This document shows, in pieces, positions 1-64,000 of a stretch of DNA of 64,000 nucleotides (positions are counted from its first letter, which is position 1; each line of letters begins with the position of its first letter). Source of the stretch: an uncultured Gammaproteobacteria bacterium (GTDB taxonomy: Bacteria > Pseudomonadota > Gammaproteobacteria > Pseudomonadales > Porticoccaceae). The DNA is taken from assembly GCA_947084925.1 (NCBI GenBank), contig CAMTUJ010000016.1:3226-67225 (forward strand), written 5' to 3'. The notes beneath the pieces are model-generated. The model worked only from the letters and a program-made list of their open reading frames with translations, did no database searches and was not told where the DNA came from. Both the position numbers and the translations under genes were made by a program.

Positions 1-321
1 GGGCGCCAATACCTGCTCATCAAGTGCCTCGCCTTCAGGAGTCAATAGCGTATTTTTCCGGCCTTTGCGCCGGACAAATGTGAGATCATGCCCATCGGCT
101 GTTCGCAAAAACCCGTGGATACGGAGCTTATCATTGGCATGAAGAAAGTTATCGAGGGTACGTTCGTCGATACCGTAAAGCAGAGCTTTTAAACCCCGCA
201 AAGCCGAACTTTTCCCCGCTTCATTAGGCCCGTAGACGATATGCAGGCCCACCTCGTCAAAAGCCAATACCCGATCGGTAAAGGGCCCGAAAGCGGCAAG
301 ATTCAATTCCTGAATCCTCAT
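1..321 (-). CDS. SbcC/YhaN-like AAA (SMC-type) ATPase, N-terminal 107 codons only; gene continues beyond the left edge
   Basis: Minus-strand translation from the ATG at 321 reads MRIQELNLAAFGPFTDRVLAFDEVGLHIVYGPNEAGKSSALRGLKALLYGIDE..., with Walker A GPNEAGKS. The ATG overlaps the stop of the upstream SbcD-like gene (ATGA at 318-321). This ORF is not on the supplied track because it is truncated. Confidence 0.7.
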   Translation of the reverse strand, partial: MRIQELNLAAFGPFTDRVLAFDEVGLHIVYGPNEAGKSSALRGLKALLYGIDERTLDNFLHANDKLRIHGFLRTADGHDLTFVRRKGRKNTLLTPEGEALDEQVLAP

Positions 322-1580
322 GACCCTTTCTCCGTGAATAACAAGCGGTTAACGAGTAGGCCTTTGATATCCTCCAGGGTATCTTTTAGTAATTCGGGAT
401 TGGTTGGATCAAAGGGATCATCGCCAATCAGCAGTTCGGGCGGAAGTTTCTGACGAAGAGCGGACATCTCATCGGCTAGTGCGTCCAAAGCCGAGGTATC
501 CAGCTCCATGTCGCGGATGGCACGCAACAGACCGCTTAATGCATCATCACGTTCAAGAACCTCATCAGCAGAGACGGGCGGCTTTGTCTTGATAGAAACC
601 TTCTCCAACCACATTCCTGCACCACCTAGACCCGTTGCCATGGCGCGATACTCCTGTATCCAGTGTTCACGCTCGGCATGCAGTCGAGAATGAGCACCAC
701 AAGCTCCTTTCAGTATCAGGCGCGCAGCGACAGGTCGCCCTTCAGCAGCGTCAAGCTCCCTTTGTAGTGCCTCCCGTACCCGTTCATAGGCATCGTCGAC
801 GGTCTCACTGCCTGTGACGTCCACCTCACAGATCGCCCACCGCAGCACATCGAGATCACGATGCTCGACTTGGATGACTTCGCCATCGTCAACACTCACC
901 AGGGTGCAACCCTTCGGTCCCGTCTCACGAATATGTCGACCCTGAATGTTGCCGGGAAACACAATCCACGGTTCCCGGCATACCTCTTCACGCTTGTGAA
1001 CATGCCCAAGTGCCCAGTATTGATATCCTTTCGAACGCAGCCCATCCACAGTGCAGGGGGCATAGGGCTCGTGCCCTGGCTTGCCGTCGAGACAGGTATG
1101 CAGGAGCCCGATATTGAACAGCTGGGGGTCTCCTGCCGGATAGCCCTGGGACAGATCATCCGTCACAGCCCGGCTGATAAAACCCTGGCCATGGATAGCA
1201 ACAGAGAGCTCCTCCACAAGGACCCTCTCAGGCGACCGGGTGGAAAACACGGTGACGTTATCAGGCAAGCGAAGATGCTTGGTGATCTGGCTCGCTGCAT
1301 CATGATTGCCAGCAATCATGAAGACACGGATATCCGCCTCACGCAGCCGTCCCATACGCTCACTGAAATAAAGGCCGGTGTTGTAATCCTTCCAGTCCCC
1401 GTCATAGAGATCACCGGCCAGGAGCACAAAGTCCACCTCCTCATCGATGGCAAGTTCCACAAGGTTGTCAAAGGCACGGCGGGTGGCGCTGCGGATCTCG
1501 TCCACAGGGGCACCCTCGTATCGCTCCAACCCGTGCAGAGCGCTGTCGAGGTGGATATCTGCGGCGTGTATGAATTTCAC
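318..1580 (-). CDS. SbcD/Mre11-family metallophosphoesterase nuclease (YhaO-like)
   Basis: 420-aa ORF with a GTG start preceded by AAGGA. Calcineurin-like phosphoesterase motifs appear in order: IHAADIHLD, LLAGDLYDG, MIAGNHD, LGHVH. Confidence 0.8.
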   Translation of the reverse strand: MKFIHAADIHLDSALHGLERYEGAPVDEIRSATRRAFDNLVELAIDEEVDFVLLAGDLYDGDWKDYNTGLYFSERMGRLREADIRVFMIAGNHDAASQITKHLRLPDNVTVFSTRSPERVLVEELSVAIHGQGFISRAVTDDLSQGYPAGDPQLFNIGLLHTCLDGKPGHEPYAPCTVDGLRSKGYQYWALGHVHKREEVCREPWIVFPGNIQGRHIRETGPKGCTLVSVDDGEVIQVEHRDLDVLRWAICEVDVTGSETVDDAYERVREALQRELDAAEGRPVAARLILKGACGAHSRLHAEREHWIQEYRAMATGLGGAGMWLEKVSIKTKPPVSADEVLERDDALSGLLRAIRDMELDTSALDALADEMSALRQKLPPELLIGDDPFDPTNPELLKDTLEDIKGLLVNRLLFTEKGS

Positions 1581-1630
1581 GAATCCGTCCTTATCAGTGA
1601 TCTCGCCTTTATTTCAATACTATTTTCCAC

Positions 1631-3739
1631 TCATTTTTCAGATGAGGCGGCTGTCGCACCCTCACACAATGCTAAATCGCGCAACCGCCAACCAACTGCC
1701 TCCAAGGAAGCTTTCTGTTCAGGGGTAATGTGATTCGCATGCACAGCAAGACACAACAGGTGCTTAGGTCTGCTCATGGCCACATAGAGCTGACGCATGA
1801 ACTTTTTGTTAGGTTTAAAGGCTGCGCTATGATGAGGATTATCTCTCAATTTCACATTTGGGCGCTCCTGATTAGGGAGATCCCCTGTTAGATAAGGCAG
1901 CATCGTCTCAAGATCGAAGCAATGATACTTGGTTTCAAGAACAAGGATAGCGTCGTGCGTCTCCCCCTTCACACCATGAATTGTCGATAATTCAACCCGA
2001 AAACCGTCCGGATGTCGGATAATATTCTCCGGCAATGTAGTTAGTGCACTTTCTTTAGGTTCCCCTATATTTTGCTCAGCCCCTGCAACCTCTATCTCAT
2101 CGTGATACGTCATGTATTCGGATGCCTCAGCGGAAAGATTATTAAGATTAAAAATTGCTAACAAAACCCGGATTGCATCATCCCAGAATTCCTGATCTAT
2201 TTGATAGTCTTCGCCTAACATCATGCAGATCAATTCTCTATAGCAATCCCATTTGTCAGTGGCCCTTAATAATTCCCGCATGGACGTGGCACTAAAGTAG
2301 CGTCCTTCCTCGTCTTTTTTTTCTGCCTTTCTCAGGAGCCTTAAAATGCAATCTGTCAGCAGCTTGTAGTTGGCTGACCAGTCGACCGACGGTGACTGGC
2401 GACAGTAGTGCACTGCTTCGATAAACGCACTTTCCTTGAATTTGTTTTTTGCCTTCGACTTGTCGTACCCCGTCCAGTAATGGCCAATCTTCAACTCGTG
2501 CTTCTCAGGATCAATCTCATTTCCAACGGCCCCAACGACCTTTATGGAGAATTTATCCGATCGTTTATGCATCTCAGAAAACTGACATGAAACAATATCG
2601 GTAAATTCCGGAATTACGTTTCCCTTAGTTTCATCACGGTAAATGATGACAGTGTGCTCGAAATTCTGTCCATTGGCGTGAATCTGCGTTCTTTCCCTCA
2701 AACTATCCTCGGAAAGTTCTGTCTCTAAAAAAATTGCGTTGAAACTTACTCCCCGGATTTTTTTCCCGATTTTGTCATCAAATCGATGAGATTTATTGAT
2801 GACAAAATCCATATCTTCAACTAATTTCCCGTTGTAGCTTGAATTTGGGTCCTCCCCACCAACACCATGGAAAATCGCCTGATCTGGGTCACCATATCGT
2901 TGGACTATCAATTTTGGTTCGGCGAGTGGAAATATTTTCAGAAGCAAGTCGTCCTGGTATTTTTGCGTATCTTGCATCTCGTCAAGAAACACGTAGGGGA
3001 ACCGCTCTGCAACCAATATTCCCAAACTTGCGTTTTCAGAATATACCGTCTGCGCGTGGGTATACATATCTCTAAAAAGATAAATGCCATGCTCATCGAG
3101 GTATTGCTTTAACCGGGCCAGGGCTGCGTGGGCTTTCTGGAGGTTCGCATTCTTTTTCCATGCCTTGGGTACTTTATTTATATTTATATCCGTTCCATTG
3201 TTTGTGCTTAAACGAAATGTATCTCTTAGAAATGCATCTATGTTCTCCGGCGCACCAAGCCCATTGAGTGTGCCACGAAGCCACGCAAACTGGCCATTAT
3301 TCAGAAGCGTGCGGGCAACTTTAACGTATTCATCATTATCGACCGTAATGTTTTTGATACCCTTTGATCGCAGATACGGGATCGCAAGAAAACGGTTCAC
3401 AAACTCCTGGATTGTTCCAATAAAATGTGGATAGGAAAGAAGACGTTGCGCTTCGATCGTTTTTGATCGTTCAATGCGACCAATAATTTCATCCTTCGCG
3501 ACATTTGTATGTGAGAGGACGCAAATACCTTGGCACTGAAATGGCCATTTTTTAGCGAGCAGAATAAGCTTTGTCGCTATCAAGGTCGTTTTTCCGCTAC
3601 CGGGGCAAGCCTGTACGTCAATTGATCCCATAGACTCAAGAACAGATATTCTGTTTTCATCATTGAGAATCAAATCTTCGCTCGCCGCAATATCGGCAAT
3701 ATCCTGCTTGGTTATTAATCCATCAAGCGGGTCCAGCAT
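1631..3739 (-). CDS. UvrD/Rep/PcrA-family SF1 helicase, GajB-like (702 aa)
   Basis: Motif I is CPGSGKTTLIA, motif II VFLDEMQDTQ and motif III YGDPDQAIF. TIHGVKGETHDAILV and YVAMSRPKHLL are also present. The ATG at 3739 overlaps the upstream OLD-like gene by 17 nt. Confidence 0.8.
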   Translation of the reverse strand: MLDPLDGLITKQDIADIAASEDLILNDENRISVLESMGSIDVQACPGSGKTTLIATKLILLAKKWPFQCQGICVLSHTNVAKDEIIGRIERSKTIEAQRLLSYPHFIGTIQEFVNRFLAIPYLRSKGIKNITVDNDEYVKVARTLLNNGQFAWLRGTLNGLGAPENIDAFLRDTFRLSTNNGTDININKVPKAWKKNANLQKAHAALARLKQYLDEHGIYLFRDMYTHAQTVYSENASLGILVAERFPYVFLDEMQDTQKYQDDLLLKIFPLAEPKLIVQRYGDPDQAIFHGVGGEDPNSSYNGKLVEDMDFVINKSHRFDDKIGKKIRGVSFNAIFLETELSEDSLRERTQIHANGQNFEHTVIIYRDETKGNVIPEFTDIVSCQFSEMHKRSDKFSIKVVGAVGNEIDPEKHELKIGHYWTGYDKSKAKNKFKESAFIEAVHYCRQSPSVDWSANYKLLTDCILRLLRKAEKKDEEGRYFSATSMRELLRATDKWDCYRELICMMLGEDYQIDQEFWDDAIRVLLAIFNLNNLSAEASEYMTYHDEIEVAGAEQNIGEPKESALTTLPENIIRHPDGFRVELSTIHGVKGETHDAILVLETKYHCFDLETMLPYLTGDLPNQERPNVKLRDNPHHSAAFKPNKKFMRQLYVAMSRPKHLLCLAVHANHITPEQKASLEAVGWRLRDLALCEGATAASSEK

Positions 3740-5701
3740 TCCTTACTCCCTCCGCGTTCTGGACGTCTCCAACAATCGGTGCTGTGACATATTCTATAGC
3801 TTCAACAATATAGGGTGGCAGTTTTCCTTTAAGTGCTATGGCAAAAGCAAGATTAGCGGAATTGGTAGCTTTCTTGCGAGCATCCCGATCTTTCTGATCC
3901 TCATCAGAGAGTGCTTCTATATTGCCTCTAACCAAATCTTTTAGCTGATCGGCTAGTATTCTCGACAAGTCGTACGCAAAGTCTGTCTTGGATACTTTGC
4001 TCTGGATATAGGTTGCCTTCTCATTATCATCACCAACAATTCCTTCAATTCCCTCTCTAGACCCCTGAATAGCCTCATAACATTCTCCAAAAAGGCCATA
4101 CTTCGACAAACAAAACTCGAAAGTCCAATCGTCTGAAATCTTCACACATACGTTTTGCCGACTCAAACCATCAATCAGTTCGTCTTTCCGTTGTTGCTCG
4201 TTAGTACAGTTCCTTCTCCAATACCGCTGATTTCGGCCATTCTGCTTCTTGAAGCCATATTGGTTGCTACCATCATCCTTCTCCTCGACACAATCAGGCC
4301 AAAGGTCAAGGTCACGTAGGACACAGACCCTCGTTGAGGGGTACGTCCCCGAGTCTCGACGGAGAAAGAGCTTTGCGAACCGCTTCCACGACCCACTGTT
4401 GTCATACTTAATGATTGAAACGCCATAATTTTCCAGTGGTCTGCCAAGAAGCCTAGCAATTTCCGGAAGCAGAATATTTTCAGCGTCTCCTTCCACTAAG
4501 ACAATTCCTTTTGCGAAAAATATGTTCACCTTTGTCGCATCGAGAAACTTTCGGAGATACACATAATCATCGCCATCCAATTCCGTCTCTTCCGGCTTGA
4601 AGGGCCACGCCCTGCTGTCATTCAACATGATGACTTCCGAGGGATCTGCCTTGGACGACAAATTCGGACTGTGCGTCGTAAGGATACATTGAATGCCTTC
4701 TGGATTTTCGTCAGATTTCATTTTTGAGTTAATGAATTGCAAAAGCTTCATTTGGAGCTGCGGATGAAGGTGCGCCTCTGGCTCCTCTATGAGAAGAAGT
4801 GGAAACTCTTTTTCCACTTCTTGCTCTAACAAGAGAAGTTCTGCTGCCATAAATAATAAATTATGATAGCCAAGTCCGTGCAATTTTCGATCTTCGGTAA
4901 GCGCCAAGCTTAGCCCCTCAAGGACTGTTCGAAGATGACGACGCTTCGTGTTCTCAGGAAGAGTTTCCAGTCCTTTGGTGGTCACCCCGGCAATATCGAT
5001 GAACACGCCAAGTTTTTCTTTGTCCACTTCAAAAATGAGATCGTGAAGATATTTATCTTGAATATTTTTCGCTGATTTTTTGAGCGCAGCATCATCAGCT
5101 AATAGTTGCTCGTTCGCCTTAGCTATGATCATTAGAATGTCGTTAGCTTCATCACGAATTCCCTTTGATGAATTTAATATTTGAGACAGCCTCGAAGCAC
5201 GTCCGGACGAAAGTTCGGTTTCAGAATCTCTAAGAGGTTTTAGATATGTTGTCGCCAGGAAGTCACGAATTTCTGTTTCAACGGGAAGACCATTCCCATC
5301 TTTCCCAGAGCGGATTTCCGTTTGAATATACGGATATCCCCGACGTTCCTTTCCGGTCTTTTTCGCTGTCAACTGAACATATAAAACAGGCCTGCGCTTT
5401 CCCCCCCCTGACTATCAATGTATTCCTCATGAGAAAGATGTTCTACAAATCGGTAGGCATGTCTATCAACATCAGAAAATTTCAACTGGATAGAAAGCTC
5501 ACTGGCATCGTCATGAAAATCGGATTCCATTACATACGACCGCTCGGACGAATTGGTACCGAGCGTATATCTAATTGCGTCAACAAGAGCAGTCTTACCC
5601 GAGTCGTTTTCACCCACCAATACGTTCAGACCTCGATTTAGAGTAAAATCCAGTTCTTTAAATAGCCTAAATCCTATAATCGTAACCCTATCCAAATACA
5701 A
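3723..5701 (-). pseudogene. OLD-family ATPase + TOPRIM nuclease, GajA-like, split into 110-aa and 549-aa ORFs by a frameshift inside a G8 tract (5401-5408)
   Basis: The N-terminal ORF (5369-5701, TTG start with GGAGG 9 nt upstream) carries Walker A GENDSGKTALVDAI. The C-terminal ORF (3723-5372) carries LLLIEEPEAHLHPQ (Walker B/ABC-like), TOPRIM VLVEGDAENILLPE and VLRDLDLW. Reading through the G-run with one extra G gives ...IDSQGGGKRRPVLYVQLTAKKTGKERRGYPY..., a continuous protein of about 659 aa. Confidence 0.8.
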
Positions 5702-5757
5702 GGCCTAACCCTCCGAATTCATTACATACCAGCCTCACTCAAAGCTGATCAGCGAGG

Positions 5758-8700
5758 TCATATCGCTGCACCGCCCCTGCCAACAATCTCCATCAGCTTC
5801 CCATAGCTGGTCACCACGTCATACTTCACGTGTTCTGGATCAATCCTGCGGTTGATCTCCTCAAAGAATTTTCTGGCGCATTCTATTTTCGTATGCTCGA
5901 TGGCGCGCAGCTCCATGGTGGACATGGAACCTTTGGTCTCAGCCACAAAGTAGATGTGCTTGACTGTACCTTCCTTGAAGGAAATGGCCCAGTCCGGGTT
6001 GTAATCACCAACAGGGGTGGGGATCAGGAAGCCGCGGGGCAGTTTTGCGTAAACCACGACCTCGGCGCTGGCATCCAACTCTTTGACGAACTCACGCTCG
6101 ACCTTTGAATCGGTAATCACGTAGTCGTAAATGTGGTTCCTGAGCTTCTCGCTGGCTTTGGTGAAGTCCTGGCTACTCTGCCCTGCGGTGAAGATATCAA
6201 TATCGTGAGTCTCTGCGACACCGTCATAGGTCAGTCGCTCGATGATGATGGTTGCCTTTTGCTCGTTGATCAGGCGAGTCGCCTCTGCCAGAAAATGTTC
6301 CGGGTTCTGCTTGAACTGTTTGAATGTGGCCGGCTGTATACCGCTCATCATTTCAGCGATGGTTTTTCTGGTAAGTTGAGTGCTGTCGGACAACTTTCCC
6401 AGCAAATCATACCTGACGGTCGAGTGAATCGAGGCTTTGTATTCTTCCGTAGCGTTCTCCCGAAGTTCAAACCCCTGGCCAGCCTTGACCTGGTCGTACG
6501 TTGCCTCGCCGACCTGCTCGCCACCCTGGATGGTATATAGCAGTGGAGTCACCCTCAATTCTTTATCCAGCACTCGAATACTGTTGCGAATGAGCTCATT
6601 TGAATCGAACTCCACCCGATATACCGCCTTCCGGTTTATACGGTTCCAGAGTTCCTTGAATTCCCTCTTCTCGAAGTTGGCGTTCAGCGGATTGGTCTTG
6701 GGTTTACGGTCATCGCCCACATTGGGCAACTGAGATTCACTGAATACGCTGTCGATCAACCCGAAGATATGCTCAGCATGAGGGGCAAGTTCGGGAGGTA
6801 AAGCCGCCAGAGTGCCATTGGCTTTGGCGGCATGATAGGTCTCAGCAACCTGATCCACGTCATCCGTGTAGTCGTTTTTCAGCAGATATTTGTAAATCTG
6901 CTTGGCCATGACCGGGGTAATTTCCAGCGTCCCGGTTTCGGTCGATATTACCTTCCCAGTGAAATAGGCCTCATCGGCTTTTCGCGGTCGTGCCGACAGG
7001 GCGTCACTGATCTCGCGTTGCAGGTTGGCCACGAAATCTTTATAGCTCTCACTGGCGACGACGGTCAGTACGTTAATGTCATGCACCGTGGCTGCGTGGT
7101 CCATACGGTCACCGTGCTGATTGACGGACAATCTTAGACCACGTCCCACCTCTTGCCGGCGCGAAATCGTGTTGTCACTGTGCTTGAGCATACACATAAC
7201 GAAAACATTGGGATTGTCCCAACCTTCGCGCAGGGCCGAATGCGAGAAGATGAAGCGGACGGGCTCCTCGAAGGAAAGCAGCCGCTCCTTGTCTTTCAGG
7301 ATCAGATCGTAGGCATCGACATCATCCGAGAGCCCCGCTTCCTCTCCACGGATTTTGAAACTGGGATCAGTGAGCTTCTTGGTTTTCTTATCAATCGAGA
7401 AATAACCATTGTGTGTGCGACCAACGGGTATTTCGGCCAGATGCTTACGATAGGCCTCATTATCGAGCGCCAGTTCCCCCAGGTATTCGGCCTTGAGCTG
7501 CTCGTACTCTTCTTCAAAGATGCGGCCATATTCACCTTGTTCATCGGGCTGACTGTAGTCCCGGTACTTGACCACTTCGTCGATGAAGAAGAGCGATAGG
7601 ACTTTGATACCCTGAGCAAAGAGCCTTTTCTCCTTTTCCAGATGCGCCCTGATAGCTTCGCGGATCTGGATTCTCCGCATGGTCGCTTCGGTCACATCAC
7701 CAGTCGCATCCCCGGCCGTCAACACCTGACCATTGGTAAACTCCACCGTGTCTTTGTTGGCGTCGATCTGGGCGATGACGAAACCGCGATACTGGTCAAG
7801 TTCGTTTGACTCGACAAAGAGGTCCTTGCCTTTTTCCAGACGCTTCACGATGCGCTTGATGCCGTTGCCCTGGCGCACTTCCATCTCGATGCGGGCGACC
7901 GGCGCTTTCTTGGAAATCTCGATGGATTCCAGATAGAGATAGGCATTGGTCCCGGCTAGGCCTTTCACGGCGATGCCGCGCACCGCAATCTTCTTCACCA
8001 GCTTCTGGTTATAGGCGTCCAGGGCATCGAGACGATGAATTTTGTTGTGGGTGGTGCGATGCGTGGCCGAGTAGCGCAGGATCATCAACGGCTTGAACTT
8101 GGATAGCGCCTCCAGTGTCTTTGCCCCTTCCATTTTCTGCGGCTCATCCAGAATCACGATGGGGCGGTTACTGCTGATCACGTCGATGGGCCGGCGCGAC
8201 TGGAAGTCGTCCAGTTCATCATAGATGCGCCGATTATCCTTGCCGGTGGCATTAAACGCCTGGATATTGATGACCATGACGTTGATGCCCGCATCCGACG
8301 AAAAGCTCTCCAGGTGATGTAGCTGTTTGGAGTTGTAGATAAAAAAGCGGGCCTTCTTCCCATAGCTTTCGGTGAAATGTTCAGCGGTAATATCCAGGGA
8401 CTTGAACACCCCTTCACGGATGGCAATGCTGGGCACCACGATGATGAACTTGCTCCAGCCGTAGCGCTTGTTCATCTCGAAGATGCTTTTGATGTAGCAG
8501 TAGGTCTTGCCGGTACCGGTTTCCATTTCGATATCGAGGTTGACCTTGCACCCTGCGCTGGTCACCAGCGTGTCTGACAGCGGCAGATTCTGCCGCCGCT
8601 GGACGGCATGGATATTCTCGATAAGTTGAGTATCGGTCAGTTGTATATCGGCATTTTTAAAACCCGTATCGGTCTCTACCGTACTGCCGATGGTTTTACC

Positions 8701-8826
8701 CTTGACCACCCGGCCAGGATCAATCCGATACGCAATACCGGAAGTGTTGACCTGCCCGGCGAAGCAGTCAACGACGGACTCAACGGCGCTGGTCTGATAG
8801 GGCTGGACCTTGAACTTCAGCTTCAT
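5758..8826 (-). CDS. res: Type III restriction enzyme Res subunit (SF2 helicase + C-terminal PD-(D/E)xK nuclease)
   Basis: 1022 aa. Helicase motifs are [11 protein letters not shown] (I), VILDEPQKM (II) and [10 protein letters not shown] (VI). The C-terminal YNPDWAISF...IYFVAETKG fits PD...ExK. It lies 11 nt downstream of mod, the canonical mod-then-res order. Confidence 0.85.
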
Positions 8827-8837
8827 GCCATGCCCCC

Positions 8838-10910
8838 CTAAATGGACTTCACGTCGGTGCCCGGAGACATCTGTTTGAATATCTGCTCGACGTTGATCTT
8901 GACAGCATCGGACACAAAGCCGTTGTCACGGAAAACGACACGCAGCGGCTCGAAGCCGGCCAGTTCCTTGACCAGCTCTTCGTTTACACCGGTATCGAAG
9001 CAAGCCACCAGTGCGTTTTCATCTACAAAAAACACTGATTTTCCCTGGAGGATTTCTTTGCGGATAGGCAGCGACAGGTCGACACCCCAATCCAGCAACA
9101 CCTGGAAGAGTAGGTCTTCTGGCTTGCGGTCCGGCTTGATATTGTCAACAAAGGCATCGACCTGGGTCTGGTCGATGGTATCCGGCGTGTAATAGACGTC
9201 TGTCATATTCGATGAGTCAATTTTTAGCACGCGAAAGCCTATATCCTTGTTCCAGGCCTCATGGCATTCGCCTCCAAGAATTGCTTTCCCTGCACGGCGG
9301 ATACGTTCCTTTGTTATACCAGCAATATTTAACGGAATTCCTTCCCTTTTACAAAGCCCAATAACTGATTCATATTTTTTGCTCTTCTCATCGATACCCT
9401 CATCAAGTTGGACAGCGATGAAACAACGAGACCCTCCATCTTTGGCGTTTGCCTGCATGACTGCGTGAGGAAATGAGCCGGAGCCTGCAAAGAAATCCAT
9501 GAAAACTCCTTCCCCATACTTATATAGATCAATGCACGTTCGTAAAAGGCTCACTGGCTTCTTCCCATCTGGGAACGGTATACCTCCTTCTTTACCAACG
9601 TTGTTGTAGTCAAAGTTGTCCCAGAATGTTCCAAGCTTTTCCTTCTTAATTATCTGATCACCACTGGCATCTGCGACATCGTGTAGCCAGATCACTCGGC
9701 GAACTGTAGGACTGATATATGTATGTGTTACTTTTTCACCTTTATCCCGACCCGAACGCGGAACGTATTCAACTTCAATAATTTCACCGTCGTCCAGCCC
9801 TCCTACCGCGTCGATCACTCGGGTGCGAATGCTGGTCTGTGCATTTGTATCCGAGAAGATCTGCTTGAAATATTTCTTATAGGCTTCAGACTCACCGATA
9901 CCTTCATCCCGGCATACCTTGCTGATCGTTGTCCGTTTAACGCCTTTTCGCTTGTATATTTCTATATCATTACCATCGCCATCTTTTACTTTGCCAAAGT
10001 ATGTTCTTTCATCTGCTCCCAAAATGATGCTCGTGTACTTCCAGCTTTCTCCAGCTTCACGCATCTCATTGATTACATCAACTAAAGGCCGCTCTGTGTA
10101 CAGGTGCGCCAATGTATTGAATGCCTCAAGCGACTTTGCGAATATTACAATGTATTCGATATTTTTCTTTAGGCGCTTGTCCTCTCCACCTCCAGATGCA
10201 CCAGCAGACACCTTTGCCATCACACTGATGGTGTTGATGTAGTTCTGCTCGCCGAACACCTCATTCCCAAGTGCCGTAATATTCTTCAGCTCTGTATCGC
10301 TTATTGACATACAGATTGCACCGTCATCTGCAAGAAGGTTTCTTGCAAGGCGTAATCGGGAATACATCATCGAAAGCCAATCTGAATGAAATCGCCCGTT
10401 GGCCTCTGTATTCGCAATCAGCCTATTCCCTTTCTCATCTTTTTGATTTGACCTTTTCAGAAATTCCTCTGCGCTCTCCGCAAAGTCATCTTCGTAGATA
10501 AAATCATTCCCCGTATTATACGGTGGGTCGATATAGATCATCTTGACCTTACCGAGGTAAGTCTCCTGAAGGAGTTTCAGAGCCTCCAGATTATCGCCTT
10601 CGATGAGCAGATTTTGGGTGGTCTCAAAATCTACGCTCTCTTCCCGGCAAGGACGCAGGGTCTTGGCGATGGGCGCGTTGGCGGTGAGCAGCGCCTCCCG
10701 CTTGCCAGGCCAGTTGAGGTGATAGCGTTCCTGTGGACCCTCCACGATGGACTCGGACAACTCCTGCCGCAACTGATCAAAGTCCACTGCCAGCTTCAGT
10801 TGACCATCTTCGTCCTGGGCTTCAGTCACGCAGCCGGGAAACAGATCGCGGATGCGGGCGATATTCTCTTGGGTCAGGTTCGGCGAGTGTAATTTCATTT
10901 TTTCCATCAT
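8838..10910 (-). CDS. mod: Type III Mod subunit, N6-adenine (beta-class) DNA methyltransferase
   Basis: 690 aa. Motif [15 protein letters not shown] precedes motif [12 protein letters not shown], the beta-class order typical of Type III Mod. A long variable middle region is consistent with a target-recognition domain. Confidence 0.85.
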
Positions 10911-10919
10911 GATCGTCCT

Positions 10920-11618
10920 TTACTGTGCGACTGCTGACCCACTTACAGGAAGGTGGCGGGTCAGCGTTTCAATTTCTTGTTTTAAGGCGCGAAGCTCGGC
11001 GTTGATCGCCACTTTGCGATTGAATTGTTTTTCCTTGCGCAGGCGAGCTTCGCATTTGTCCAGCTCACGCTGTCTGGAATGTATTTGCTCCATTCTTTCC
11101 ACACAGCCCTGCAAGTCTTCGCCTGGGTGGGCCGGGAAGGGCATCAAGGGCGCCAGCAGGCGCGCATACAATGCCTCAAGATCAAACACCACCGGCAAAG
11201 CGGTTCGAGGTGCCACGCTTGGCAGCCAGGCGCTTTCAAAGTAGTCGCTCACCACCCATTTGGATCTGTCCGCATCGCTGGGGCGCTTGAAGGCCGCGGC
11301 GGCGCGGATCTTTCCCTCGTACCGCTGCTCAAAGAGGATCGGATAAGGGATAGCCCGGTCAATGCACTGCAGTACATCGTATTTCAGTTCTCCCGTTTTG
11401 AGGGTTATGCTGAAAATCTGGATTTCAGGAACGGACTGCGTTCCCTTGAGGTTGACGGTTTCCGGGGCAAGCTTGAATTGCCAAGTGATCTGTTCCACTT
11501 GGCGGACAAACAGATTTTTGACGGCAGCGCTCGGGCTTGCATGTTCGTAAATTTTGTTCTTGGGCAGCACGCGCCCGAAGGCGGCGCTCTTTGGGTAGTC
11601 GAAGAGCACGGCTGTCAT
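10920..11618 (-). CDS. DUF4391-family protein (function unknown)
   Basis: 232 aa. MTAVLFDYPKSAAFGRVLPKNKIYEH...LAPETVNL...IPYPILFE... matches my recollection of DUF4391 proteins. The C-terminal part (RMEQIHSRQRELDKCEARLRKEKQFNRKVAINAELRALKQEIETL) looks like a coiled coil. The start overlaps the SNF2 gene stop by 4 nt. Confidence 0.7.
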   Translation of the reverse strand: MTAVLFDYPKSAAFGRVLPKNKIYEHASPSAAVKNLFVRQVEQITWQFKLAPETVNLKGTQSVPEIQIFSITLKTGELKYDVLQCIDRAIPYPILFEQRYEGKIRAAAAFKRPSDADRSKWVVSDYFESAWLPSVAPRTALPVVFDLEALYARLLAPLMPFPAHPGEDLQGCVERMEQIHSRQRELDKCEARLRKEKQFNRKVAINAELRALKQEIETLTRHLPVSGSAVAQ

Positions 11619-14600
11619 CCCTCCTCCTGACCACTTTCTTGAACAACCAGAAAGGCGACGAGCTCGAAGTCATCCAGCCCGGCGATGGTGTTCACCAGAG
11701 CCGTGGTCTTGCCGCCGGAGAACAGGCTGTCGAGATCCTTTTCCTCTTTGATGTCGATCATCGAGCGAATAGCGGTACTGAGCAGGTCGGAGCAGGCTTT
11801 CATGTCACGACCCTCATCAGTCAGCTGATTGAACAAGCGACATACGGACTGAATGGGTTCTATCTGCCCCTTGCAACTGGAACGTACCAGGTCGAGCAAT
11901 GATTTGACCTCGGTGTGGTTGGCGATAACCTGCCCATCGCCTGCGATATAGATCAAATAGTAGGGATGCAGCCGATTCTGCTGGTTGATGTTGACGCCAT
12001 GGTTGAGGTTGCGCAGTGCGAAGATGACGCCGGGGTGCAATCCCACTTCAGGCCTGGAGGGAACAACCGCATGCATGCCATTGGGCACGTTTGCGAGATC
12101 GCCATTGGTTTTGACATAGTTCAGCAGGTCCATGCGAAAGTCGTTCAGGCCAAGATCAGTGATGGACACACCTGTCTTAAGGTCTTCCAGTTCGATCACC
12201 TCTTCCTGCAGGCGCCGGAGTTGTTCTTTCCGGTAGGATATATCGCTGCTTTTGGCCGTGAGGACGTTGTCGTCGCCGGTGGCCGTCACGTCGGCAATCA
12301 CCATGCGGTTTTCAACCCGTTCTTTTAGGTTGATGTATTCATCGAGCGAGATATCGGGCCAATAGTTGACCAACTGGATGGTTTTGTTGATGGAGCCGAT
12401 GCGGTCGATACGGCCGAAGCGCTGGATGATGCGGACCGGGTTCCAGTGAATGTCGTAGTTGACCAGGAAGTCGCAATCCTGAAGGTTCTGGCCTTCGGAG
12501 ATACAGTCAGTGCCGATCAGCAGATCCAGTTCGGCCGGTTCGTTTGGCAGCACCTGCGCCTTCTCCTTGGCGCGAGGTGAAAACAGCGTCAGCAATGACT
12601 GGAAATCATAGGTTTTCTTCGGTGTCGCGCCTTTTAATGTGGACTGGGTTATTGTGGACTGGGGCGCATCCTTGCCGGTGACCTTACCTGTGTGCAGCCC
12701 CTTTGTTGCCAGAATATCTTCGGCAAGGTTGTTGTACAGGTAATTGGCCGTGTCGGCAAAAGCAGTGAAGATCAGGATCTTTTTATTGCCGTCATTGATG
12801 GGATTTTCAATCTTGTCCAGGATAAGAGCCTTGAGATGCTGTAACTTGGCATCATCCTCGGGCGTGACTTTTGCCATGGAGTCCAGCAAGGCGTTTATGA
12901 CTTCCAGATCAACCTTCAGGTCATGTTCCCATGAGGGTAGATCCATATCAGCGAGATTGATTTTAACCTTGCCGCCGATTTCATCGTCGGCCACCCCGCC
13001 GTTACCAGCAAGGACATCATCATCCTCTGCTTCGAGGGTTTCCAGGCTATCCGTCCAGTCAGAAACGCTTTCCGCGTTGCCTGTAACCTTGTACGAATCG
13101 ATCTTGCTCAAGGTACGGGTGTGGTTGTCTAACAGGCTTTGCAGGGTGAGGCGGAAGGCCTCAACCGAGCTTTCAAGACGCTTGAGCAGATTGGTCGTCA
13201 TCAGTGCCTGCAAGCTCCGTTCGCGGTCTGCCTGCCTGAGCTTTCCTTTACCGCCTTCCACCTGCGTGTCGTACAAGTCTTCATACTTTCTAAGACGACT
13301 GGGCAGGATGTAGCTGATCGGGGCATAAACAGAGAGCTTGAGCAGCGAGAGCTGTTCAAAAATCTCATTGAAGCTCATGACATCCGTGCGCCCGGTCAGT
13401 GGCGAATGGAATGACAGAGGCTTGCGCCGCTCTGGAAACTGCCCTATGTCGCTGGTGTCGTAGAAGGTCTGGATATGCTTGCGCGAACGGGCGATGGTGA
13501 CGCTGTCGAGCAGCTCAAAGAAGTCGAAATCGAGTGCATCCAGGATAACCCGCGCGGTACGATCTTCCGGCGGCAATTTTGACCATTGGTTGAACACCGT
13601 TTGGGCATTGCGAAAGATTTCTTCCACCGATCTGCCGGTGCGCAGCTTCTTGCTGAGATTTTCCGAGTCGCCTTCGTAAGCCAGGGCGAGCTGGTTGCGC
13701 AGATCATTGAAGCGGTTGTTGACCGGGGTGGCAGACAGCATGAGAACCTTGGTTTTAACACCCTGGCGGACGACCTGGTTCATCAGCTTCTGATAACGGG
13801 TTTCCCGGTCCTTGACCGCATCGTTGTTGCGGAAGTTATGCGATTCATCAATGACCACCAGATCATAGTTCCCCCAGTTAACACGGTTCAGGGGAATGCC
13901 AAACGACTCGCCCGAGGTGCGGGAAAGGTCGGTGTGACATAGAACGTCATAATTGAACCGATCCCTGGAGAAGATGTTTGTTGTCAGGTTTCTGTTGTAA
14001 TTCAGCCAGTTGTCTGCAAGCTTCTTGGGGCACAGAACAAGTACCGAACGATTCCGCAGTTCGTAATACTTCACAACGGCAAGAGCCGTAAAGGTTTTGC
14101 CAAGCCCCACACTGTCGGCCAGGATGCAGCCGTTGTAGGTTTCCAGCTTGTTGATAATGCCTACGGCGGCATCGCGCTGGAAATTAAAAAGCTTGTTCCA
14201 GACCAGCGTATCCTGATAGCCCGTGCGGTCGTTGGGCAACACGTCCTCGTCGATATCGTCGAGGAAGTCGCTGAAAATGTTGTAGAGCATCAGGAAATAG
14301 ATGCGCTCGGGCGAATTTTCCTGGTATGCCGACTCGATATGATCACAGATTGCGGCCGTCACATCTTCTAGCTTGCCGGGGTCGCTCCAGATTTGGTCAA
14401 AAAGCTGAAGGTATGTGGATGTAAAGGCCGTCTCATCAACACGGTTGACGATATTGGAAACAGCGTCCCCTTGCTGATATCCCAGATCCACCGCGGTGAA
14501 ACCATGCAGGGGCATGTACGCTACTTCCTGCTCGGGGCCTTGGACACAAGCAAACTGCTGCATTGGAGACTTGGTCTTGTTAGAACGGAATTTAGCCTTA

Positions 14601-14941
14601 CGCCGCATCCACTCCGCACATTCGCGTGCGATGGCACGCTGGGTGAGTTTGTTGCGAAGCTGGATCTCAAATTCGGAGCCGTACAGGCTGCGTTCGCGGT
14701 TGGCCTTGGGGATGAAAAACTCTCGACGTTCCTTGCTAAATTTGTCGGTGACTGCATTCGGGACGAAGGTGGGTGCAGTGAAAATGAATTCCAACGAATC
14801 AATCTTTGAGAGCTCGGCCTTTAAGGCTTCATAGGCATAGATTGAAAAACACGATGCCGCGATCTTCAGTTTGGCCTTGGGGTTGATGGAAGCCTTCAGA
14901 TCGTCGCCCAGCAAAGAATTGATGTTGTCGATAATTTTCAT
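11615..14941 (-). CDS. SNF2-family (SF2) helicase/ATPase with an extra non-helicase N-terminal domain of about 260 aa
   Basis: 1108 aa. Motifs are ILADSVGLGKTFTALAV (I), LVVIDESHNFRN (II, DExH), LMLSATPVNN (III) and QRFGRIDRIGS (VI). No HxK (PLD) or PD-ExK motif was recognised in the N-terminal domain. Confidence 0.8.
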   Translation of the reverse strand: MKIIDNINSLLGDDLKASINPKAKLKIAASCFSIYAYEALKAELSKIDSLEFIFTAPTFVPNAVTDKFSKERREFFIPKANRERSLYGSEFEIQLRNKLTQRAIARECAEWMRRKAKFRSNKTKSPMQQFACVQGPEQEVAYMPLHGFTAVDLGYQQGDAVSNIVNRVDETAFTSTYLQLFDQIWSDPGKLEDVTAAICDHIESAYQENSPERIYFLMLYNIFSDFLDDIDEDVLPNDRTGYQDTLVWNKLFNFQRDAAVGIINKLETYNGCILADSVGLGKTFTALAVVKYYELRNRSVLVLCPKKLADNWLNYNRNLTTNIFSRDRFNYDVLCHTDLSRTSGESFGIPLNRVNWGNYDLVVIDESHNFRNNDAVKDRETRYQKLMNQVVRQGVKTKVLMLSATPVNNRFNDLRNQLALAYEGDSENLSKKLRTGRSVEEIFRNAQTVFNQWSKLPPEDRTARVILDALDFDFFELLDSVTIARSRKHIQTFYDTSDIGQFPERRKPLSFHSPLTGRTDVMSFNEIFEQLSLLKLSVYAPISYILPSRLRKYEDLYDTQVEGGKGKLRQADRERSLQALMTTNLLKRLESSVEAFRLTLQSLLDNHTRTLSKIDSYKVTGNAESVSDWTDSLETLEAEDDDVLAGNGGVADDEIGGKVKINLADMDLPSWEHDLKVDLEVINALLDSMAKVTPEDDAKLQHLKALILDKIENPINDGNKKILIFTAFADTANYLYNNLAEDILATKGLHTGKVTGKDAPQSTITQSTLKGATPKKTYDFQSLLTLFSPRAKEKAQVLPNEPAELDLLIGTDCISEGQNLQDCDFLVNYDIHWNPVRIIQRFGRIDRIGSINKTIQLVNYWPDISLDEYINLKERVENRMVIADVTATGDDNVLTAKSSDISYRKEQLRRLQEEVIELEDLKTGVSITDLGLNDFRMDLLNYVKTNGDLANVPNGMHAVVPSRPEVGLHPGVIFALRNLNHGVNINQQNRLHPYYLIYIAGDGQVIANHTEVKSLLDLVRSSCKGQIEPIQSVCRLFNQLTDEGRDMKACSDLLSTAIRSMIDIKEEKDLDSLFSGGKTTALVNTIAGLDDFELVAFLVVQESGQEEG

Positions 14942-15147
14942 TTGCCAGAACCCTTTTCATTAGGTTCCGCAGCGCCGCCCGCTTCGACCCAGGCATCCAC
15001 CTGGTCTTTCTTGAACTTCCAAAGACGGCCTACCCGATGAGCCGGCATGGCATGTTTGTCAATCCAGCGGTACACCGTGTCATTACTGACACCGAGGTAC
15101 TTGCCTATCTCGTCTACTGATAACCAGCGGTCTTCCAAATCAGCCAT
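14938..15147 (-). CDS. Excisionase-family (MerR-like) helix-turn-helix DNA-binding protein, first gene of the operon
   Basis: 69 aa. WLSVDEIGKYLGVSNDTVYRWIDKHAMPAHRVGRLWKFKKDQVDAWV is the typical excisionase-family HTH signature. The stop overlaps the SNF2 start by 4 nt. Confidence 0.75.
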   Translation of the reverse strand: MADLEDRWLSVDEIGKYLGVSNDTVYRWIDKHAMPAHRVGRLWKFKKDQVDAWVEAGGAAEPNEKGSGK

Positions 15148-15600
15148 TTACGGCTCCTGACGGGCGATGGGGTTCCGCCCTTTGGCGGTGGCATTGGCTT
15201 ACAGGCAGAAAAGCCCTAGCTTGCGATGTGCCTCACTATAACTTGGCATTAGCAGGCTCTCAAGCAGTTTGGTCTGGATAAGGCCACATAAGACCGTTTA
15301 TGGTGGTCAAAACTGAGCCCGAAAGCATTGCTATTCGCAAACGGGGCGCTGCCGAATGTTGCCACAGTAGAATGCACAACAGTGATAACCGCTGGCTATC
15401 CGGTTACGAGAAGGAAGCTTAGGTGCGAATGGGCACTCTTCGTCCAGACAGCGCCCAATTCATGCTGAGCTGTTTTTTATTCGACACTCGACCGGTCGCA
15501 CACAGACCTATAGATATGGCTCACGACCCGCATTACTGGCCTGATCAAATGGACGCGGACACCTTGATGGTTTTCCTTGGGCATACGCAGAGTGGGATTC

Positions 15601-15960
15601 TCAGGGATCGTCGGGATCGCCCATATCAATCCGCCAGTCGTCCTTATCGTACAAACCGACACCTGAGTGACCGTCTCTGAGTTCAGGCTGTTTTTCTTCA
15701 TCCAGATCGGCGTTCCGTACAAGCCATGCCGCGATCAGTACGAATGCGAGCAGTATGGCCAGCCAGAACGTCACGTACAGCAGCACTGCGAACACGGCGA
15801 GCTTCACGATCCAGAACAGCGATCGTGATACACCTGCCGGCAAACCCTTGCCCGCCAACCATTGGGTTGCACGGGCCTCTTGCCGCACGAAGCCGCGCCA
15901 TGTGCGGCCGAGCCACCTGCCGGTGCGTTCTGCGGTTGTGGGATGTGCGGTATGTTTCAT
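15601..15960 (-). CDS. DUF3742-family small membrane protein (ICE backbone gene)
   Basis: 119 aa. AERTGRWLGRTWRGFVRQEARATQWL is followed by two hydrophobic helices (LFWIVKLAVFAVLLYVTFWLAILLAFVLIAAWLV). As I recall it, this pattern is typical of DUF3742 proteins of PFGI-1/ICEclc-type elements. Confidence 0.65.
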   Translation of the reverse strand: MKHTAHPTTAERTGRWLGRTWRGFVRQEARATQWLAGKGLPAGVSRSLFWIVKLAVFAVLLYVTFWLAILLAFVLIAAWLVRNADLDEEKQPELRDGHSGVGLYDKDDWRIDMGDPDDP

Positions 15961-15979
15961 AGTGCTATTTCATGATCAT

Positions 15980-16603
15980 CTATCGTTTTCTGGCACGCGG
16001 ACCGGGATCGAGTTCCACGCCGATCTGGTATTTCTCGACAAAGCCGGGCCAATCCACATGCTCGGGCAGATCGATGTCATCGACCACCTTGACCTTGCCC
16101 TGCGCCCGCTCGAACAACGCGATGCTGGCGGAGGGATAGTTGTTGCGCGACGGATAGAGCACCCCGTCGAACAGCGGCACGCTATCGGCATCCAGCATCG
16201 CATACACCTGAGCGGACACCTGCTGCGTGTGCGTGTAGTCACGGCTGGCCAATTGCTCCAGGGTCAGACCAAAGTAGCCTGCCATGACGCCTGCGGCCGT
16301 AAGGTCAGCCAACTGCAGATCGCCCACCACGCCGACCGCACGCACCAGGCGGCTTTGGACTTCAGCCAATGCAATCGAGCGTTTGCTGTCCCGATCCCAT
16401 TGGTGCTTGTGAAACACCGACTCCATCAACGCCGTGGGCAGATCGCGACCAACATAGAGCACACCATAGTTCTGGGCCGGGGCGTCATAGCGGTTCGTGC
16501 CGTCTCGACCGTAATACAGCGGCTCGCCCCGGTAGACGACCCGACTCACATGCTGAAGCAACTCACCCGTGTCGATGCGTTGCGTGGGAAGCGCGATGCC
16601 CAC
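15980..16603 (-). CDS. RES-domain toxin (NAD+-degrading toxin family, MbcT/ParT-like)
   Basis: 207 aa. It has an R...E...S arrangement (GRDGTNRYDAP..., LPTALMESVFH, VLYPSRNN). The GTG start lies 12 nt after the antitoxin stop, with GGAGGG as SD. Confidence 0.75.
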   Translation of the reverse strand: MGIALPTQRIDTGELLQHVSRVVYRGEPLYYGRDGTNRYDAPAQNYGVLYVGRDLPTALMESVFHKHQWDRDSKRSIALAEVQSRLVRAVGVVGDLQLADLTAAGVMAGYFGLTLEQLASRDYTHTQQVSAQVYAMLDADSVPLFDGVLYPSRNNYPSASIALFERAQGKVKVVDDIDLPEHVDWPGFVEKYQIGVELDPGPRARKR

Positions 16604-16615
16604 ACCGACCCTCCG

Positions 16616-17305
16616 TCAATGCACGCCGAGCACGTTGAAGACCGCCTTCGCCACGGCATCCACCGAATCGGCAGTCACTGCTTCCACTGGCGAACGCCCG
16701 GCCAATCCTTCGAGCGGTTCGGACAGGGCGCGATACAGCGTCCAGGCATCAACTTCGGACGCAGCCTGTAGCACGATTTGGGTCAGTCGCTGTTTCACCG
16801 GATCGAGTTGCCAGTCGGGCAGCCTCCGGCCACGCGGCCCCACGTTCAGCGCCAACAGTCGGCGCGCCTCGATGTCCTTGTAGATCTGCTGGCGCGACTT
16901 GTTCGCCAGCCGGGCAAAGTCAGGCAGAGGTAGGTTGTGCGACTGCTCGAAAGCCTCCAACAACACGGCACGACCGCGCTGAATTTCGGTCTCACCCGGT
17001 GTCCAGCGGGTATCGGCACGCACCGCTGCGGCCTTCCGGGCCAAGGTCTGCTCCACCGTCTCCACTTCGAGCGGGATTTCCATGGACAGCGGAAGTTCGA
17101 CCGACTCAAGGCGTTCCTGTACGAACGCTTCCAGTTCGGCTGCAAAGGCTTGGGCATCCCGAATCTCAACGGTATCGGAGAAACGGCGTACCTCGTCCAC
17201 CGTCACCCTTGGCAGGTGGTCGGCAATGAATTCCAGGGTCTTGGGCATGGATAGCTCCCGTTGACAGACTGAAATCAGCATATTCTCGTTTGTCTCCTGT
17301 GTCAA
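16616..17305 (-). CDS. Xre/MbcA/ParS-type antitoxin (C-terminal RES-toxin-binding domain, DUF2384-like)
   Basis: It sits directly upstream of the RES gene. The C-terminal ...LEGLAGRSPVEAVTADSVDAVAKAVFNVLGVH resembles the antitoxin toxin-binding domain. The start is uncertain: TTG at 17305, ATG at 17281 (AGGAGA 11 nt upstream) or ATG at 17248. Confidence 0.65.
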   Translation of the reverse strand: MTQETNENMLISVCQRELSMPKTLEFIADHLPRVTVDEVRRFSDTVEIRDAQAFAAELEAFVQERLESVELPLSMEIPLEVETVEQTLARKAAAVRADTRWTPGETEIQRGRAVLLEAFEQSHNLPLPDFARLANKSRQQIYKDIEARRLLALNVGPRGRRLPDWQLDPVKQRLTQIVLQAASEVDAWTLYRALSEPLEGLAGRSPVEAVTADSVDAVAKAVFNVLGVH

Positions 17306-17629
17306 CTATGTCAACCGTCACCAGGGGCCTCTCCGCATGGGCGTGCTCAGCCTGCTGCGGAAAAGCCATCGTAAACAGGGCACAGACTGCCTTCCGCTCT
17401 CAATGCGGTACCGGGTGTCACCCCTTTGTCTGTGGCCAGATACCCACGAGTTGTCGGGATTGCCCCATGCCGCATTGATCGTGGCACCCACGAGGTAATG
17501 GCCCTATACCCAAAGGCTTCCGTAAAGGCCAAAGGGCTGGGAAGAGGCAAGGGAACGGGGCCAAGGGGAAAGGCTCTACCCGAAAAGGCCAAAAGGCTCT
17601 CCCGCCAGCCCGTCACTCGGGGTGTCGTC

Positions 17630-19477
17630 ATGTTCTCGCTGTTCCAACGCAAAAGGGTGCCAACCGCCGGTGCACCGCCCACCGCCTCCATAGCGATGCC
17701 CCAAGGGCTGACCCGGCCGGAGTCGGCCGCCTCGCTACTGGCGACGCCGCGCCGGCGGAAGCTGCTGGAACACATCTGGCAACGGACCTCGCTGTCGCGC
17801 AAGCAATTCGCCGCGCTGTACCTGACGCCCCTGGAGCGCTACGCCGAGTTGGTGCAACAGTTCCCCGCCTCCGAGAGTCACCATCACGCCTATCCGGGCG
17901 GCATGCTGGATCACGGCCTGGAGATCGTGGCCTACGCATTGAAGCTGCGACAGTCGCATCTGCTGCCCGCTGGTGTCACGCCGGAAGCGCAGGCGGCCCA
18001 GGCCGAGGCCTGGACTGCGGGCACCGCTTACGCGGCCCTGCTGCACGACATCGGCAAGATCGCCGTCGATCTGCATGTCGAATACGCCGATGGCACTCTC
18101 TGGCATCCCTGGCATGGCCCGTTGCAGCGGCCGTATCGTTTCCGCTACCGCAAGGACCGCGAGTATCGGCTGCACGGTGCCGCCACCGGACTGCTGTACA
18201 CCCGGCTGCTGGACCGCGAGATTCTCGACTGGCTCAACGGCTTCTCCGATCTGTGGGCTTCCCTGCTGTACGTCCTGGCCGGCCAGTACGAGCACGCCGG
18301 CACCCTTGGCGAACTGGTCGTGCAGGCCGACCAGGCCTCCGTCGCCCAGGAACTCGGCGGCGATCCGAACAAGGCGCTGGCCGCACCCAAGCACGCGCTG
18401 CAACGCAAGCTGCTCGACGGCCTGCGCTATTTGCTCAAGGAGGAGTTCAAGCTGAACCAGCCACAGGCTTCGGACGGCTGGCTGACCCAGGACGCACTCT
18501 GGCTGGTGAGCAAGACCGTCTCCGACAAGCTGCGGGCGCATCTGCTGTCGCAGGGCATCGATGGCATCCCGGCCAGCAACACGGCAGTGTTCAACGTGCT
18601 TCAGGACCATGGCATCGCCCTGCCGACGCCGGACGGCAAAGCGATCTGGAAAGCCACGGTCGCGAGCGCTGCCGGCTGGTCGCACAGCTTCACCTTCCTG
18701 AAACTGTCCCCCGCGATGATTTGGGAAGCGCCCGACCGCCCGGCAGCCTTCGCGGGTACCGTGCAGGTGGAGCCGGAAGGGTCGGCGGCACAGACACCCG
18801 CACCCGAGGCCATCGACGTGGAAACAGGGGAATCCGCCCCGGTGACTACCGAGTCCACCACATCAACGACTGCCGACAGCAGCGTCGAGGAGCTGCTGGA
18901 ACTGCTCGATTCGTCTCCCGCGTCCACTGCTACGGCCATGCCGCTTCAGCCCCTCGCTGAGAAGCCCGCGCCGTTGCCGGACCATAAGCCCGCCGACACC
19001 ACGCCGGTCCAGGCAGTACACCAAGGCGACGCCGATCCATCCGGTGCTCATTTTCTCGCGTGGCTGCGTCAGAGCATCCAGACGCGCAAGCTCATCATCA
19101 ACGACGCCAAGGCGCTGGCACATACCGTGGCCGACACGGCGTATCTCGTGAGTCCCGGCGTGTTCCAGCGCTACGCGCAGGAGCACCCGCAGATCACCGC
19201 CCTGGCCAAGCAGGACAAGCTACCGGAATGGCAGTGGGTACAAAAGCGGTTCGAGAAGCTGGGCCTGCACCGCAAACAGGCCAGCGGGCTGAACATCTGG
19301 AATTGCGAAGTGACGGGGCCTCGCAAGTCCAGGCGGCTGCACGGATACCTGCTGACCAGCCCCGATACGCTGTTCCATGAGATACCCCCGAACAATCCTT
19401 ACCTGCGCCTCGCCAACGCCGAGGCACAGCGTGACGACTCGGCGTTTCATGCCAAGAACGATGACGAGCAGGAATAG
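17630..19477 (+). CDS. traI: MobH-family conjugative relaxase TraI (HD-domain relaxase, PFGI-1 class)
   Basis: HHHAYPGGMLDHGLE and ALLHDIGKIAVDL are HD-domain metal-binding motifs. The size and acidic/proline-rich middle fit ICE TraI. I chose the ATG at 17630 (MFSLFQRKR...) over the track start at 17426, whose extension is low-complexity K/G-rich. Confidence 0.75.
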   Translation: MFSLFQRKRVPTAGAPPTASIAMPQGLTRPESAASLLATPRRRKLLEHIWQRTSLSRKQFAALYLTPLERYAELVQQFPASESHHHAYPGGMLDHGLEIVAYALKLRQSHLLPAGVTPEAQAAQAEAWTAGTAYAALLHDIGKIAVDLHVEYADGTLWHPWHGPLQRPYRFRYRKDREYRLHGAATGLLYTRLLDREILDWLNGFSDLWASLLYVLAGQYEHAGTLGELVVQADQASVAQELGGDPNKALAAPKHALQRKLLDGLRYLLKEEFKLNQPQASDGWLTQDALWLVSKTVSDKLRAHLLSQGIDGIPASNTAVFNVLQDHGIALPTPDGKAIWKATVASAAGWSHSFTFLKLSPAMIWEAPDRPAAFAGTVQVEPEGSAAQTPAPEAIDVETGESAPVTTESTTSTTADSSVEELLELLDSSPASTATAMPLQPLAEKPAPLPDHKPADTTPVQAVHQGDADPSGAHFLAWLRQSIQTRKLIINDAKALAHTVADTAYLVSPGVFQRYAQEHPQITALAKQDKLPEWQWVQKRFEKLGLHRKQASGLNIWNCEVTGPRKSRRLHGYLLTSPDTLFHEIPPNNPYLRLANAEAQRDDSAFHAKNDDEQE

Positions 19478-19495
19478 GATATGACGCCGGCGCCC

Positions 19496-19801
19496 TCAGT
19501 TGCCGCGCTTGGGCGGGTCCGATTCGGCCAGCTTGGCCTCCATCGCAGCCATCAGGTGGGCAGAGCTGCACTTCAGGGCGCGGGCGATCTTGAGGATCAG
19601 AGGAAGCGTGGGAATGTGCTCGCCCCGCTCGATCTTGCCCATGTGCGACCGCTCGATTCCGGCCAGGTGGGCCAGCGTTTCCTGCGCGATCCCCTGGTCC
19701 GTTCTTTCCTCCCGCACCACTGCCCCAAACGCGATCGCTGGTTCCGCTTCGTATGTTGTTGTCCCGGCTGGTCGGCCGCGTTGAATCGATCGCTTTTGCA
19801 T
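19496..19801 (-). CDS. XRE-family HTH transcriptional regulator
   Basis: ERTDQGIAQETLAHLAGIERSHMGKIERGEHIPTLPLILKIARAL is a canonical Cro/C1-type HTH. The ATG at 19801 is preferred over the TTG at 19807. Confidence 0.8.
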   Translation of the reverse strand: MQKRSIQRGRPAGTTTYEAEPAIAFGAVVREERTDQGIAQETLAHLAGIERSHMGKIERGEHIPTLPLILKIARALKCSSAHLMAAMEAKLAESDPPKRGN

Positions 19802-19841
19802 TGCCAAAAGCGTCGATCAGGGCCACGATATAAACCACGTT

Positions 19842-19866
19842 AAACTTAACTCATTCGATTAAGTTT
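19842..19866. promoter_or_regulatory. Perfect 8-bp inverted repeat AAACTTAA-N9-TTAAGTTT in the divergent XRE/LysR-fragment intergenic region; probable operator
   Basis: AAACTTAA at 19842-19849 and TTAAGTTT at 19859-19866 were read directly. This is an AT-rich island inside GC-rich DNA, between two divergently oriented genes. Confidence 0.45.
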
Positions 19867-19889
19867 CCATGCTTTAGCGCCTTCGGAAG

Positions 19890-20522
19890 TTGCACGTGAG
19901 ATCGATCGACGTCTCCACTGAAATCCGCCTGGCAGTCCTCGGCGATTGGGTTCCTCCCCAACTCGCCGACGTGCTCGCCATACAGCGCGCCGAAGAACCT
20001 GAAACCCTGGCAGTTCTGATCGACACAGCGGCCACCGGACAACAACAGGAACGACCTGGTGACGGCTTCGACTTCGCGTTGTCCGCCACCCATCGGGAGT
20101 GGCCTGGCTGGCTCTGCGAACCGCTGTGGCACGACACCCTGGCCGTCGCTGTGGCAAAGCGATCCCACTTGCTGGCCTACCGAGAAGTACCCTGCCAGGA
20201 AGCGCTCAAACAGCCGCTGATCTACGCGCGATCAACGGCCGAAGAGTCGTGGCGGACGCTCGCACAGAGCGCATTCGAGAACGAATTGCGGGACCGCGAA
20301 GCAGCCGTCAGTACGTTCGAGGTCGCCATGACGCTGGTCGCAGCGGGGTACGGAATCGCCGTGGCCCCATCCACGAGACTTGCCGGGTATCGATGCCAGG
20401 GCATCGCCCTGCGGCCGCTGGCGAGCGCACCGATGATCGTGACCGCCTACCTGATTAGACCCGACGTTGCCCTGACGGAGCATCAAGAGGGCTTTCTTCG
20501 ACGCGCCCGCTCAATGTCCTGA
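19890..20522 (+). CDS. LysR-type substrate-binding (effector) domain protein lacking the N-terminal wHTH; possibly a truncated regulator
   Basis: 210 aa with a GTG start. ...FEVAMTLVAAGYGIAVAPSTRLAGY...GIALRPL... is typical of the LysR C-terminal domain. No HTH-coding sequence lies upstream in frame. Confidence 0.6.
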   Translation: MHVRSIDVSTEIRLAVLGDWVPPQLADVLAIQRAEEPETLAVLIDTAATGQQQERPGDGFDFALSATHREWPGWLCEPLWHDTLAVAVAKRSHLLAYREVPCQEALKQPLIYARSTAEESWRTLAQSAFENELRDREAAVSTFEVAMTLVAAGYGIAVAPSTRLAGYRCQGIALRPLASAPMIVTAYLIRPDVALTEHQEGFLRRARSMS

Positions 20523-20547
20523 GCAGCCTCTCAGCCCGGCACGCGCC

Positions 20548-21816
20548 TCACTCCCGCTCGATGACCCGCAGCAAGGCCCTGCGCCGTTTCGACAGCGGCC
20601 CGAAGGTTGCCATGACCTCGTTCATCGAATCGCCACGAGCCATCGCATCGAGGATGTCCGCCCAATCCTGCATGATGATCTTCCGCGATGCGATGTACTT
20701 GGTGTGGTCGTAGGGTGCGCGCGACGAATCTTTCTTCCGCTTCGAGTGGGCCAGTTGCAGATCAACCCGGTTCTCTGGGTAGCTCAACAAGCCGAGCAGC
20801 GTGGTCGCTGTTGAGCGGAAGCCGTGCGAAGAAAACTGTCCACCGTAGCCCATGCGCTCCAACACCTTGTTGAGCGTCGTAGCCGACATAACCGTTCCCG
20901 GCTTCCTGAAGCCGGGAAACAGCACCTTCCCTCCGCCTGTCAGCGTGTGCAGTTCTTTCAACAGCACGATGGCCTGCTTCGAGAGCGGAACGATGTGAGG
21001 GTCGCGCATCTTCATGCGCCCCGCAGGAACCGTCCACATCGCACTGTCCAGATCGAACTCGGACCAGTGCGCCTTGCGCAGTTCGGCCGTGCGGACATAA
21101 GTGAGGGCCATCAATCGCAGTGCAATGACAGTGACCCGGTAACCTGCATCATCCACACGGCTCAAGAACTTCGGGATCTCTTGCCACGGTAGCGGTGGAT
21201 GGTGTCGAACTCGGGGGCGCTTGACCGACCGTTTCAGCAGCGCCGTCGGATCACTGTCGCAAAGCTCTTCACCCGCCGCGTATGCGAAGATTTGGCTGCA
21301 CAATTGCCTGATCAGGATCGCAACGGTGGGAGCGCCGCGCTCCGCAACATCCTTAATGACGGGGCGCAGGTGAGCAGTCCGGATTGAGCTGACCGGCAGC
21401 TTGCCCACTTTGGGAAAAACATCGTTCTCCAAAGTGCGCTTGACTTGATCGGCGTAACCCTCGCTCCACTGCACGTTGCTCGCCATCCATCTGCGAGCCA
21501 CTGGCTCAAAGGTGTTCTCGTTCTTTTCAAGCTGAGTGGAGATGTTGACTCTCTTCTCCACCACGGGGTGTACGCCCTTCTTGACGAGTTCCCGCGCGCG
21601 ATCCCGCTCGGTCCGCGCCGCCTCCAGTGAGACCTGGGGGTACTTGCCGATCGCGTAGATGGCAGGCTTTCCGCCAAGCCGATAGCGGTAGCGCCACAAC
21701 TTGCTTCCGCTGGGCGTGACGTACAGAAATAGACTGCCCCCGTCCTTGAGCCAGTACGGTTCTTTTTGGGAAGGAATGGTCTCGACCTTCCTGGCCGAGA
21801 GCAGGTTCATGGCCAT
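20548..21816 (-). CDS. int: Tyrosine integrase, P4-like with N-terminal DUF4102 arm-binding domain
   Basis: 422 aa. The N-terminus reads LSARKVETI...YWLKDGGSLFLYVTPSGSKLWRYRYRLGGK (DUF4102 signature). Catalytic-region motifs are VRTAELRKAHWSEFD, HGFRSTATT and LAHS...APYDHTKY. Confidence 0.9.
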   Translation of the reverse strand: MAMNLLSARKVETIPSQKEPYWLKDGGSLFLYVTPSGSKLWRYRYRLGGKPAIYAIGKYPQVSLEAARTERDRARELVKKGVHPVVEKRVNISTQLEKNENTFEPVARRWMASNVQWSEGYADQVKRTLENDVFPKVGKLPVSSIRTAHLRPVIKDVAERGAPTVAILIRQLCSQIFAYAAGEELCDSDPTALLKRSVKRPRVRHHPPLPWQEIPKFLSRVDDAGYRVTVIALRLMALTYVRTAELRKAHWSEFDLDSAMWTVPAGRMKMRDPHIVPLSKQAIVLLKELHTLTGGGKVLFPGFRKPGTVMSATTLNKVLERMGYGGQFSSHGFRSTATTLLGLLSYPENRVDLQLAHSKRKKDSSRAPYDHTKYIASRKIIMQDWADILDAMARGDSMNEVMATFGPLSKRRRALLRVIERE

Positions 21817-21866
21817 GTGTGTATATCACCTCTCTTGAGGTCCTATATACACAGAAATATACACAC
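21817..21866. repeat. Inverted/direct repeat cluster in the int leader: GTGTGTATAT...TATATACACA...ATATACACAC with nested CCTC-TCTT-GAGG
   Basis: GTGTGTATAT at 21817-21826 is the reverse complement of ATATACACAC at 21857-21866. ATATACACA is repeated directly at 21845-21853 and 21857-21865. The structure overlaps the likely int Shine-Dalgarno region. Confidence 0.6.
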
Positions 21867-21997
21867 TTGCAGCAGATTGGTCTAGCCTTCACCAGACCAT
21901 CAAGGAAGTAACATCAATACAAATCAACAACTTACACTTTCTCCATGGAACACGGTGGAGCTTGATGGATGCTAATCGTAGTTGTCGATCATAAGAA

Positions 21998-23530
21998 TCA
22001 CGACGCCACCTCCGCGCCATCAGCCACCGGGCCGTCGGCCACCGCGCTATCGACCACCGAACCATCCACCACCATGGCGGCGGCGCGGAACAGCGCGCGC
22101 GCCTTGTTCATGGTCTCCTTCCATTCGAGCGCCGGCACCGAATCGGCGACCACGCCGCCGCCGGCCTGGACATGGAGCTTGCCGTCCTTGATCACCGCGG
22201 TGCGGATCGCGATCGCGGTGTCCATGTTGCCGTTCCAGCCCAGGTAGCCGACCGCGCCGCCGTAGATGCAGCGCTTGACCGGCTCCAGCGCGTCGATGAT
22301 TTCCATGGCGCGGATCTTGGGCGCGCCGCTCAGCGTGCCGGCCGGCAGGGTGGCGCGCAGCACGTCGAGCGCCGACAGCCCGGGCCGCACATGGCCCACC
22401 ACGTTGGAGGTGATGTGCATGACGTGGGAGAAGCGCTCCACCACCATCTGCTCGGTGACCCGCACCGAGCCGGTGGCCGCGATGCGCCCGACATCGTTGC
22501 GGCCCAGGTCGATCAGCATCAGGTGCTCGGCGATCTCCTTGGGATCGGCCAGCATCTCGCGCTCCAGGGCCAGATCCTCGTCCGGCGTGCGACCGCGGCG
22601 GCGGGTGCCGGCGATGGGCCGCACCGTGACCTCGCCCCGTTCGAGGCGGGCGAGAATTTCCGGCGACGACCCCGCGATCTGGAATTCCCCCAGGTCGAGA
22701 AAGTACAGGTAGGGCGAGGGATTGAGATTGCGCAGCGCGCGGTAGAGGTTCACCGGTTCTCCGGGAAACGGCAGCGTGAGACGCTGCGAGGGCACCACCT
22801 GCATGACATCGCCGGCGCGGGTGTACTCCTTGATGGTCTCCACCGCCGCCTCGTAACCCGCGCGCCCCAGGCTGGAGACGAAATCCTCTTCCTGCACGCC
22901 GCCGCCTTCGAGCCGCACCGGCGGCAGTTCCGGCACCGGCTCGCGCAGACGCGCGGCGATGGCGTCGAGCCGCGCCTGCGCCACGGCCCAGGCATCGGGA
23001 ACGGCCGGGTCGGCGTGCACGATCAGGGTCAGGGTGCCGGCCAGATTGTCGAACACCACCACTTCGTCCGACACCATCAGCAGGATGTCGGGCACTCCCA
23101 GCTCGTCCGGCGGACAGGAATGCGCGAGGCGCGGTTCCACATAGCGCACCGTGTCGTAGCCGAAGTAGCCCACCAGGCCACCGGTGAAGCGCGGCAGTCC
23201 GGGCAGTTCCGGCACCCGGAAACCCGCCTGCCAGGCTTCGATCTCGGCCAGCGGATCGGCGCAGGTGCGGGACTCCGCCGCCGCGCCATCTACCTCGATC
23301 GCAAATTCGTGGCCGCACACCTTCACCACCGTGCGCGCCGGCAGGCCGATCAGCGAATAGCGGCCCCATTTCTCGCCGCCTTCGACGGATTCGAGCAGAT
23401 ACGAATAGCGGCCACGGGCAAGCTTGAGATAACAGGACAGCGGCGTTTCCAGATCCGCGAGCACGGCACGCGTGATCGGGATGCGGTTGTAACCCTGCTG
23501 GGCGATGGCGGCGAATTGTTCCGGTGTCAT
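21998..23530 (-). CDS. trpE: Anthranilate synthase component I
   Basis: [37 protein letters not shown]...[20 protein letters not shown]... The start is set at the ATG at 23530; the longer track ORF is a GC-rich upstream extension. Confidence 0.9.
22013..22072 (-). repeat. Four imperfect 15-nt tandem repeats encoding (V-x-D-G/S-x)x4 at the extreme 3' end of trpE
   Basis: The minus strand reads GTGGTGGATGGTTCG / GTGGTCGATAGCGCG / GTGGCCGACGGCCCG / GTGGCTGATGGCGCG. This translates to [20 protein letters not shown], followed by EVAS-stop. Confidence 0.7.
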
Positions 23531-23699
23531 GACAGCTTTCCCCAAGATTGAACGATGGCGCGAGGTGCCCTGCGGGCAGGGGCGATCAGCCCCGGCGCCA
23601 ACGCCAACGGGGAAGCGGGAGAAATTTTGCGTTCGGGGCGGTGAAAATGATCGTGACTCCTGATTGCGGCGGGATTCTAGCCCATTCGCCCGGGGCGGA

Positions 23700-24371
23700 C
23701 TACCGCACCCCCGCCAGCGCCGCGCGCATGGCCGCGACCGCGGCGCCATAATCCGCCGCGCCGAAAATCGCCGATCCCGCGACAAAGGTGTCGGCCCCCG
23801 CGGCGGCAATCTCGCCGATATTGGCGGCGCTCACTCCGCCATCCACTTCGAGGCGGATGGCGCGGCCGCTGGCGTCGATCAGCGCGCGCGCGGCGCGCAG
23901 CTTGTTGAGGGTTTCCGGAATGAAGGCCTGGCCGCCGAAGCCGGGGTTCACCGACATCAAGAGCAGCACATCGAGCTTGTCCATCACATGGTGGATGACA
24001 TCGAGTCCGGTGGCCGGATTCAGCACCAGGCCGGTTTTGCAGCCCAGCTCGCGCGCCACTTGCAGCGAGCGGTCCACATGGCGGCTCGCCTCGGGGTGAA
24101 AGGTGATCCAAGAGGCGCCAGCGGCGGCGAAGGCGCGGATCAGGTCGTCGACCGGCTCCACCATCAGGTGCACGTCGATGGGCGCGGTGACGCCGTAATC
24201 GCGCAGCGCCTTGCACACCATGGGCCCGACGGTGAGGTTGGGCACATAGTGGTTGTCCATCACATCGAAGTGAACGACATCGGCGCCGGCGGCCAGCACC
24301 GCATCCACTTCGGCCCCCAGGCGGGCGAAATCGGCGGACAGGATGGACGGGGCGATCAGGTATTCGGGCAT
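23700..24371 (-). CDS. rpe: Ribulose-phosphate 3-epimerase
   Basis: [22 protein letters not shown]...[14 protein letters not shown]...VDGG... Confidence 0.9.
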
Positions 24372-24510
24372 GCGCGCTTACCGGTCGGGAAACGCCGGGA
24401 ACTATGCCGCGAACGCCGGGCTCGGGCAATGCGCGCGGCGGGTCCACAGCCGCGGATACCCCGCGCGGGTGTGATAGGCTCGACGAAGCTCCCGATACCC
24501 ATCCCAGCCC

Positions 24511-25470
24511 ATGCCACAGTCGGAACCGGTTTCCGCCGCCACCCTCGATCAGTTGCGCCACAATTTGCCGCCCCTCGCCTTCAATCCCGCCACCGACGCG
24601 GACAGCAGCGCACTGGCGGGAGCGGCGGCGTACCTGCGTCACTACCACATCGAGCTCGCATCCCTCGCTCCCGGCGTGCGCCACTGCATGGGCAGGGTGA
24701 CCACCAACGGCCACCGGATCGCCGCCCATTACTGGTTGCACCCGGCGTCGCGCGGCACGGTGTTTGTGGTGCACGGCTATTTCGATCACGTCGGGCTTTA
24801 CGGACATTTGATTCGCCACCTGCTCGCGCGGGAACTGAATGTCGTCGCCTTCGATTTGCCGGGGCATGGGCTGTCGGACGGCGAACGCGTCACCATCGCC
24901 AGCTTCGATCACTACACCGAGGTGCTGACGGGAATTCTCACCCGCGCCGGCGCCCTGGACTCGCCCTGGCATGGCGTGGGCCAGAGCACCGGCGGCGCCA
25001 TCCTGATCAAATATTTGCTTGACGGCGAACACCCCCGGCCCCTGGAGCGGATCGCCCTGCTCGCGCCCCTGGTGCATCCCCGGCTGTGGGGACTCAACCG
25101 GCTGGTTTATCTCGCCTCCCACCGCTGGCGCACAGCCATCGACCGCAAATTCATGGTCAATTCGGGCGACCCGGCATTTCTCGATTTCGTGCAGCGACAC
25201 GATCCCCTGCAGGAACGTCACGTCCCGCTGGAATGGATCGGCGCCATGAAACACTGGACCGAGACGCTGCACCGCCTGCCGCCGTCGCCACACCCCGTGA
25301 CCCTGGTGCAGGGCGACGCCGACACCACACTCGACTGGCGCTACAACCTGCGTCTGCTGCGCGAGAAACTGCCCAACATGCATCTGCATCTGCTGCCCGG
25401 CGCCCAGCATCATCTGGTCAATGAAGCGGAACCGATCCGCGCCCGGGTGTTTGCCGCGCTGGGGTTCTGA
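24511..25470 (+). CDS. Alpha/beta-fold hydrolase (lysophospholipase/monoacylglycerol-lipase-like)
   Basis: VFVVHGYFDHVG...FDLPGHGLSDG..., nucleophile elbow GQSTGG, and a late D...H (QGDADTT..., AQHHL). Confidence 0.7.
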   Translation: MPQSEPVSAATLDQLRHNLPPLAFNPATDADSSALAGAAAYLRHYHIELASLAPGVRHCMGRVTTNGHRIAAHYWLHPASRGTVFVVHGYFDHVGLYGHLIRHLLARELNVVAFDLPGHGLSDGERVTIASFDHYTEVLTGILTRAGALDSPWHGVGQSTGGAILIKYLLDGEHPRPLERIALLAPLVHPRLWGLNRLVYLASHRWRTAIDRKFMVNSGDPAFLDFVQRHDPLQERHVPLEWIGAMKHWTETLHRLPPSPHPVTLVQGDADTTLDWRYNLRLLREKLPNMHLHLLPGAQHHLVNEAEPIRARVFAALGF

Positions 25471-25473
25471 GCG

Positions 25474-26895
<1,422 letters not shown>

Positions 26896-26904
26896 GGAGC
26901 CCCC

Positions 26905-27594
26905 ATGCGCTATTCCCACCGATTTGCCGACGGCGGTGCCTGCCACCTGCCACCGGGGAAGGTCGTCTGCGTCGGCCTCAACTACGCCGCCCATGTCGCC
27001 GAAATGGGCAGCCAGCCGGCGGCGGAGCCGGTGCTGTTCATCAAGCCGAGCACCGCGCTGCGGCCCTTCGCGGGCGAAATCGCCATTCCGGTGGATCGCG
27101 GCGAATGCCATTTCGAGACCGAGCTCGCGCTGCTGATCGGCGCGCCCCTGCGTCACTGCGACGCCACCCAGGCCCAGGCCGCCATCGCCGGCGTCGGCCT
27201 GGCGCTCGACCTGACCCTGCGCGATCTGCAAAAAAAGCTGAAGCAGGCCGGCCATCCCTGGGAACGCGCCAAAGGCTTTGACGGCGCCTGCCCGGTATCG
27301 GAATTCCTGCCGCCAACGCGGGTCGGCGATCTGCGGAACCTGGAATTCCGACTCCACCAGAACGGCGTGCCGCGCCAGCACGGTCGCACCGCCACCATGC
27401 TGACCCCGGTGCTGGACCTGCTCTGCTACATGAGCCGCTGGTTCACGCTCGAACCCGGCGACATCGTGCTTACCGGCACCCCGGAAGGCGTGGGTCCGCT
27501 GGCCCCGGGGGACCACCTGGTCGCCGAACTCGGGACCCTGTTGCGGGTGGAGGCCGGGGTGCGTGAATGGCACGGGGCAAACACAGCCCTCTGA
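26905..27594 (+). CDS. Fumarylacetoacetate hydrolase (FAH) family protein
   Basis: GKVVCVGLNYAAHVAEMG...FIKPSTAL...ETELALLIG...DLTLRDLQ...WERAKGFDG...GDIVLTGTPEGVG. Confidence 0.8.
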   Translation: MRYSHRFADGGACHLPPGKVVCVGLNYAAHVAEMGSQPAAEPVLFIKPSTALRPFAGEIAIPVDRGECHFETELALLIGAPLRHCDATQAQAAIAGVGLALDLTLRDLQKKLKQAGHPWERAKGFDGACPVSEFLPPTRVGDLRNLEFRLHQNGVPRQHGRTATMLTPVLDLLCYMSRWFTLEPGDIVLTGTPEGVGPLAPGDHLVAELGTLLRVEAGVREWHGANTAL

Positions 27595-27636
27595 TACCGC
27601 CCCAGCGGTTGGCTGCGACTAGCGCGCGGCCGGCAC

Positions 27637-28410
27637 TCAGGCGCCCGAGGGCTCGCGCTGAAACCGGTAATCCCGGCGCTCGGTGGCGCGGCCGCGGCGG
27701 TAGCTCTGTTCCGCGAAATGCACGGTGCCGTCGCGGTGCATCAACAGCGCGGTGGTGCAGCGGGTGCCGTAGCTGTCCGAGACGATGAAGGGCGCGGACA
27801 GCACCCGCTCCATTTCCAGACCGATGCCGGTGTCGGGCAGATGGGCGTCGGGAAACTGGTCGCGCGATCCGAGAATCGCCAGCAGGCGGTCGGGCGCCGG
27901 GGGGTCGGGCTGGTCGAGCACGGCGGTCAGCATGCGGCGGGCGTACTCGGCCTTGGGCCAGGGCGTGTCGAGCACGTCGTTGCTGAGGGTATAGATACCG
28001 GGTTCGAGCGTCTGGACGCTGGCGTTCTGGTTGGTGCAGTAGACGAGGTGTTCCGGCGTGCCCGCGAGCAGGCTGAAGCCGCGAAACCGGTGCGCCTCCG
28101 CCAGAACGCTTTCGGCATAGGTTGCGGGAGCGCTCGTGGCGCGGAGAAAGTTCACCGGCAGATCGCCGCGCGAGCGCGCGTTGGCGCCCAGGGCACCGCC
28201 CCGGTAGTTGGTGACCGTGGCCCAGCGGCCGCGCCGGTCGACCCCGAACCAGGTGCCGCCCGCTTCGTCATCGCGGCCGCCGAGAATGTGCGGGTGATCG
28301 TCCCAGAACCGCGCCACCTGCGCGGGACGGTCGTAGTACTCGTCGCGGTTCGCCACCACCACCAGCGGATAGTCCGGATGGTGACGAAACGCGAGGGCTA
28401 CGAGACACAC
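27637..28410 (-). CDS. NRDE-family protein (DUF833/TANGO2-like)
   Basis: MCLVALAFRHHPDYPLVVVANRDEYYDRP..., with an N-terminal Cys2 and the NRDE motif. Confidence 0.8.
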   Translation of the reverse strand: MCLVALAFRHHPDYPLVVVANRDEYYDRPAQVARFWDDHPHILGGRDDEAGGTWFGVDRRGRWATVTNYRGGALGANARSRGDLPVNFLRATSAPATYAESVLAEAHRFRGFSLLAGTPEHLVYCTNQNASVQTLEPGIYTLSNDVLDTPWPKAEYARRMLTAVLDQPDPPAPDRLLAILGSRDQFPDAHLPDTGIGLEMERVLSAPFIVSDSYGTRCTTALLMHRDGTVHFAEQSYRRGRATERRDYRFQREPSGA

Positions 28411-28428
28411 GGCGGGAGGCTCCCCGGT

Positions 28429-28833
28429 CTAATCGTCGCTGTCCTGTTCTTCCTCGACGACCTCCAGGTACGCCTGGGCGTCGAGCAGATCGTCCAGCTC
28501 GGCGGGGTCCGCGATGCGCAGCCGGTAGAACCAGCCGTCGCCATAGGGCGAAGCGTTGATGATTTCGGGCGTATCCTCGAGTGCCTCGTTGATCGCGATG
28601 ACGGTGCCGGTCAGGGGCGCGAAGACGTCCGACGCCGCCTTGACGGACTCGACCACGCCGGCCTCCTGGCCGAGATCGAGCTCGTCCCCCAGCTCCGGCA
28701 ACTCGACATAGACAATGTCGCCGAGGCTGTCCTGCGCATAATCGGTAATGCCCACGGTCACGGTTCCATCACCTTCGTTGCGCACCCATTCGTGGGTTTC
28801 GCGGTAGCCAAGCTCCTTGGGGGTATCGACCAT
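28429..28833 (-). CDS. gcvH: Glycine cleavage system protein H
   Basis: GITDYAQDSLGDIVYVELPE...VESVKAASDVFAPL contains the lipoyl-lysine motif. Confidence 0.9.
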   Translation of the reverse strand: MVDTPKELGYRETHEWVRNEGDGTVTVGITDYAQDSLGDIVYVELPELGDELDLGQEAGVVESVKAASDVFAPLTGTVIAINEALEDTPEIINASPYGDGWFYRLRIADPAELDDLLDAQAYLEVVEEEQDSDD

Positions 28834-28913
28834 GCTGGTTCTCCAATCTTCGGGGTGCCGAGTGATTCGTTGCCGGGTGTCCAGGGAAAATCCGCCGCCG
28901 GCGCGACGGGCGC

Positions 28914-30002
28914 TCAGTTGTAAACCTTTTTACCATGGCGCACAAAGGGCGGCCGCACCACCCGCACCGGCGCCGGCCGACCGCGAATATCCACCACCGC
29001 TTCGCGCGCGCCGATGTCCGGAATACGCGCCAGCGCAATGGCGTGACCCAGGGTGGGGGAATAGGTACCGCTGGTGATGACGCCGACCTTCGGACTGCCC
29101 GCTACCCGCACCAACTGACCGGCCCGCAGCACGCCGGGTTTGGTCATCACCAGACCAGCCAGCGTCAGATAGCCACCGCGCTGGCGCAGTTCCTCGAGGG
29201 CGGTACGACCGATGAAATGCCGGGTTTGCGGCTCCCAGGCCAGGGTCCAGGCCATGTTGGCTTCGAGCGGGCTGACGTCCTCGTCCATCTCGTGGCTGTG
29301 GAGATTGAGTCCGGCCTCCAGACGCAGGGTATCCCGGGCGGCGAGCCCGGCGGGCCGCACACCCTGGGCCACCAGCGCGCGCCAGCAGTCCTCCGCCGCA
29401 TCCGCGGGCAGCATGATCTCGAAGCCGTCTTCGCCGGTATAACCGGTGCGCGCCACCAGCCAGTCATCGATCCGGCAGGAGCTGAAGGATGCCAGTGACG
29501 CCAGCGGCGCGGCCGCTTCGCCGAAGGCGCCCTGCATCGCCGCCAGCGCCGCCGGTCCCTGCACCGCGATGATGGCGCCATCGGTCTGTTCGCGCACTGT
29601 CGCACGCTGGCCGCTGGCCTGCCGGGTGATCCAGGGCAGCACGCGCTCGTGCGTGGCGCAGTTCAGCACCAGTCGGTAGCTGTCGTCCGCCAACGCATAG
29701 ACGATCAGATCGTCGATCACGCCGCCCTTCTCGTTCAGCATGGCGCTGTAGAGCGCCGCGCCCGGAGTCGCGAGACGAGCCACGTCGTTGGCCAGCAGGC
29801 GGCGCAGAAAATCCCGCGCCCCGCTGCCGCTCACGTCCACCGTGGTCATATGACTGACATCGAACAGGCCCGCCTGCTCGCGCACGCAGCGGTGCTCGAT
29901 CAGTTGCGAACCATAATGGAGTGGCATATCCCAGCCGGCGAAATCGACCATGCGGGCGCCGTGGCGGATATGGGTATCGTAAAGAGGGGTACGCCGGCCC
30001 AT
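28914..30002 (-). CDS. gcvT: Glycine cleavage system aminomethyltransferase T
   Basis: TPLYDTHIRHGARMVDFAGWDMPLHYGSQLIEH..VRE.AGLFDVSHM...TGYTGEDGFEI. Confidence 0.9.
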   Translation of the reverse strand: MGRRTPLYDTHIRHGARMVDFAGWDMPLHYGSQLIEHRCVREQAGLFDVSHMTTVDVSGSGARDFLRRLLANDVARLATPGAALYSAMLNEKGGVIDDLIVYALADDSYRLVLNCATHERVLPWITRQASGQRATVREQTDGAIIAVQGPAALAAMQGAFGEAAAPLASLASFSSCRIDDWLVARTGYTGEDGFEIMLPADAAEDCWRALVAQGVRPAGLAARDTLRLEAGLNLHSHEMDEDVSPLEANMAWTLAWEPQTRHFIGRTALEELRQRGGYLTLAGLVMTKPGVLRAGQLVRVAGSPKVGVITSGTYSPTLGHAIALARIPDIGAREAVVDIRGRPAPVRVVRPPFVRHGKKVYN

Positions 30003-30162
30003 GCTGCCTCCCGCGCGGAGTGGTGCATTCTAAACAGCGTCCCCTCCCGGGTCGAGACTGATCGCACATAGGGCCGCGAGCTATACTCCCCCGGCGTGGG
30101 CACGAACCTTCGCTCCAGCGCATTCGCCAAACCGGCGCAGGGCAACAACAGCGGAGACAGAC

Positions 30163-30951
30163 GTGGATCTCGGACTCGAAGGCAGGGTGGCGCTGGTGAC
30201 CGGCAGCAATCGCGGTACCGGTGCGATCATCGCGGAGCGGCTCGCCGCCGAAGGCGCTACCGTGATCGCTCACGGCTTCACGGCCGGCAGCGCCGACCAT
30301 CTGCTGGGGCAGGGCGTGGCGCACGCGGTGTGGGGCGATCTGTGCACCGACGCGGGCTGCGATCAGGTGGCGCGGGATGCCCTCGCGCTGACCGGGCGCG
30401 TCGATATTCTGGTGAACAACTATGGCACCGCCGAGGAAGCGCGCTGGGCCGACGCCGACACCGAAGTCTGGCTCGACATGTACCAGAAAAACCTGCTGTC
30501 GGCGGTGCGCCTTGCGCGCCTGCTCAGCCCCCGGATGCGCGCCCGCGGCTGGGGGCGGATCATCCAGCTCGGCACCATCGGCTCGACCCAGCCGAACGCG
30601 CTGCGGCCCGCGTATTACGCCGCCAAGAGCGCGCTGGCGAGCATCGCGGTGACGCTGTCGCAGGAGCTGGCCAATAGCGGCATCACCGTGAACACGGTAT
30701 CGCCGGGTTATATCCGCACCCCGGAAGTGGAAGCGGCGTTTCGCGCCAAGGCCGCGCGCGAAGGCTGGGGCGACGACTGGGCGACCATCGAGGCGCGCAT
30801 CGTCGCCCGGCGCTTCCCGAATCCCGTCGGCCGCATCGCCACCCGCGAGGAAGTGGCCGACCTGGTGTGCTTTGTCGCCAGCACCCGGGCCGCCTTCATC
30901 AACGGCCAGAACCTGCGCATCGACGGCGGCGCGCTGGGCCTGGTGCAATAG
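30163..30951 (+). CDS. SDR-family oxidoreductase
   Basis: GTG start. VALVTGSNRGTGAII is the TGxxxGxG motif and YYAAKSAL is YxxxK. IRIDGG is near the C-terminus. Confidence 0.8.
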   Translation: MDLGLEGRVALVTGSNRGTGAIIAERLAAEGATVIAHGFTAGSADHLLGQGVAHAVWGDLCTDAGCDQVARDALALTGRVDILVNNYGTAEEARWADADTEVWLDMYQKNLLSAVRLARLLSPRMRARGWGRIIQLGTIGSTQPNALRPAYYAAKSALASIAVTLSQELANSGITVNTVSPGYIRTPEVEAAFRAKAAREGWGDDWATIEARIVARRFPNPVGRIATREEVADLVCFVASTRAAFINGQNLRIDGGALGLVQ

Positions 30952-31046
30952 CCGACGCCGGGCGTATCACAAGCGCCGACCCTGCCGGGAGCGGACCAGT
31001 TCGGCTACAATGCCGGCCCATTCCAGCCTTTGATTCTCCCCACGCA

Positions 31047-32711
31047 ATGGCCCAATACGTCTATACCATGAACCGGGTGGGCAAGATCGTCCCGCCCAAG
31101 CGCGAAATCCTCAAGGATATTTCCCTGTCGTTTTTCCCCGGCGCCAAGATCGGCGTGCTGGGGCTGAACGGTTCCGGCAAATCCACCCTGCTGCGCATCA
31201 TGGCGGGCGTGGACACCGACATCGTCGGCGAGGCGCGGCCGATGCCGGGCCTCAAGATCGGCTACCTGTCGCAGGAGCCCCAGCTCGACGATGCCAAGGA
31301 TGTACGCGGCAATGTCGAAGACGGCGTGCATGAGGCGGCGGGTGCACTGCGGGAGCTGGATCAGGTGTTCGCCGCCTATGGCGAAGCGGACGCCGACTTC
31401 GATGCGCTGGCCAAGCGCCAGAGCGAGCTCGAAGACATCATCCAGGCCTGGGACGCCCACAATCTGAACCACACCCTGGATGTCGCCGCCGACGCCCTGC
31501 GGCTGCCGCCCTGGGACGCGGACGTTGCCCGCCTCTCGGGCGGCGAGCGCCGTCGCGTCGCGCTGTGCAAGCTGCTGCTGTCGCGCCCCGACATGCTGCT
31601 GCTGGACGAACCTACCAACCACTTGGATGCCGAATCCGTGTTCTGGCTGGAGCAGTTCCTGCACAATTTTTCCGGCACCGTGGTCGCGGTCACCCACGAC
31701 CGCTACTTCCTCGACAATGTCGCGGGCTGGATTCTGGAACTCGACCGCGGCCGCGGCATTCCCTACGAGGGCAATTACAGCACCTGGCTGGAAGCCAAGG
31801 AAAAACGTCTGGCGCAGGAGCAGCGCACCGAAGAGAGCCACCGCAAGGCCCTCAAGGAAGAGCTGGAGTGGGTGCGCAAGAATCCCAAGGCGCGCCAGGC
31901 CAAGAACAAGGCGCGCCTGCAACGCTTCGATGAGCTCAGCAGCCAGGAATTCCAGGCCCGCAACGAAACCAATGAAATCTATATCCCGCCCGGACCGCGG
32001 CTGGGCGACAAGGTGATCCAGCTCGAAGGCGTCTGCAAAGGCTTTGGCGACCACCTGCTGATCGACAATCTGAACCTGAACATTCCCAAAGGGGCCGTGG
32101 TCGGCATCATCGGCGGCAACGGTGCGGGTAAATCCACCCTGTTCCGGATGATTGCCGGCAGCGAGCAACCCGACGCCGGCCGGGTCGTCCTCGGCGAAAC
32201 GGTGCAACTCGCCTTCGTCGAACAGAGCCGCGCATCGCTCGACGACAGCAAGACGGTGTGGGAAGCCATCTCGGGCGGTCAGGACATTCTGCGCATCGGC
32301 ACCTACGAGGTGGGTTCGCGTTCCTATGTGGGCCGTTTCAACTTCAAGGGCAGCGACCAGCAGAAACGCGTCGGCGATCTTTCCGGCGGCGAGCGCGGCC
32401 GCCTGCATCTGGCCAATACGCTCAAACAGGGCGCCAACGTGCTGCTCCTGGATGAACCCTCCAACGATCTGGATCTGGAAACCCTGCGCGCGCTGGAAGA
32501 AGCGATTCTGGCGTTTCCCGGCTGCGCCCTGGTGATCTCCCACGACCGCTGGTTTCTCGACCGCATCGCGACCCACATTCTGGCGTTCGAAGGCAACAGC
32601 GAGGTGGTGTTCCACGCGGGCAACTACAGCGATTACCACGAGGATTTGCTGGCCCGCAAAGGTGCGGAAGCACAACCACAGCGCGTCCGCTACAAACCGC
32701 TGAAAACCTGA
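31047..32711 (+). CDS. ettA: Energy-dependent translational throttle protein EttA (ABC-F ATPase)
   Basis: MAQYVYTMNRVGKIVPPKREILKDISLSFFPGAKIGVLGLNGSGKSTLLRIMAG. Two ABC cassettes are present (LSGGERRRVAL, LSGGERGRLHL). The 554-aa length matches EttA. The start was moved to the ATG at 31047. Confidence 0.9.
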   Translation: MAQYVYTMNRVGKIVPPKREILKDISLSFFPGAKIGVLGLNGSGKSTLLRIMAGVDTDIVGEARPMPGLKIGYLSQEPQLDDAKDVRGNVEDGVHEAAGALRELDQVFAAYGEADADFDALAKRQSELEDIIQAWDAHNLNHTLDVAADALRLPPWDADVARLSGGERRRVALCKLLLSRPDMLLLDEPTNHLDAESVFWLEQFLHNFSGTVVAVTHDRYFLDNVAGWILELDRGRGIPYEGNYSTWLEAKEKRLAQEQRTEESHRKALKEELEWVRKNPKARQAKNKARLQRFDELSSQEFQARNETNEIYIPPGPRLGDKVIQLEGVCKGFGDHLLIDNLNLNIPKGAVVGIIGGNGAGKSTLFRMIAGSEQPDAGRVVLGETVQLAFVEQSRASLDDSKTVWEAISGGQDILRIGTYEVGSRSYVGRFNFKGSDQQKRVGDLSGGERGRLHLANTLKQGANVLLLDEPSNDLDLETLRALEEAILAFPGCALVISHDRWFLDRIATHILAFEGNSEVVFHAGNYSDYHEDLLARKGAEAQPQRVRYKPLKT

Positions 32712-32747
32712 CCAGCGCAATCCCAGGGGCCCCGCCGATGGCGGGGC

Positions 32748-33338
32748 ATGCCGGATGCAGGAGACGACTTCGTGATCGACACCACTTTTCTCGCCGTCGG
32801 CGCATTGATGCTGCTGTCGGGATATGCCGTGATGGGCCGCGGCAACCTGGTGCGCATGCAACACCAGGTCACCCAGGCATGGGAACTCATCAGGACACCA
32901 CTCAAGCAACGGGACGCGGCGCTGAGCGAGCTGGAGACCTTGTGTCGCGCGTCAGTCCCGCAGGAACCCGCGACATTGGAGCGGATCGCGGCGGCGCGAA
33001 CGCAGGTCGCGCGTGCCCATGAGGCGTTTGATCCGGTCGCATTTGGAGCCGCGGAAACCGAACTGCGCAACGCGATCAGCGGACTGTTCGCAGCGGCAAA
33101 AAAAACCGGTCTGGATACCGATTCGCTGTTGCAGCAACCGTTGTTGCAGCTCGGCGCCTGCGAAACAGGCATCGCGGATCGCTGCCAGGTCTACAACGCG
33201 GCGGTTGATTTCCTCAATGTCCGGATCAGGCACTTCCCCTACCTGCTGCTGGCCCGGCCACTGGGGTTTCACGCGTTCGACCGCCTGGACCCGACCGTCT
33301 GGAAAGCGACCGCTACCGGCGGTAAGGTGTCGCGGTAA
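32748..33338 (+). CDS. LemA-family membrane protein
   Basis: An N-terminal TM helix is followed by GNLVRMQHQVTQAWELIRTPLKQRD... and ...YNAAVDFLNVRIRHFP, the LemA pattern. Confidence 0.65.
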   Translation: MPDAGDDFVIDTTFLAVGALMLLSGYAVMGRGNLVRMQHQVTQAWELIRTPLKQRDAALSELETLCRASVPQEPATLERIAAARTQVARAHEAFDPVAFGAAETELRNAISGLFAAAKKTGLDTDSLLQQPLLQLGACETGIADRCQVYNAAVDFLNVRIRHFPYLLLARPLGFHAFDRLDPTVWKATATGGKVSR

Positions 33339-33466
33339 TCCTGTTTCGTGTAACTGGTTTCGTATAAGTGGGCTTCAGAGCAACCATGGCGTTGCCGATA
33401 ATCTTCCGCTCACCAACTTTGGATGCGCCAATCGTCGCGTACCGGCGCCAATTTCGGGATTTTGCC

Positions 33467-34468
33467 ATGTCCTGGTTCAGCCGCCCGTTGTGGGCGACGT
33501 TGCTTCTCGGCGTGCTGGTGGTCGAAGCACCCGCGTACGCGGACACTTTCCTCCTCACGCCTGCGGATACGCGGCTGGTGGGGAAGGTGCGCTACATCAA
33601 ATCGCGGACCGAAGATACGCTGGTCGATCTCGCTCTGCTGCACGGCCAGGGCTACGACGAAATGCGCAGCGCAAACCCGGACGTTGACGCCTGGCTTCCC
33701 GGACAGGGCACCCAGATCACGATTCCCTCCCAATATCTCCTGCCCGATGCGGCGCGGGAAGGCATCATCGTGAATCTGGCGGAAATGCGCCTGTTTTACT
33801 ATCCCGAACCCGGTGTCGGCATCCCGCCATCCGTCATCACCTATCCGATAGGAATTGGGCGCGACGACTGGCCCTCACCCACCGGGGCAACCAAAATAGT
33901 CCAGAAAGTAGCCCAACCCGCCTGGTATCCGCCGGCCTCGATCCGCGCGGAACATGCCGCCCAGGGCCGCCCGCTGCCCGCGTACGTGCCACCCGGACCT
34001 GACAACCCGTTGGGCCAGTACGCCATGCGCCTGGGCATCTCGGGCTATCTCCTGCACGGAACCAACAAGCGTTACGGCGTGGGCATGCGGGTATCCCACG
34101 GCTGCATCCGGCTGTATCCGGCGGACATCGAGGCATTGTTCGCCCAGGTGCCCAACGGTACCCGGGTGGAGCTGATCGATCAGCCCTACAAAGCCGCCGT
34201 CCAGAACGGACGTCTCTATGTCGAAGTCCACCAGCGATACACCGAGAATGGCGCGGTACAGGGCGACTTCACTGCCTTGCTGGAAGTGGTTCACCGGACC
34301 CTGGCCGAGCAATCCAACCTGCTGGCGGGAAGGCCAAATCTGGCGCAACTCCCCGCCATTTATGCCCGCGCAAGCGGGATGCCGGTCGCGCTTGAGGTCA
34401 TCGGTGAGAGTCGGCCTGCCGCTGGCAGCCATCGCCGCACGCAGGCAGACGGGGCCGGGGCGCGGTAA
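33467..34468 (+). CDS. L,D-transpeptidase (YkuD/ErfK family), secreted
   Basis: Signal peptide MSWFSRPLWATLLLGVLVVEAPAYA. The catalytic motif is LLHGTNKRYGVGMRVSHGCIRLYPADIEALF. The start was moved to the ATG at 33467. Confidence 0.85.
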   Translation: MSWFSRPLWATLLLGVLVVEAPAYADTFLLTPADTRLVGKVRYIKSRTEDTLVDLALLHGQGYDEMRSANPDVDAWLPGQGTQITIPSQYLLPDAAREGIIVNLAEMRLFYYPEPGVGIPPSVITYPIGIGRDDWPSPTGATKIVQKVAQPAWYPPASIRAEHAAQGRPLPAYVPPGPDNPLGQYAMRLGISGYLLHGTNKRYGVGMRVSHGCIRLYPADIEALFAQVPNGTRVELIDQPYKAAVQNGRLYVEVHQRYTENGAVQGDFTALLEVVHRTLAEQSNLLAGRPNLAQLPAIYARASGMPVALEVIGESRPAAGSHRRTQADGAGAR

Positions 34469-34494
34469 TCACCGCAACCCCGAGCAGACAGGCG

Positions 34495-34530
34495 AAAAAA
34501 AGGCCGGCCCGGTACGCCCGGGCTCGGCCT
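34495..34530 (-). terminator. Rho-independent terminator of the lpp-like gene
   Basis: The minus strand reads AGGCCGAGCCCGGGCGTACCGGGCCGGCCT followed by TTTTTTT. The stem is about 12 bp with one bulge, at 34502-34530, and the U-tract is at 34495-34501. Confidence 0.8.
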
Positions 34531-34573
34531 GTGCCACACGACCGGCCCGCCAGGGGGCCGCGTCGCGGGAAGA

Positions 34574-34861
34574 TCACTTGCGCTGTGAGCGCTCGAATAC
34601 GCGATCCAGCTTGCTTTGAACTTCGTTGCAGCACGCTTGCGACTTGTCAGCCTTGGCGGATGCTGCGTCTGCGGCGGATTTTGCAGCTGAGGCAGTTTGC
34701 TGTGCTGAACTTGCGGTCTGCTTGGCTTCCTGAGCAGTGCGCAGCGCTTCGTCTGCCGTGCTCTGGGCCTTCTGGACGCTTGAGTTGGATGCGCAACCTG
34801 CGGCCAGAGCCACAACAGCTGCCAGAGCCAGTACTTTTATTCCCTTGCTTTGCTGAAGCAT
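34574..34861 (-). CDS. lpp: Lpp-like (Braun-type) outer-membrane lipoprotein with alanine-zipper and C-terminal Lys
   Basis: Lipobox LAAGC|ASN, an A/Q/S/K-rich helical repeat (AKQTASSAQQTASAAKSAADAASAKADK) and a C-terminal ...RSQRK. Confidence 0.7.
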   Translation of the reverse strand: MLQQSKGIKVLALAAVVALAAGCASNSSVQKAQSTADEALRTAQEAKQTASSAQQTASAAKSAADAASAKADKSQACCNEVQSKLDRVFERSQRK

Positions 34862-35064
34862 GGTAAATCCCCTTGATGGAATGATCGGTTTGGCACACTA
34901 ACGAAACAGTGGTGTCGCATCGCCCCCGATTGCCCGGCACCGCCCAACCCGCAGACAGCGCTCAAACCCCAGGCACCACGACCACCGGCGGAACCATACC
35001 AAATTCAGACCAAAAACGCAGCCGATATGTATCAAGTTCTTATGCAAATGCCGGTAGCGAGTAC

Positions 35065-36033
35065 TCAACGTCGAGCGGGGGCGGCAACTGGCGCCGTTTC
35101 CGGCGGTGCGGGCGAAACCGCATGCAGCGGGCGAACCCAAAAATCCAGGCCGCGCGGTGCCCCGCTGCGATGCCAGGCCTCGCGCGCGGCCTTTACGCTG
35201 TCAAAACGCCCGAAAGTGACCAAAGCGTGGTACGGACCCTGAGGTTCGTGCCGCAGGATCAAGTCCGGCAGCTCGCCGAGGTTGTGCTGGGCAATGTAAG
35301 CGCGGGCAGCACCCTCACTTTTGAAGGCGCCGATCTGCACCGTGTAGGTACGCCGATCGCTGACGCCCGGCTGATCCGATCCCGAAACCGGGCCGGGCGC
35401 CGGAACTGACTGTTTTGGGGCGGACATGGCGGCGACGGCGAGCACGTTTTCGGACTCCTGCGCCAACTCGCGGGCATCTCCCTTCCGTTCCGCTATCGCT
35501 TTCACGTCCGCTGCCGCCTTTTCCCAGCGCGCCAATACCGGCTCCGGCTCGGGAGGCGGTTTCCGCGGTTCCGGATTTGAGGCCTTCGCCGTGGGCACCG
35601 GCGGGATGTCCACACCACCAGCCGACAGTGCCGGCAGGCCTGCGCTCCAGCGATTGGTTGCGCCCACACCCTTGTCTGTGCCGGCACTGTCGTGCATGAA
35701 CGCCGCTTGAGGCGCCGTCTCGGCGGTGTTCCTCGTCGCGCTGCGCGGATCATCCGCAACGGTCGCGGTTCCGACCGCGCCGCCACGCGCAACCTGACGC
35801 GGCGCGTCGGCAGGGTTGGCTTGCCGAGCCGCCGCTCCCTGCGCCGCGGGCGCTCCATTGCGCTTACTCTGGTTGCAGGTCCAGTCGCGCCCATCCGGTG
35901 TTCGCTCGCAGAACCAGCTTTCCCGATCACTTTGTGACGACGATGTTGCGCAGCCGGCAGAGCAAATCATGAGCGCGCCCATCAGGATTCCGCGGGGCAA
36001 CGCCCAACCGCTACGCTGTGATCGCCCAGGCAT
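35065..36033 (-). CDS. SPOR-domain lipoprotein (peptidoglycan-binding)
   Basis: The C-terminal YTVQIGAFKSEGAARAYIAQHNL...ALVTFGRFDSVKAAREAW is a SPOR domain. The likely start region MPGRSQRSGWALPRGILMGALMICSAGC has a lipobox. The start is ambiguous (36033 or 35982); the 504-aa track ORF is over-extended. Confidence 0.7.
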   Translation of the reverse strand: MPGRSQRSGWALPRGILMGALMICSAGCATSSSQSDRESWFCERTPDGRDWTCNQSKRNGAPAAQGAAARQANPADAPRQVARGGAVGTATVADDPRSATRNTAETAPQAAFMHDSAGTDKGVGATNRWSAGLPALSAGGVDIPPVPTAKASNPEPRKPPPEPEPVLARWEKAAADVKAIAERKGDARELAQESENVLAVAAMSAPKQSVPAPGPVSGSDQPGVSDRRTYTVQIGAFKSEGAARAYIAQHNLGELPDLILRHEPQGPYHALVTFGRFDSVKAAREAWHRSGAPRGLDFWVRPLHAVSPAPPETAPVAAPARR

Positions 36034-36044
36034 GGCCGCAGTGT

Positions 36045-36323
36045 TCAAATACCGAGGTCGGCGAGCGCATCGACGACCCGGCGAATGGCGGCGGCGATGC
36101 TCGGGTGATCGGACTCGAACACACCCACCTGGGCTTCGAGCCGCGCGCGCAGCTTTCCCCGCCCCGCGTTCAGGGGTTCGGCGGTAAGGGTGGTGACGTC
36201 GTGGACCACGTGACTCACGAGCGTCAGCAGATCGGGATCTGCCGCGCTGGCGCGCGCAAGCTCCTCCTGCAGGGCAGCCAACTCTTCGGCGAGGGATTTC
36301 TGCATATCTAAGGCTCCGACCAT
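36045..36323 (-). CDS. DUF4404-family small protein
   Basis: LAEELAALQEELARA...LEAQVGVFESDHPSIAAAIRRVVDALADLGI matches my recollection of DUF4404. An alternative start is at 36305. Confidence 0.55.
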   Translation of the reverse strand: MVGALDMQKSLAEELAALQEELARASAADPDLLTLVSHVVHDVTTLTAEPLNAGRGKLRARLEAQVGVFESDHPSIAAAIRRVVDALADLGI

Positions 36324-36692
36324 GCGTTATTGGGATTTCGGGGATGGCTTGAACAAGTGCCGCGGGGAACCCGGGAGAACGCCATTTTTTGATTCGGTTT
36401 TGGCATGCGTGCCGTACCCGAAAAAAAAACCGACTGCTCCGCGCATCCGTCGGCTTGAGCCACCTCCGGACAACCATCGTACCCGCCCGGGCAAGCCTCC
36501 GGAACGCTTTGATGTTCCCGGATCCCCGCCGGCACGGGGACGACGATGCCGTGATGATGCCAAGCATCCATGTGCTCACCGGATGCTACTTTATGCCAGA
36601 CCCGGCGGATAGCACAGGAGCGGTTGATCCGCCGGGGGGCGCGTCACCACCGCGCACCACAATAATGCGCCACTCAGGCGCCCGCATTATGT

Positions 36693-36707
36693 TGGCGCAA
36701 TATTTGC
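36693..36707 (+). promoter_or_regulatory. Sigma54 (-24/-12) type promoter upstream of amtB
   Basis: TGGCGCAATATTTGC has exact GG-N10-GC spacing against the consensus TGGCAC-N5-TTGC. It lies 114 nt upstream of the amtB ATG. Nitrogen-regulated amtB genes are commonly sigma54/NtrC dependent. Confidence 0.55.
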
Positions 36708-36820
36708 CCCGCAAATGGAGTAGCTCCAGATTTCCCGAAAACATGCCCACAAATGGGGCTATATCATCCTTGCTTCAATAATTACGCACCGTTTTTGAGC
36801 ATATTTTCCGCGAGACATCT

Positions 36821-38146
36821 ATGTTGCCTGCACCGAAAAACCCCGTTGGACCACCCCCCGCTGCGCTCCTTCTCCTGACGCCACTGCTGGCACTGCCAAC
36901 TTCCGGACACGCGGATACCCTGAGCAGCGCGGACACCGCCTGGATGCTGACCGCCACCGCGCTCGTGCTGTTCATGACCATCCCCGGACTGTCGCTGTTT
37001 TACAGCGGCCTGGTGCGCACCAAAAATGTGCTTTCGGTGGCCATGCAATGCTTCGCGATTACCTGCGGCGCCTCGGTTATCTGGCTGCTGGTCGGCTACA
37101 GCCTCGCTTTCAGCGACGGCGGCGGCGCCAACGCCTGGATCGGGGGCCTGGACCGGGCGCTGTTCCTGGGTATCGGCGTGGATTCCGTCAAGGGCAGTAT
37201 TCCGGAATCACTCTTCGCGCTCTTTCAAATGACCTTTGCCATCATCACTCCGGCACTGATCGTCGGCGGCTTTGCCGAACGCATGCGCTTTTCGGCCATG
37301 CTGATTTTCAGTCTGGCCTGGTTGCTGCTGGTGTATATCCCGGTTTGCCACTGGGTCTGGGGCGGCGGCTGGCTGGCCCAAATGGGCCTGCTCGATTTCG
37401 CCGGCGGCACGGTGGTCCACATCACGGCCGGCGTCGCCGCCCTGGTTGCCGCCATGGTGCTGGGCCCCCGCAAGGGTTTCGGCACCCATAGCATGTCGCC
37501 CCACAACCTGACGCTCACCGTCGCCGGCGCCGGGATGCTGTGGGTGGGCTGGTTCGGCTTCAACGGGGGTTCCGCGCTCGCCGCCAACGGCAGCGCCAGC
37601 ATGGCGATTCTGGTGACGCACATCTCGGCCTCCGCCGGCGCCCTCGCCTGGATGGGAATGGAGTGGCTGCGCCACGGCAAACCCTCGGTGCTCGGCATCG
37701 TCACCGGCATGGTGGCGGGGCTCGGCACCATCACGCCGGCGTCTGGTTATGTGGGCCCGGGCGCGGCGCTGCTGATCGGGCTCGGGGCCGGCGTGCTCTG
37801 CTATTTCGCCACCCAGACCATCAAACAGGTGTTGCGGATAGACGATTCGCTGGATGTGTTCCCGGTCCACGGCGTGGGCGGAATACTCGGCACCCTGCTG
37901 GCCGGCGTCTTCGCGTCCGACCAGTTGGGTGTGTTCAGCGGCAGGGGCTATGCCGCAGGCATGACGATGGGCACTCAGGTGGGCGTTCAATTAGTGGGGA
38001 TCGCCGCTACCCTGATATTCACTGCGGTCGTGACCTTCGCATTGCTCAAGGTTCTGGATCTCACCCTGGGCTTGCGCGTAACCACTGACCAGGAGACCGA
38101 GGGCCTCGACCTCACCCAGCACGACGAGCGCGGTTACGATCTCTGA
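36821..38146 (+). CDS. amtB: Ammonium transporter
   Basis: Signal peptide, then ADTAWMLTATALVLFMTIPGLSLFYSGLVR...FAGGTVVHITAG...DDSLDVFPVHGVGG. Confidence 0.9.
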   Translation: MLPAPKNPVGPPPAALLLLTPLLALPTSGHADTLSSADTAWMLTATALVLFMTIPGLSLFYSGLVRTKNVLSVAMQCFAITCGASVIWLLVGYSLAFSDGGGANAWIGGLDRALFLGIGVDSVKGSIPESLFALFQMTFAIITPALIVGGFAERMRFSAMLIFSLAWLLLVYIPVCHWVWGGGWLAQMGLLDFAGGTVVHITAGVAALVAAMVLGPRKGFGTHSMSPHNLTLTVAGAGMLWVGWFGFNGGSALAANGSASMAILVTHISASAGALAWMGMEWLRHGKPSVLGIVTGMVAGLGTITPASGYVGPGAALLIGLGAGVLCYFATQTIKQVLRIDDSLDVFPVHGVGGILGTLLAGVFASDQLGVFSGRGYAAGMTMGTQVGVQLVGIAATLIFTAVVTFALLKVLDLTLGLRVTTDQETEGLDLTQHDERGYDL

Positions 38147-38204
38147 TTCCCGCCCCGGATCACCGCCATGGCCGGAACAACGGTGATGGCGGTGGCCGAA
38201 TCCT

Positions 38205-38738
38205 TCAGACCAGCGCCGCGTCCCGTTCCGACCGGACGGCGAGCCAGCGCTCCATCCCGAACAGCAGCGCGCCATAAACCAGGGTCGCGAACAGGGTCTG
38301 GTGAAAAAAAGGCAGTGCGGCGAGATAGCAGGCCGCCAGTCCCGCGCCGGTGGCGGGATAGAGATCCTGGGTCAACCAGACGCCGGCGTTGCTGACCAGA
38401 AAAAACAGGCTCGCGCCCGAGATCCCCGCCGCCAGCAGCGGCAGGGGACGGCGCCGGGGTCCGAGCCAGCGTCCGGCCGCGACCACCAGCGCCATGCCCA
38501 GGTAGACAAACACCATGGTGGCGTGAAATCCGAGCCACAGATCCGCCAGCAGCATCGCCGTCAACGGCAACAGCAGCGCCAGCCGCCAGTCCCGCACCGC
38601 CGCGCCGCTGAACAGGGCCAGCGCCATCACCGGCGAAAAATTCGGTGGATGCGGCAGCAGGCGGGCCAACGCGGCAATCGCGATCGCAAACACAAAGACA
38701 CGGATGGTCGGGGACGGCATGGCATGGCTCCTGGTCAT
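38205..38738 (-). CDS. Polytopic membrane protein, DUF6580-like putative (cobalamin-related) transporter
   Basis: 177 aa and very hydrophobic, with a LLPHPPNFSPVMALALFSG motif. It lies 25 nt downstream of the riboswitch-controlled TonB-dependent receptor. Confidence 0.55.
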   Translation of the reverse strand: MTRSHAMPSPTIRVFVFAIAIAALARLLPHPPNFSPVMALALFSGAAVRDWRLALLLPLTAMLLADLWLGFHATMVFVYLGMALVVAAGRWLGPRRRPLPLLAAGISGASLFFLVSNAGVWLTQDLYPATGAGLAACYLAALPFFHQTLFATLVYGALLFGMERWLAVRSERDAALV

Positions 38739-38763
38739 GTCGTTCCTGGTCAGGGGGGCCTGA

Positions 38764-40695
38764 TCAGAAGTCGCGGGAAAGCGTCAGCATCAGATTCCGC
38801 TCGGGGGATGGATACAGCGCCCGGATGCCGAAAAAACTGGCGAACTCAGTGTACTGCTTGTCGGTGATATTGTTCAGCCGGGCCTGCAGCGTCCAGGACT
38901 GCCGGGTCCAGGTCGCCGCCAGATTGGCCAGGGTATAACCACCCTGTTCCGCGCTGTTGCCGAGATCGAGGTTGCGGGGACCGGTATACACCAGTTCTCC
39001 GAACAGGCTGAAGTTCGGGTCGAAGCGGTAGTTGGCGTTGAGTTTCAGCAACTGGCGGGCGACATCGGGCACCCGATTGTTGTCGTAGGGTCCCGCGACG
39101 AAGCGGGCATCGACATAGGTATAAATGCCGCCGAACACGAGCGCGTCGGTCGCGTGGTAGAGCGCATCCAGGGTGCCGCCACGACGCCGCGTGTCGTCGA
39201 AATTGGCGTTGGCGCCAAAGTCACCCAGCCCGGGATCGAAACCTATTTCGTGTTTCATGTCTTGCTGGAACAGCGCGGCATGGAGATCGACCGAGGACCA
39301 ATTCCACTCGCTGCCCAGCTCCCAGGCGACGCCGCGCTGTACCTTCAGCGGAGTGAAATTGCCCATGAAATCGATGTTTTCGTCGGCCAGGGCGAAGCGG
39401 AACGTCTCGTCCCGGTTCAGGTAATAACGGCCGCTGTCGCCACGCCAGTTGAGGCCGACGGTGTGTACCAGTGTGCTCTGGTCGTAGTTCAGGTCGAAGG
39501 GCGCCACTTCGGCATCCAGGCGGGCATGACGCAGCCCGCCTTGCAGATCGAGACGGTCGATCGGGGAATAGGTGAAGTGCAGATATTCGCTGCGTTTGCG
39601 CTGGCGCTGTTCCGTGCCGCTCGGGCCGAAGCCGAAATCCAGCGCGAAGTCGTAATCCACCCGCTCGACATCCATGCCCAACGTGGCGCGCAACCCGTCC
39701 GCCGTAAACACCAGGCGCGGATCGAGCGTCCTGACCTGGCGCTGCTGCCCCGTGACCGCCGCGCCAAAGCTCGACATCGAATTGATGACCACGTCGTCGT
39801 CCCGGTCGCCGTAGCTTGCGAACAGCTCCAGATATTCCCCCAGCCGCTGCTCGATCCCGATCCGGGTCGCCCGGTTATTGGCGTTGTAATCATTGAAGCT
39901 GGAACCCGCTTGACGCCGATCCTGCGCGACCTGGGCCGCCGAGAGCGCGCCCGCCAGACGAAACTCATCGTCGCTCTGGCGCGCCTCGACGAACAGCTCG
40001 CCATCCGCGTGGCGCCAGCCCGCTCGCCCGCTGTAATTTTCGTAATTGACGGCGCCGCCATCCCGGTAAGCATCGCTGCGCTCGATCTGGGTGCCGACCC
40101 GATAATAGAGGCCCGACTCGAACCGATCCTGGTAACTCCCGGCATAGTTTTCGCCATCGTAGCTGCCGCGCCCGACGCTGATCCGGCCCTGGCGGGGCCC
40201 GCCGCCGCGGGTGATGATGTTGATCACCCCGCCCACCGCCTGATCACCGTAGAGGGTGCCGGCGCCGCCTTCCAGAATTTCCACGCGCTCGATGTCCTCC
40301 ACCGCCACCGCGGTGAGGTCGGGTCCCGCCAGATCCGTGTTGTTGAGGGAACGTCCATCCACCAGCACCAGGACGTTCTGGGCAGTGGCGAAGCCGCGCA
40401 GGGCCAACCGACTGTCGCGTCCGGTGCCCATGCTGTCCTGTACCTGAACCGGGCCCAGGTTGCGCAGCAGGTCGGAAAGATTGTGGACGCCGCTGGCGCG
40501 GATTTGCTCCGCGTCGATCACCCGCACCGTGCTTGCGACATGATCGGCGCTGTAGGGCGAGCGGGTGGCGGTGACCACCAGCTCTTCGTCGACCGGGATT
40601 GCCGCACCCGCGACTGCGACCGCGAACAAGGGCGCCGCCAGCGCGCCTGAAAATGCGCCTGACAATAAGCGTTTTGAACGGAATTGAACTGACAT
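38764..40695 (-). CDS. TonB-dependent outer-membrane receptor, BtuB-like (cobalamin riboswitch controlled)
   Basis: Signal peptide MSVQFRSKRLLSGAFSGALAAPLFAVAVAGA and TonB box EELVVTATRS. The plug reads VRVIDAEQI...LLRNLGPVQV and the C-terminus ends ...LTLSRDF. The start was moved to the ATG at 40695. Confidence 0.85.
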   Translation of the reverse strand: MSVQFRSKRLLSGAFSGALAAPLFAVAVAGAAIPVDEELVVTATRSPYSADHVASTVRVIDAEQIRASGVHNLSDLLRNLGPVQVQDSMGTGRDSRLALRGFATAQNVLVLVDGRSLNNTDLAGPDLTAVAVEDIERVEILEGGAGTLYGDQAVGGVINIITRGGGPRQGRISVGRGSYDGENYAGSYQDRFESGLYYRVGTQIERSDAYRDGGAVNYENYSGRAGWRHADGELFVEARQSDDEFRLAGALSAAQVAQDRRQAGSSFNDYNANNRATRIGIEQRLGEYLELFASYGDRDDDVVINSMSSFGAAVTGQQRQVRTLDPRLVFTADGLRATLGMDVERVDYDFALDFGFGPSGTEQRQRKRSEYLHFTYSPIDRLDLQGGLRHARLDAEVAPFDLNYDQSTLVHTVGLNWRGDSGRYYLNRDETFRFALADENIDFMGNFTPLKVQRGVAWELGSEWNWSSVDLHAALFQQDMKHEIGFDPGLGDFGANANFDDTRRRGGTLDALYHATDALVFGGIYTYVDARFVAGPYDNNRVPDVARQLLKLNANYRFDPNFSLFGELVYTGPRNLDLGNSAEQGGYTLANLAATWTRQSWTLQARLNNITDKQYTEFASFFGIRALYPSPERNLMLTLSRDF

Positions 40696-40839
40696 GAACG
40701 TGCTCCGCAAGAAAAACCGCCGGACACGGCCACAGCAGCGGAGACCACAAAAGTAGCGTCCCGGCGCGGCAACCGTGCGTCTGCGCTGCACGGCGAACCA
40801 CGACGGCCCGCTGCAACGGTTACCCCGACCGTTGCACGA

Positions 40840-41015
40840 CAACGCGGCTGTGGCAGGTCTCCTGGCTTCCGGGTCAGCGCGTCCGCCCGCCTTCCCGACC
40901 GAGGTCAGTGGCATCCGGGCGGCGCTCGCCGGGTACAGTTGCGGAGACAGCTTCGATTGACGCAACCACCGGGGCTGCGGGCGAATTCCCTCGGGGCCCT
41001 CGCGGGCACCACAAC
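40840..41015 (-). promoter_or_regulatory. Cobalamin (B12) riboswitch
   Basis: The minus strand contains the B12 box GGAAGCCAGGAGACCTGCCA (40851-40870). Upstream elements are GAGGGAA...CGGTGG, CTCCGCAACTGTA and GCCACTGACCTCGGTCGGGAAGGC. A TAGAAT -10-like hexamer is at 41023-41028. Hairpins and a TTTTTCTT run lie between the aptamer and the ATG. Confidence 0.85.
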
Positions 41016-41060
41016 GGCGGGGATTCTACCAGCGCGCCGCTCGGCGCGCCGGTGGCATGG

Positions 41061-41954
41061 TCAGACTGGCGCCGGCTCGCAAAACACCACGCCCTCGCCA
41101 ATCCAGCCGTTGGCCATCATGTGCCTGTAAACGTCGACGCTGGTCACGAAGCGGTGGTTGCTGTCGTTTTGGGCGAAGCGGCCGTTGTAGAGCCGCCACA
41201 CCGGGGTGGTGCCGGGGTAACACGAGCCCTTGGTGGGCACCAGGGCGCGGAACGCGATGCCTTCATAGGTCCAGCCGCTGCCGGGCTGCTTGAGCAGTTC
41301 ACACTCATTGGCGCCGGCGGTGTAGAAGTGCGAGTTCACCAGCGAAGAATAGAACCGGCATACCGGCCTGGCCGCGGCTGGCGCCGGGTAGTCCAGGGGC
41401 CAGGCACCGAAAATGCCCGTCGAGTACCAGCCTCCACCGCCACCGCCTTGCACCAGCGAGTTCGCCTCGCTGCCGTCGGCGGCAAGGAAATAATGCAAGG
41501 TTGTGCGATTACGAAATTCGCGAATCGGTCCATTGTAAGGACCAGGGCTGACGGTGACAGTCCCCACTTCCACCGGAGGGTAGGGAAGTAAAAATTGATC
41601 CCCATCGACCGGCGCAAGAATTTGGTAGACACCCCCGGGAAGTCCCGGGACGTTTGCTACCCTCCTTCGATCAAGGGGTACACCTCCACAATCCTGTGGA
41701 AGCACCATCCTCACATAAATTGCGCGCACACTCGCGGTTACCACCCGCGTATCGATGGCGATGTCAACATCGACATCATGAAGCTCGTCACTGCGCGCGC
41801 ACTCAAACCATTCGATCGTAAACGGCTGATAAGCTTCAGGCGCTGCAGGCGTTACCGTCACAGTCTGTGCCTGACCGAACATCGGCAATCCCGACAGACC
41901 ACAGCCAAGCACCAGCCATAGCAATCGCCGCAAGCAACAGCGGATGGATTTCAT
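41061..41954 (-). CDS. Secreted hypothetical protein
   Basis: Signal peptide MKSIRCCLRRLLWLVLGCGLSGLPMFGQAQT. The C-terminal half has HFYTAGANECELL...GWTYEGIAFRA and NHRFVTSVDVYRHMMANGWIGEGVVF repeats. No function was recognised. Confidence 0.5.
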   Translation of the reverse strand: MKSIRCCLRRLLWLVLGCGLSGLPMFGQAQTVTVTPAAPEAYQPFTIEWFECARSDELHDVDVDIAIDTRVVTASVRAIYVRMVLPQDCGGVPLDRRRVANVPGLPGGVYQILAPVDGDQFLLPYPPVEVGTVTVSPGPYNGPIREFRNRTTLHYFLAADGSEANSLVQGGGGGGWYSTGIFGAWPLDYPAPAAARPVCRFYSSLVNSHFYTAGANECELLKQPGSGWTYEGIAFRALVPTKGSCYPGTTPVWRLYNGRFAQNDSNHRFVTSVDVYRHMMANGWIGEGVVFCEPAPV

Positions 41955-42175
41955 GAGCGGTCTCCTGACCGATTGAACAAACGGGGTTGGCTGAACACCG
42001 CGGGCGCGGTGGGGAACCTGAGGCAAAGACCGCTACCGACAACTGTCGCGACCGCGGGGTGGTGGCGTGAACCTGGGGGATAATTTTCGGGACACGGCAT
42101 CCTGGCAGTCCTTTTCCGCAGAGATTTGCGCAGAATAGCCGGCGGTCGTGTCAGCGGCAAGTCGCCGCACCGTTA

Positions 42176-43540
42176 CTACCCATCGAGCGCGGCCAGCGCC
42201 TCGGCGAGGTGGCGCACACCGACCACCTCCATACCCGCCGGCGCCTGCTTGGGAGCATTGCCAGCCGGGACAATCGCGCGGGTAAAGCCGTGCTTGGCGG
42301 CCTCCCGCAGCCGCTCCTGGCCGCCGGGCACTGGGCGGATCTCGCCGGCCAGGCCGATCTCGCCGAACGCCACCAGTTGCCGCGACAGCGGACGGTCGCG
42401 AAAGCTCGACACCACCGCGAACAGCACCGCCAGATCGGCGCCGGTCTCCAGCACCCGCACGCCGCCCACCACGTTGGCGAACACGTCCTGATCGCCCACC
42501 ATCAGGCCGCCGTGGCGGTGCAGCACGGCGAGCAGCATGGCCAGCCGGTTGCCATCGAGTCCGACGGTAACCCGCCGGGGATTGCCGAGCGCGCTCGCGT
42601 CCACCAGCGCCTGCACTTCGACCAGCAGCGGCCGGGTGCCCTCCCAGACCACCATCACCACGCTGCCGGCGGCGGTCTCCTCACCGCGCTGCAGGAAGAT
42701 CGCCGAGGGGTTGGCGACCTCGCGCAGGCCGCGGTCGGTCATCGCGAAGACGCCGAGCTCGTTGACCGCGCCGAAGCGGTTCTTGTGACTGCGCAGGGTG
42801 CGAAAACGGCTGTCGTCGGAAGCTTCCAGCATCAGCGAGCAGTCGATCATGTGTTCCAGCACCTTGGGACCGGCGAGCGCGCCCTCCTTGGTGACGTGGC
42901 CCACCAGGAACAGCGCCATGCCGGTCTGCTTGGCCAGCCGCACCAGTTGCGCCGCACTTTCGCGCACCTGCGACACGGTGCCGGGCGCGGCGCTGAGTTC
43001 GGCGCAGTGCAGCACCTGCACCGAGTCCACCACCATCACCCGGGGCGCGCGGCGCAGCGCGGTGGCGCAGATGGTCTCGGTGGCGGTCTCCGCCATGATC
43101 TCGACCCGATCCAGGGGCAGCCCCAGGCGCCGCGCGCGCAGCGCCACCTGCTGGGGCGATTCCTCGCCGGTGACATAGAGCGCCGGCACCCGTGCGCCCA
43201 GTTCGCACAGAGCCTGGAGCAACAAGGTGCTCTTGCCGGCGCCGGGCTCGCCGCCCATGAGGACGCAGGAGCCCGCCACCAGACCGCCGCCCAGCACCAG
43301 ATCCAGCTCCGCAAAGCCGGTGGCCAGGCGCGGTTCCGCCGCCACCTCGACATCCGCGAGGCGCACGACCGCACCGTCCGCCGCGCCCGCGAAGCCCCGC
43401 GTCGCGCCGCCGGTCACCGCCGCGAGGCGGATTTCGGCAAGCGTATTCCAGGCGCCGCAATCGCCGCACTGGCCCTGCCATTTGCCGAATTCGGCGCCGC
43501 AGTCGCCGCAGACGTAGGCGCTCGCCGGTCTCTTCGCCAC
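42176..43540 (-). CDS. radA: DNA repair protein RadA (Sms)
   Basis: (V)AKRPASAYVCGDCGAEFGKWQGQCGDCGAWNTL is the zinc finger, GGEPGAGKSTLLLQ is Walker A, and KNRFG and a Lon-like C-terminus are present. GTG at 43540 was chosen; the alternative ATG is at 43567. The 877-aa track ORF is over-extended. Confidence 0.9.
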   Translation of the reverse strand: MAKRPASAYVCGDCGAEFGKWQGQCGDCGAWNTLAEIRLAAVTGGATRGFAGAADGAVVRLADVEVAAEPRLATGFAELDLVLGGGLVAGSCVLMGGEPGAGKSTLLLQALCELGARVPALYVTGEESPQQVALRARRLGLPLDRVEIMAETATETICATALRRAPRVMVVDSVQVLHCAELSAAPGTVSQVRESAAQLVRLAKQTGMALFLVGHVTKEGALAGPKVLEHMIDCSLMLEASDDSRFRTLRSHKNRFGAVNELGVFAMTDRGLREVANPSAIFLQRGEETAAGSVVMVVWEGTRPLLVEVQALVDASALGNPRRVTVGLDGNRLAMLLAVLHRHGGLMVGDQDVFANVVGGVRVLETGADLAVLFAVVSSFRDRPLSRQLVAFGEIGLAGEIRPVPGGQERLREAAKHGFTRAIVPAGNAPKQAPAGMEVVGVRHLAEALAALDG

Positions 43541-43663
43541 GCTGGCCTCTCCCGTGAATGGCGGCATCCTAGCAGGTTGCCGATGTCCACAAATTCTCCG
43601 GCAGCGGGAACCGCCGACGGCGGGGGGCGCGGTCCGCAACGGCGATCTGCTAAAGTGGCCGCC

Positions 43664-44743
43664 ATGTCCCTGATCCCCGAAAAGCCGCTTCTTTTCTTCC
43701 CCCATGTGGCGGTGACCCTGGGGCTGCACGAAGCCATCCTGCTGCAAACCCTGAAGGAAATCGCCTGCCACCAACCCGCCGAGGAGCGCAACGGCTTCCG
43801 CTGGGTGGAGATTGCGGGGGCCAGTCTGCTGGCATTGCTGCCGTTCTGGAGCGAGGCGGAATTGCAGAACCTCACCGCCAAACTGCGCGAACAGGGGATC
43901 CTGCTGATCGGCGGCGCACCCCTGTCCGCGACCGGCCGCTGGCGCTTCGCCTTCAACGAGCAGCGCGCCGGCGCCGCCCGTAGCGCCGACCGCGCCACCA
44001 ACGTGCAGCCGATTCGCGGCGACTGGCAACCGGAGCGCGACCTGCTGGCGCAGCTCGCCCAGTACGGTATCCCCGGCGCGTTCGCCCTCGCCCAGGTGCC
44101 CGAATTCGTCACCTACTGGAGCGAACGCGGCGAGCCGCGCCACAGTTGGGGCGCGAAATTCATCAAGCAGGTCTTGCGCTGCTGGCGCGAACAGGAAACC
44201 GTGCAGACGCGCCGCGATCAGGAAGTGCCGATGACCGCGGACTGGCAGCCCGGCGTCGATGCCATGGAAATCCTGGTCCGCGCCGACATCAACCGCAATT
44301 TCATCGAGGATGCCGTGCCCGAGTTCGTCCTCTACTGGCGCGACCGCGGCACCCTGTCGAGCACCTGGAACTCCCAGTTCGTTCAGCATGTGCGCCGCCA
44401 GTGGGCGCGCTACACCACCACGCTGGCCAACGACACCACACCCCGAGCCATGGTCCCCGACTGGCTGCCCGACCCCGCGGTCTACGACGTGCTCGCCATG
44501 GCGGGCATCGGGCAGGACTTCGGCGCCAGCCTGGTTCCGGAATTCATCCTCTACTGGCAGGAAAGCGGCGCCGTCCTCAACACCTGGAACACCAAGTTTC
44601 TGCAGTACGTCAAACGGCAATGGGCCCAGCGCAACACTACGACGGAAGTGCGACATGCAACACGGCAAGCACCTGGCAGAACAGGCAGCACGCGATCTCG
44701 CGACCTCGTCGAAGAACTCAGCGACCGCAGTTGGGCCGGCTGA
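43664..44743 (+). CDS. Protein with three DnaT-like (primosomal protein I C-terminal-like) repeats
   Basis: Three repeats of about 75-80 aa occur: W.P......L...GI...F....VPEFV.YW..RG.....W..KF...V...W (DWQPERDLL.., DWQPGVDAM.., DWLPDPAVY..). Only the last third of the 844-aa track ORF is taken as real. Confidence 0.55.
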   Translation: MSLIPEKPLLFFPHVAVTLGLHEAILLQTLKEIACHQPAEERNGFRWVEIAGASLLALLPFWSEAELQNLTAKLREQGILLIGGAPLSATGRWRFAFNEQRAGAARSADRATNVQPIRGDWQPERDLLAQLAQYGIPGAFALAQVPEFVTYWSERGEPRHSWGAKFIKQVLRCWREQETVQTRRDQEVPMTADWQPGVDAMEILVRADINRNFIEDAVPEFVLYWRDRGTLSSTWNSQFVQHVRRQWARYTTTLANDTTPRAMVPDWLPDPAVYDVLAMAGIGQDFGASLVPEFILYWQESGAVLNTWNTKFLQYVKRQWAQRNTTTEVRHATRQAPGRTGSTRSRDLVEELSDRSWAG

Positions 44744-45314
44744 AAGGCCGCTCCCCGATCCGGCGCTGATCGACGCCATCAACCAGGCCTTCGCGCTGTT
44801 CCGCGTCAACTACCACAACCAGTTTTACAGCGCCTTTGCCGACACCACGCTGCTCGACCAGGCCAAGCGCCTGTGGCTCGACAGCCTGCGCCATGTCGGT
44901 CCCGGGCCGGTGCTCGCCGCCGCCCGCGCACTGATCGAGCAAGAGGACTATCTGCCCACCCTGCGCAAGATGCTCGCCGCCTGCGAGGACCAGTTGGCGG
45001 CGCAGGGCCTGCCGCGTCCCCGCGAAGCCTACCGCGAAGCCTGCAACGCGCCCCGCCCCAAGGACGCCCAGCGCTGGTCGCACCCGGCGGTCTACCACGC
45101 CGGTCGCGCCCTGGGCTGGTACGACTTGGCGACACGGCCCGAAAGCGTGACCTGGCCGGAATTCCAGCGCGCCTACCGCGACTGCTGCCGCCGTGCGCTG
45201 GCCGGCGAGGACCTGAGCATTCCGGCACCGCCCGAACCGATGCCAACGCCGCCGCTCAGCCGGGAAGAAGGCTCCAAACGGCTGCACGAACTGCGCCGCC
45301 AACTGGAGTCCTGA
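44655..45314 (+). CDS. Phage lambda P-like replication (helicase-loader-like) protein
   Basis: The pattern aligns by eye with lambda P: INQAFALF../INGVFSQL.., YLPTLRKMLAAC/FLPSPGQFVAWC, GLPRPREAYREAC/GLPNVSELVDMVYEYC, GEDLSIPAPPE/GEAIPEPVKQ. The chosen ATG at 44655 overlaps the previous CDS by 89 nt, so the true start is uncertain. Confidence 0.5.
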   Translation: MQHGKHLAEQAARDLATSSKNSATAVGPAERPLPDPALIDAINQAFALFRVNYHNQFYSAFADTTLLDQAKRLWLDSLRHVGPGPVLAAARALIEQEDYLPTLRKMLAACEDQLAAQGLPRPREAYREACNAPRPKDAQRWSHPAVYHAGRALGWYDLATRPESVTWPEFQRAYRDCCRRALAGEDLSIPAPPEPMPTPPLSREEGSKRLHELRRQLES

Positions 45315-45318
45315 GCGC

Positions 45319-47097
45319 GTGCGAACGACCGCCGTGCGAACCGCCGCGACCGCGGGCCCGCTGCGCAACAGCGCCGCGCGGCGCATGGCGAAAACCATCT
45401 ACAACGGCTTTCACAGCTATTTCGCCGATTTCCAGAACATCACCATGGGCGCCAAGGCGCGCTTCGAAAAAGCCGACTGGCACGCCGTGCAAAGCGCGAA
45501 TCAGGATCGCATCGAGCTGTATAAAAGCAAGGTGCGGATGGCGGCGGAGCTGCTCGGCACGGTAACCAATCGGGACGTCACCGAACTCGACCTCTGGCGC
45601 CAGACCAAGGACGTCTACACCCGCCTGGTGGCCGGCGCGCCGAACTTTGAAATCGCCGAAACTTTTTTCAACTCGGTGTTCGGACTCATCAACGATCACG
45701 ACAAGATCGACGACGCCCTGATCTATGTGTTTTCGTCCCAGCACAAGCAGTTGCCCGGCAGCGAATACAGCATTTATGTGCGCTACGAAAACCAGTCCGC
45801 GCCGGGCGCGCTGTTCCGGCAGATCCTGCTCGATGCCGAATTTTCGGTGCCCTGGGAGGATATCGACCGGGATGCGGACACCATCGCCGCCGCGTTCATG
45901 GAGGAAGCCGAGCCCGAGATCAGCAGCAAGTTTCACCAACTGAAATTCGACCTGCTGGAATCCGTGTTTTACCGCGGCAAGGCGGCCTATCTGATCGGTC
46001 GCATCGTCGATGGCTATCGCTCGCTGCCGCTGGTGCTGGCCGTGCTCAACAACGAGGCGGGCGGTCTGCTGATCGACGCGGCGATTTTCAATCGCGCCGA
46101 AATGAGCGTGATCTTCAGCTTCGCCCGCGCGCATTTCATGGTGGATGCGCCGCTGCCCTATCAGTACCTGCATTTTCTCAAACAACTGTTGCCCCACAAG
46201 GGCGACTATGAGGTCTACACCAGCCTGGGCTTTACCAAGCACGCCAAGACCGAGTTCTATCGGGAATTTGTCCAGCACCTCAAGACATCCCAGGACCAGT
46301 TCGTCGCCGCACCCGGCATCAAGGGCATGGTGATGACGGTATTCACCCTGCCTTCGTACGACATCGTGTTCAAGATGATCAAGGACCGCTTCGACTACCC
46401 CAAGGAAGTCACTCGGGAAGTCGTGCGCGAAAAATACCGGCTGGTGTCCCGCCACGACCGCATCGGCCGCATGGCCGACACCCAGGAATTCCACAACCTG
46501 AGCTTTCCGCTGCACCGCTTTTCCGCCGCGCTGTTGGAGGAGTTACGCGCCACGGCACCGTCGCTGCTGCACATCACCGGCGACCGACTCATCATCCACC
46601 ACCTCTACACCGAGCGGCGCATGACCCCGCTTAATCTCTATCTACGAACTGCGGATGAAACGGAAACCCGCAACGTCATCGACGAATACGGCAACGCCAT
46701 CAAACAGCTCGCGGCGGCGAACATCTTTCCCGGCGACATGCTGCTGAAAAATTTCGGCGTCACCCGCCACGGTCGCGTGGTGTTCTACGATTACGATGAA
46801 ATCTGCTATCTCACCGACTGCAACTTCCGTCACCTGCCCGAACCCCGGAACGAGGAGCAGGCCTTGTCGGCCAGGCCCTGGTACACGGTGGGACCAAACG
46901 ATGTTTTCCCGGAGGAATTCCGGCTGTTTTTTTCCGGCAATCCGCTGGCGCGGCGCTTTTTCGAGGAACTGCACAGCGACATTTACACGCCGGAATTCTG
47001 GCAGGGAATCCAGGCCGAGATTCGCGCCGGCAAGATCGTCGATGTGTTTCCCTATCGCCGCAAACGACGTTTTTCCGAGCGGGCGCGGGCAGCCTGA
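45319..47097 (+). CDS. aceK: Isocitrate dehydrogenase kinase/phosphatase
   Basis: IYNGFHSYFADFQNITMGAKARFEKADWHAVQSANQDRIELY...FPGDMLLKNFGVTRHGRVVFYDYDEI... The start is GTG at 45319 or ATG at 45385. Confidence 0.9.
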   Translation: MRTTAVRTAATAGPLRNSAARRMAKTIYNGFHSYFADFQNITMGAKARFEKADWHAVQSANQDRIELYKSKVRMAAELLGTVTNRDVTELDLWRQTKDVYTRLVAGAPNFEIAETFFNSVFGLINDHDKIDDALIYVFSSQHKQLPGSEYSIYVRYENQSAPGALFRQILLDAEFSVPWEDIDRDADTIAAAFMEEAEPEISSKFHQLKFDLLESVFYRGKAAYLIGRIVDGYRSLPLVLAVLNNEAGGLLIDAAIFNRAEMSVIFSFARAHFMVDAPLPYQYLHFLKQLLPHKGDYEVYTSLGFTKHAKTEFYREFVQHLKTSQDQFVAAPGIKGMVMTVFTLPSYDIVFKMIKDRFDYPKEVTREVVREKYRLVSRHDRIGRMADTQEFHNLSFPLHRFSAALLEELRATAPSLLHITGDRLIIHHLYTERRMTPLNLYLRTADETETRNVIDEYGNAIKQLAAANIFPGDMLLKNFGVTRHGRVVFYDYDEICYLTDCNFRHLPEPRNEEQALSARPWYTVGPNDVFPEEFRLFFSGNPLARRFFEELHSDIYTPEFWQGIQAEIRAGKIVDVFPYRRKRRFSERARAA

Positions 47098-47232
47098 AAT
47101 CGCCTGCGGGCGAAACGGGAGCTCAAAGACGTGATGCCGCCTGGCGCGTCGTCACGCACCAGTGTCGGGGCTACGCTCTTGCGTCCACCGGGCAACATCA
47201 GTCCTTTCGGGTACCATCGGGGTTGGGGCGCT

Positions 47233-48006
47233 TCAAGGAAGCTCGGCGTCACCCGTCCAGTCCCCAGGCGCGTCACTTTCGCCCTGCCTCCAGGGAAACT
47301 TCCGTATCCGAATATCCTCGCGCTTGTCCTGCGGCCATACGGATACCTCCACCTCCCGGGGTGAAAATCCAGGCGGGATGGCGAGCGTCCCTTCAAAAAA
47401 CTTGAAGTAGCGGAACGACAACGGCACCACCGTCTTGGCCACTCCTTCATCGAGGGCGGCCAGCGTGTAAGTGACAGCTTTTCCAGCCTCGTCACCGAAC
47501 AACACGACTTTCAGGCTCACTTTCATCGGCTCGCGCAGATTGACGTTCTGACGCACCACCAGGCGGTAATCGTATTGTCCGGGACTGTCCGCGGGTGTCG
47601 CGCGCCAGTGCTCGATATGCAGTCCCTTGACGCTGCTGTCCTGGAGCAGGAGCAGGCGGTAAAGATTGAGTTCTTCCTTGCTCGCGGCCAACCGCTGTTC
47701 CAGATCCGCCATCATGTGCCGCACCTGCTCCATGCTCTTCCAGTCGACCTGGGCCGCCAGCATCCGGTTGGCCAGCTGTTGATCCAGATAGGCGCTGCGC
47801 TCCCGCTCACTCGCCAGGCGCGCCGCCAACTCCCTGATCATCGCCCCTTGCTCGCCGGCACCCCCGCTACTCCACCGGGAACCGGCGGCAAACCCCGCCA
47901 GGACGCCAGCGGCCAGCATCAGCGCCACGACGAACCCCGGCCGTCGCCGCCAGCTACTTCGCGCGGCAAGAAAAAGCTGCCTGATCCCCTGGACAAAATC
48001 CTTCAA
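47233..48006 (-). CDS. Membrane-anchored coiled-coil protein of unknown function (DUF6776-like)
   Basis: An N-terminal TM helix ([18 protein letters not shown]) is followed by a coiled coil ([23 protein letters not shown]...[19 protein letters not shown]) and a beta-rich C-terminus. The TTG start overlaps the argC stop. Confidence 0.5.
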
Positions 48007-49034
48007 GGCAACAATGCCGGCGCGTCGAGCCCCAGGGTTTCGGGCAGGCCGAACAGGATGTTCATGTTTTGCACGGCCTGCCCGGAGGCTCCCTTGACCA
48101 GATTGTCTTCCACCACCATCACCACCACCTTGCGACGGTTCTGGGGACGCTGTACCGCGATGCGCACATAGTTGGAGCCGCGCACGCTGCGCGTCTGGGG
48201 ATATTCACCCGCTGGCAGCACATCGACAAAAGGCTCATCCCGATAGCGCTGTTCGTAAAGCGCCTGGAGATCGATATCCGGCTCGATGAGCGTGGCATAG
48301 AGCGTCGAATGGATACCGCGAATGATCGGCAGCAGGTGCGGGACGAAGGTGAGCGCCACCTCGCCCCCGGCAATGTCGGCGAGGCCCTGCTCGATCTCCG
48401 GCAGGTGCCGATGCCCGCTGACGCCATAGGCCTTGAAGCTGTCGCCGGCCTCGGCGAGCAGATTGGGGATGCTCGCCTGACGCCCGGCGCCGCTCACCCC
48501 GGACGCCGCACTGGCGATGAGATCGCCGGTGTCCACGCGCCCGGTCTCCAGCAGTGGCAGAAAGCCCAGCAGCACGCTGGTGGGATAGCAGCCCGGGCAG
48601 GCGATCAGGCGCGCCCCGCGAATGCGCGCGCGGTTGAATTCCGGCAGGCCGTAGACGGCTTCTTGCACGAGCTCCGGGCAGCCGTGGGGCTGTCCGTACC
48701 AGCGCTCCCAGAGCGGCACCGAGCGGATGCGGAAATCCGCGGAAAGATCGATGATTTTGACGCCGCGCTCCAGCAGCGCCGGCACCGACGCCTGGGCGAC
48801 GCCGTGGGGAGTGGCGAAAAACACCAGATCGCAACCGGCTAGGCGCTCCACGTCGGGTTCGGAAAACGCCAGCTCCAGATGACCCCGCAGATTGGGGAAG
48901 ATGTCGGCCACCGCCCGGCCGGCTTCCTGGCGCGACGTGATGGCCGCGATCTCGACCTCGGGATGCAGCACCAGCAGCCGCAGCAATTCGACCCCGGTGT
49001 ACCCGGTTCCGCCGACAATTCCCACTTTAATCAT
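48003..49034 (-). CDS. argC: N-acetyl-gamma-glutamyl-phosphate reductase
   Basis: [21 protein letters not shown]..., active site ACPGCYPTS, and ...[16 protein letters not shown]. The start was moved to the ATG at 49034. Confidence 0.9.
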
Positions 49035-49166
49035 GGTGTTAGGCCACTCCAACACATTGCGCGAGCGGGCCATGATACTCCACCAGCCGGCCCGGCCGCC
49101 CTGACGCCAACCCCAACCTCGACCAAACTCCGGTACCATGTGCCTTTGCCCGCGCCGAGGTTGCCG

Positions 49167-49592
49167 ATGCCCGCGGAATGGATCGAAGCCCTGCATATCA
49201 TCAGCGTGGTGTGCTGGTTTGCCGCGCTGTTTTATCTGCCCCGCCTGTTCGTCTACCACGCCATGGCGGAGGACCGGATCAGCATCGAGCGCTTCAAGAT
49301 CATGGAGCGGAAACTCTCGCGCGGGATCGCCACGCCCGCGATGCTCGCGGCGCTGACCTTCGGCATCTGGCTGGCGAGTCTGGCGCCCGACTACTTGCAC
49401 CAGGGCTGGTTCCTCGCCAAGGTGACGCTGGTGACCCTGCTGGTGATCTACCACCATGCCTGCCTGTATCTGCTGCGCCAGTTTCGCCATGACCGCAATA
49501 CCCGCAGCCATGTCTTTTACCGCTGGTTCAACGAGATACCGGTACTTTTCCTGATTGCCATCGTGATTCTGGTGGTGGTGCGGCCCTTCTGA
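49167..49592 (+). CDS. hemJ: Protoporphyrinogen oxidase HemJ (UPF0093 membrane protein)
   Basis: [28 protein letters not shown]...; 141 aa with 4 TM helices. Confidence 0.8.
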
Positions 49593-49672
49593 CCCCGCGG
49601 ACTTCGCGCGCGCAATTGGCCGTGCGAAGTCCGATCCACCATAATTCCGGCTCCCACTGCCGCGGAACCGCC

Positions 49673-50956
49673 ATGACCCGCTCCGAGGACTGTTTCGCCG
49701 CCGCTCAACGCCACATTCCGGGTGGCGTCAACTCGCCGGTGCGCGCATTTCGGGCGGTGGGCGGCACCCCGGTATTTTTCGCGCGCGCCGCAGGCCCGCG
49801 GCTCTACGACGTCGACGGCAACGGCTACCTCGACTATGTGCAGTCCTGGGGCCCCATGATCCTCGGCCACGGCCACCCCGATGTGCTCGCCGCCATTCGT
49901 GCCCAACTCGAGCGCGGACTCACCTTCGGCGCGCCCACCGAGCTGGAAACCCGAATGGCGGACAGTCTGTGCGCGCGCGTTCCCGGGCTCGACCTGGTGC
50001 GCATGGTCAACTCGGGCACCGAGGCCACCATGAGCGCGATCCGCCTCGCGCGCGCCGCCACCGGCCGCGACCGCATTCTCAAGTTCGAGGGTTGCTACCA
50101 CGGCCATGGGGACTCGCTGCTGGTCAAGGCCGGCTCCGGCGCCCTGACCCTGGGCGTGCCCAGCTCGCCCGGGGTGCCGGCGGCGCTGGCGGCCCTCACC
50201 CTCACCCTCGACTACAACGACAGTGCCCAGGTGGAAGACGTGTTTGCCCGCGAAGGCGACACCATCGCGGGCATCATCGTCGAGCCGGTGGCGGGCAACA
50301 TGAACTGCGTGCCGCCCGAGCCGGGGTTTCTGGAAACCCTGCGCCGGGTCTGCGACCGCCACGGTGCCGTGCTGATCTTCGACGAAGTGATGACCGGGTT
50401 TCGCGTCGGCCCCCGGGGCGCGGCCGGACGTTACGGCATCGCCCCGGACCTGATCACACTGGGCAAGGTGATCGGCGGCGGCATGCCGGTGGGCGCCTTC
50501 GGCGGGCGCGCCGACCTGATGACCCGGCTGGCCCCGCTCGGCCCGGTCTATCAGGCCGGCACCTTGTCCGGCAACCCGGTCGCCATGGCGGCCGGGCTCG
50601 CGACGCTGGCGGCACTCGATGAGCCCGGCTTTTACGACCGGCTGTTCGCGCGCACCCGCGATCTCGCCGACGGTTTGCGCAACCGCGCCGCCGCCGCCGG
50701 GATCGCCATGACCACCAACAGCGTCGGCTCCATGTTCGGCTGCTTTTTCACCGCCGCGCCCGCGGTCACCAATTTCCGCCAGGTGATGGCCTGCGACACC
50801 GAGCGTTTCAACCGCTTCTTTCACGGCATGCTGAAACGCGGGATCTATCTGGCGCCCGCCGCCTATGAGGCCGGTTTCGTGTCCGGAGCCCACGGCGCCG
50901 CCGATATCGAGCAGACGCTGGATGCCGCCAGCGCCGTGTTCCACGAGGATTTTTGA
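49673..50956 (+). CDS. hemL: Glutamate-1-semialdehyde 2,1-aminomutase
   Basis: [24 protein letters not shown]...[10 protein letters not shown]...[20 protein letters not shown]. Confidence 0.9.
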
Positions 50957-50959
50957 ATC

Positions 50960-53631
<2,672 letters not shown>

Positions 53632-53670
53632 CGCTTTCGCGACGTTCCTGGACTGCGCCAACGCCCGGAC

Positions 53671-54174
53671 TCAGGAACCCGCATCCCGCAACAGGGTTTC
53701 CAGCCCCTGCCGAACCTCGCTGCCCCCGGCGCTCAGGGCAAGGCCTTTCAAGGCAAACTGGCGCGCCTCGGCGGCCTGGCCGCGCGCCAGGTGCGCACGG
53801 CCGAGCACCAGATAAACTTCCGGCGCGCGCGGATCCAGCCGCTGCGCCCGCTCGCCCAGCGCGATGGCGGCATCATGGCGACCCGCCCGCGCTTCACTGT
53901 TGGCCTGCAGGAGCAGCGCGGAAACCGCATCCGGCGCCACGGGCGGCGGTATCACCCGGGGCGGTGGCGGCATCACCGGACGGGGTGCCGGCCGCACTTC
54001 GGGAACAGGCGCGGGTTTGGCCGGCGGCGGCAGGGCAGGACCGGTTTTCGGGGGCGCCGGGACAACGACCGGCGCCGGCGGCTGGGACGACATGGGCGCG
54101 CAGGCCGCCAGCACCAGCAAGGCGCCCAGGCCACCCAGCAGCTTCAGATTCCGCGCCGCGCCGCGCCGCGCCAT
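53671..54174 (-). CDS. Lipoprotein with proline-rich linker and TPR-like C-terminal domain, LpoP-like (putative PBP1B activator)
   Basis: MARRGAARNLKLLGGLGALLVLAAC has a lipobox. A linker of about 55 aa is P/A/V-rich. TPR-like helices follow (ALLLQANSEARAGRHDAAIALGERAQRLDPRAPEVYLVLGRAHLARGQAAEA). It lies immediately downstream of mrcB. Confidence 0.55.
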   Translation of the reverse strand: MARRGAARNLKLLGGLGALLVLAACAPMSSQPPAPVVVPAPPKTGPALPPPAKPAPVPEVRPAPRPVMPPPPRVIPPPVAPDAVSALLLQANSEARAGRHDAAIALGERAQRLDPRAPEVYLVLGRAHLARGQAAEARQFALKGLALSAGGSEVRQGLETLLRDAGS

Positions 54175-54230
54175 CGGTGCCGCGTGCCCCGTTGTATCCC
54201 TGTGTGACAGGGCACTTGTGCCAATGCCCA

Positions 54231-56555
54231 TCAGTCGATCCCCAGCCAGCCGCGCACCCGGTCCAGTACCTGCCCGGGCACCCCGCCGAGGCAGCCGCGA
54301 CCCTCCGGCTCGGAGCCGCTGATGTAGGGCAGCAGCCGGGCATTGGCGCAACCTTCGCCGCTTCCCGCGCCGGTGCCGGGATCGTACCAGGCATGGGTGA
54401 CTCCCTCCGGGTCGGCCTCGGGCAACGGGCGATTGTCGAGCCCGGCCATGATGGCACTCCACACCCGCAGCGCCCCGGAAGCGCCGGACAAGGGCATCGG
54501 ACTGTTGTCGTCGCGCCCCAGCCACACCACCACCAGGTGGTTGCCGCTGAACCCCGCAAACCAACTGTCGCGTTGATCGTTTGACGTGCCCGTCTTGCCC
54601 GCCACCTTCAGGCCGGCCGGCAACTGCCGGTAGGCGTTGGCGCCGGTGCCCTCGGTCATCACCTGACGCAAGGCGTAGTGCAGCAAATGCATCGGTTCCG
54701 CCGCAAAGCGCTGCTCGACGGCGAACGGGTACCGGCTGAGGATTTCCCGATCCGCACCGCTGACCGAGGCGATGGCCCGCAGGTCGGTGTGAAAACCATC
54801 GGCGGCGATCGTGTGATACATGCCGGCGAGCTCGAAGGGCGTCATCGAAATCCCGCCCAACAGCAGCGCCGGCACCTTGAGCAGCGGACCTTCGTAACCC
54901 AGCCGCCGCACCACATCGGCGACGCGATCGACACCCACTTCAAGACCCAGCCGCGCCGTGGCCTGGTTGTAGGAGCGACTCAGGGCAACGTAGATCGGCA
55001 CCGGCCCGTGGCTCCTGTGATCGAAATTCTCGGGACTCCACGGCTTGCCCCCGGAGACAATCGAGAGCGGCGCGTCATCCACCAAGGTTCCCAGGGTGTA
55101 GCGTCCGGGCTGCTCCAGGGCGGCCAGATAGACGGCGGGCTTGGCGGTCGAGCCGATGGTGCGGCGGGCGTCGAGGGCGCGATTGAAACCGACCACCTGG
55201 CCCGAGCGACTGCCGGCGAGCGCGAGCACTTCACCGGTACCGACGCCCACCACCACCGCCGCCGCCTGGATCTGTCCGGGCGTCAGCTTGCGCTCCGCTT
55301 CGATGCGCCGGAGCGTATCGGCAATGGCGGTTTCCACCTGGCGCTGCGCCTGGGGATCGAAGTAGGTGAAGATGCGCAGCCCGTTCGCGGTCAGATCGCT
55401 GGCGTTGTAGTCCTCCTGCAGGCGGCGGCGCACCAGGTCCATGTAATCCGGGTATTGATTGATGACGCCCGGGGCCTCCGCCACATCCAGGGGCTGCCGG
55501 GCGGCGATGCGCGCGCGCTCGGCGTCGATAACACCTTCTTCCGCCAGTTGCGCCAGCACCAGATTGCGCCGCGCCAGCGCCCGCTCCGGCTGGCGGCGCG
55601 GGTTGTAATAGGACGCGCCCTTGGCAAGCGCCACCAGCAATGCCACCTGGTGCAGATCGAGCTCCGCCAGCGGCTGGCGAAAATAAAACTCGCTCGCCAG
55701 ACCGAAGCCATGAATGGCCCGATCCCCGGCCTGGCCCAGATGAATCTCGTTGAGATAAGCCTCGAGGATCTCCTGCTTGCTGTAGTGCAGTTCGAGCAAC
55801 ACTGCCATCACCGCTTCCATGGCCTTGCGGACCAGGGTGCGGTTCTGGGAGAGGTAGAGGTTTTTCACCAGCTGCTGGGTGAGGGTGCTGCCGCCCTGGG
55901 CGATACCGCCGGCGCGCAGATTGGCCCAGGTGGCGCGCAGGATGGCACGCGGGGAGACGCCGTGGTGGCTGTAGAAATCCCGGTCCTCGGTCGCGATCAG
56001 GGCGTCGGCCAGATAGGGCGGCAACTCCGCGAGCCGCAACAGCACGCGATCCTCGGCATGCTCCGGATAGATGCCGCCGATCCGCACGGGCTCCAGGCGC
56101 AGCAGCGGCAACGCGGCGCCGCTGCTGTCGCCGATGGCGGCGATTCCCGTGGCGTCGAGGCTCACGCGCGCGCGTTGCGCCGGCTGTTCGCCATCCGGAA
56201 AACGAAAGGCGCGCACATGGATGTCGAGGGTATTGCCGCTGATTGTGAACTGCCCCGGGTGCTCCGCTTGCGCCGCCTTGCGATAGCCGAGTCCGTCCAG
56301 CTCGCGCAGCAGCGCCGCGCGCGCCAGGGGCTGACCCGCGTACAACTCCAGCGGACGCCCGTAGACATGCGCCGGCAACGCCCATTTGGCGCCGGAAAAC
56401 TTTGCCTTCACCATGGTGTCGAGCGCGATGACGCCGAGCCCGATGGCGATCAGCACGGGCAACAGCAACGCGCCGAGCACGACCCGGACCACCGCCCACC
56501 GACCGCGGCGCGGCGACCTCCGGGTGCGCGATTTGCGTTGCCGCCTGCGTGCCAC
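54231..56555 (-). CDS. mrcB: Penicillin-binding protein 1B (bifunctional glycosyltransferase/transpeptidase)
   Basis: N-terminal TM helix, GT51 motifs (ATEDRDFYSHHGV, GGSTLTQQLVKN, RKAMEAVMAVLLE) and transpeptidase motifs (STAKP, KTGTS). Confidence 0.9.
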   Translation of the reverse strand: MARRRQRKSRTRRSPRRGRWAVVRVVLGALLLPVLIAIGLGVIALDTMVKAKFSGAKWALPAHVYGRPLELYAGQPLARAALLRELDGLGYRKAAQAEHPGQFTISGNTLDIHVRAFRFPDGEQPAQRARVSLDATGIAAIGDSSGAALPLLRLEPVRIGGIYPEHAEDRVLLRLAELPPYLADALIATEDRDFYSHHGVSPRAILRATWANLRAGGIAQGGSTLTQQLVKNLYLSQNRTLVRKAMEAVMAVLLELHYSKQEILEAYLNEIHLGQAGDRAIHGFGLASEFYFRQPLAELDLHQVALLVALAKGASYYNPRRQPERALARRNLVLAQLAEEGVIDAERARIAARQPLDVAEAPGVINQYPDYMDLVRRRLQEDYNASDLTANGLRIFTYFDPQAQRQVETAIADTLRRIEAERKLTPGQIQAAAVVVGVGTGEVLALAGSRSGQVVGFNRALDARRTIGSTAKPAVYLAALEQPGRYTLGTLVDDAPLSIVSGGKPWSPENFDHRSHGPVPIYVALSRSYNQATARLGLEVGVDRVADVVRRLGYEGPLLKVPALLLGGISMTPFELAGMYHTIAADGFHTDLRAIASVSGADREILSRYPFAVEQRFAAEPMHLLHYALRQVMTEGTGANAYRQLPAGLKVAGKTGTSNDQRDSWFAGFSGNHLVVVWLGRDDNSPMPLSGASGALRVWSAIMAGLDNRPLPEADPEGVTHAWYDPGTGAGSGEGCANARLLPYISGSEPEGRGCLGGVPGQVLDRVRGWLGID

Positions 56556-56672
56556 TGGCGCCTCCCGAATACAGGTTGTGTGAAGACAGGCTCTGTCTCA
56601 GGCCCGCCGGTCACTTGGTCCGCGGGCGCGGGCGTGGATAATAGCCGCTTTGACCGACCGGGCTCCACGATC

Positions 56673-57683
56673 ATGCAGCGTTTCGACGTTTACGGCCTGG
56701 GCGCCGCCCTGGTGGATACCGAATTGCGGGTTACCGACGCCGAACTCGACGCCCACGGGATCGAGAAAGGGATCATGACCCTGGTCGACGAACCGCGCCA
56801 AAACCAGTTGCTGACGGTATTCGGCGATCATCTGACCCTGGCACGCCGGGCGAGCGGCGGCTCGGGCGCCAACACCGTGATCGCGGTGAGCTGCTTCGGT
56901 GGTCGCGGTTACTACTCGTGCCGGGTCGCCGACGACGATAACGGTCATTTTTATCTGCACGACCTGGCCACGGCGGGAGTGACGCACAACGGCGTCACCG
57001 GACTCCCGGCGGGCACCACCGGCAAATGCCTGGTGCTGATCACGCCGGATGCCGAACGCACGATGAATACTTTTCTGGGGATCAGCGAATCGCTGGCGCC
57101 GGAAAACCTCGATCCGGAAGCGCTCGCCGCCGCCACCTATCTCTACATCGAAGGGTACCTGGCCACCTCGCCCAGTGGCCGCGCCGCCGCCATCCGCGCC
57201 CGCGAACTGGCCCGGCAGCATGGCACCCGGGTCGCGCTCAGCCTGTCCGACCCCGGCATCGTGGCGCATTTCCGGGACGAACTCCGCGCCATGGCCGGCG
57301 GGCGCGTGGATCTGCTGTTCTGCAACGGGGACGAAGCCCGCGGCTGGACCGGCGCGGACGATGTGGAAACCGCCGCGGAGCGGCTCCAGGCCGATGCCGA
57401 GTCCTTTGCCATCACCCTCGGCGCGCGCGGCGCCCTGGTGTTCGACGGCCGCCAACTACACCGGATCCCGGCCACCCCGGCGAGCGCCGTCGATACCAAC
57501 GGCGCGGGCGACATGTTTGCGGGAGCGTTTCTTTACGGACTCACCCAGGGCTTCGATCACGTCGCCGCGGGGCGCTTTGCCAATCTCGCCGCCGCCGCGG
57601 TGGTAGCCCAGTACGGACCGCGGCTGGCCCCGGAGCAGCACGCCGGCCTGGTGCGGCAGTTCCTCGCCACTACTTCTGGCTAG
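56673..57683 (+). CDS. PfkB-family carbohydrate/nucleoside kinase (adenosine-kinase-like)
   Basis: MQRFDVYGLGAALVDTE...SGGSGANT...DTNGAGDMFAGAFLYG. Only the last third of the 1001-aa track ORF is taken as real. Confidence 0.8.
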   Translation: MQRFDVYGLGAALVDTELRVTDAELDAHGIEKGIMTLVDEPRQNQLLTVFGDHLTLARRASGGSGANTVIAVSCFGGRGYYSCRVADDDNGHFYLHDLATAGVTHNGVTGLPAGTTGKCLVLITPDAERTMNTFLGISESLAPENLDPEALAAATYLYIEGYLATSPSGRAAAIRARELARQHGTRVALSLSDPGIVAHFRDELRAMAGGRVDLLFCNGDEARGWTGADDVETAAERLQADAESFAITLGARGALVFDGRQLHRIPATPASAVDTNGAGDMFAGAFLYGLTQGFDHVAAGRFANLAAAAVVAQYGPRLAPEQHAGLVRQFLATTSG

Positions 57684-57798
57684 GGCCGGTCAACACGATC
57701 CGCGCGGCCGCGACGGAGGCGCTTTTGTTGAGCGCCAGGCGGCAACGACAGCGCAATCGCCGTGGGCTCGGCTGCGTGGGCCGTTTTTCAGCGGTCGG

Positions 57799-58893
57799 TC
57801 AGGGCCGATGCGGCCGCGCCAGATACTCGTGGGACTGCATTTCCAGCAGCCGGCTGCGGGTGCGCTCGAATTCGAACGCGAGGCGGGTGCCGGTGTAGAG
57901 TTCGGCCAGCGGTACGGCGGCGGCGAGCGCGAGTTTGACGTTGCGATCGTAAAACTCGTCCACCAGACTGATGAAGCGGCGCGCCTGATCGTCCTGCGCG
58001 CCGGTCAACGCCGGCATCGCGCCGATCAGCACGGCGTGAAACTCGCGCGCCAGCTCGATGTAATCGTTCTGGCTGCGGGGGCCGTCGCAGAGGGCCGCGA
58101 AGTCGAACCAGGCGACATCCTCGGCCACATAGCGGGCGATGATCTCGCGTCCTTCCACGTCCAGATGCACATGCTTGCGCACTTTATCCTGGGACGGCGC
58201 GAGACTGCGGAACACCGCCATCAGGTGCGCGTCGGCAGCTGGCCCCAGCGGACAGTAATAGAGTCCCGCCTGGGTGAGGGTACGCAGCCGATAGTCGACA
58301 CCGCCATCGACATTGAGCACCTCGCAGTGGCGCTTGACGAGGGCGATGGCGGGCAAAAAGCGCGCGCGCTGGAGTCCGTTTTCATACAGCCGGTCGGGCG
58401 CGATATTGGAAGTCGCAATCAGCGTGACGCCGCACGCGAACAGCTCTTCCAGCAAGGTGCCGAGAATCATGGCGTCGGCAATATCGGACACGAAGAATTC
58501 GTCGAAGCACAGTACCCGCGCGTCGTGGGCGATGCCCCGCGCCACCAGGCGCAGCGGGTCTTTGCGGCCCTTGAAGCGCTTCAGGTCGCGGTGCACGCGC
58601 AACATGAAACGGTGGAAATGCATACGCAACTTGTCTTGAAACGGCAGGCTCTCGAAAAAGCTGTCCATGAGATAGGTCTTGCCGCGCCCCACCCCGCCCC
58701 AGAGGTACAAGCCGTTCACCGGCGCGCCCCGGCGATTGCGCAGCAGTCGATCGAACAGGCTGACGGGCTGGCGACGGGCCGCCACCAGCCGGTCATGGAC
58801 TTCCTGGAGTTTCGCCACGGCGAATTCCTGCGCGGCATCCGACTGGAAACCGTCGCGCTGGAGATCCTGCAGGTAGCGTTGCTTGGGCGTCAT
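57799..58893 (-). CDS. zapE: Cell division protein ZapE (AFG1-like ATPase)
   Basis: YLWGGVGRGKTYLMDSFF is Walker A, LCFDEFFVSDI is Walker B, and ...ATSNIAPDRLY is present. Confidence 0.85.
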   Translation of the reverse strand: MTPKQRYLQDLQRDGFQSDAAQEFAVAKLQEVHDRLVAARRQPVSLFDRLLRNRRGAPVNGLYLWGGVGRGKTYLMDSFFESLPFQDKLRMHFHRFMLRVHRDLKRFKGRKDPLRLVARGIAHDARVLCFDEFFVSDIADAMILGTLLEELFACGVTLIATSNIAPDRLYENGLQRARFLPAIALVKRHCEVLNVDGGVDYRLRTLTQAGLYYCPLGPAADAHLMAVFRSLAPSQDKVRKHVHLDVEGREIIARYVAEDVAWFDFAALCDGPRSQNDYIELAREFHAVLIGAMPALTGAQDDQARRFISLVDEFYDRNVKLALAAAVPLAELYTGTRLAFEFERTRSRLLEMQSHEYLARPHRP

Positions 58894-58958
58894 GGCGATC
58901 CGGGAAGATTGACGTGAAGACTAAAGGCGCGCCACTGTAGCCAGCCGGCCGCGACGCT

Positions 58959-59618
58959 TCAAGAAGGGTCGGCACTCAGGACCGCACTCACCGCCGCGCC
59001 CAGTTCGCGTTCGAGCGCCACCAGTTGGCCGTGGAAAAAATGGCTCGCCTCCGGCAGCACGATGACGTCCGTTACCCGGGGCCGTTGGCGCGCCCAGGCG
59101 GCCGCTGCGTCCGCCGCAACAAGCTCATCGACACCACCGAGAACAATGGTGGTGGGACAGCTGAAATCGCCGCCCGGCGCATAGGGATACCGATCCACCG
59201 GCGGCGCCACCAGTGCCAGATGCCGGGCCGCGACCCGCTCGCTGGCGGCGGCGGCGATCGCCGAACCGAAGGAATACCCGGCCAGCAGCAGTGCGGACTC
59301 GGGTGCGCGGGCCTGCGCCCAGCGAACCACCGCGAGCATGTCCTCGACTTCCCCGCGCCCCTGGTCGTGGCTGCCGGCGCTGGCACCCACACCGCGAAAA
59401 TTGAACCGCACCGCAGCCACGCCCAGGCGCCGGTACATGCGGGCCAGCGTGGTGACCACCTTGTTGTCCATGGCGCCGCCGTAGAGCGGATGCGGGTGGG
59501 CAATGACGGCGACCAGCGGCTGTGGCCACTGCCCGCGCCCGGACTCCGCGTTTTCCCAACAGGCCTCGATGATCCCCGCCGGACCCGGCAGTTGCTGTAG
59601 CTCGTCGCGCTGCGCCAT
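58959..59618 (-). CDS. Alpha/beta-fold hydrolase (small, YqiA/dienelactone-hydrolase-like)
   Basis: VIAHPHPLYGGAMDNKVV...FNFRGVGAS.G..., nucleophile elbow GYSFGS, and a late HFFHG. The start was moved to the ATG at 59618. Confidence 0.65.
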   Translation of the reverse strand: MAQRDELQQLPGPAGIIEACWENAESGRGQWPQPLVAVIAHPHPLYGGAMDNKVVTTLARMYRRLGVAAVRFNFRGVGASAGSHDQGRGEVEDMLAVVRWAQARAPESALLLAGYSFGSAIAAAASERVAARHLALVAPPVDRYPYAPGGDFSCPTTIVLGGVDELVAADAAAAWARQRPRVTDVIVLPEASHFFHGQLVALERELGAAVSAVLSADPS

Positions 59619-59786
59619 GCTGTCACCCTCTGTTGTACCGGCACATATTGAGCGTCGCACAAGCGCTTGGCGGTCGGGTGGCGAGCGCCATTCAACCCCC
59701 GCCATCACGCCGACATCGACGCGCCCCGGTGCAATCGCTAGACTTTGCCTTTCGGTAACGACGCGCCGACAGTCCCCGGAGGCTCC

Positions 59787-60260
59787 ATGACGACCAACGC
59801 CATTCTCATTACCGTGGTCGGCTTTCTCGCCGGCCTGCTGGCGGGCGTGGCCCTCGGCCGGAATCTTGCCCGGCGCGCAGGCCGCCGCGATCGGCTGGCG
59901 GATCAGTTGCGCGCCCGCGAGGAAAAACTGCAAATCTACGAACGCCAGGTCGAGGAGCATTTCAGTCGCGCCGCCGCGCTGGCCGACGAGCTGGGGCGCG
60001 CGTGGCAGGATCTGCAACACCATCTGGCCGGCGGCGCCGATCAACTGGCAAGTACCGAACTCGCGCGCCGGTTCGCCGCCCCGGGCACCGCGCGCTCATC
60101 CGGCGCCGATACGCAGCCGCCACGGGACTACGCGCCGAGCCAGAGCCTGTTGCGCGGCAATCCCAAGGCCGTTGCGGAGCAACCGGGCAAGGCTTACACC
60201 GGGACCATCGCGCCCCTGCAAAGGGTCACTGACGACGACCCCACGCTGAAGGTCGGTTGA
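59787..60260 (+). CDS. YhcB/ZapG-like (DUF1043) membrane-anchored coiled-coil protein
   Basis: The N-terminal TM helix AILITVVGFLAGLLAGVALG is followed by LADQLRAREEKLQIYERQVEEHFSRAAALADEL. Its location near zapE and a degS-like gene resembles the E. coli yhcM-yhcB-degQ-degS region. Confidence 0.6.
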   Translation: MTTNAILITVVGFLAGLLAGVALGRNLARRAGRRDRLADQLRAREEKLQIYERQVEEHFSRAAALADELGRAWQDLQHHLAGGADQLASTELARRFAAPGTARSSGADTQPPRDYAPSQSLLRGNPKAVAEQPGKAYTGTIAPLQRVTDDDPTLKVG

Positions 60261-60288
60261 AGCCGGCTTGAAGATCCGCTGACACTGC

Positions 60289-60310
60289 GTCGGCCCGGCG
60301 TCGGGCCGAC
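60289..60310. terminator. GC-rich hairpin between convergent genes (possible bidirectional terminator, no U-tract)
   Basis: GTCGGCCCG-gcgt-CGGGCCGAC is a perfect 9-bp stem. Confidence 0.4.
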
Positions 60311-60320
60311 CGGAGCCCCA

Positions 60321-61538
60321 TCAGCGAGCGGAGTGCCCCTTGAGCTCTACCTCCACCCGATCTTCCGCTTCCAGCGCGGCGTAATAGCGCCGCAGCACCT
60401 CGAGCACTTCGGGGCGCGAAAACTGGGGATCCACCTCGCCACCCTCCGACAGCGCCTTGCGCAACTTGGTGCCGGATACCAGCACGCGCTGCGCCGCGTC
60501 ATGGGGACAGGTGCGCTCCGAGGCCATGGTGCCGCAGGCATGGCACCAGAAGGTCCAGTCGATCTTGAGCGGCTTGGTCAGCAGCGCATCCGCGGGAATC
60601 GCGTCGAAGATGTGGTGGGCGTCGAAGGGGCCGTAGTAATCGCCGACGCCCGCGTGGTCGCGCCCGACGATCAGATGCGAGCAGCCGTAGTTCTGCCGGA
60701 ACAGCGCATGCAGCAGCGCCTCGCGCGGGCCGGCATAGCGCATGTCGAGGGGGTAGCCGGACTGCACCACGGTATTGGCGACGAAATACTTGTCGAGCAG
60801 CACCCCGATGGCTTCCTGGCGCACCTCGGCGGGAATATCGCCGGGCTTGAGTTTGCCCAGCAGCGAGTGCACCAGCACGCCATCGCAGATCTCGATGGCG
60901 ATCTTGGCCAGGTATTCGTGGGAGCGGTGCATCGGATTGCGGGTCTGGAACGCCGCCACGGTCGACCAGCCCTTGCTGGCGAACAATGCGCGCGTCTCGG
61001 CGGGGGTCATGTAGATATCCGGATACTTGCCCGGAAATTCGCCCTGCGAGAACACCTGCACCGGACCGGCCAGATTGATGTCGCCCTGCTCCAGCACCAG
61101 TTTCACACCGGGATGGGCGGGATCGGTGGTGCGGAATACCTGGCGGCATTCGTGCGCCTTGTCGATGCGGTATTTTTCGGTCACGCGCAGGGTGCCCATC
61201 AGCTCGCCGCTTTCGCCGTCCACCAGCGCCACTTCGGCGCCGATGGCGAGGCCATCCGCGGTGCCGACGTCCGTGGACAGGGTGATCGGGATGGGCCAGA
61301 ACAGGCCGTTGGCGAGCCGCATGTCATCGCAGGCGCCGCGCCAGTCGGCCTCGCCCATGAAGCCATCGAGGGGTGTGAAACCGCCGATGCCCAGCATGAT
61401 CAGGTCGCCTACCTCGCGCGATGCCAGGCGCACCTGGGGCAATCCAGCCGCGCGCGCGCGCGCCTCCGCCAGAGCCTTGCCCTCGAGCAACAGGATCTTG
61501 AGCGCGTCGGCGCCATGCGGTTTTACCAGTCCGGTCAT
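60321..61538 (-). CDS. sat: Sulfate adenylyltransferase (homo-oligomeric ATP sulfurylase)
   Basis: LSTDV...[15 protein letters not shown]...[15 protein letters not shown]...[17 protein letters not shown]. The start was moved to the ATG at 61538. Confidence 0.85.
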
Positions 61539-61658
61539 GCGGGTACTCCAGGTTTCGGGCGCGATTCGCGCCAAGAGAAAAAACAACGCCCCCGACGACC
61601 GCGGGGGCACCATGACATAATACCGCCCCCGCACGGGCAGGAAAACGAGTCGCAACCG

Positions 61659-62861
61659 ATGCGTTTGGTGAGGTTTCTGGCGTGGCCGATACTCGCGGGG
61701 CTGGCGATCGCGGCCGTCGTGCTGTGGCGCGAGTTTCGCCCGCTCAGCCCGGAACCTCAGCCGATACTGCCCAGACCCGAGACGCTCGGCGGACCCGCGG
61801 CCGTGCAACCGTTCACGGAGGAGCGGGTGTCCTACGCCTCCGCGGTGCAGCGCGCCGCACCGTCGGTGGTGAACATCTACACGCGCAAGCTGGCGCCGCA
61901 ACAGCGCTCGCCGCTGCACAACGACCCGGCCTTTCGCCGCTATTTCGACCAGAGCGCCCGCCCGCAACAACAGCGCATGGAAAATTCGCTGGGCTCCGGG
62001 GTGATCGTGAGCAGCGAGGGCTACATTCTCACCAATCACCATGTGGTCGCGAATGCCGATGAAATCATCGTATTGCTCGCCGACGGTCGTGAAGCCGAGG
62101 CGCAGGTGGTGGGCTCGGATCCCGAGACCGATCTCGCCGTGCTGCGCATCGCCGTCAAGGACCTGTCACCGATGCCCATCGGCAACTCGTCGCAGGCCCG
62201 CGTCGGCGATGTGGTGCTCGCCATCGGCAATCCGTATGGCCTCGGCCAGTCGGTGTCCCAGGGCATCGTCAGCGCCACCGGCCGCGGCCTGGGTCTGAAC
62301 ACCTTTGAAAACTTTTTGCAGACCGACGCGGCGATCAACCGCGGCAATTCCGGCGGCGCCCTGATCGACGCCTACGGCAACCTGATCGGGATCAACACCG
62401 CGATTCTCGACGAGACCTCGTCCCAGGGCATCAGCTTTGCGATTCCGGTCAAAACCGCGATCAAGGTCCTGGAAGACATCGTCCGCGAAGGTCATGTGGT
62501 GCGCGGCTGGCTCGGCGTCCAGGTCCAACAGCTCACCGCCAACGCGCTCCAGAACGACGGCGTTGCGCCACCCGCCGCGCTGATCATTATCGAGGTGCAA
62601 CCGGGCAGCCCGGCCGCCGCCAGCGGTCTGCGCGGCGGCGACATCGTCACCCATATCAATGGCGATCCCGTGCTCGACGGGGTTCACAGCACGAACCTGA
62701 TCGCGGACCTCAAACCCGGCGACTCGGTGAATTTGCGGGTTTTGCGCAATCGACAGGCGCTGACCATCAACGCCATCGTCGGCGTCCGCCCGGCGGTCAG
62801 CGCAGCAGGGATTCCAGTGCCGCAATCAGGCGCGCGTTCTGGGTCTCCGTCCCCACCGTGA
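61659..62861 (+). CDS. DegS/DegQ-family periplasmic serine endoprotease (trypsin domain + one PDZ)
   Basis: N-terminal TM helix. The catalytic triad context is TNHHVV, DLAVLRI and GNSGGAL. A single PDZ follows (GVQVQQLT...[24 protein letters not shown]). The start was moved to the ATG at 61659. Confidence 0.85.
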
Positions 62862-63858
62862 TCCGCAGAAAGCGGTCGATGCGGGGGTGCTTGAAATGGC
62901 GCACCAGCACACCGTCCCGCCGCAGCGCCTCGAACAGCTCCGCGCCCGCCCGCTCCCGGTGCCGGGCGAACAGGAAATTGGCGGCCGACGGCAATACCTC
63001 GAACTCCAATCGCACCAGCGCGGCCACCAGCGCCTCGCGGCTGGCCATCACCTGGCTGCGCCGGGTCTGAAAATAGGCGTCGTCGGCGAAGGCGGCAATG
63101 CCGCCGGCAATGGCGAGCCGGTCCAGCGGATAGGAATTGAAACTGTTCTTGACCGTATCCAGCGCGCCGATCAGTCCGGCATCGCCCACCGCAAAGCCCA
63201 GGCGCAGGCCGGCCAGCGCGCGCGATTTGGACAGCGTCTGCACCACCAGCAGATTGGGATATCGACACACCAGCGGGATGGCGGATTGCGCGCCGAAATC
63301 CACATAGGCTTCGTCGATCACCACCACGGTATCGCGATGAGCGACAAGTAATTCCTCGATCGCCGTGAGCGGCAGTGCGCAACCAGTGGGCGCATTGGGA
63401 TTGGCGAGCACGATGCCGCCGTTGGTGCCCTGATAATCGGCCACCGCGATGCAGTAATCGGAGGTCAGGGGGATTTCGCGCCAGGGGATGCCGTAGAGCC
63501 GGCAATACACCGGATAAAAGCTGTAGGTGATGTCGGGAAACAGCACCGGCCGCCCGTGATTGAGCAGCGCATGGAACACATGGGCGAGCACTTCGTCGGA
63601 ACCGTTGCCGACAAACACCTGACTGGCGTCAACGCCGTGGTAGGTAGCGATGGCGGCCTTGAATTCATCGGCTTCCGGCGGCGGATAGAGCCGCAAACTC
63701 TCGTCCGCCGCCGCCCGCACCGCGGCCAGCACCCGGGGCGAGGGCGGATAGGGGTTTTCGTTGGTGTTCAGCTTGACGAGATCGCGCCGGCGCGGCTGTT
63801 CGCCCGGGACATAGGGCTCCAGGTCGCGGATGCACGGACTCCAGTAGGGATTGCTCAT
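62797..63858 (-). CDS. hisC: Histidinol-phosphate aminotransferase
   Basis: [12 protein letters not shown]...[14 protein letters not shown]...YP.P...[10 protein letters not shown]...[19 protein letters not shown]. Confidence 0.9.
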
Positions 63859-64000
63859 CGCGACTCCGGTTTGAAGCGGTACTCCGCCGACCGCGCGTGC
63901 GCGGTGAGGGATTCGCCGCGCGCCAGCACCGAGGCGGTGGCCGCCAGCGCCGCCGCTCCGGCCGGTGAGCACTGGATGATCGAGGTGCGCTTCTGGAAAT
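63855..64000 (-). CDS. hisD: Histidinol dehydrogenase, C-terminal fragment (gene continues beyond the right edge)
   Basis: Minus-strand translation reads ...[47 protein letters not shown]-stop. The stop overlaps the hisC ATG (ATGA), giving the usual hisD-hisC order. Confidence 0.7.

Follow-up and report, generated by a model that had tools for sequence, protein, structure and literature searches.

Defence islands on ICEs are already known. Hotspot 5 of the SXT/R391 ICEs reportedly carries BREX, restriction-modification (R-M) and Abi systems, and some defence islands are said to be headed by the WYL-domain regulator BrxR. Among the individual systems, Gabija consists of the GajA nuclease and the GajB helicase, which form a complex that cuts DNA once phage replication depletes nucleotides.

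We analysed a 64-kb stretch of gammaproteobacterial DNA (the window). Bases 1–15600 make up the proximal part, 15.6 kb, of a defence island that is cargo of an ICE. In this array three anti-phage or DNA-nuclease modules are closely packed and all point the same way: a five-gene Type III R-M cassette, Gabija (gajA and gajB), and an SbcD-like nuclease with an SbcC/Rad50-like AAA_27 ATPase. With the SXT/R391 hotspot the island shares a conserved conjugative backbone, a fixed insertion point (here the DUF3742 stop codon) and element-specific anti-phage cargo. In contrast, the ICE here belongs to another family, has a MobH/PFGI-1-class relaxase and is integrated next to trpE, and its cargo runs strictly in one direction, contains a replaceable slot in its interior and ends 3′ in a recurrent SbcD/ATPase pair.

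The island and its ICE

The first-pass annotation took the array for ICE cargo, and the MobH/PFGI-1-class relaxase, the tyrosine integrase and DUF3742 all bear this out (Table 1); Int-MobH-DUF3742 synteny recurs in >40 related loci. In a correction to its account of the flanks, ICE backbone is confined to 15601–21995, and chromosomal genes such as trpE and rpe follow from 21998 onward. Homology to related loci L033 and L021 stops at 21995, and the ICE ends at about that position, against the 3′ end of trpE. On the cargo side, backbone homology stops at 15603–15605, which is the DUF3742 stop codon, and the cargo starts there. This site is variable, as had been proposed: in 19 of 33 related ICEs nothing is inserted and DUF3742 is followed at once by the backbone gene TraG_N, and other elements hold BREX/Qat-like systems (L005, L009), PglZ, SNF2 and MTase genes (L037) or PKS/NRPS genes (L046). 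The island occupies a hotspot of this ICE, a MobH-relaxase element (PFGI-1/ICEclc-like) that adjoins trpE.

Every gene from 15147 down to the window edge lies on the minus strand, as first described, and recounting the junctions (−4, −4, +9, +11, +56, −17, +50 and −4 nt, in order from HTH to ATPase) gave the same range and the same four overlaps. Because the ATPase is 1098–1169 aa long in relatives, the array must measure at least ~18.4 kb.

Table 1. Features of the array and of the adjoining ICE backbone, in window coordinates
Feature	Position	Strand	Basis or remark
Array left limit	1		AAA_27 ATPase gene cut by window edge; left end of island outside window
SbcC/Rad50-like AAA_27 ATPase, N-terminal 107 aa	1..321	-	Pfam AAA_27, E = 2e-42; runs off window
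Mre11/SbcD-like metallophosphoesterase, 420 aa	318..1580	-	Pfam Metallophos
gajB, UvrD-like helicase, 702 aa	1631..3739	-	PADLOC GajB PDLC00147, E = 2e-170; Pfam UvrD-helicase
gajA, OLD-family ABC ATPase + TOPRIM nuclease, frameshifted	3723..5701	-	PADLOC GajA PDLC00099
Hypervariable homopolymer, G8 on coding strand	5401..5408	-	Plus-strand C8; homopolymer scan
Type III Res subunit, 1022 aa	5758..8826	-	PADLOC REase_III, 1139 bits; Pfam ResIII + RE_endonuc
Type III Mod methyltransferase, 690 aa	8838..10910	-	PADLOC MTase_III, E = 2e-204; Pfam N6_N4_Mtase
DUF4391 protein, 232 aa	10920..11618	-	PF14335, E = 4e-64
SNF2-family helicase, 1108 aa	11615..14941	-	Pfam SNF2-rel_dom + Helicase_C
HTH protein, excisionase-family (MerR-like), 69 aa	14938..15147	-	TIGR01764 'excise', 75 bits
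Non-coding leader between DUF3742 and array, 453 nt	15148..15600	-	Promoter scan, sequence, repeats
ICE backbone, right-hand end	15601..21995	.	Pfam, NCBIfam, synteny
DUF3742	15960-15601	-	Pfam/NCBIfam
RES-domain toxin-like gene	16603-15980	-	RES domain identified in L054 homologue
Partner of RES-domain gene	17305-16616	-	
MobH relaxase (MobH/PFGI-1-class)	17426-19477	+	Pfam/NCBIfam
Tyrosine integrase	21816-20548	-	Pfam/NCBIfam

The Type III R-M cassette

The first module is a Type III-centred predicted operon of five conserved genes, for an HTH regulator, an SNF2 helicase, a DUF4391 protein, Mod and Res. As in EcoP15I-like Type III R-M systems, the gene order is mod–res, Mod carries DPPY and FxGxG motifs (the latter as FAGSGS) and a variable central target-recognition region, and Res joins an SF2 ATPase to a C-terminal endonuclease domain (RE_endonuc). 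Res scores 389 bits against NCBIfam PRK15483, under the cut-off of 564. Mod would methylate host DNA, and Mod-Res would cut DNA with unmethylated sites. The target-recognition region of Mod (~9311–10320; 44–47% in the GC profile) is allele-specific, and relatives have no DNA homology to the window across it. The homopolymer scan gave no repeat tract in mod, in which it departs from the classical phase-variable mod genes of Type III systems.

What distinguishes this module from Type III R-M as such is the larger conserved cassette around mod and res. Its SNF2 helicase aligns end to end with PADLOC candidate C3a139 ('HKD+Snf2'; E = 7e-128) and has the motifs DSVGLGKT and VIDESH, with no clear HxK motif seen in the N-terminal 250 aa; every NCBIfam match is far below its cut-off. 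For DrmD, BrxH and DpdE, PADLOC gave partial matches only. The DUF4391 protein, with 3803 homologues, is regularly encoded alongside the SNF2 helicase in this cassette as its conserved partner. Its AlphaFold model (pLDDT 71.6) has an alpha/beta domain and a long helical hairpin, and found no fold match in PDB (best E = 0.04, TM < 0.25); among the rare full-text mentions of DUF4391, no title concerned this cassette.

The first gene of the cassette encodes the HTH protein, the presumed regulator; it scores 75.1 bits against NCBIfam MAD1, under the cut-off of 80, and the gene ends in an ATGA shared with the start of SNF2. All five genes are kept with the HTH head on a Methylotuvimicrobium plasmid, where the homologue in the equivalent position is 74% identical; on Raoultella and Aeromonas plasmids the cassette is headed by other regulators. 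A small DNA-binding protein at the head of a multi-system array is a feature shared with regulator-headed defence islands, and BrxR/WYL heads the array in relatives L057–L061, L145 and L150. The WYL regulator of BrxR-type islands is divergent, whereas the excisionase-family head here points the same way as the first defence gene, with which it overlaps.

Gabija and the gajA G tract

Both proteins of the second module fit PADLOC Gabija profiles end to end, and their genes overlap, as is typical for Gabija, the gajB start lying 17 nt inside gajA. GajB has the Walker A motif CPGSGKT and DEMQD. The locus departs from Gabija in that gajA, first described as an intact OLD gene, is interrupted: three-frame translation places a −1 frame change in a G8 tract at codons ~97–99 (QGGGK), leaving an N-terminal ORF of 110 aa with the Walker A motif (5701–5369) and a C-terminal ORF of 549 aa (5372–3723). 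The two match positions 1–101 and 115–620 of PDLC00099, respectively, and the pieces reach E = 6e-138 and 9e-34 against the PADLOC Gabija profile. One added G gives a read-through translation of 659 aa. No other G or C run of ≥7 occurs in the window.

The tract is polymorphic in public data. Contigs carry G9, in frame, in runs X2, X4, X6, X9, X27 and X31; G7AG, also in frame, in X28, X29 and X30; and G11, out of frame, in X1 and X5; those of X3 (and X9) break at the tract. These lengths are those of assembled-contig consensus sequences, not of raw reads, and part of the variation, or the G8 of the window, could be homopolymer sequencing or assembly error. Around the tract, seven of the 12 runs have no further difference from the window. 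At the protein level, a full-length 659-aa GajA (P0121) is ~100% identical, and the 549-aa OFF fragment occurs on two public contigs; the 90% cluster contains six 659-aa members and one 549-aa fragment. Since near-identical copies carry G9, G7AG or G11, we consider the tract hypervariable. Since gajA is out of frame at a slippage-prone G8, Gabija appears to be OFF in this copy in the manner of a contingency (phase-variable) gene, and any interplay of Gabija with the other modules, as suggested earlier, would be off as well. The tract would change length by slippage, and G9 would restore the 659-aa protein, making the switch reversible. Among the titles and abstracts that we searched, there was no clear report of homopolymer-driven switching of Gabija.

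A decaying gajA pseudogene, or an assembly error at G8, could look much the same. The relatives have interrupted tracts (CAGGGGGCGCGAAAG in L142, CAGGGGGAGAAAAAG in L147), so the tract may have become mutation-prone by accident, on the way to gene decay, and not be a selected, adaptive switch; 33% of mononucleotide shuffles of the region yield a G or C run of ≥8, the public copies are mostly in frame, and they are known as contig consensus only. Yet four alleles (G8, G9, G11 and G7AG) occur over 12 runs from several studies, most of them otherwise identical around the tract; G11, present in two runs, is three bases off the window, which is atypical for single-base homopolymer error; the contig breaks in X3 and X9 are as expected from mixed lengths; and there is no second lesion, the rest of gajA and the whole of gajB being intact. 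We therefore regard decay or error as a serious but doubtful account, and favour a length-variable switch.

A replaceable slot in an old stack

Gabija of this clade repeatedly sits between Type III R-M and the SbcD/ATPase pair, and in relatives the slot from the res 3′ end to the sbcD start codon is filled by Gabija or by other defence genes, or is empty. Comparison with related elements for variable modules, which had been put forward as a check, indeed revealed sharply bounded exchange. Up to 5778, and once more from 1577 onward, L053 shows 96.6% identity to the window, but where the window has Gabija it carries PDC-S46 and PDC-S73 genes. Only a 163-nt spacer fills the slot in L062, L063 and L066, and homology to L063 and L066 stops at 5780 and resumes at 1580. 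Loose contig ends lie at 5775–5777 in X6, X29 and X30. The stack would arise by cassette replacement in this slot, between ~5778 and ~1578.

The arrangement is analogous to integron gene cassettes, without membership among them, in having promoterless units of one orientation behind an upstream promoter and sharp exchange boundaries. It differs in that neither an integrase next to the array nor attC-like sites nor a conserved junction motif were found; a simpler explanation of the exchange is that res and sbcD, the conserved flanks, recombine homologously.

Base composition also bears on the history of the stack. Array GC is 41–56% against ~66% in the flanks (66% for the rest of the window), in agreement with the first-pass annotation, which set it far below flanks of ~65%. 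By gene, GC is 51% in the ATPase, 56% in SbcD, 44% in gajB, 41–45% in gajA, 53% in Res, 48% in Mod, 55% in DUF4391 and 53% in SNF2. The OLD/UvrD block, put at ~40%, measures ~44%, and the three blocks proposed by eye give way to two classes of trinucleotide composition, one of SbcD, Res, DUF4391 and SNF2 (mutual r = 0.75–0.87) and one of Gabija and the centre of Mod (r = 0.82). Nor does the GC mosaic speak for recent stepwise stacking in this ICE: the trio is kept in diverged relatives (L142–144, L147–149), with matching per-module GC in L142 and L147–149 at 82–95% protein identity. As trio and GC pattern alike have outlasted this divergence, we consider the stack old and not recently assembled.

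The SbcD/ATPase pair

The third module resembles SbcCD and Mre11-Rad50 in its metallophosphoesterase motifs (DIH, GDLYD, GNHD and GHVH, all present), its match to PDB Mre11 and SbcD chains (E = 1e-12 to 1e-4) and its SMC-like ATPase partner of ~1100 aa, found at full length in L053, L054 and L142 and encoded by an overlapping gene (ATGA at the sbcD stop). It differs from SbcCD in that the nuclease scores 55.5 bits against NCBIfam sbcd, under the cut-off of 77.65, the partner is of the AAA_27 (YhaN-like) family, and the pair lives in mobile defence islands, not at the chromosomal sbcCD locus. Its predicted activity is that of an ATP-dependent DNA-end or hairpin nuclease.

The pair is in none of the defence databases searched; its genomic association suggests a defence role. 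At least ten different defence systems precede it closely and in the same orientation, its upstream neighbours including Qat, BrxL, PglZ, PDC-S06, PDC-S73, NERD+UvrD, OLD, Type III Res and Gabija. Of 41 distinct contexts, 33 have the upstream gene in the same orientation (binomial p = 6e-5), the median gap being 36 nt.

The same pair might instead serve DNA repair or element maintenance, for example DNA-end or hairpin processing during transfer, and merely adjoin a defence hotspot. In L054 and L055 it directly follows the ICE gene DUF3742 and precedes TraG_N transfer genes; the SbcD-like protein is unusually conserved, like a backbone protein, with 80–98% identity across many genera among the best 120 of at least 8000 homologues (E ≤ 1e-20); and weak LmuB similarity of the ATPase in PADLOC is the only defence-family match. 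However, the pair is absent within 10 kb downstream of DUF3742 in 46 of 46 related ICE loci from genomes, outside ICEs it lies between defence systems (as in L061, with PDC-S06 upstream of it and Azaca downstream), and what follows it in L057–L060 is heavy-metal cargo, not transfer genes. We find a non-defence function unlikely and prefer a defence role.

Expression of the array

The best promoter-like site that a consensus scan found in 16.5 kb lies in the leader at 15263–15235, on the correct strand upstream of the HTH gene; it is a predicted sigma-70-like site by consensus match only (TTGAGA-17-TATAGT, 10/12 matches). The leader also has two copies of GCYAATGCCA (15253–15244 and 15198–15189), and AGGAG precedes the HTH start codon as ribosome-binding site. 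It has no Rfam match and no homologue among the fetched loci. Terminator-like sites in the scan are as frequent as in shuffles (15 found, 15.5 expected); the five on the minus strand all lie within genes and none falls in any gap of the array. RNA folding in the gaps is no better than in shuffles (z −0.5 to +0.8).

Transcription would start mainly at the predicted site ahead of the HTH gene and read through the terminator-free junctions, and the sbcD pair in particular would depend on upstream transcription. Co-transcription of the array is plausible, with indirect support from the terminator-free gaps and from the sbcD pair's lack of a conserved 5′ region. The sequence turned up in no RNA-seq run, and metatranscriptome contigs span within-module junctions only; use of the promoter, co-transcription and any synergy between the modules are what we infer.

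The modules could also be independent transcription units, with promoters of their own in the short gaps or within the 3′ end of the gene before, their co-orientation and tight spacing reflecting compaction of mobile-element cargo with neither shared control nor functional coupling. Each module is indeed also found without the others, the Type III cassette alone on plasmids and the SbcD/ATPase pair after many different systems or directly after DUF3742; three modules would be co-oriented by chance about one time in four; and the gaps of relatives (172–221 nt for gajB-sbcD, 141 nt for res-gajA) leave room for promoters. Against independent units, the promoter scan found no coding-strand promoter-like site in the 50-nt or the 56-nt gap, and such sites are rarer across the region than in shuffles (8 versus 14.7). 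Moreover, sbcD abuts or overlaps its upstream gene in many contexts (gaps −4 to +30 nt), that neighbour being mostly co-oriented, and beyond the ribosome-binding site it has no conserved upstream sequence: in no context does the pair have a conserved 5′ region of its own, homology ending ~18 nt before the start codon. Going by these comparative data, co-orientation is not due to chance, and we judge independent units improbable, preferring read-through expression.

Taken as a whole, an ICE cargo island of three modules, with a gajA switch, slot replacement and read-through expression, is in our view the probable explanation of this locus. After replacement in the slot, the trio would spread as a unit.

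The conjugative element and its cargo site

The window carries the two genes by which an integrative conjugative element (ICE) is recognized, a relaxase and a terminal tyrosine integrase. The relaxase scores 365 bits against the MobH model NF041494 (cut-off 200) and 297 bits against TIGR03760 (cut-off 161), and the integrase scores 239 bits against the integrase-domain model PRK09692. The order integrase, MobH relaxase, DUF3742 is kept in more than 40 loci from many genera. Homology to two related loci (L033 and L021) is lost at 21995, right beside the trpE 3′ end (ORF 21998–23809, minus strand), and this marks the right end of the element. The integrase–trpE junction is common to five further loci (L005, L007, L010, L011 and L037). 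No tRNA gene that could serve as attachment site is found in the window.

On the inner side, homology to related elements ends at 15603–15605, the stop codon of DUF3742, so that everything from 15600 downward is cargo, a 453-nt leader included. This site is empty in 19 of 33 related elements, where TraG_N directly follows DUF3742. Elsewhere it is occupied by BREX and Qat-like genes (L005, L009), by PglZ, SNF2 and MTase genes (L037) or by PKS/NRPS genes (L046), and in relatives TraG_N, TraC, TraU and DUF1525 follow the cargo site. Holding different cargo or none, the position after DUF3742 is a variable hotspot. The first-pass annotation had proposed that the array is ICE cargo and had called for comparison with related elements; the backbone genes, the mapped boundary and the variability of the site all bear it out.

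The closest ICE relatives are L005, whose integrase is 100% identical, and L009. Their cargo (10377–20356) comprises a Qat-like set together with BrxL and PglZ; the set consists of a KAP NTPase, a 289-aa ORF without family match at the QatB position, a QueC-like protein and TatD. This cargo runs opposite to DUF3742, so cargo at the hotspot need not be co-directional with the backbone.

Between DUF3742 and the relaxase lies a gene pair (15980–17305) that looks like a RES-Xre-type toxin–antitoxin on the ICE backbone. In L005 and L006 the RES-like protein is 87–99% identical and its partner 90–92%.

Features of the cargo array and the adjoining ICE backbone
Feature	Coordinates	Strand	Basis
AAA_27 (SbcC/Rad50-like) ATPase, first 107 codons, cut by window edge	321–1	-	Pfam/PADLOC/NCBIfam
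Mre11/SbcD-like phosphoesterase	1580–318	-	Pfam/PADLOC/NCBIfam
gajB	3739–1631	-	Pfam/PADLOC/NCBIfam
gajA	5701–3723	-	Pfam/PADLOC/NCBIfam
Type III Res	8826–5758	-	Pfam/PADLOC/NCBIfam
Type III Mod	10910–8838	-	Pfam/PADLOC/NCBIfam
DUF4391	11618–10920	-	Pfam/PADLOC/NCBIfam
SNF2-family helicase, 1108 aa	14941–11615	-	Pfam/PADLOC/NCBIfam
Excisionase-family HTH, 69 aa	15147–14938	-	Pfam/PADLOC/NCBIfam
DUF3742	15960–15601	-	Pfam/NCBIfam
RES-toxin-like protein, 207 aa	15980–16603	-	L054 homologue with RES domain
Partner of RES-like protein, 229 aa	16616–17305	-	Adjoins RES-like gene
MobH/PFGI-1-class relaxase	17426–19477	+	Pfam/NCBIfam
Tyrosine integrase	21816–20548	-	Pfam/NCBIfam

Gene array and transcription signals

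The minus strand carries every real gene from 15147 down to base 1. The eight junctions, in order from HTH to ATPase, measure -4, -4, +9, +11, +56, -17, +50 and -4 nt, exactly the orientation and spacing that had been read by eye. A scan of the coding strand finds no terminator-like site in the array gaps, and the RNAs of these gaps fold no better than shuffled sequence. The array has the sequence properties of a single operon: one strand, short or overlapping junctions and no intergenic terminators.

Of the sigma-70-like sites in 16.5 kb, the best (TTGAGA-17-TATAGT, 10 of 12 matches) lies on the coding strand at 15263–15235, 88 nt 5′ of the HTH start codon. The sequence GCYAATGCCA occurs twice on the coding strand (15189–15198 and 15244–15253), 55 nt apart, the first of them within the promoter-like site's spacer, the second 45 nt downstream in the leader; the HTH protein may use these copies as operators. 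A 24-nt inverted repeat (15108–15131 and 15388–15411, 19 of 24 complementary) also brackets the promoter-like site and the first HTH codons. A repeat as good or better arises in 5% of dinucleotide shuffles, and it is probably due to chance. An invertible promoter was considered here and rejected, as no inversion joint is seen and no invertase is adjacent. An Rfam search of 1–22500 at E ≤ 0.1 gave no non-coding RNA match.

None of the RNA-seq runs searched contains the array. Three public runs, guessed to be RNA, contain mostly 85–95% homologues. Their exact contigs are short: those of X24 and X25 (100% identical) cross no junction but DUF4391/Mod, those of X26 none but SbcD/ATPase. DNA carry-over is possible in these runs, and none of the three covers Gabija. 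At 15496 the window has T where all four DNA runs compared have G. One of these four, X1, departs from the window at just three other single bases across these 16 kb. The window's T is a private variant or else a sequence error.

The Type III cassette

Mod and Res are both recognizable as subunits of a Type III restriction-modification (R-M) system. PADLOC matches MTase_III at E = 2e-204 and REase_III with 1139 bits, Pfam matches N6_N4_Mtase, ResIII and RE_endonuc, and the translation shows the DPPY and FAGSGS motifs. In such systems Mod puts a methyl group on one strand of an asymmetric site, and the Mod–Res complex uses ATP to cut DNA with unmethylated, inversely oriented sites. The centre of Mod (about 9311–10320), lower in GC (44–47%), has no DNA homology in any relative and is missing from the isolates X27 and X28. 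Judged by this comparison it is a swapped target-recognition region, and related arrays therefore probably methylate different sites.

Plasmids of three genera keep the gene order of the cassette: Methylotuvimicrobium with an HTH head (74% identical), Raoultella with a WYL head and Aeromonas with a DUF262 head. A megablast search of the array against plasmids returned parts of the Type III cassette only, never Gabija or sbcD. Members of the cassette are sometimes separated by extra genes. In L142, a Pseudomonadales metagenome-assembled genome, these lie at 2287–2646 and 5541–6644: SNF2 and DUF4391 are separated by the gene of a ‘23S rRNA-intervening-sequence’ four-helix protein, Mod and Res by that of a Fic protein. 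An insert encoding a 900-aa ATP-binding protein is common to the Raoultella and Aeromonas plasmids (L145, L146), and L146 has AAA and DUF4276 genes besides. With inserts between members in several loci, the cassette evidently tolerates internal insertion.

The ribosome-binding region of res, in the 11-nt mod–res spacer (8827–8837), includes a G6 run (TAGGGGGGCATGGCATG). Isolate X28, whose allele is 95% identical, is one base longer here; this is a second, minor length-variable run.

DUF4391 has 3803 homologues, in Proteobacteria, Chlorobium, Desulfobacterales and Syntrophus. Its AlphaFold model (37 sequences, mean pLDDT 71.6) is an alpha/beta domain followed by a long helical hairpin, for which Foldseek found no significant match in the PDB; a full-text literature search on DUF4391 returned no title concerning this cassette.

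Other system assignments were tried and rejected. For MADS, the methylation-associated defence system, the HTH protein scores 75.1 bits against a MAD1 cut-off of 80, and the only other match is that of the gajA N-terminal P-loop to MAD3 (weak, 25 bits against a cut-off of 420). For DISARM or BREX, the SNF2 protein matches the DrmD and BrxH profiles in part (144 bits against NCBIfam DrmD, cut-off 610), and no DrmA, DrmB, PglZ or BrxC is found in the array.

Base composition and age of the stack

GC content is 51–56% in the SbcD/ATPase genes, 41–45% in Gabija, 53% in Res, 48% in Mod and 53–55% in DUF4391/SNF2; the rest of the window is at 66%. The first-pass annotation saw at least three compositional blocks in the array, but trinucleotide profiles separate two classes. 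SbcD, Res, DUF4391 and SNF2 resemble one another (r = 0.75–0.87); Gabija and the Mod centre are alike (r = 0.82) and unlike the first class. ICE backbone and chromosome have similar profiles (r = 0.93).

The order Type III cassette, Gabija, SbcD/ATPase recurs in two diverged versions. Identity to the window is 91% for Res, 92–95% for GajA, 83% for GajB and 83% for SbcD in the first (L142–144), and 92–93%, 88–94%, 83% and 82%, respectively, in the second (L147–149). In another locus (L150) a 76–80% identical Gabija again follows a Type III R-M system, the latter unrelated. The per-module GC pattern is alike in the window and in the diverged relatives, so the mosaic is inherited with the gene families and is no sign of recent stepwise acquisition by this ICE. 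Along the alignment to L142, identity is about 96% in gajA and falls to 72–85% in sbcD; such unevenness shows later recombination within the unit. Taken as a whole, the earlier interpretation holds as to ICE cargo, modular build and a variable site, and fails as to the recency that the GC mosaic would imply.

A replaceable slot between res and sbcD

In one related locus, L053, homology to the window (96.6% identity) runs as far as 5778, which is 18 nt short of the res end, and resumes at 1577, in the second sbcD codon. Between these points the locus has PDC-S46 and PDC-S73 (nSTAND3) genes in the place of Gabija. In L062, L063 and L066 the same interval is a 163-nt spacer only, and in L078 it holds a PDC-S06 gene; contigs from three public runs (X6, X29 and X30) part from the window at 5775–5777. 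Different occupants between fixed edges indicate a replaceable slot, sharply bounded by the 3′ end of res and the sbcD start codon. Beyond the sbcD ribosome-binding site, no conserved attC-like motif was found at the module boundaries.

The G tract in gajA

The first-pass annotation took the OLD (gajA) gene as intact and missed a frameshift. The GajA profile PDLC00099 is matched at positions 1–101 by a 110-aa ORF and at positions 115–620 by a 549-aa ORF in a different frame. The frame changes inside a coding-strand G8 (plus-strand C8, 5401–5408); no other G or C run in the whole 64-kb window reaches a length of 7. One added G yields an intact GajA of 659 aa, and a public full-length protein (P0121) is about 100% identical to this read-through. 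In this copy, then, ATPase and TOPRIM nuclease are not joined in one GajA polypeptide, while membership of the Gabija family is clear. GajB lies just downstream, its start overlapping the gajA stop by 17 nt (PADLOC E = 2e-170, residues 9–689). Exact-protein look-ups of GajB and of a second protein, P0247, gave no match.

Tract alleles were read from contigs assembled in 12 public runs, and in most of these the sequence around the tract shows no other difference from the window. Six have G9, in frame (X2, X4, X6, X9, X27, X31), two have G11, out of frame (X1, X5), and three have G7AG, again in frame (X28, X29, X30). In X3 and X9 contigs break at the tract, a hint of mixed lengths within a sample. 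The 90%-identity cluster of GajA proteins contains six 659-aa members and, on two contigs, the 549-aa fragment; more distant relatives have interrupted tracts. The locus has what marks a contingency locus in sequence, a frame-setting tract in an ORF that is length-polymorphic among otherwise identical copies. Different alleles in near-identical copies and interrupted tracts in relatives together indicate a slippage hotspot specific to this lineage.

The GajA–GajB complex is a nuclease held off by normal nucleotide levels and freed during phage replication, and Gabija can burden the cell. Homopolymer switching has so far been linked mainly to R-M genes. From its reading frame, Gabija is predicted to be off in this copy. 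The tract may be a selected ON/OFF switch, a case of simple gene decay or in part an assembly error, its alleles being known from contigs alone.

The SbcD-like/AAA_27 pair

The SbcD-like protein has at least 8000 homologues at E ≤ 1e-20, the best 120 of which are 80–98% identical and come from Marinobacter, Alcanivorax, Porticoccus, SAR86, Thiodiazotropha and others. It has all phosphoesterase motifs and matches Mre11 and SbcD structures. It falls short of the SbcD models (TIGR00619, 55.5 bits against a cut-off of 77.65; PRK10966, 33.7 against 450), and its partner is an AAA_27 protein, not a canonical SbcC. By these scores the pair is a separate family, predicted to work like a Mre11/Rad50-type nuclease; enzymes of this type degrade DNA ends and hairpins. 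No PADLOC family matches the pair beyond a weak similarity to LmuB, and literature searches on AAA_27 and on SbcCD-like proteins in anti-phage defence returned nothing relevant.

The neighbour 5′ of the pair is co-oriented in 33 of 41 distinct contexts (binomial p = 6e-5), with a median gap of 36 nt, and several of the other eight neighbours are probably miscalled short ORFs. Upstream neighbours include QatABCD, BrxL, PglZ, PDC-S06, PDC-S73, a NERD+UvrD candidate, an OLD/AriA-like gene, Type III Res and Gabija; altogether, at least 10 different defence systems precede the pair and run in its direction. Directly 5′ of it in L054 and L055 is DUF3742, a gene of the ICE itself. The genes 3′ of the pair include Azaca, a pPIWI-associated nuclease followed by TraG_N, and metal-resistance genes. 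In every context, similarity 5′ of sbcD extends no further than the ribosome-binding site, about 18 nt from the start codon, so the pair lacks a conserved promoter region. We regard it as a candidate for a new defence or accessory module.

Proposed working and significance

Transcription would begin ahead of the HTH gene and read through the array, with the HTH protein possibly binding the GCYAATGCCA repeats. The sbcD pair would rely on this upstream transcription, and Gabija would stay idle in this copy until slippage restores G9. Synergy between modules is possible, for example if SbcD/ATPase degrades ends made by the Type III enzyme or GajA. A reading that joins all of this, and that we think improbable as a whole, has the array as a cassette-exchange platform (Type III cassette, replaceable slot, SbcD/ATPase) whose promoterless terminal module is widely shared, is expressed by read-through and degrades ends or nicks from upstream defence systems, with Gabija as a slot occupant under homopolymer ON/OFF control. 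If true, this would be the first contingency-locus Gabija.

Multi-layered phage resistance spreads from species to species with the defence islands of conjugative elements. Islands of this sort in ICE hotspots are known, and the present array is a clear example with mapped boundaries. The leads worth following are the hypervariable gajA G tract, the sharply bounded exchange slot and the recurrent SbcD/AAA_27 pair without a promoter region of its own. The pair, in following so many systems, offers a testable case of coupling between defence systems; the slot, precise-edged and occupied by different immunity genes in different hosts, gives a concrete model of how islands are rebuilt; and the G tract suggests that Gabija can be switched on and off within a population.

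What the first reader, a model, noticed from the sequence alone, without database searches (positions are those of the whole stretch)
5758..15147. Five-gene HTH / SNF2 helicase / DUF4391 / Mod / Res operon: a Type III R-M core with two extra uncharacterised partners
**What is there.** Five genes lie on one strand with almost no spacing. HTH and SNF2 overlap by 4 nt (14938-14941). SNF2 and DUF4391 overlap by 4 nt (11615-11618). DUF4391 is 9 nt from mod, and mod is 11 nt from res.

**Why it is odd.** A canonical Type III system needs only Mod and Res, and Res already carries its own SF2 motor plus a PD-ExK nuclease. Here a second, larger motor is translationally coupled upstream of the methylase: a 1108-aa SNF2 ATPase with an extra N-terminal domain of about 260 aa. 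A 232-aa protein of unknown function (DUF4391) is coupled with it.

**Interpretation.** This looks like one machine rather than neighbouring systems. To my knowledge the composition has no named, experimentally characterised defence phenotype, though I cannot search to confirm that. The SNF2/DUF4391 pair could be a second sensor or effector layer, for example against phages with modified DNA or anti-restriction proteins. It could also be a regulator of the methylation/restriction balance during ICE transfer.
Basis: partly seen in the sequence, partly recalled or inferred. Interest (0 to 1): 0.85.

Follow-up and report, generated by a model that had tools for sequence, protein, structure and literature searches.

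The report
Four-gene Type III-like restriction cassette
A Type III-like restriction-modification pair (Mod, Res) is permanently teamed with a second DNA motor whose own nuclease is dead and with a small protein of unrecognised fold, and this four-gene cassette is widespread in bacteria and archaea yet I found no paper describing it.

Summary
On the minus strand lie HTH (14938-15147), an SNF2 ATPase (11615-14941), DUF4391 (10920-11618), a Type III-like Mod (8838-10910) and a Type III-like Res (5758-8826). The gene junctions are -4, -4, +9 and +11 nt.

The linkage is not local chance. Of 56 related loci with enough flank, 54 carry SNF2>DUF4391>Mod>Res intact and in that order. Eleven of 13 further cassette-bearing plasmid loci do too, including an archaeon and Firmicutes with DUF4391 only 22-26% identical.

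SNF2, DUF4391 and Res co-diverge (r 0.80-0.85). The Mod target-recognition domain swaps freely (r about 0).

The "extra" N-terminal domain of SNF2 has a phospholipase-D fold but has lost the HKD catalytic motif, so Res is the only nuclease. DUF4391 models confidently (pLDDT 89) but matches no solved or viral structure.

SNF2-DUF4391 was never seen without Mod. Mod-Res does occur without them, once as a clean natural deletion.

Best reading: a Type III-derived, dual-ATPase restriction system in which SNF2/DUF4391 is a dependent, sequence-blind motor-plus-adaptor module. PADLOC (2023) and the searchable literature name no such system. Verdict: new variant of a known kind. The mechanism is inferred, not shown.

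The parts
15235..15263 (-). Best sigma-70-like promoter match (TTGAGA-17-TATAGT), ~88 nt upstream of the HTH start codon; candidate operon promoter
   Evidence: 10 of 12 matches, the best site in 1500-15800. A 10-nt direct repeat, TGGCATT(G/A)GC, lies at 15189-15198 and 15244-15253. This is a consensus match only.
14938..15147 (-). 69-aa HTH_17/excisionase-type DNA-binding protein; likely transcriptional regulator; stop overlaps the SNF2 start by 4 nt
   Evidence: HTH_17, 1.4e-16. PADLOC mad1, 1.2e-13. MADS1 scores 75.1 bits, below the 80-bit cut-off. A homologue lies upstream in 23 of 68 close loci. Elsewhere it is replaced by HTH_73 or WYL.
11615..14941 (-). 1108-aa SNF2-family ATPase with intact motor motifs; full-length match to the PADLOC 'HKD+Snf2' model
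   Evidence: SNF2-rel_dom and Helicase_C. PDLC01075, 7.3e-128, residues 2-1101. DrmD, DpdE and BrxH matches are only weak. Motifs GLGKT, DESH, SAT and QRFGRIDR are present. It is 69-99% identical among 43 cassettes.
14252..14941 (-). N-terminal ~230 aa of the SNF2 protein: phospholipase-D-fold domain with the HKD catalytic motif lost (predicted nuclease-dead)
   Evidence: AF2 model, pLDDT 66. Foldseek PDB hits are almost all PLD superfamily (33 of the top 33; 45 of the 50 listed): R.NgoAVII 1.9e-4, SauUSI 2.8e-4, Zucchini, NucT, PSS, Tdp1. No conserved H or K in 8 distant orthologues. Distant non-cassette relatives keep LHAKAYIF...GSSNFT, where the window has QQFACVQG...HGFTAVDL.
10920..11618 (-). 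232-aa DUF4391 protein: N-terminal alpha/beta domain plus long helical hairpin carrying the conserved EKQFNRKV motif; proposed adaptor
   Evidence: PF14335, 3.9e-64. No PADLOC or NCBIfam model. AF2 pLDDT 89.2, pTM 0.80. No Foldseek match in PDB (best E 0.04, TM<0.25) or BFVD. No PDB sequence match. The family has 1,824 clusters at 50% identity.
8838..10910 (-). 690-aa Type III-like Mod, a beta-class N6-adenine methyltransferase; the specificity subunit
   Evidence: N6_N4_Mtase. MTase_III PDLC03634, 1.9e-204. DPPYN comes before FAGSGS.
9579..10115 (-). Mod target-recognition domain (about aa 266-444), hypervariable between cassettes
   Evidence: TRD identity is 6-81% (median 19%) and uncorrelated with SNF2, DUF4391 or Res identity (r -0.03 to 0.02). 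tblastn splits Mod into conserved N- and C-terminal parts in all loci.
5758..8826 (-). 1022-aa Type III-like Res: SF2 ATPase plus C-terminal PD-(D/E)xK nuclease; the only predicted nuclease of the cassette
   Evidence: ResIII 1.7e-14, RE_endonuc 3e-34. REase_III PDLC03647, E=0. PRK15483 aligns full length at 389 bits, below the 564-bit cut-off. Motifs [18 protein letters not shown] and PD..ETK are present. PGAP 2026 names E. coli orthologues 'type III restriction-modification system endonuclease'.

Best explanation
The locus is a mobile, Type III-derived restriction-modification defence system with a conserved four-gene core plus an exchangeable small regulator.

**Shown**
- Mod carries a hypervariable TRD and is the only component whose variation is uncoupled from the others. 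It therefore alone sets sequence specificity and, by inference, marks self DNA.
- Res is a complete Type III-like ATPase-nuclease and the only predicted nuclease.
- The SNF2 protein has an intact motor and a PLD-fold domain without the HKD active site.
- SNF2 and DUF4391 form a tight gene pair that occurs only next to Mod/Res.
- DUF4391 has no recognisable fold or catalytic signature.

**Inferred**
- SNF2 descends from the HKD+Snf2 nuclease-helicase effectors of MANTIS/BR-type systems. It has handed nuclease duty to Res. Its dead PLD domain probably keeps only the dimerising or DNA-clamping role.
- DUF4391 is the adaptor that docks this second motor onto Mod-bound, unmodified sites.
- ATP-driven SNF2 translocation then supplements the passive sliding of ordinary Type III enzymes. 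That would strengthen or broaden long-range communication and Res cleavage, for example past roadblocks or for unfavourable site arrangements.
- The system therefore works on the same logic as the dual-ATPase methylation-based systems: ATPase, small partner, methyltransferase, helicase-nuclease, in that gene order, as in MANTIS MtsA-D.
- The HTH controls transcription from the upstream promoter.
For: - **Conserved order.** 54 of 56 loci with enough flank have all four genes full length, in the same order and strand. The same holds in 11 of 13 further cassette-bearing plasmid loci, down to 22-26% DUF4391 identity. These include Methanomethylovorans, Leuconostoc, Weissella, Aeromonas, Paraburkholderia, Shewanella, Mycolicibacterium, E. 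coli, Acinetobacter, Raoultella, Methylotuvimicrobium, Bacillus cereus and Enterococcus. The other two have Res cut or truncated.
- **Co-divergence.** Pairwise identities of SNF2, DUF4391 and Res correlate at r 0.80-0.85 over 903 pairs. Mod TRD correlates at r about 0. One pair has SNF2 98%, DUF4391 95% and Res 98% identity but TRD only 16%.
- **Tight pairing.** SNF2 and DUF4391 are within 36 nt of each other in 71 of 79 loci.
- **Dead nuclease domain.** PLD fold with HKD lost. The protein aligns full length to PADLOC 'HKD+Snf2' at 7.3e-128.
- **Published parallel.** MANTIS/Gao_RL has an ATPase plus a small co-regulator that load the methyltransferase, and an HKD-Snf2 effector, MtsD, that dimerises through its PLD domain (bioRxiv 10.64898/2026.09.23.753747; PMC12839542).
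- **Active-looking enzymes.** Motor, methylase and nuclease motifs are intact.
- **Defence context.** Gabija lies immediately downstream. Defence cargo is embedded at the DUF4391|Mod and Mod|Res junctions in 25 and 22 loci: SIR2+HerA, Abi_2, OLD, YhcG, Schlafen, Fic, AAA_13 and others. The cassette sits on an ICE, on plasmids and on low-GC islands.
Against: - No physical or genetic interaction has been tested. Everything about recruitment and translocation is inference from gene linkage and homology.
- Mod-Res of the same clade persists intact without SNF2/DUF4391. Enterococcus pE035 is a clean deletion derivative. Clostridium pCt3 is a second case. Roughly 147 plasmids have a full-length Res match against 114 with a full-length SNF2 match.
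- Unrelated cargo genes sit between DUF4391 and Mod in about a third of loci.
- Res can be exchanged independently of the pair: L051 versus L053 have SNF2 99%, DUF4391 99% but Res 81% identity.
- DUF4391 gives no structural clue.
- MtsA/MtsB are not homologous to SNF2/DUF4391, so the MANTIS parallel is one of logic only.
- The identification of PADLOC model PDLC01075 with the Gao_29/MtsD family rests on its description and on two papers, not on a direct sequence comparison with MtsD.
Confidence: 0.5

Rival explanations
1. Control module. SNF2/DUF4391 does not attack invaders. It tempers the Type III enzyme by stripping or resetting Mod-Res complexes on host DNA, for example at unmodified sites after repair or just after the element enters a naive cell. 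SNF2 relatives such as RapA and Mot1 remove proteins from DNA in this way. The benefit would be safe establishment and carriage of the R-M on ICEs and plasmids.
For: - The cassette is almost always on mobile elements or islands.
- SNF2-DUF4391 is promoter-proximal, so it is made first.
- The pair has no nuclease of its own.
- The pair depends on Mod-Res, but not the reverse.
- The protein-stripping role of SNF2 relatives is established knowledge. The window protein matches RapA only weakly (NCBIfam 1.1e-14; PDB RapA chains 1.3e-7).
Against: - Deletion derivatives with intact Mod and Res persist. A safety device would be expected to be hard to lose while Res stays active.
- Classical Type III systems manage without such a module.
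- There is no direct evidence.
Confidence: 0.2
2. Two separate systems that travel together. An ordinary two-gene Type III R-M sits beside an independent two-gene SNF2/DUF4391 defence. They are kept adjacent because they act synergistically or share a promoter, without forming one complex.
For: - Mod-Res stands alone in pE035 and pCt3.
- Cargo genes insert between DUF4391 and Mod in 25 loci.
- Res has been swapped independently of SNF2-DUF4391 (L051 versus L053).
- Defence systems commonly cluster, as Gabija does here.
Against: - In about 95 loci examined, SNF2-DUF4391 never occurs without Mod, from 95% down to 22% DUF4391 identity and across two domains of life.
- Order and strand are fixed.
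- The pair contains no predicted effector, because the PLD is dead and DUF4391 has no catalytic signature.
- The components co-diverge with r 0.80-0.85.
Confidence: 0.15
3. Methylase loader. As MtsA/MtsB do for MtsC in MANTIS, SNF2 (ATPase) and DUF4391 (small co-factor) are required to load and activate Mod. On this reading both modification and restriction need all four proteins.
For: - The gene order ATPase, small protein, methyltransferase, helicase-nuclease is identical to MANTIS.
- In MANTIS, methylation needs MtsABC and restriction needs MtsABCD.
- SNF2-DUF4391 always lies immediately upstream of Mod.
Against: - The Mod is a standard beta-class Type III Mod, and such Mods methylate on their own in characterised systems (established knowledge of EcoP15I and EcoP1I).
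- Natural loss of SNF2-DUF4391 with intact Mod and Res should be lethal or lead to rapid Res decay if only methylation were lost. It is compatible only if restriction is lost too.
- SNF2/DUF4391 are unrelated in sequence to DUF499/DUF3870.
Confidence: 0.1

Closest known systems
Classical Type III restriction-modification (EcoP15I, EcoP1I, StyLTI: Mod + Res)
   Same: - Mod is a beta-class N6-adenine methylase with an internal TRD.
- Res has SF2 motifs plus a C-terminal PD-(D/E)xK nuclease.
- mod lies directly upstream of res.
- Specificity varies only in Mod.
- PADLOC MTase_III and REase_III match at 1.9e-204 and E=0.
- Res aligns end to end with the PRK15483 model.
   Different: - Two further conserved genes, SNF2 and DUF4391, lie upstream in the same operon.
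- Res scores below the PRK15483 equivalog cut-off (389 versus 564 bits).
- Res is only ~32% identical to EcoPI-type Res, over 59% of its length.
- No simple-sequence repeats were found in mod, so it is not an obvious phasevarion.
MANTIS / Gao_RL / Gao_29 / BREX-related type 2 (MtsA DUF499 AAA+, MtsB DUF3870, MtsC methyltransferase, MtsD HKD+Snf2)
   Same: - Four-gene order: ATPase, small protein, N6-methyltransferase, helicase-nuclease.
- Two ATPases.
- The methyltransferase sets specificity.
- The window's SNF2 matches the PADLOC 'HKD+Snf2' model over its whole length (7.3e-128) and has the same PLD-then-Snf2 architecture.
- A small repressor can be present (MtsR there, HTH here).
   Different: - There is no DUF499 ATPase and no DUF3870 protein.
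- The HKD-Snf2 homologue sits in the first position, not the last, and has lost the catalytic His/Lys. MtsD keeps H122.
- The nuclease is a PD-(D/E)xK Res.
- The methylase is Type III Mod-like.
DISARM class 1 (DrmD SNF2, DrmMI, DrmA, DrmB/DUF1998, DrmC PLD)
   Same: - An SNF2 helicase is coupled with an N6-adenine methylase in a multi-gene methylation-based defence.
- B. cereus plasmids place DrmA and DrmB directly upstream of SNF2-DUF4391-Mod-Res.
   Different: - The DrmD models match only weakly (144 bits against a 610-bit cut-off).
- The window has no DrmA, DrmB or DrmC.
- DISARM has no DUF4391 or Res.
Hma and other SNF2-nuclease defences (HmaA, Hna, ZorD, BrxHII, ARMADA ArmA)
   Same: An SNF2-family motor acts in phage defence, often fused to a nuclease domain and partnered with a methylase.
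   Different: - Only weak motor-domain similarity: HmaA 1.2e-26, BrxH 5.2e-26, ZorD 2.9e-10.
- Here the fused nuclease domain is inactivated.
- The partners are Type III Mod/Res and DUF4391.

Membership tests
Type III R-M | Mod: beta-class N6-adenine methyltransferase (DPPY motif, then TRD, then FxGxG) | tested here: met
   N6_N4_Mtase 2.9e-25. MTase_III 1.9e-204. DPPYN at ~aa 128 and FAGSGS at ~aa 473.
Type III R-M | Res: SF2 helicase-like ATPase with C-terminal PD-(D/E)xK nuclease | tested here: met
   ResIII and RE_endonuc. REase_III E=0. Motifs [18 protein letters not shown] and PD..ETK.
Type III R-M | Res is an equivalog of the characterised EcoP/StyLTI endonuclease (NCBIfam PRK15483 cut-off) | tested here: not met
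   389.4 bits against a cut-off of 564. About 32% identity over 59% of its length to EcoPI-type Res.
Type III R-M | The system consists of two genes only (mod, res) | tested here: not met
   SNF2 and DUF4391 are conserved upstream in 54 of 56 loci. Two-gene derivatives do exist.
Type III R-M | Hemimethylation of an asymmetric site; ATP-dependent cleavage needing two inversely oriented unmodified sites | not testable with these tools
   Needs methylome sequencing and cleavage assays.
MANTIS / Gao_RL (BR type 2) | DUF499 AAA+ ATPase (MtsA) and DUF3870 protein (MtsB) | tested here: not met
   No such Pfam or PADLOC hits among the operon proteins. Definition taken.
MANTIS / Gao_RL (BR type 2) | Effector with an active HKD/PLD nuclease fused to an Snf2 motor (MtsD, catalytic H122) | tested here: not met
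   The architecture is present, but H and K are absent and not conserved.
DISARM class 1 | DrmA + DrmB (DUF1998) + DrmC core, with DrmD and DrmMI | tested here: not met
   DrmD scores 144 bits against a cut-off of 610. No DrmA, DrmB or DrmC in the operon.
MADS | MAD1 HTH at equivalog score, plus mad2-mad8 | tested here: not met
   MADS1 scores 75.1 bits against a cut-off of 80. No other mad protein in the operon; the mad3 hit belongs to the GajA fragment.
BREX | PglZ and BrxC/PglY | tested here: not met
   No PglZ or BrxC hits. A metagenomic PglZ-DUF4391 fusion protein exists elsewhere, unverified.
DUF4391 (PF14335) | Score above the Pfam gathering threshold over the full domain | tested here: met
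   217.2 bits against a cut-off of 29.9, profile positions 1-231 of 232.

The most novel reading that the evidence does not exclude
SNF2(dead-PLD)/DUF4391/Mod/Res is a distinct class of restriction enzyme that needs all four proteins. A novel-fold adaptor couples a true DNA translocase to a Type III core. This changes the rules of target-site communication, for example allowing cleavage at single or same-orientation sites that classical Type III enzymes cannot cut. That would close the strand-bias escape route used by phages such as T7. The class is widespread in bacteria and archaea and is currently scored by annotation tools as plain Type III R-M.
Probability: 0.35. Interest if true: 0.75.

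Novelty: new variant of a known kind. Interest (0 to 1): 0.62.

Why it matters
- **Abundance.** The cassette is common. The family has 1,824 clusters at 50% identity. It occurs on 53 plasmids and in 10 complete E. coli genomes.
- **Hidden by annotation.** It is currently read as an ordinary Type III R-M beside a "helicase-related protein" and a DUF. Surveys of defence content therefore undercount or misclassify it.
- **Mechanistic value.** If the four proteins work together, the system would be a natural experiment in how a second ATPase reshapes a well-understood restriction mechanism. That question is now central for BREX, DISARM, MANTIS and ARMADA.
- **A function for DUF4391.** It would give this sizeable family, with no recognisable fold, its first function.
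- **An evolutionary step.** It documents a nuclease-helicase effector that lost its nuclease and became an accessory motor.
- **Embedded cargo.** The two junctions that collect unrelated defence genes are also a practical place to look for new defence genes.
- **Tractability.** Native E. coli copies make the system easy to test experimentally.

Tried and rejected
1. **DUF4391 as a PD-(D/E)xK nuclease.** I suspected this from the conserved E64, D86, E96 and K110. A confident model (pLDDT 89) gave no Foldseek match to any nuclease or other fold. A PDB profile search found nothing. Not supported.
2. **SNF2 N-terminal domain as an active HKD nuclease,** as the PADLOC label suggests. Rejected: the fold is PLD but the motif is lost.
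3. **Membership of MANTIS, DISARM, MADS or BREX.** Rejected on missing core genes and sub-threshold scores.
4. **Phase-variable mod (phasevarion).** No simple-sequence repeats in mod or res.
5. **Distant-homologue locus scan.** The diverse alignment A1 failed because it had no conserved stretch. I used the closer alignment A2 instead. The 80 loci are therefore biased to DUF4391 identity of 54% or more. The bias was offset with plasmid tblastn hits down to 22%.
6. **First co-divergence attempt.** Summed HSPs kept only 10 loci. I redid it with extracted ORFs and MAFFT on 43 cassettes.
7. **Literature.** Searches for DUF4391, PF14335 and IPR025503, for Type III + SNF2, and for COG0553/COG2189/COG3587 found no description of the cassette. 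One DUF4391 hit is a typo for DUF7941. Another only lists DUF4391 as enriched in Actinomyces strains non-permissive for the TM7x epibiont. Subscription-only papers and REBASE could not be searched.
8. **Phage carriage.** Only 3 of 50,697 phage records hold a DUF4391 relative.

Full report
**1. Observation**

The ORF list reproduces the five minus-strand genes at exactly the stated coordinates:
- HTH 14938-15147 (69 aa)
- SNF2 11615-14941 (1108 aa)
- DUF4391 10920-11618 (232 aa)
- mod 8838-10910 (690 aa)
- res 5758-8826 (1022 aa)

There are two 4-nt overlaps (HTH/SNF2 and SNF2/DUF4391), then gaps of 9 and 11 nt.

Pfam, PADLOC and NCBIfam confirm the domain calls:
- HTH_17 for the small protein.
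- SNF2-rel_dom and Helicase_C from residue ~250 of the large ATPase.
- DUF4391 at 3.9e-64.
- MTase_III at 1.9e-204.
- REase_III at E=0, with ResIII and RE_endonuc domains.

The translations show intact motor, methylase and nuclease motifs. The best promoter-like site in the region lies ~88 nt upstream of the HTH gene, and no convincing terminator separates the genes.

The operon lies in a 43-55% GC segment of a 62-70% GC window. Beside it are a DUF3742 protein, a TraI_2 relaxase and a tyrosine integrase. A Gabija system follows res directly.

**2. Is the linkage real?**

DUF4391 is a sizeable family: 4,063 proteins in the word-indexed search and 1,824 clusters at 50% identity in the exhaustive search.

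A scan of one genome per GTDB species found at least 483 relatives, and the best 80 loci were fetched. tblastn with the window's proteins gave these results:
- Wherever the contig reaches far enough, SNF2, DUF4391, Mod and Res follow each other on one strand.
- 54 of 56 loci with enough flank have all four full length. The two exceptions are decayed copies.

These loci come from Proteobacteria, Desulfobacterota, Chlorobi, Synergistetes, Spirochaetes, Firmicutes, Actinobacteria, Melainabacteria, Acidobacteria and others.

That set is biased to DUF4391 identity of 54% or more. I therefore also took plasmid hits down to 22% identity and read their annotation. The same four genes, in the same order, appear in:
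- Aeromonas, Paraburkholderia, Shewanella, Leuconostoc, Weissella, Mycolicibacterium, E. coli, Acinetobacter, Raoultella, Methylotuvimicrobium, Bacillus cereus and Enterococcus;
- the archaeon Methanomethylovorans.

Only Acetobacter (Res cut by an IS) and Desulforapulum (Res truncated) deviate.

On 43 cassettes with four intact ORFs, pairwise identities of SNF2, DUF4391 and Res correlate at r 0.80-0.85. The Mod target-recognition domain (TRD) is uncorrelated with all of them, at r about 0. Some cassettes are 95-98% identical in the three other proteins yet carry TRDs only 16% identical.

So three sequence-blind partners travel as a chassis, and specificity is swapped in Mod alone. This is the pattern expected of one restriction system.

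**3. What the two "extra" proteins are**

*The SNF2 protein.*
- It matches the PADLOC model "HKD+Snf2" over its whole length (7.3e-128). It matches DrmD, DpdE, BrxH, HmaA and ZorD only weakly.
- A model of residues 1-271 (pLDDT 66) finds almost only phospholipase-D-superfamily structures, 33 of the top 33 and 45 of the 50 listed: R.NgoAVII, SauUSI, Zucchini, NucT, phosphatidylserine synthase and Tdp1.
- The HKD motif is gone. Eight orthologues spanning 33-75% identity share no conserved His or Lys there.
- More distant, non-cassette relatives from Nostoc and Halorubrum read LHAKAYIF...GSSNFT. At the same place the window reads QQFACVQG...HGFTAVDL.

The protein is therefore a nuclease-dead member of the HKD+Snf2 effector lineage. 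That lineage includes MtsD of MANTIS/Gao_RL, whose PLD domains dimerise to form one active site with catalytic H122. Res remains the only predicted nuclease in the cassette.

*DUF4391.*
- It models with high confidence (pLDDT 89, pTM 0.80) as an alpha/beta domain followed by a long helical hairpin. The family's most conserved motif, EKQFNRKV, lies in that hairpin.
- It has no significant structural neighbour in the PDB or among viral models.
- It has no sequence relative among solved structures.
- My guess that it might be a PD-(D/E)xK nuclease found no support.
- It is the fastest-evolving of the three chassis proteins.

**4. Dependence is one-way**

In about 95 loci SNF2-DUF4391 was never found without Mod. 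The reverse does occur.

Enterococcus pE035 carries only Mod and Res. Alignment with pKUB3007-1 shows a clean deletion running from about codon 25 of the SNF2 gene to the 3' end of the DUF4391 gene, with Mod and Res intact. Clostridium pCt3 also has Mod-Res of this clade with no trace of the pair.

Plasmid counts point the same way, though they are approximate: 147 records have a full-length Res match and 114 have a full-length SNF2 match.

The junctions tolerate insertions:
- 25 loci carry extra same-strand genes between DUF4391 and Mod.
- 22 loci carry extra genes between Mod and Res.
- One locus carries an extra gene between SNF2 and DUF4391.

Almost all of the inserted genes are recognisable defence genes: SIR2+HerA, a UvrD-like helicase, Abi_2, OLD+DUF2130, YhcG nuclease, Schlafen/AlbA_2, AAA_21+DUF4276, Fic, AAA_13 and an AAA+subtilase pair.

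One pair of loci (L051 and L053) shows Res exchanged under a constant SNF2-DUF4391.

The upstream regulator varies. It is HTH_17 in the window and in 23 of 68 close loci, HTH_73 in Aeromonas and Shewanella, and WYL in Raoultella.

**5. Mechanism**

*Shown:*
- Mod alone carries variable specificity.
- Res is the sole nuclease.
- SNF2 has an intact motor and a dead PLD domain.
- SNF2-DUF4391 is a tight pair that depends on Mod-Res.

*Inferred, and my preferred model (confidence 0.5):* this is a Type III-derived, dual-ATPase restriction system.
- DUF4391 docks the SNF2 motor onto Mod-bound unmodified sites.
- ATP-driven translocation supplements the passive sliding of ordinary Type III enzymes, strengthening or broadening Res cleavage.
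- The gene order ATPase, small partner, methyltransferase, helicase-nuclease mirrors MANTIS. There, an ATPase and a small co-regulator act with the methyltransferase, and a helicase-nuclease executes restriction. The proteins in the first two positions are not homologous between the two systems.

*Rivals:*
- A control module that strips or resets Mod-Res on host DNA, so that mobile elements can carry the system safely (0.2).
- Two independent systems kept together by synergy (0.15). This is weakened by the pair's lack of any effector and its absolute linkage to Mod.
- A MANTIS-like methylase loader (0.1). This is weakened by the natural deletion that leaves Mod-Res intact.

**6. Comparison with known systems, and novelty**

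The core passes the domain tests for Type III R-M. It fails two other tests: the Res equivalog cut-off (389 versus 564 bits) and the "two genes only" criterion.

It is not MANTIS, because it has no DUF499 or DUF3870 protein and its HKD is dead. It is not DISARM, because it has no DrmA, DrmB or DrmC and the DrmD score is far below cut-off. It is not MADS or BREX.

B. cereus plasmids place DrmA and DrmB directly upstream of the cassette, a link worth following.

PADLOC-DB v2 and NCBIfam have no DUF4391 model. PGAP calls the proteins "helicase-related protein", "DUF4391 domain-containing protein", "site-specific DNA-methyltransferase" and "type III restriction-modification system endonuclease".

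No paper in the searchable library describes the cassette. That library lacks most subscription journals, and REBASE could not be checked. "Unnamed" is therefore a finding of these searches, not a proof.

I rate the cassette a new variant of a known kind: a widespread Type III-like system with a conserved accessory motor and a protein of unrecognised fold.

**7. Verdict**

- The "one machine" interpretation is supported by comparative genomics but not proven.
- The specific functional guesses are untested.
- Interest is 0.62: a specialist would want to test it, and native E. coli copies exist in 10 of 5,426 complete genomes. However, it extends a familiar logic rather than breaking it.

Noticed in passing
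window 3723-5701 (- strand), G8 run at about 5403-5410: The Gabija gene gajA is split into a 110-aa N-terminal ORF (5369-5701) and a 549-aa ORF (3723-5372) just after a run of eight G. This could be a frameshift pseudogene, a sequencing error or a phase-variable switch. gajB (1631-3739) is intact.
   Followed up: partly
window 15601-21816: The ICE end lies next to the operon: DUF3742 (15601-15960, -), TraI_2 relaxase (17426-19477, +) and a tyrosine integrase (20548-21816, -). A core anthranilate synthase gene follows. No tRNA gene is present in the window. GC jumps from 43-55% to 62-70% at about 16 kb.
   Followed up: partly
L091 (Bacillus cereus pMRY14-0105_1) 1-11970: The DISARM genes drmA and drmB (DUF1998) lie directly upstream of SNF2-DUF4391-Mod-Res on one strand. 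This suggests a hybrid or a link between DISARM and this cassette. At least seven B. cereus plasmids carry a ~44%-identical SNF2 or a ~35%-identical Res. Only the L091 locus was inspected for drmA/drmB.
   Followed up: no
L090 (Enterococcus faecalis pE035) 6603-7050 versus L097 (pKUB3007-1) 1717-7194: pE035 is a clean deletion derivative. The SNF2 gene from about codon 25 to the 3' end of the DUF4391 gene is missing, leaving the upstream region, Mod and an intact Res. It is a natural knockout of the accessory pair.
   Followed up: yes
L003-L082, junctions DUF4391|Mod and Mod|Res; L036 1890-2930: The cassette acts as a scaffold for embedded defence genes on the same strand. These include SIR2+HerA, a UvrD-like 900-aa protein, Abi_2, ORF6N/Bro-N, AAA+subtilase, OLD+DUF2130, YhcG/DUF1016, Schlafen AlbA_2, AAA_21+DUF4276, Fic, AAA_13 and DUF2779. 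One YhcG gene sits between SNF2 and DUF4391.
   Followed up: partly
protein P0258 (795 aa, metagenomic): A predicted fusion of a PglZ domain (463-616) with DUF4391 (605-791) hints at a BREX-like context for some DUF4391 proteins. It could also be an assembly or gene-calling artefact.
   Followed up: no
window 15189-15198 and 15244-15253: A 10-nt direct repeat, TGGCATT(G/A)GC, is spaced 55 nt apart. One copy lies inside the spacer of the promoter-like site 15263-15235. It may be an operator for the HTH protein or a chance match.
   Followed up: no
L083 (E. coli pLAO18) 3154-12215; NZ_CM142798.1 683750-692811: E. coli carries the cassette in 10 of 5,426 complete genomes. Most copies are on 110-180 kb IncFIB-type plasmids next to repA, a LAGLIDADG endonuclease and a 5'-3' exonuclease, a possibly phage-plasmid-like backbone. 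One copy is chromosomal.
   Followed up: partly
L085 (Aeromonas pAhD4-1) 1-3099; L052 18610-18807: Gabija-like genes sit beside the cassette in other genomes too: gajA and gajB upstream in Aeromonas, and a weak GajA N-terminal hit downstream of Res in L052. This echoes the window's arrangement.
   Followed up: no
L037 8492-9592; L084 11302-12003; L097 5220-6524; L089 10338-11723: Several cassettes are interrupted by insertion sequences. A TnpB/IS605 element sits in SNF2, IS1 in mod, ISL3 between SNF2 and DUF4391, and IS1380 in res. Frequent inactivation is typical of costly defence systems.
   Followed up: no
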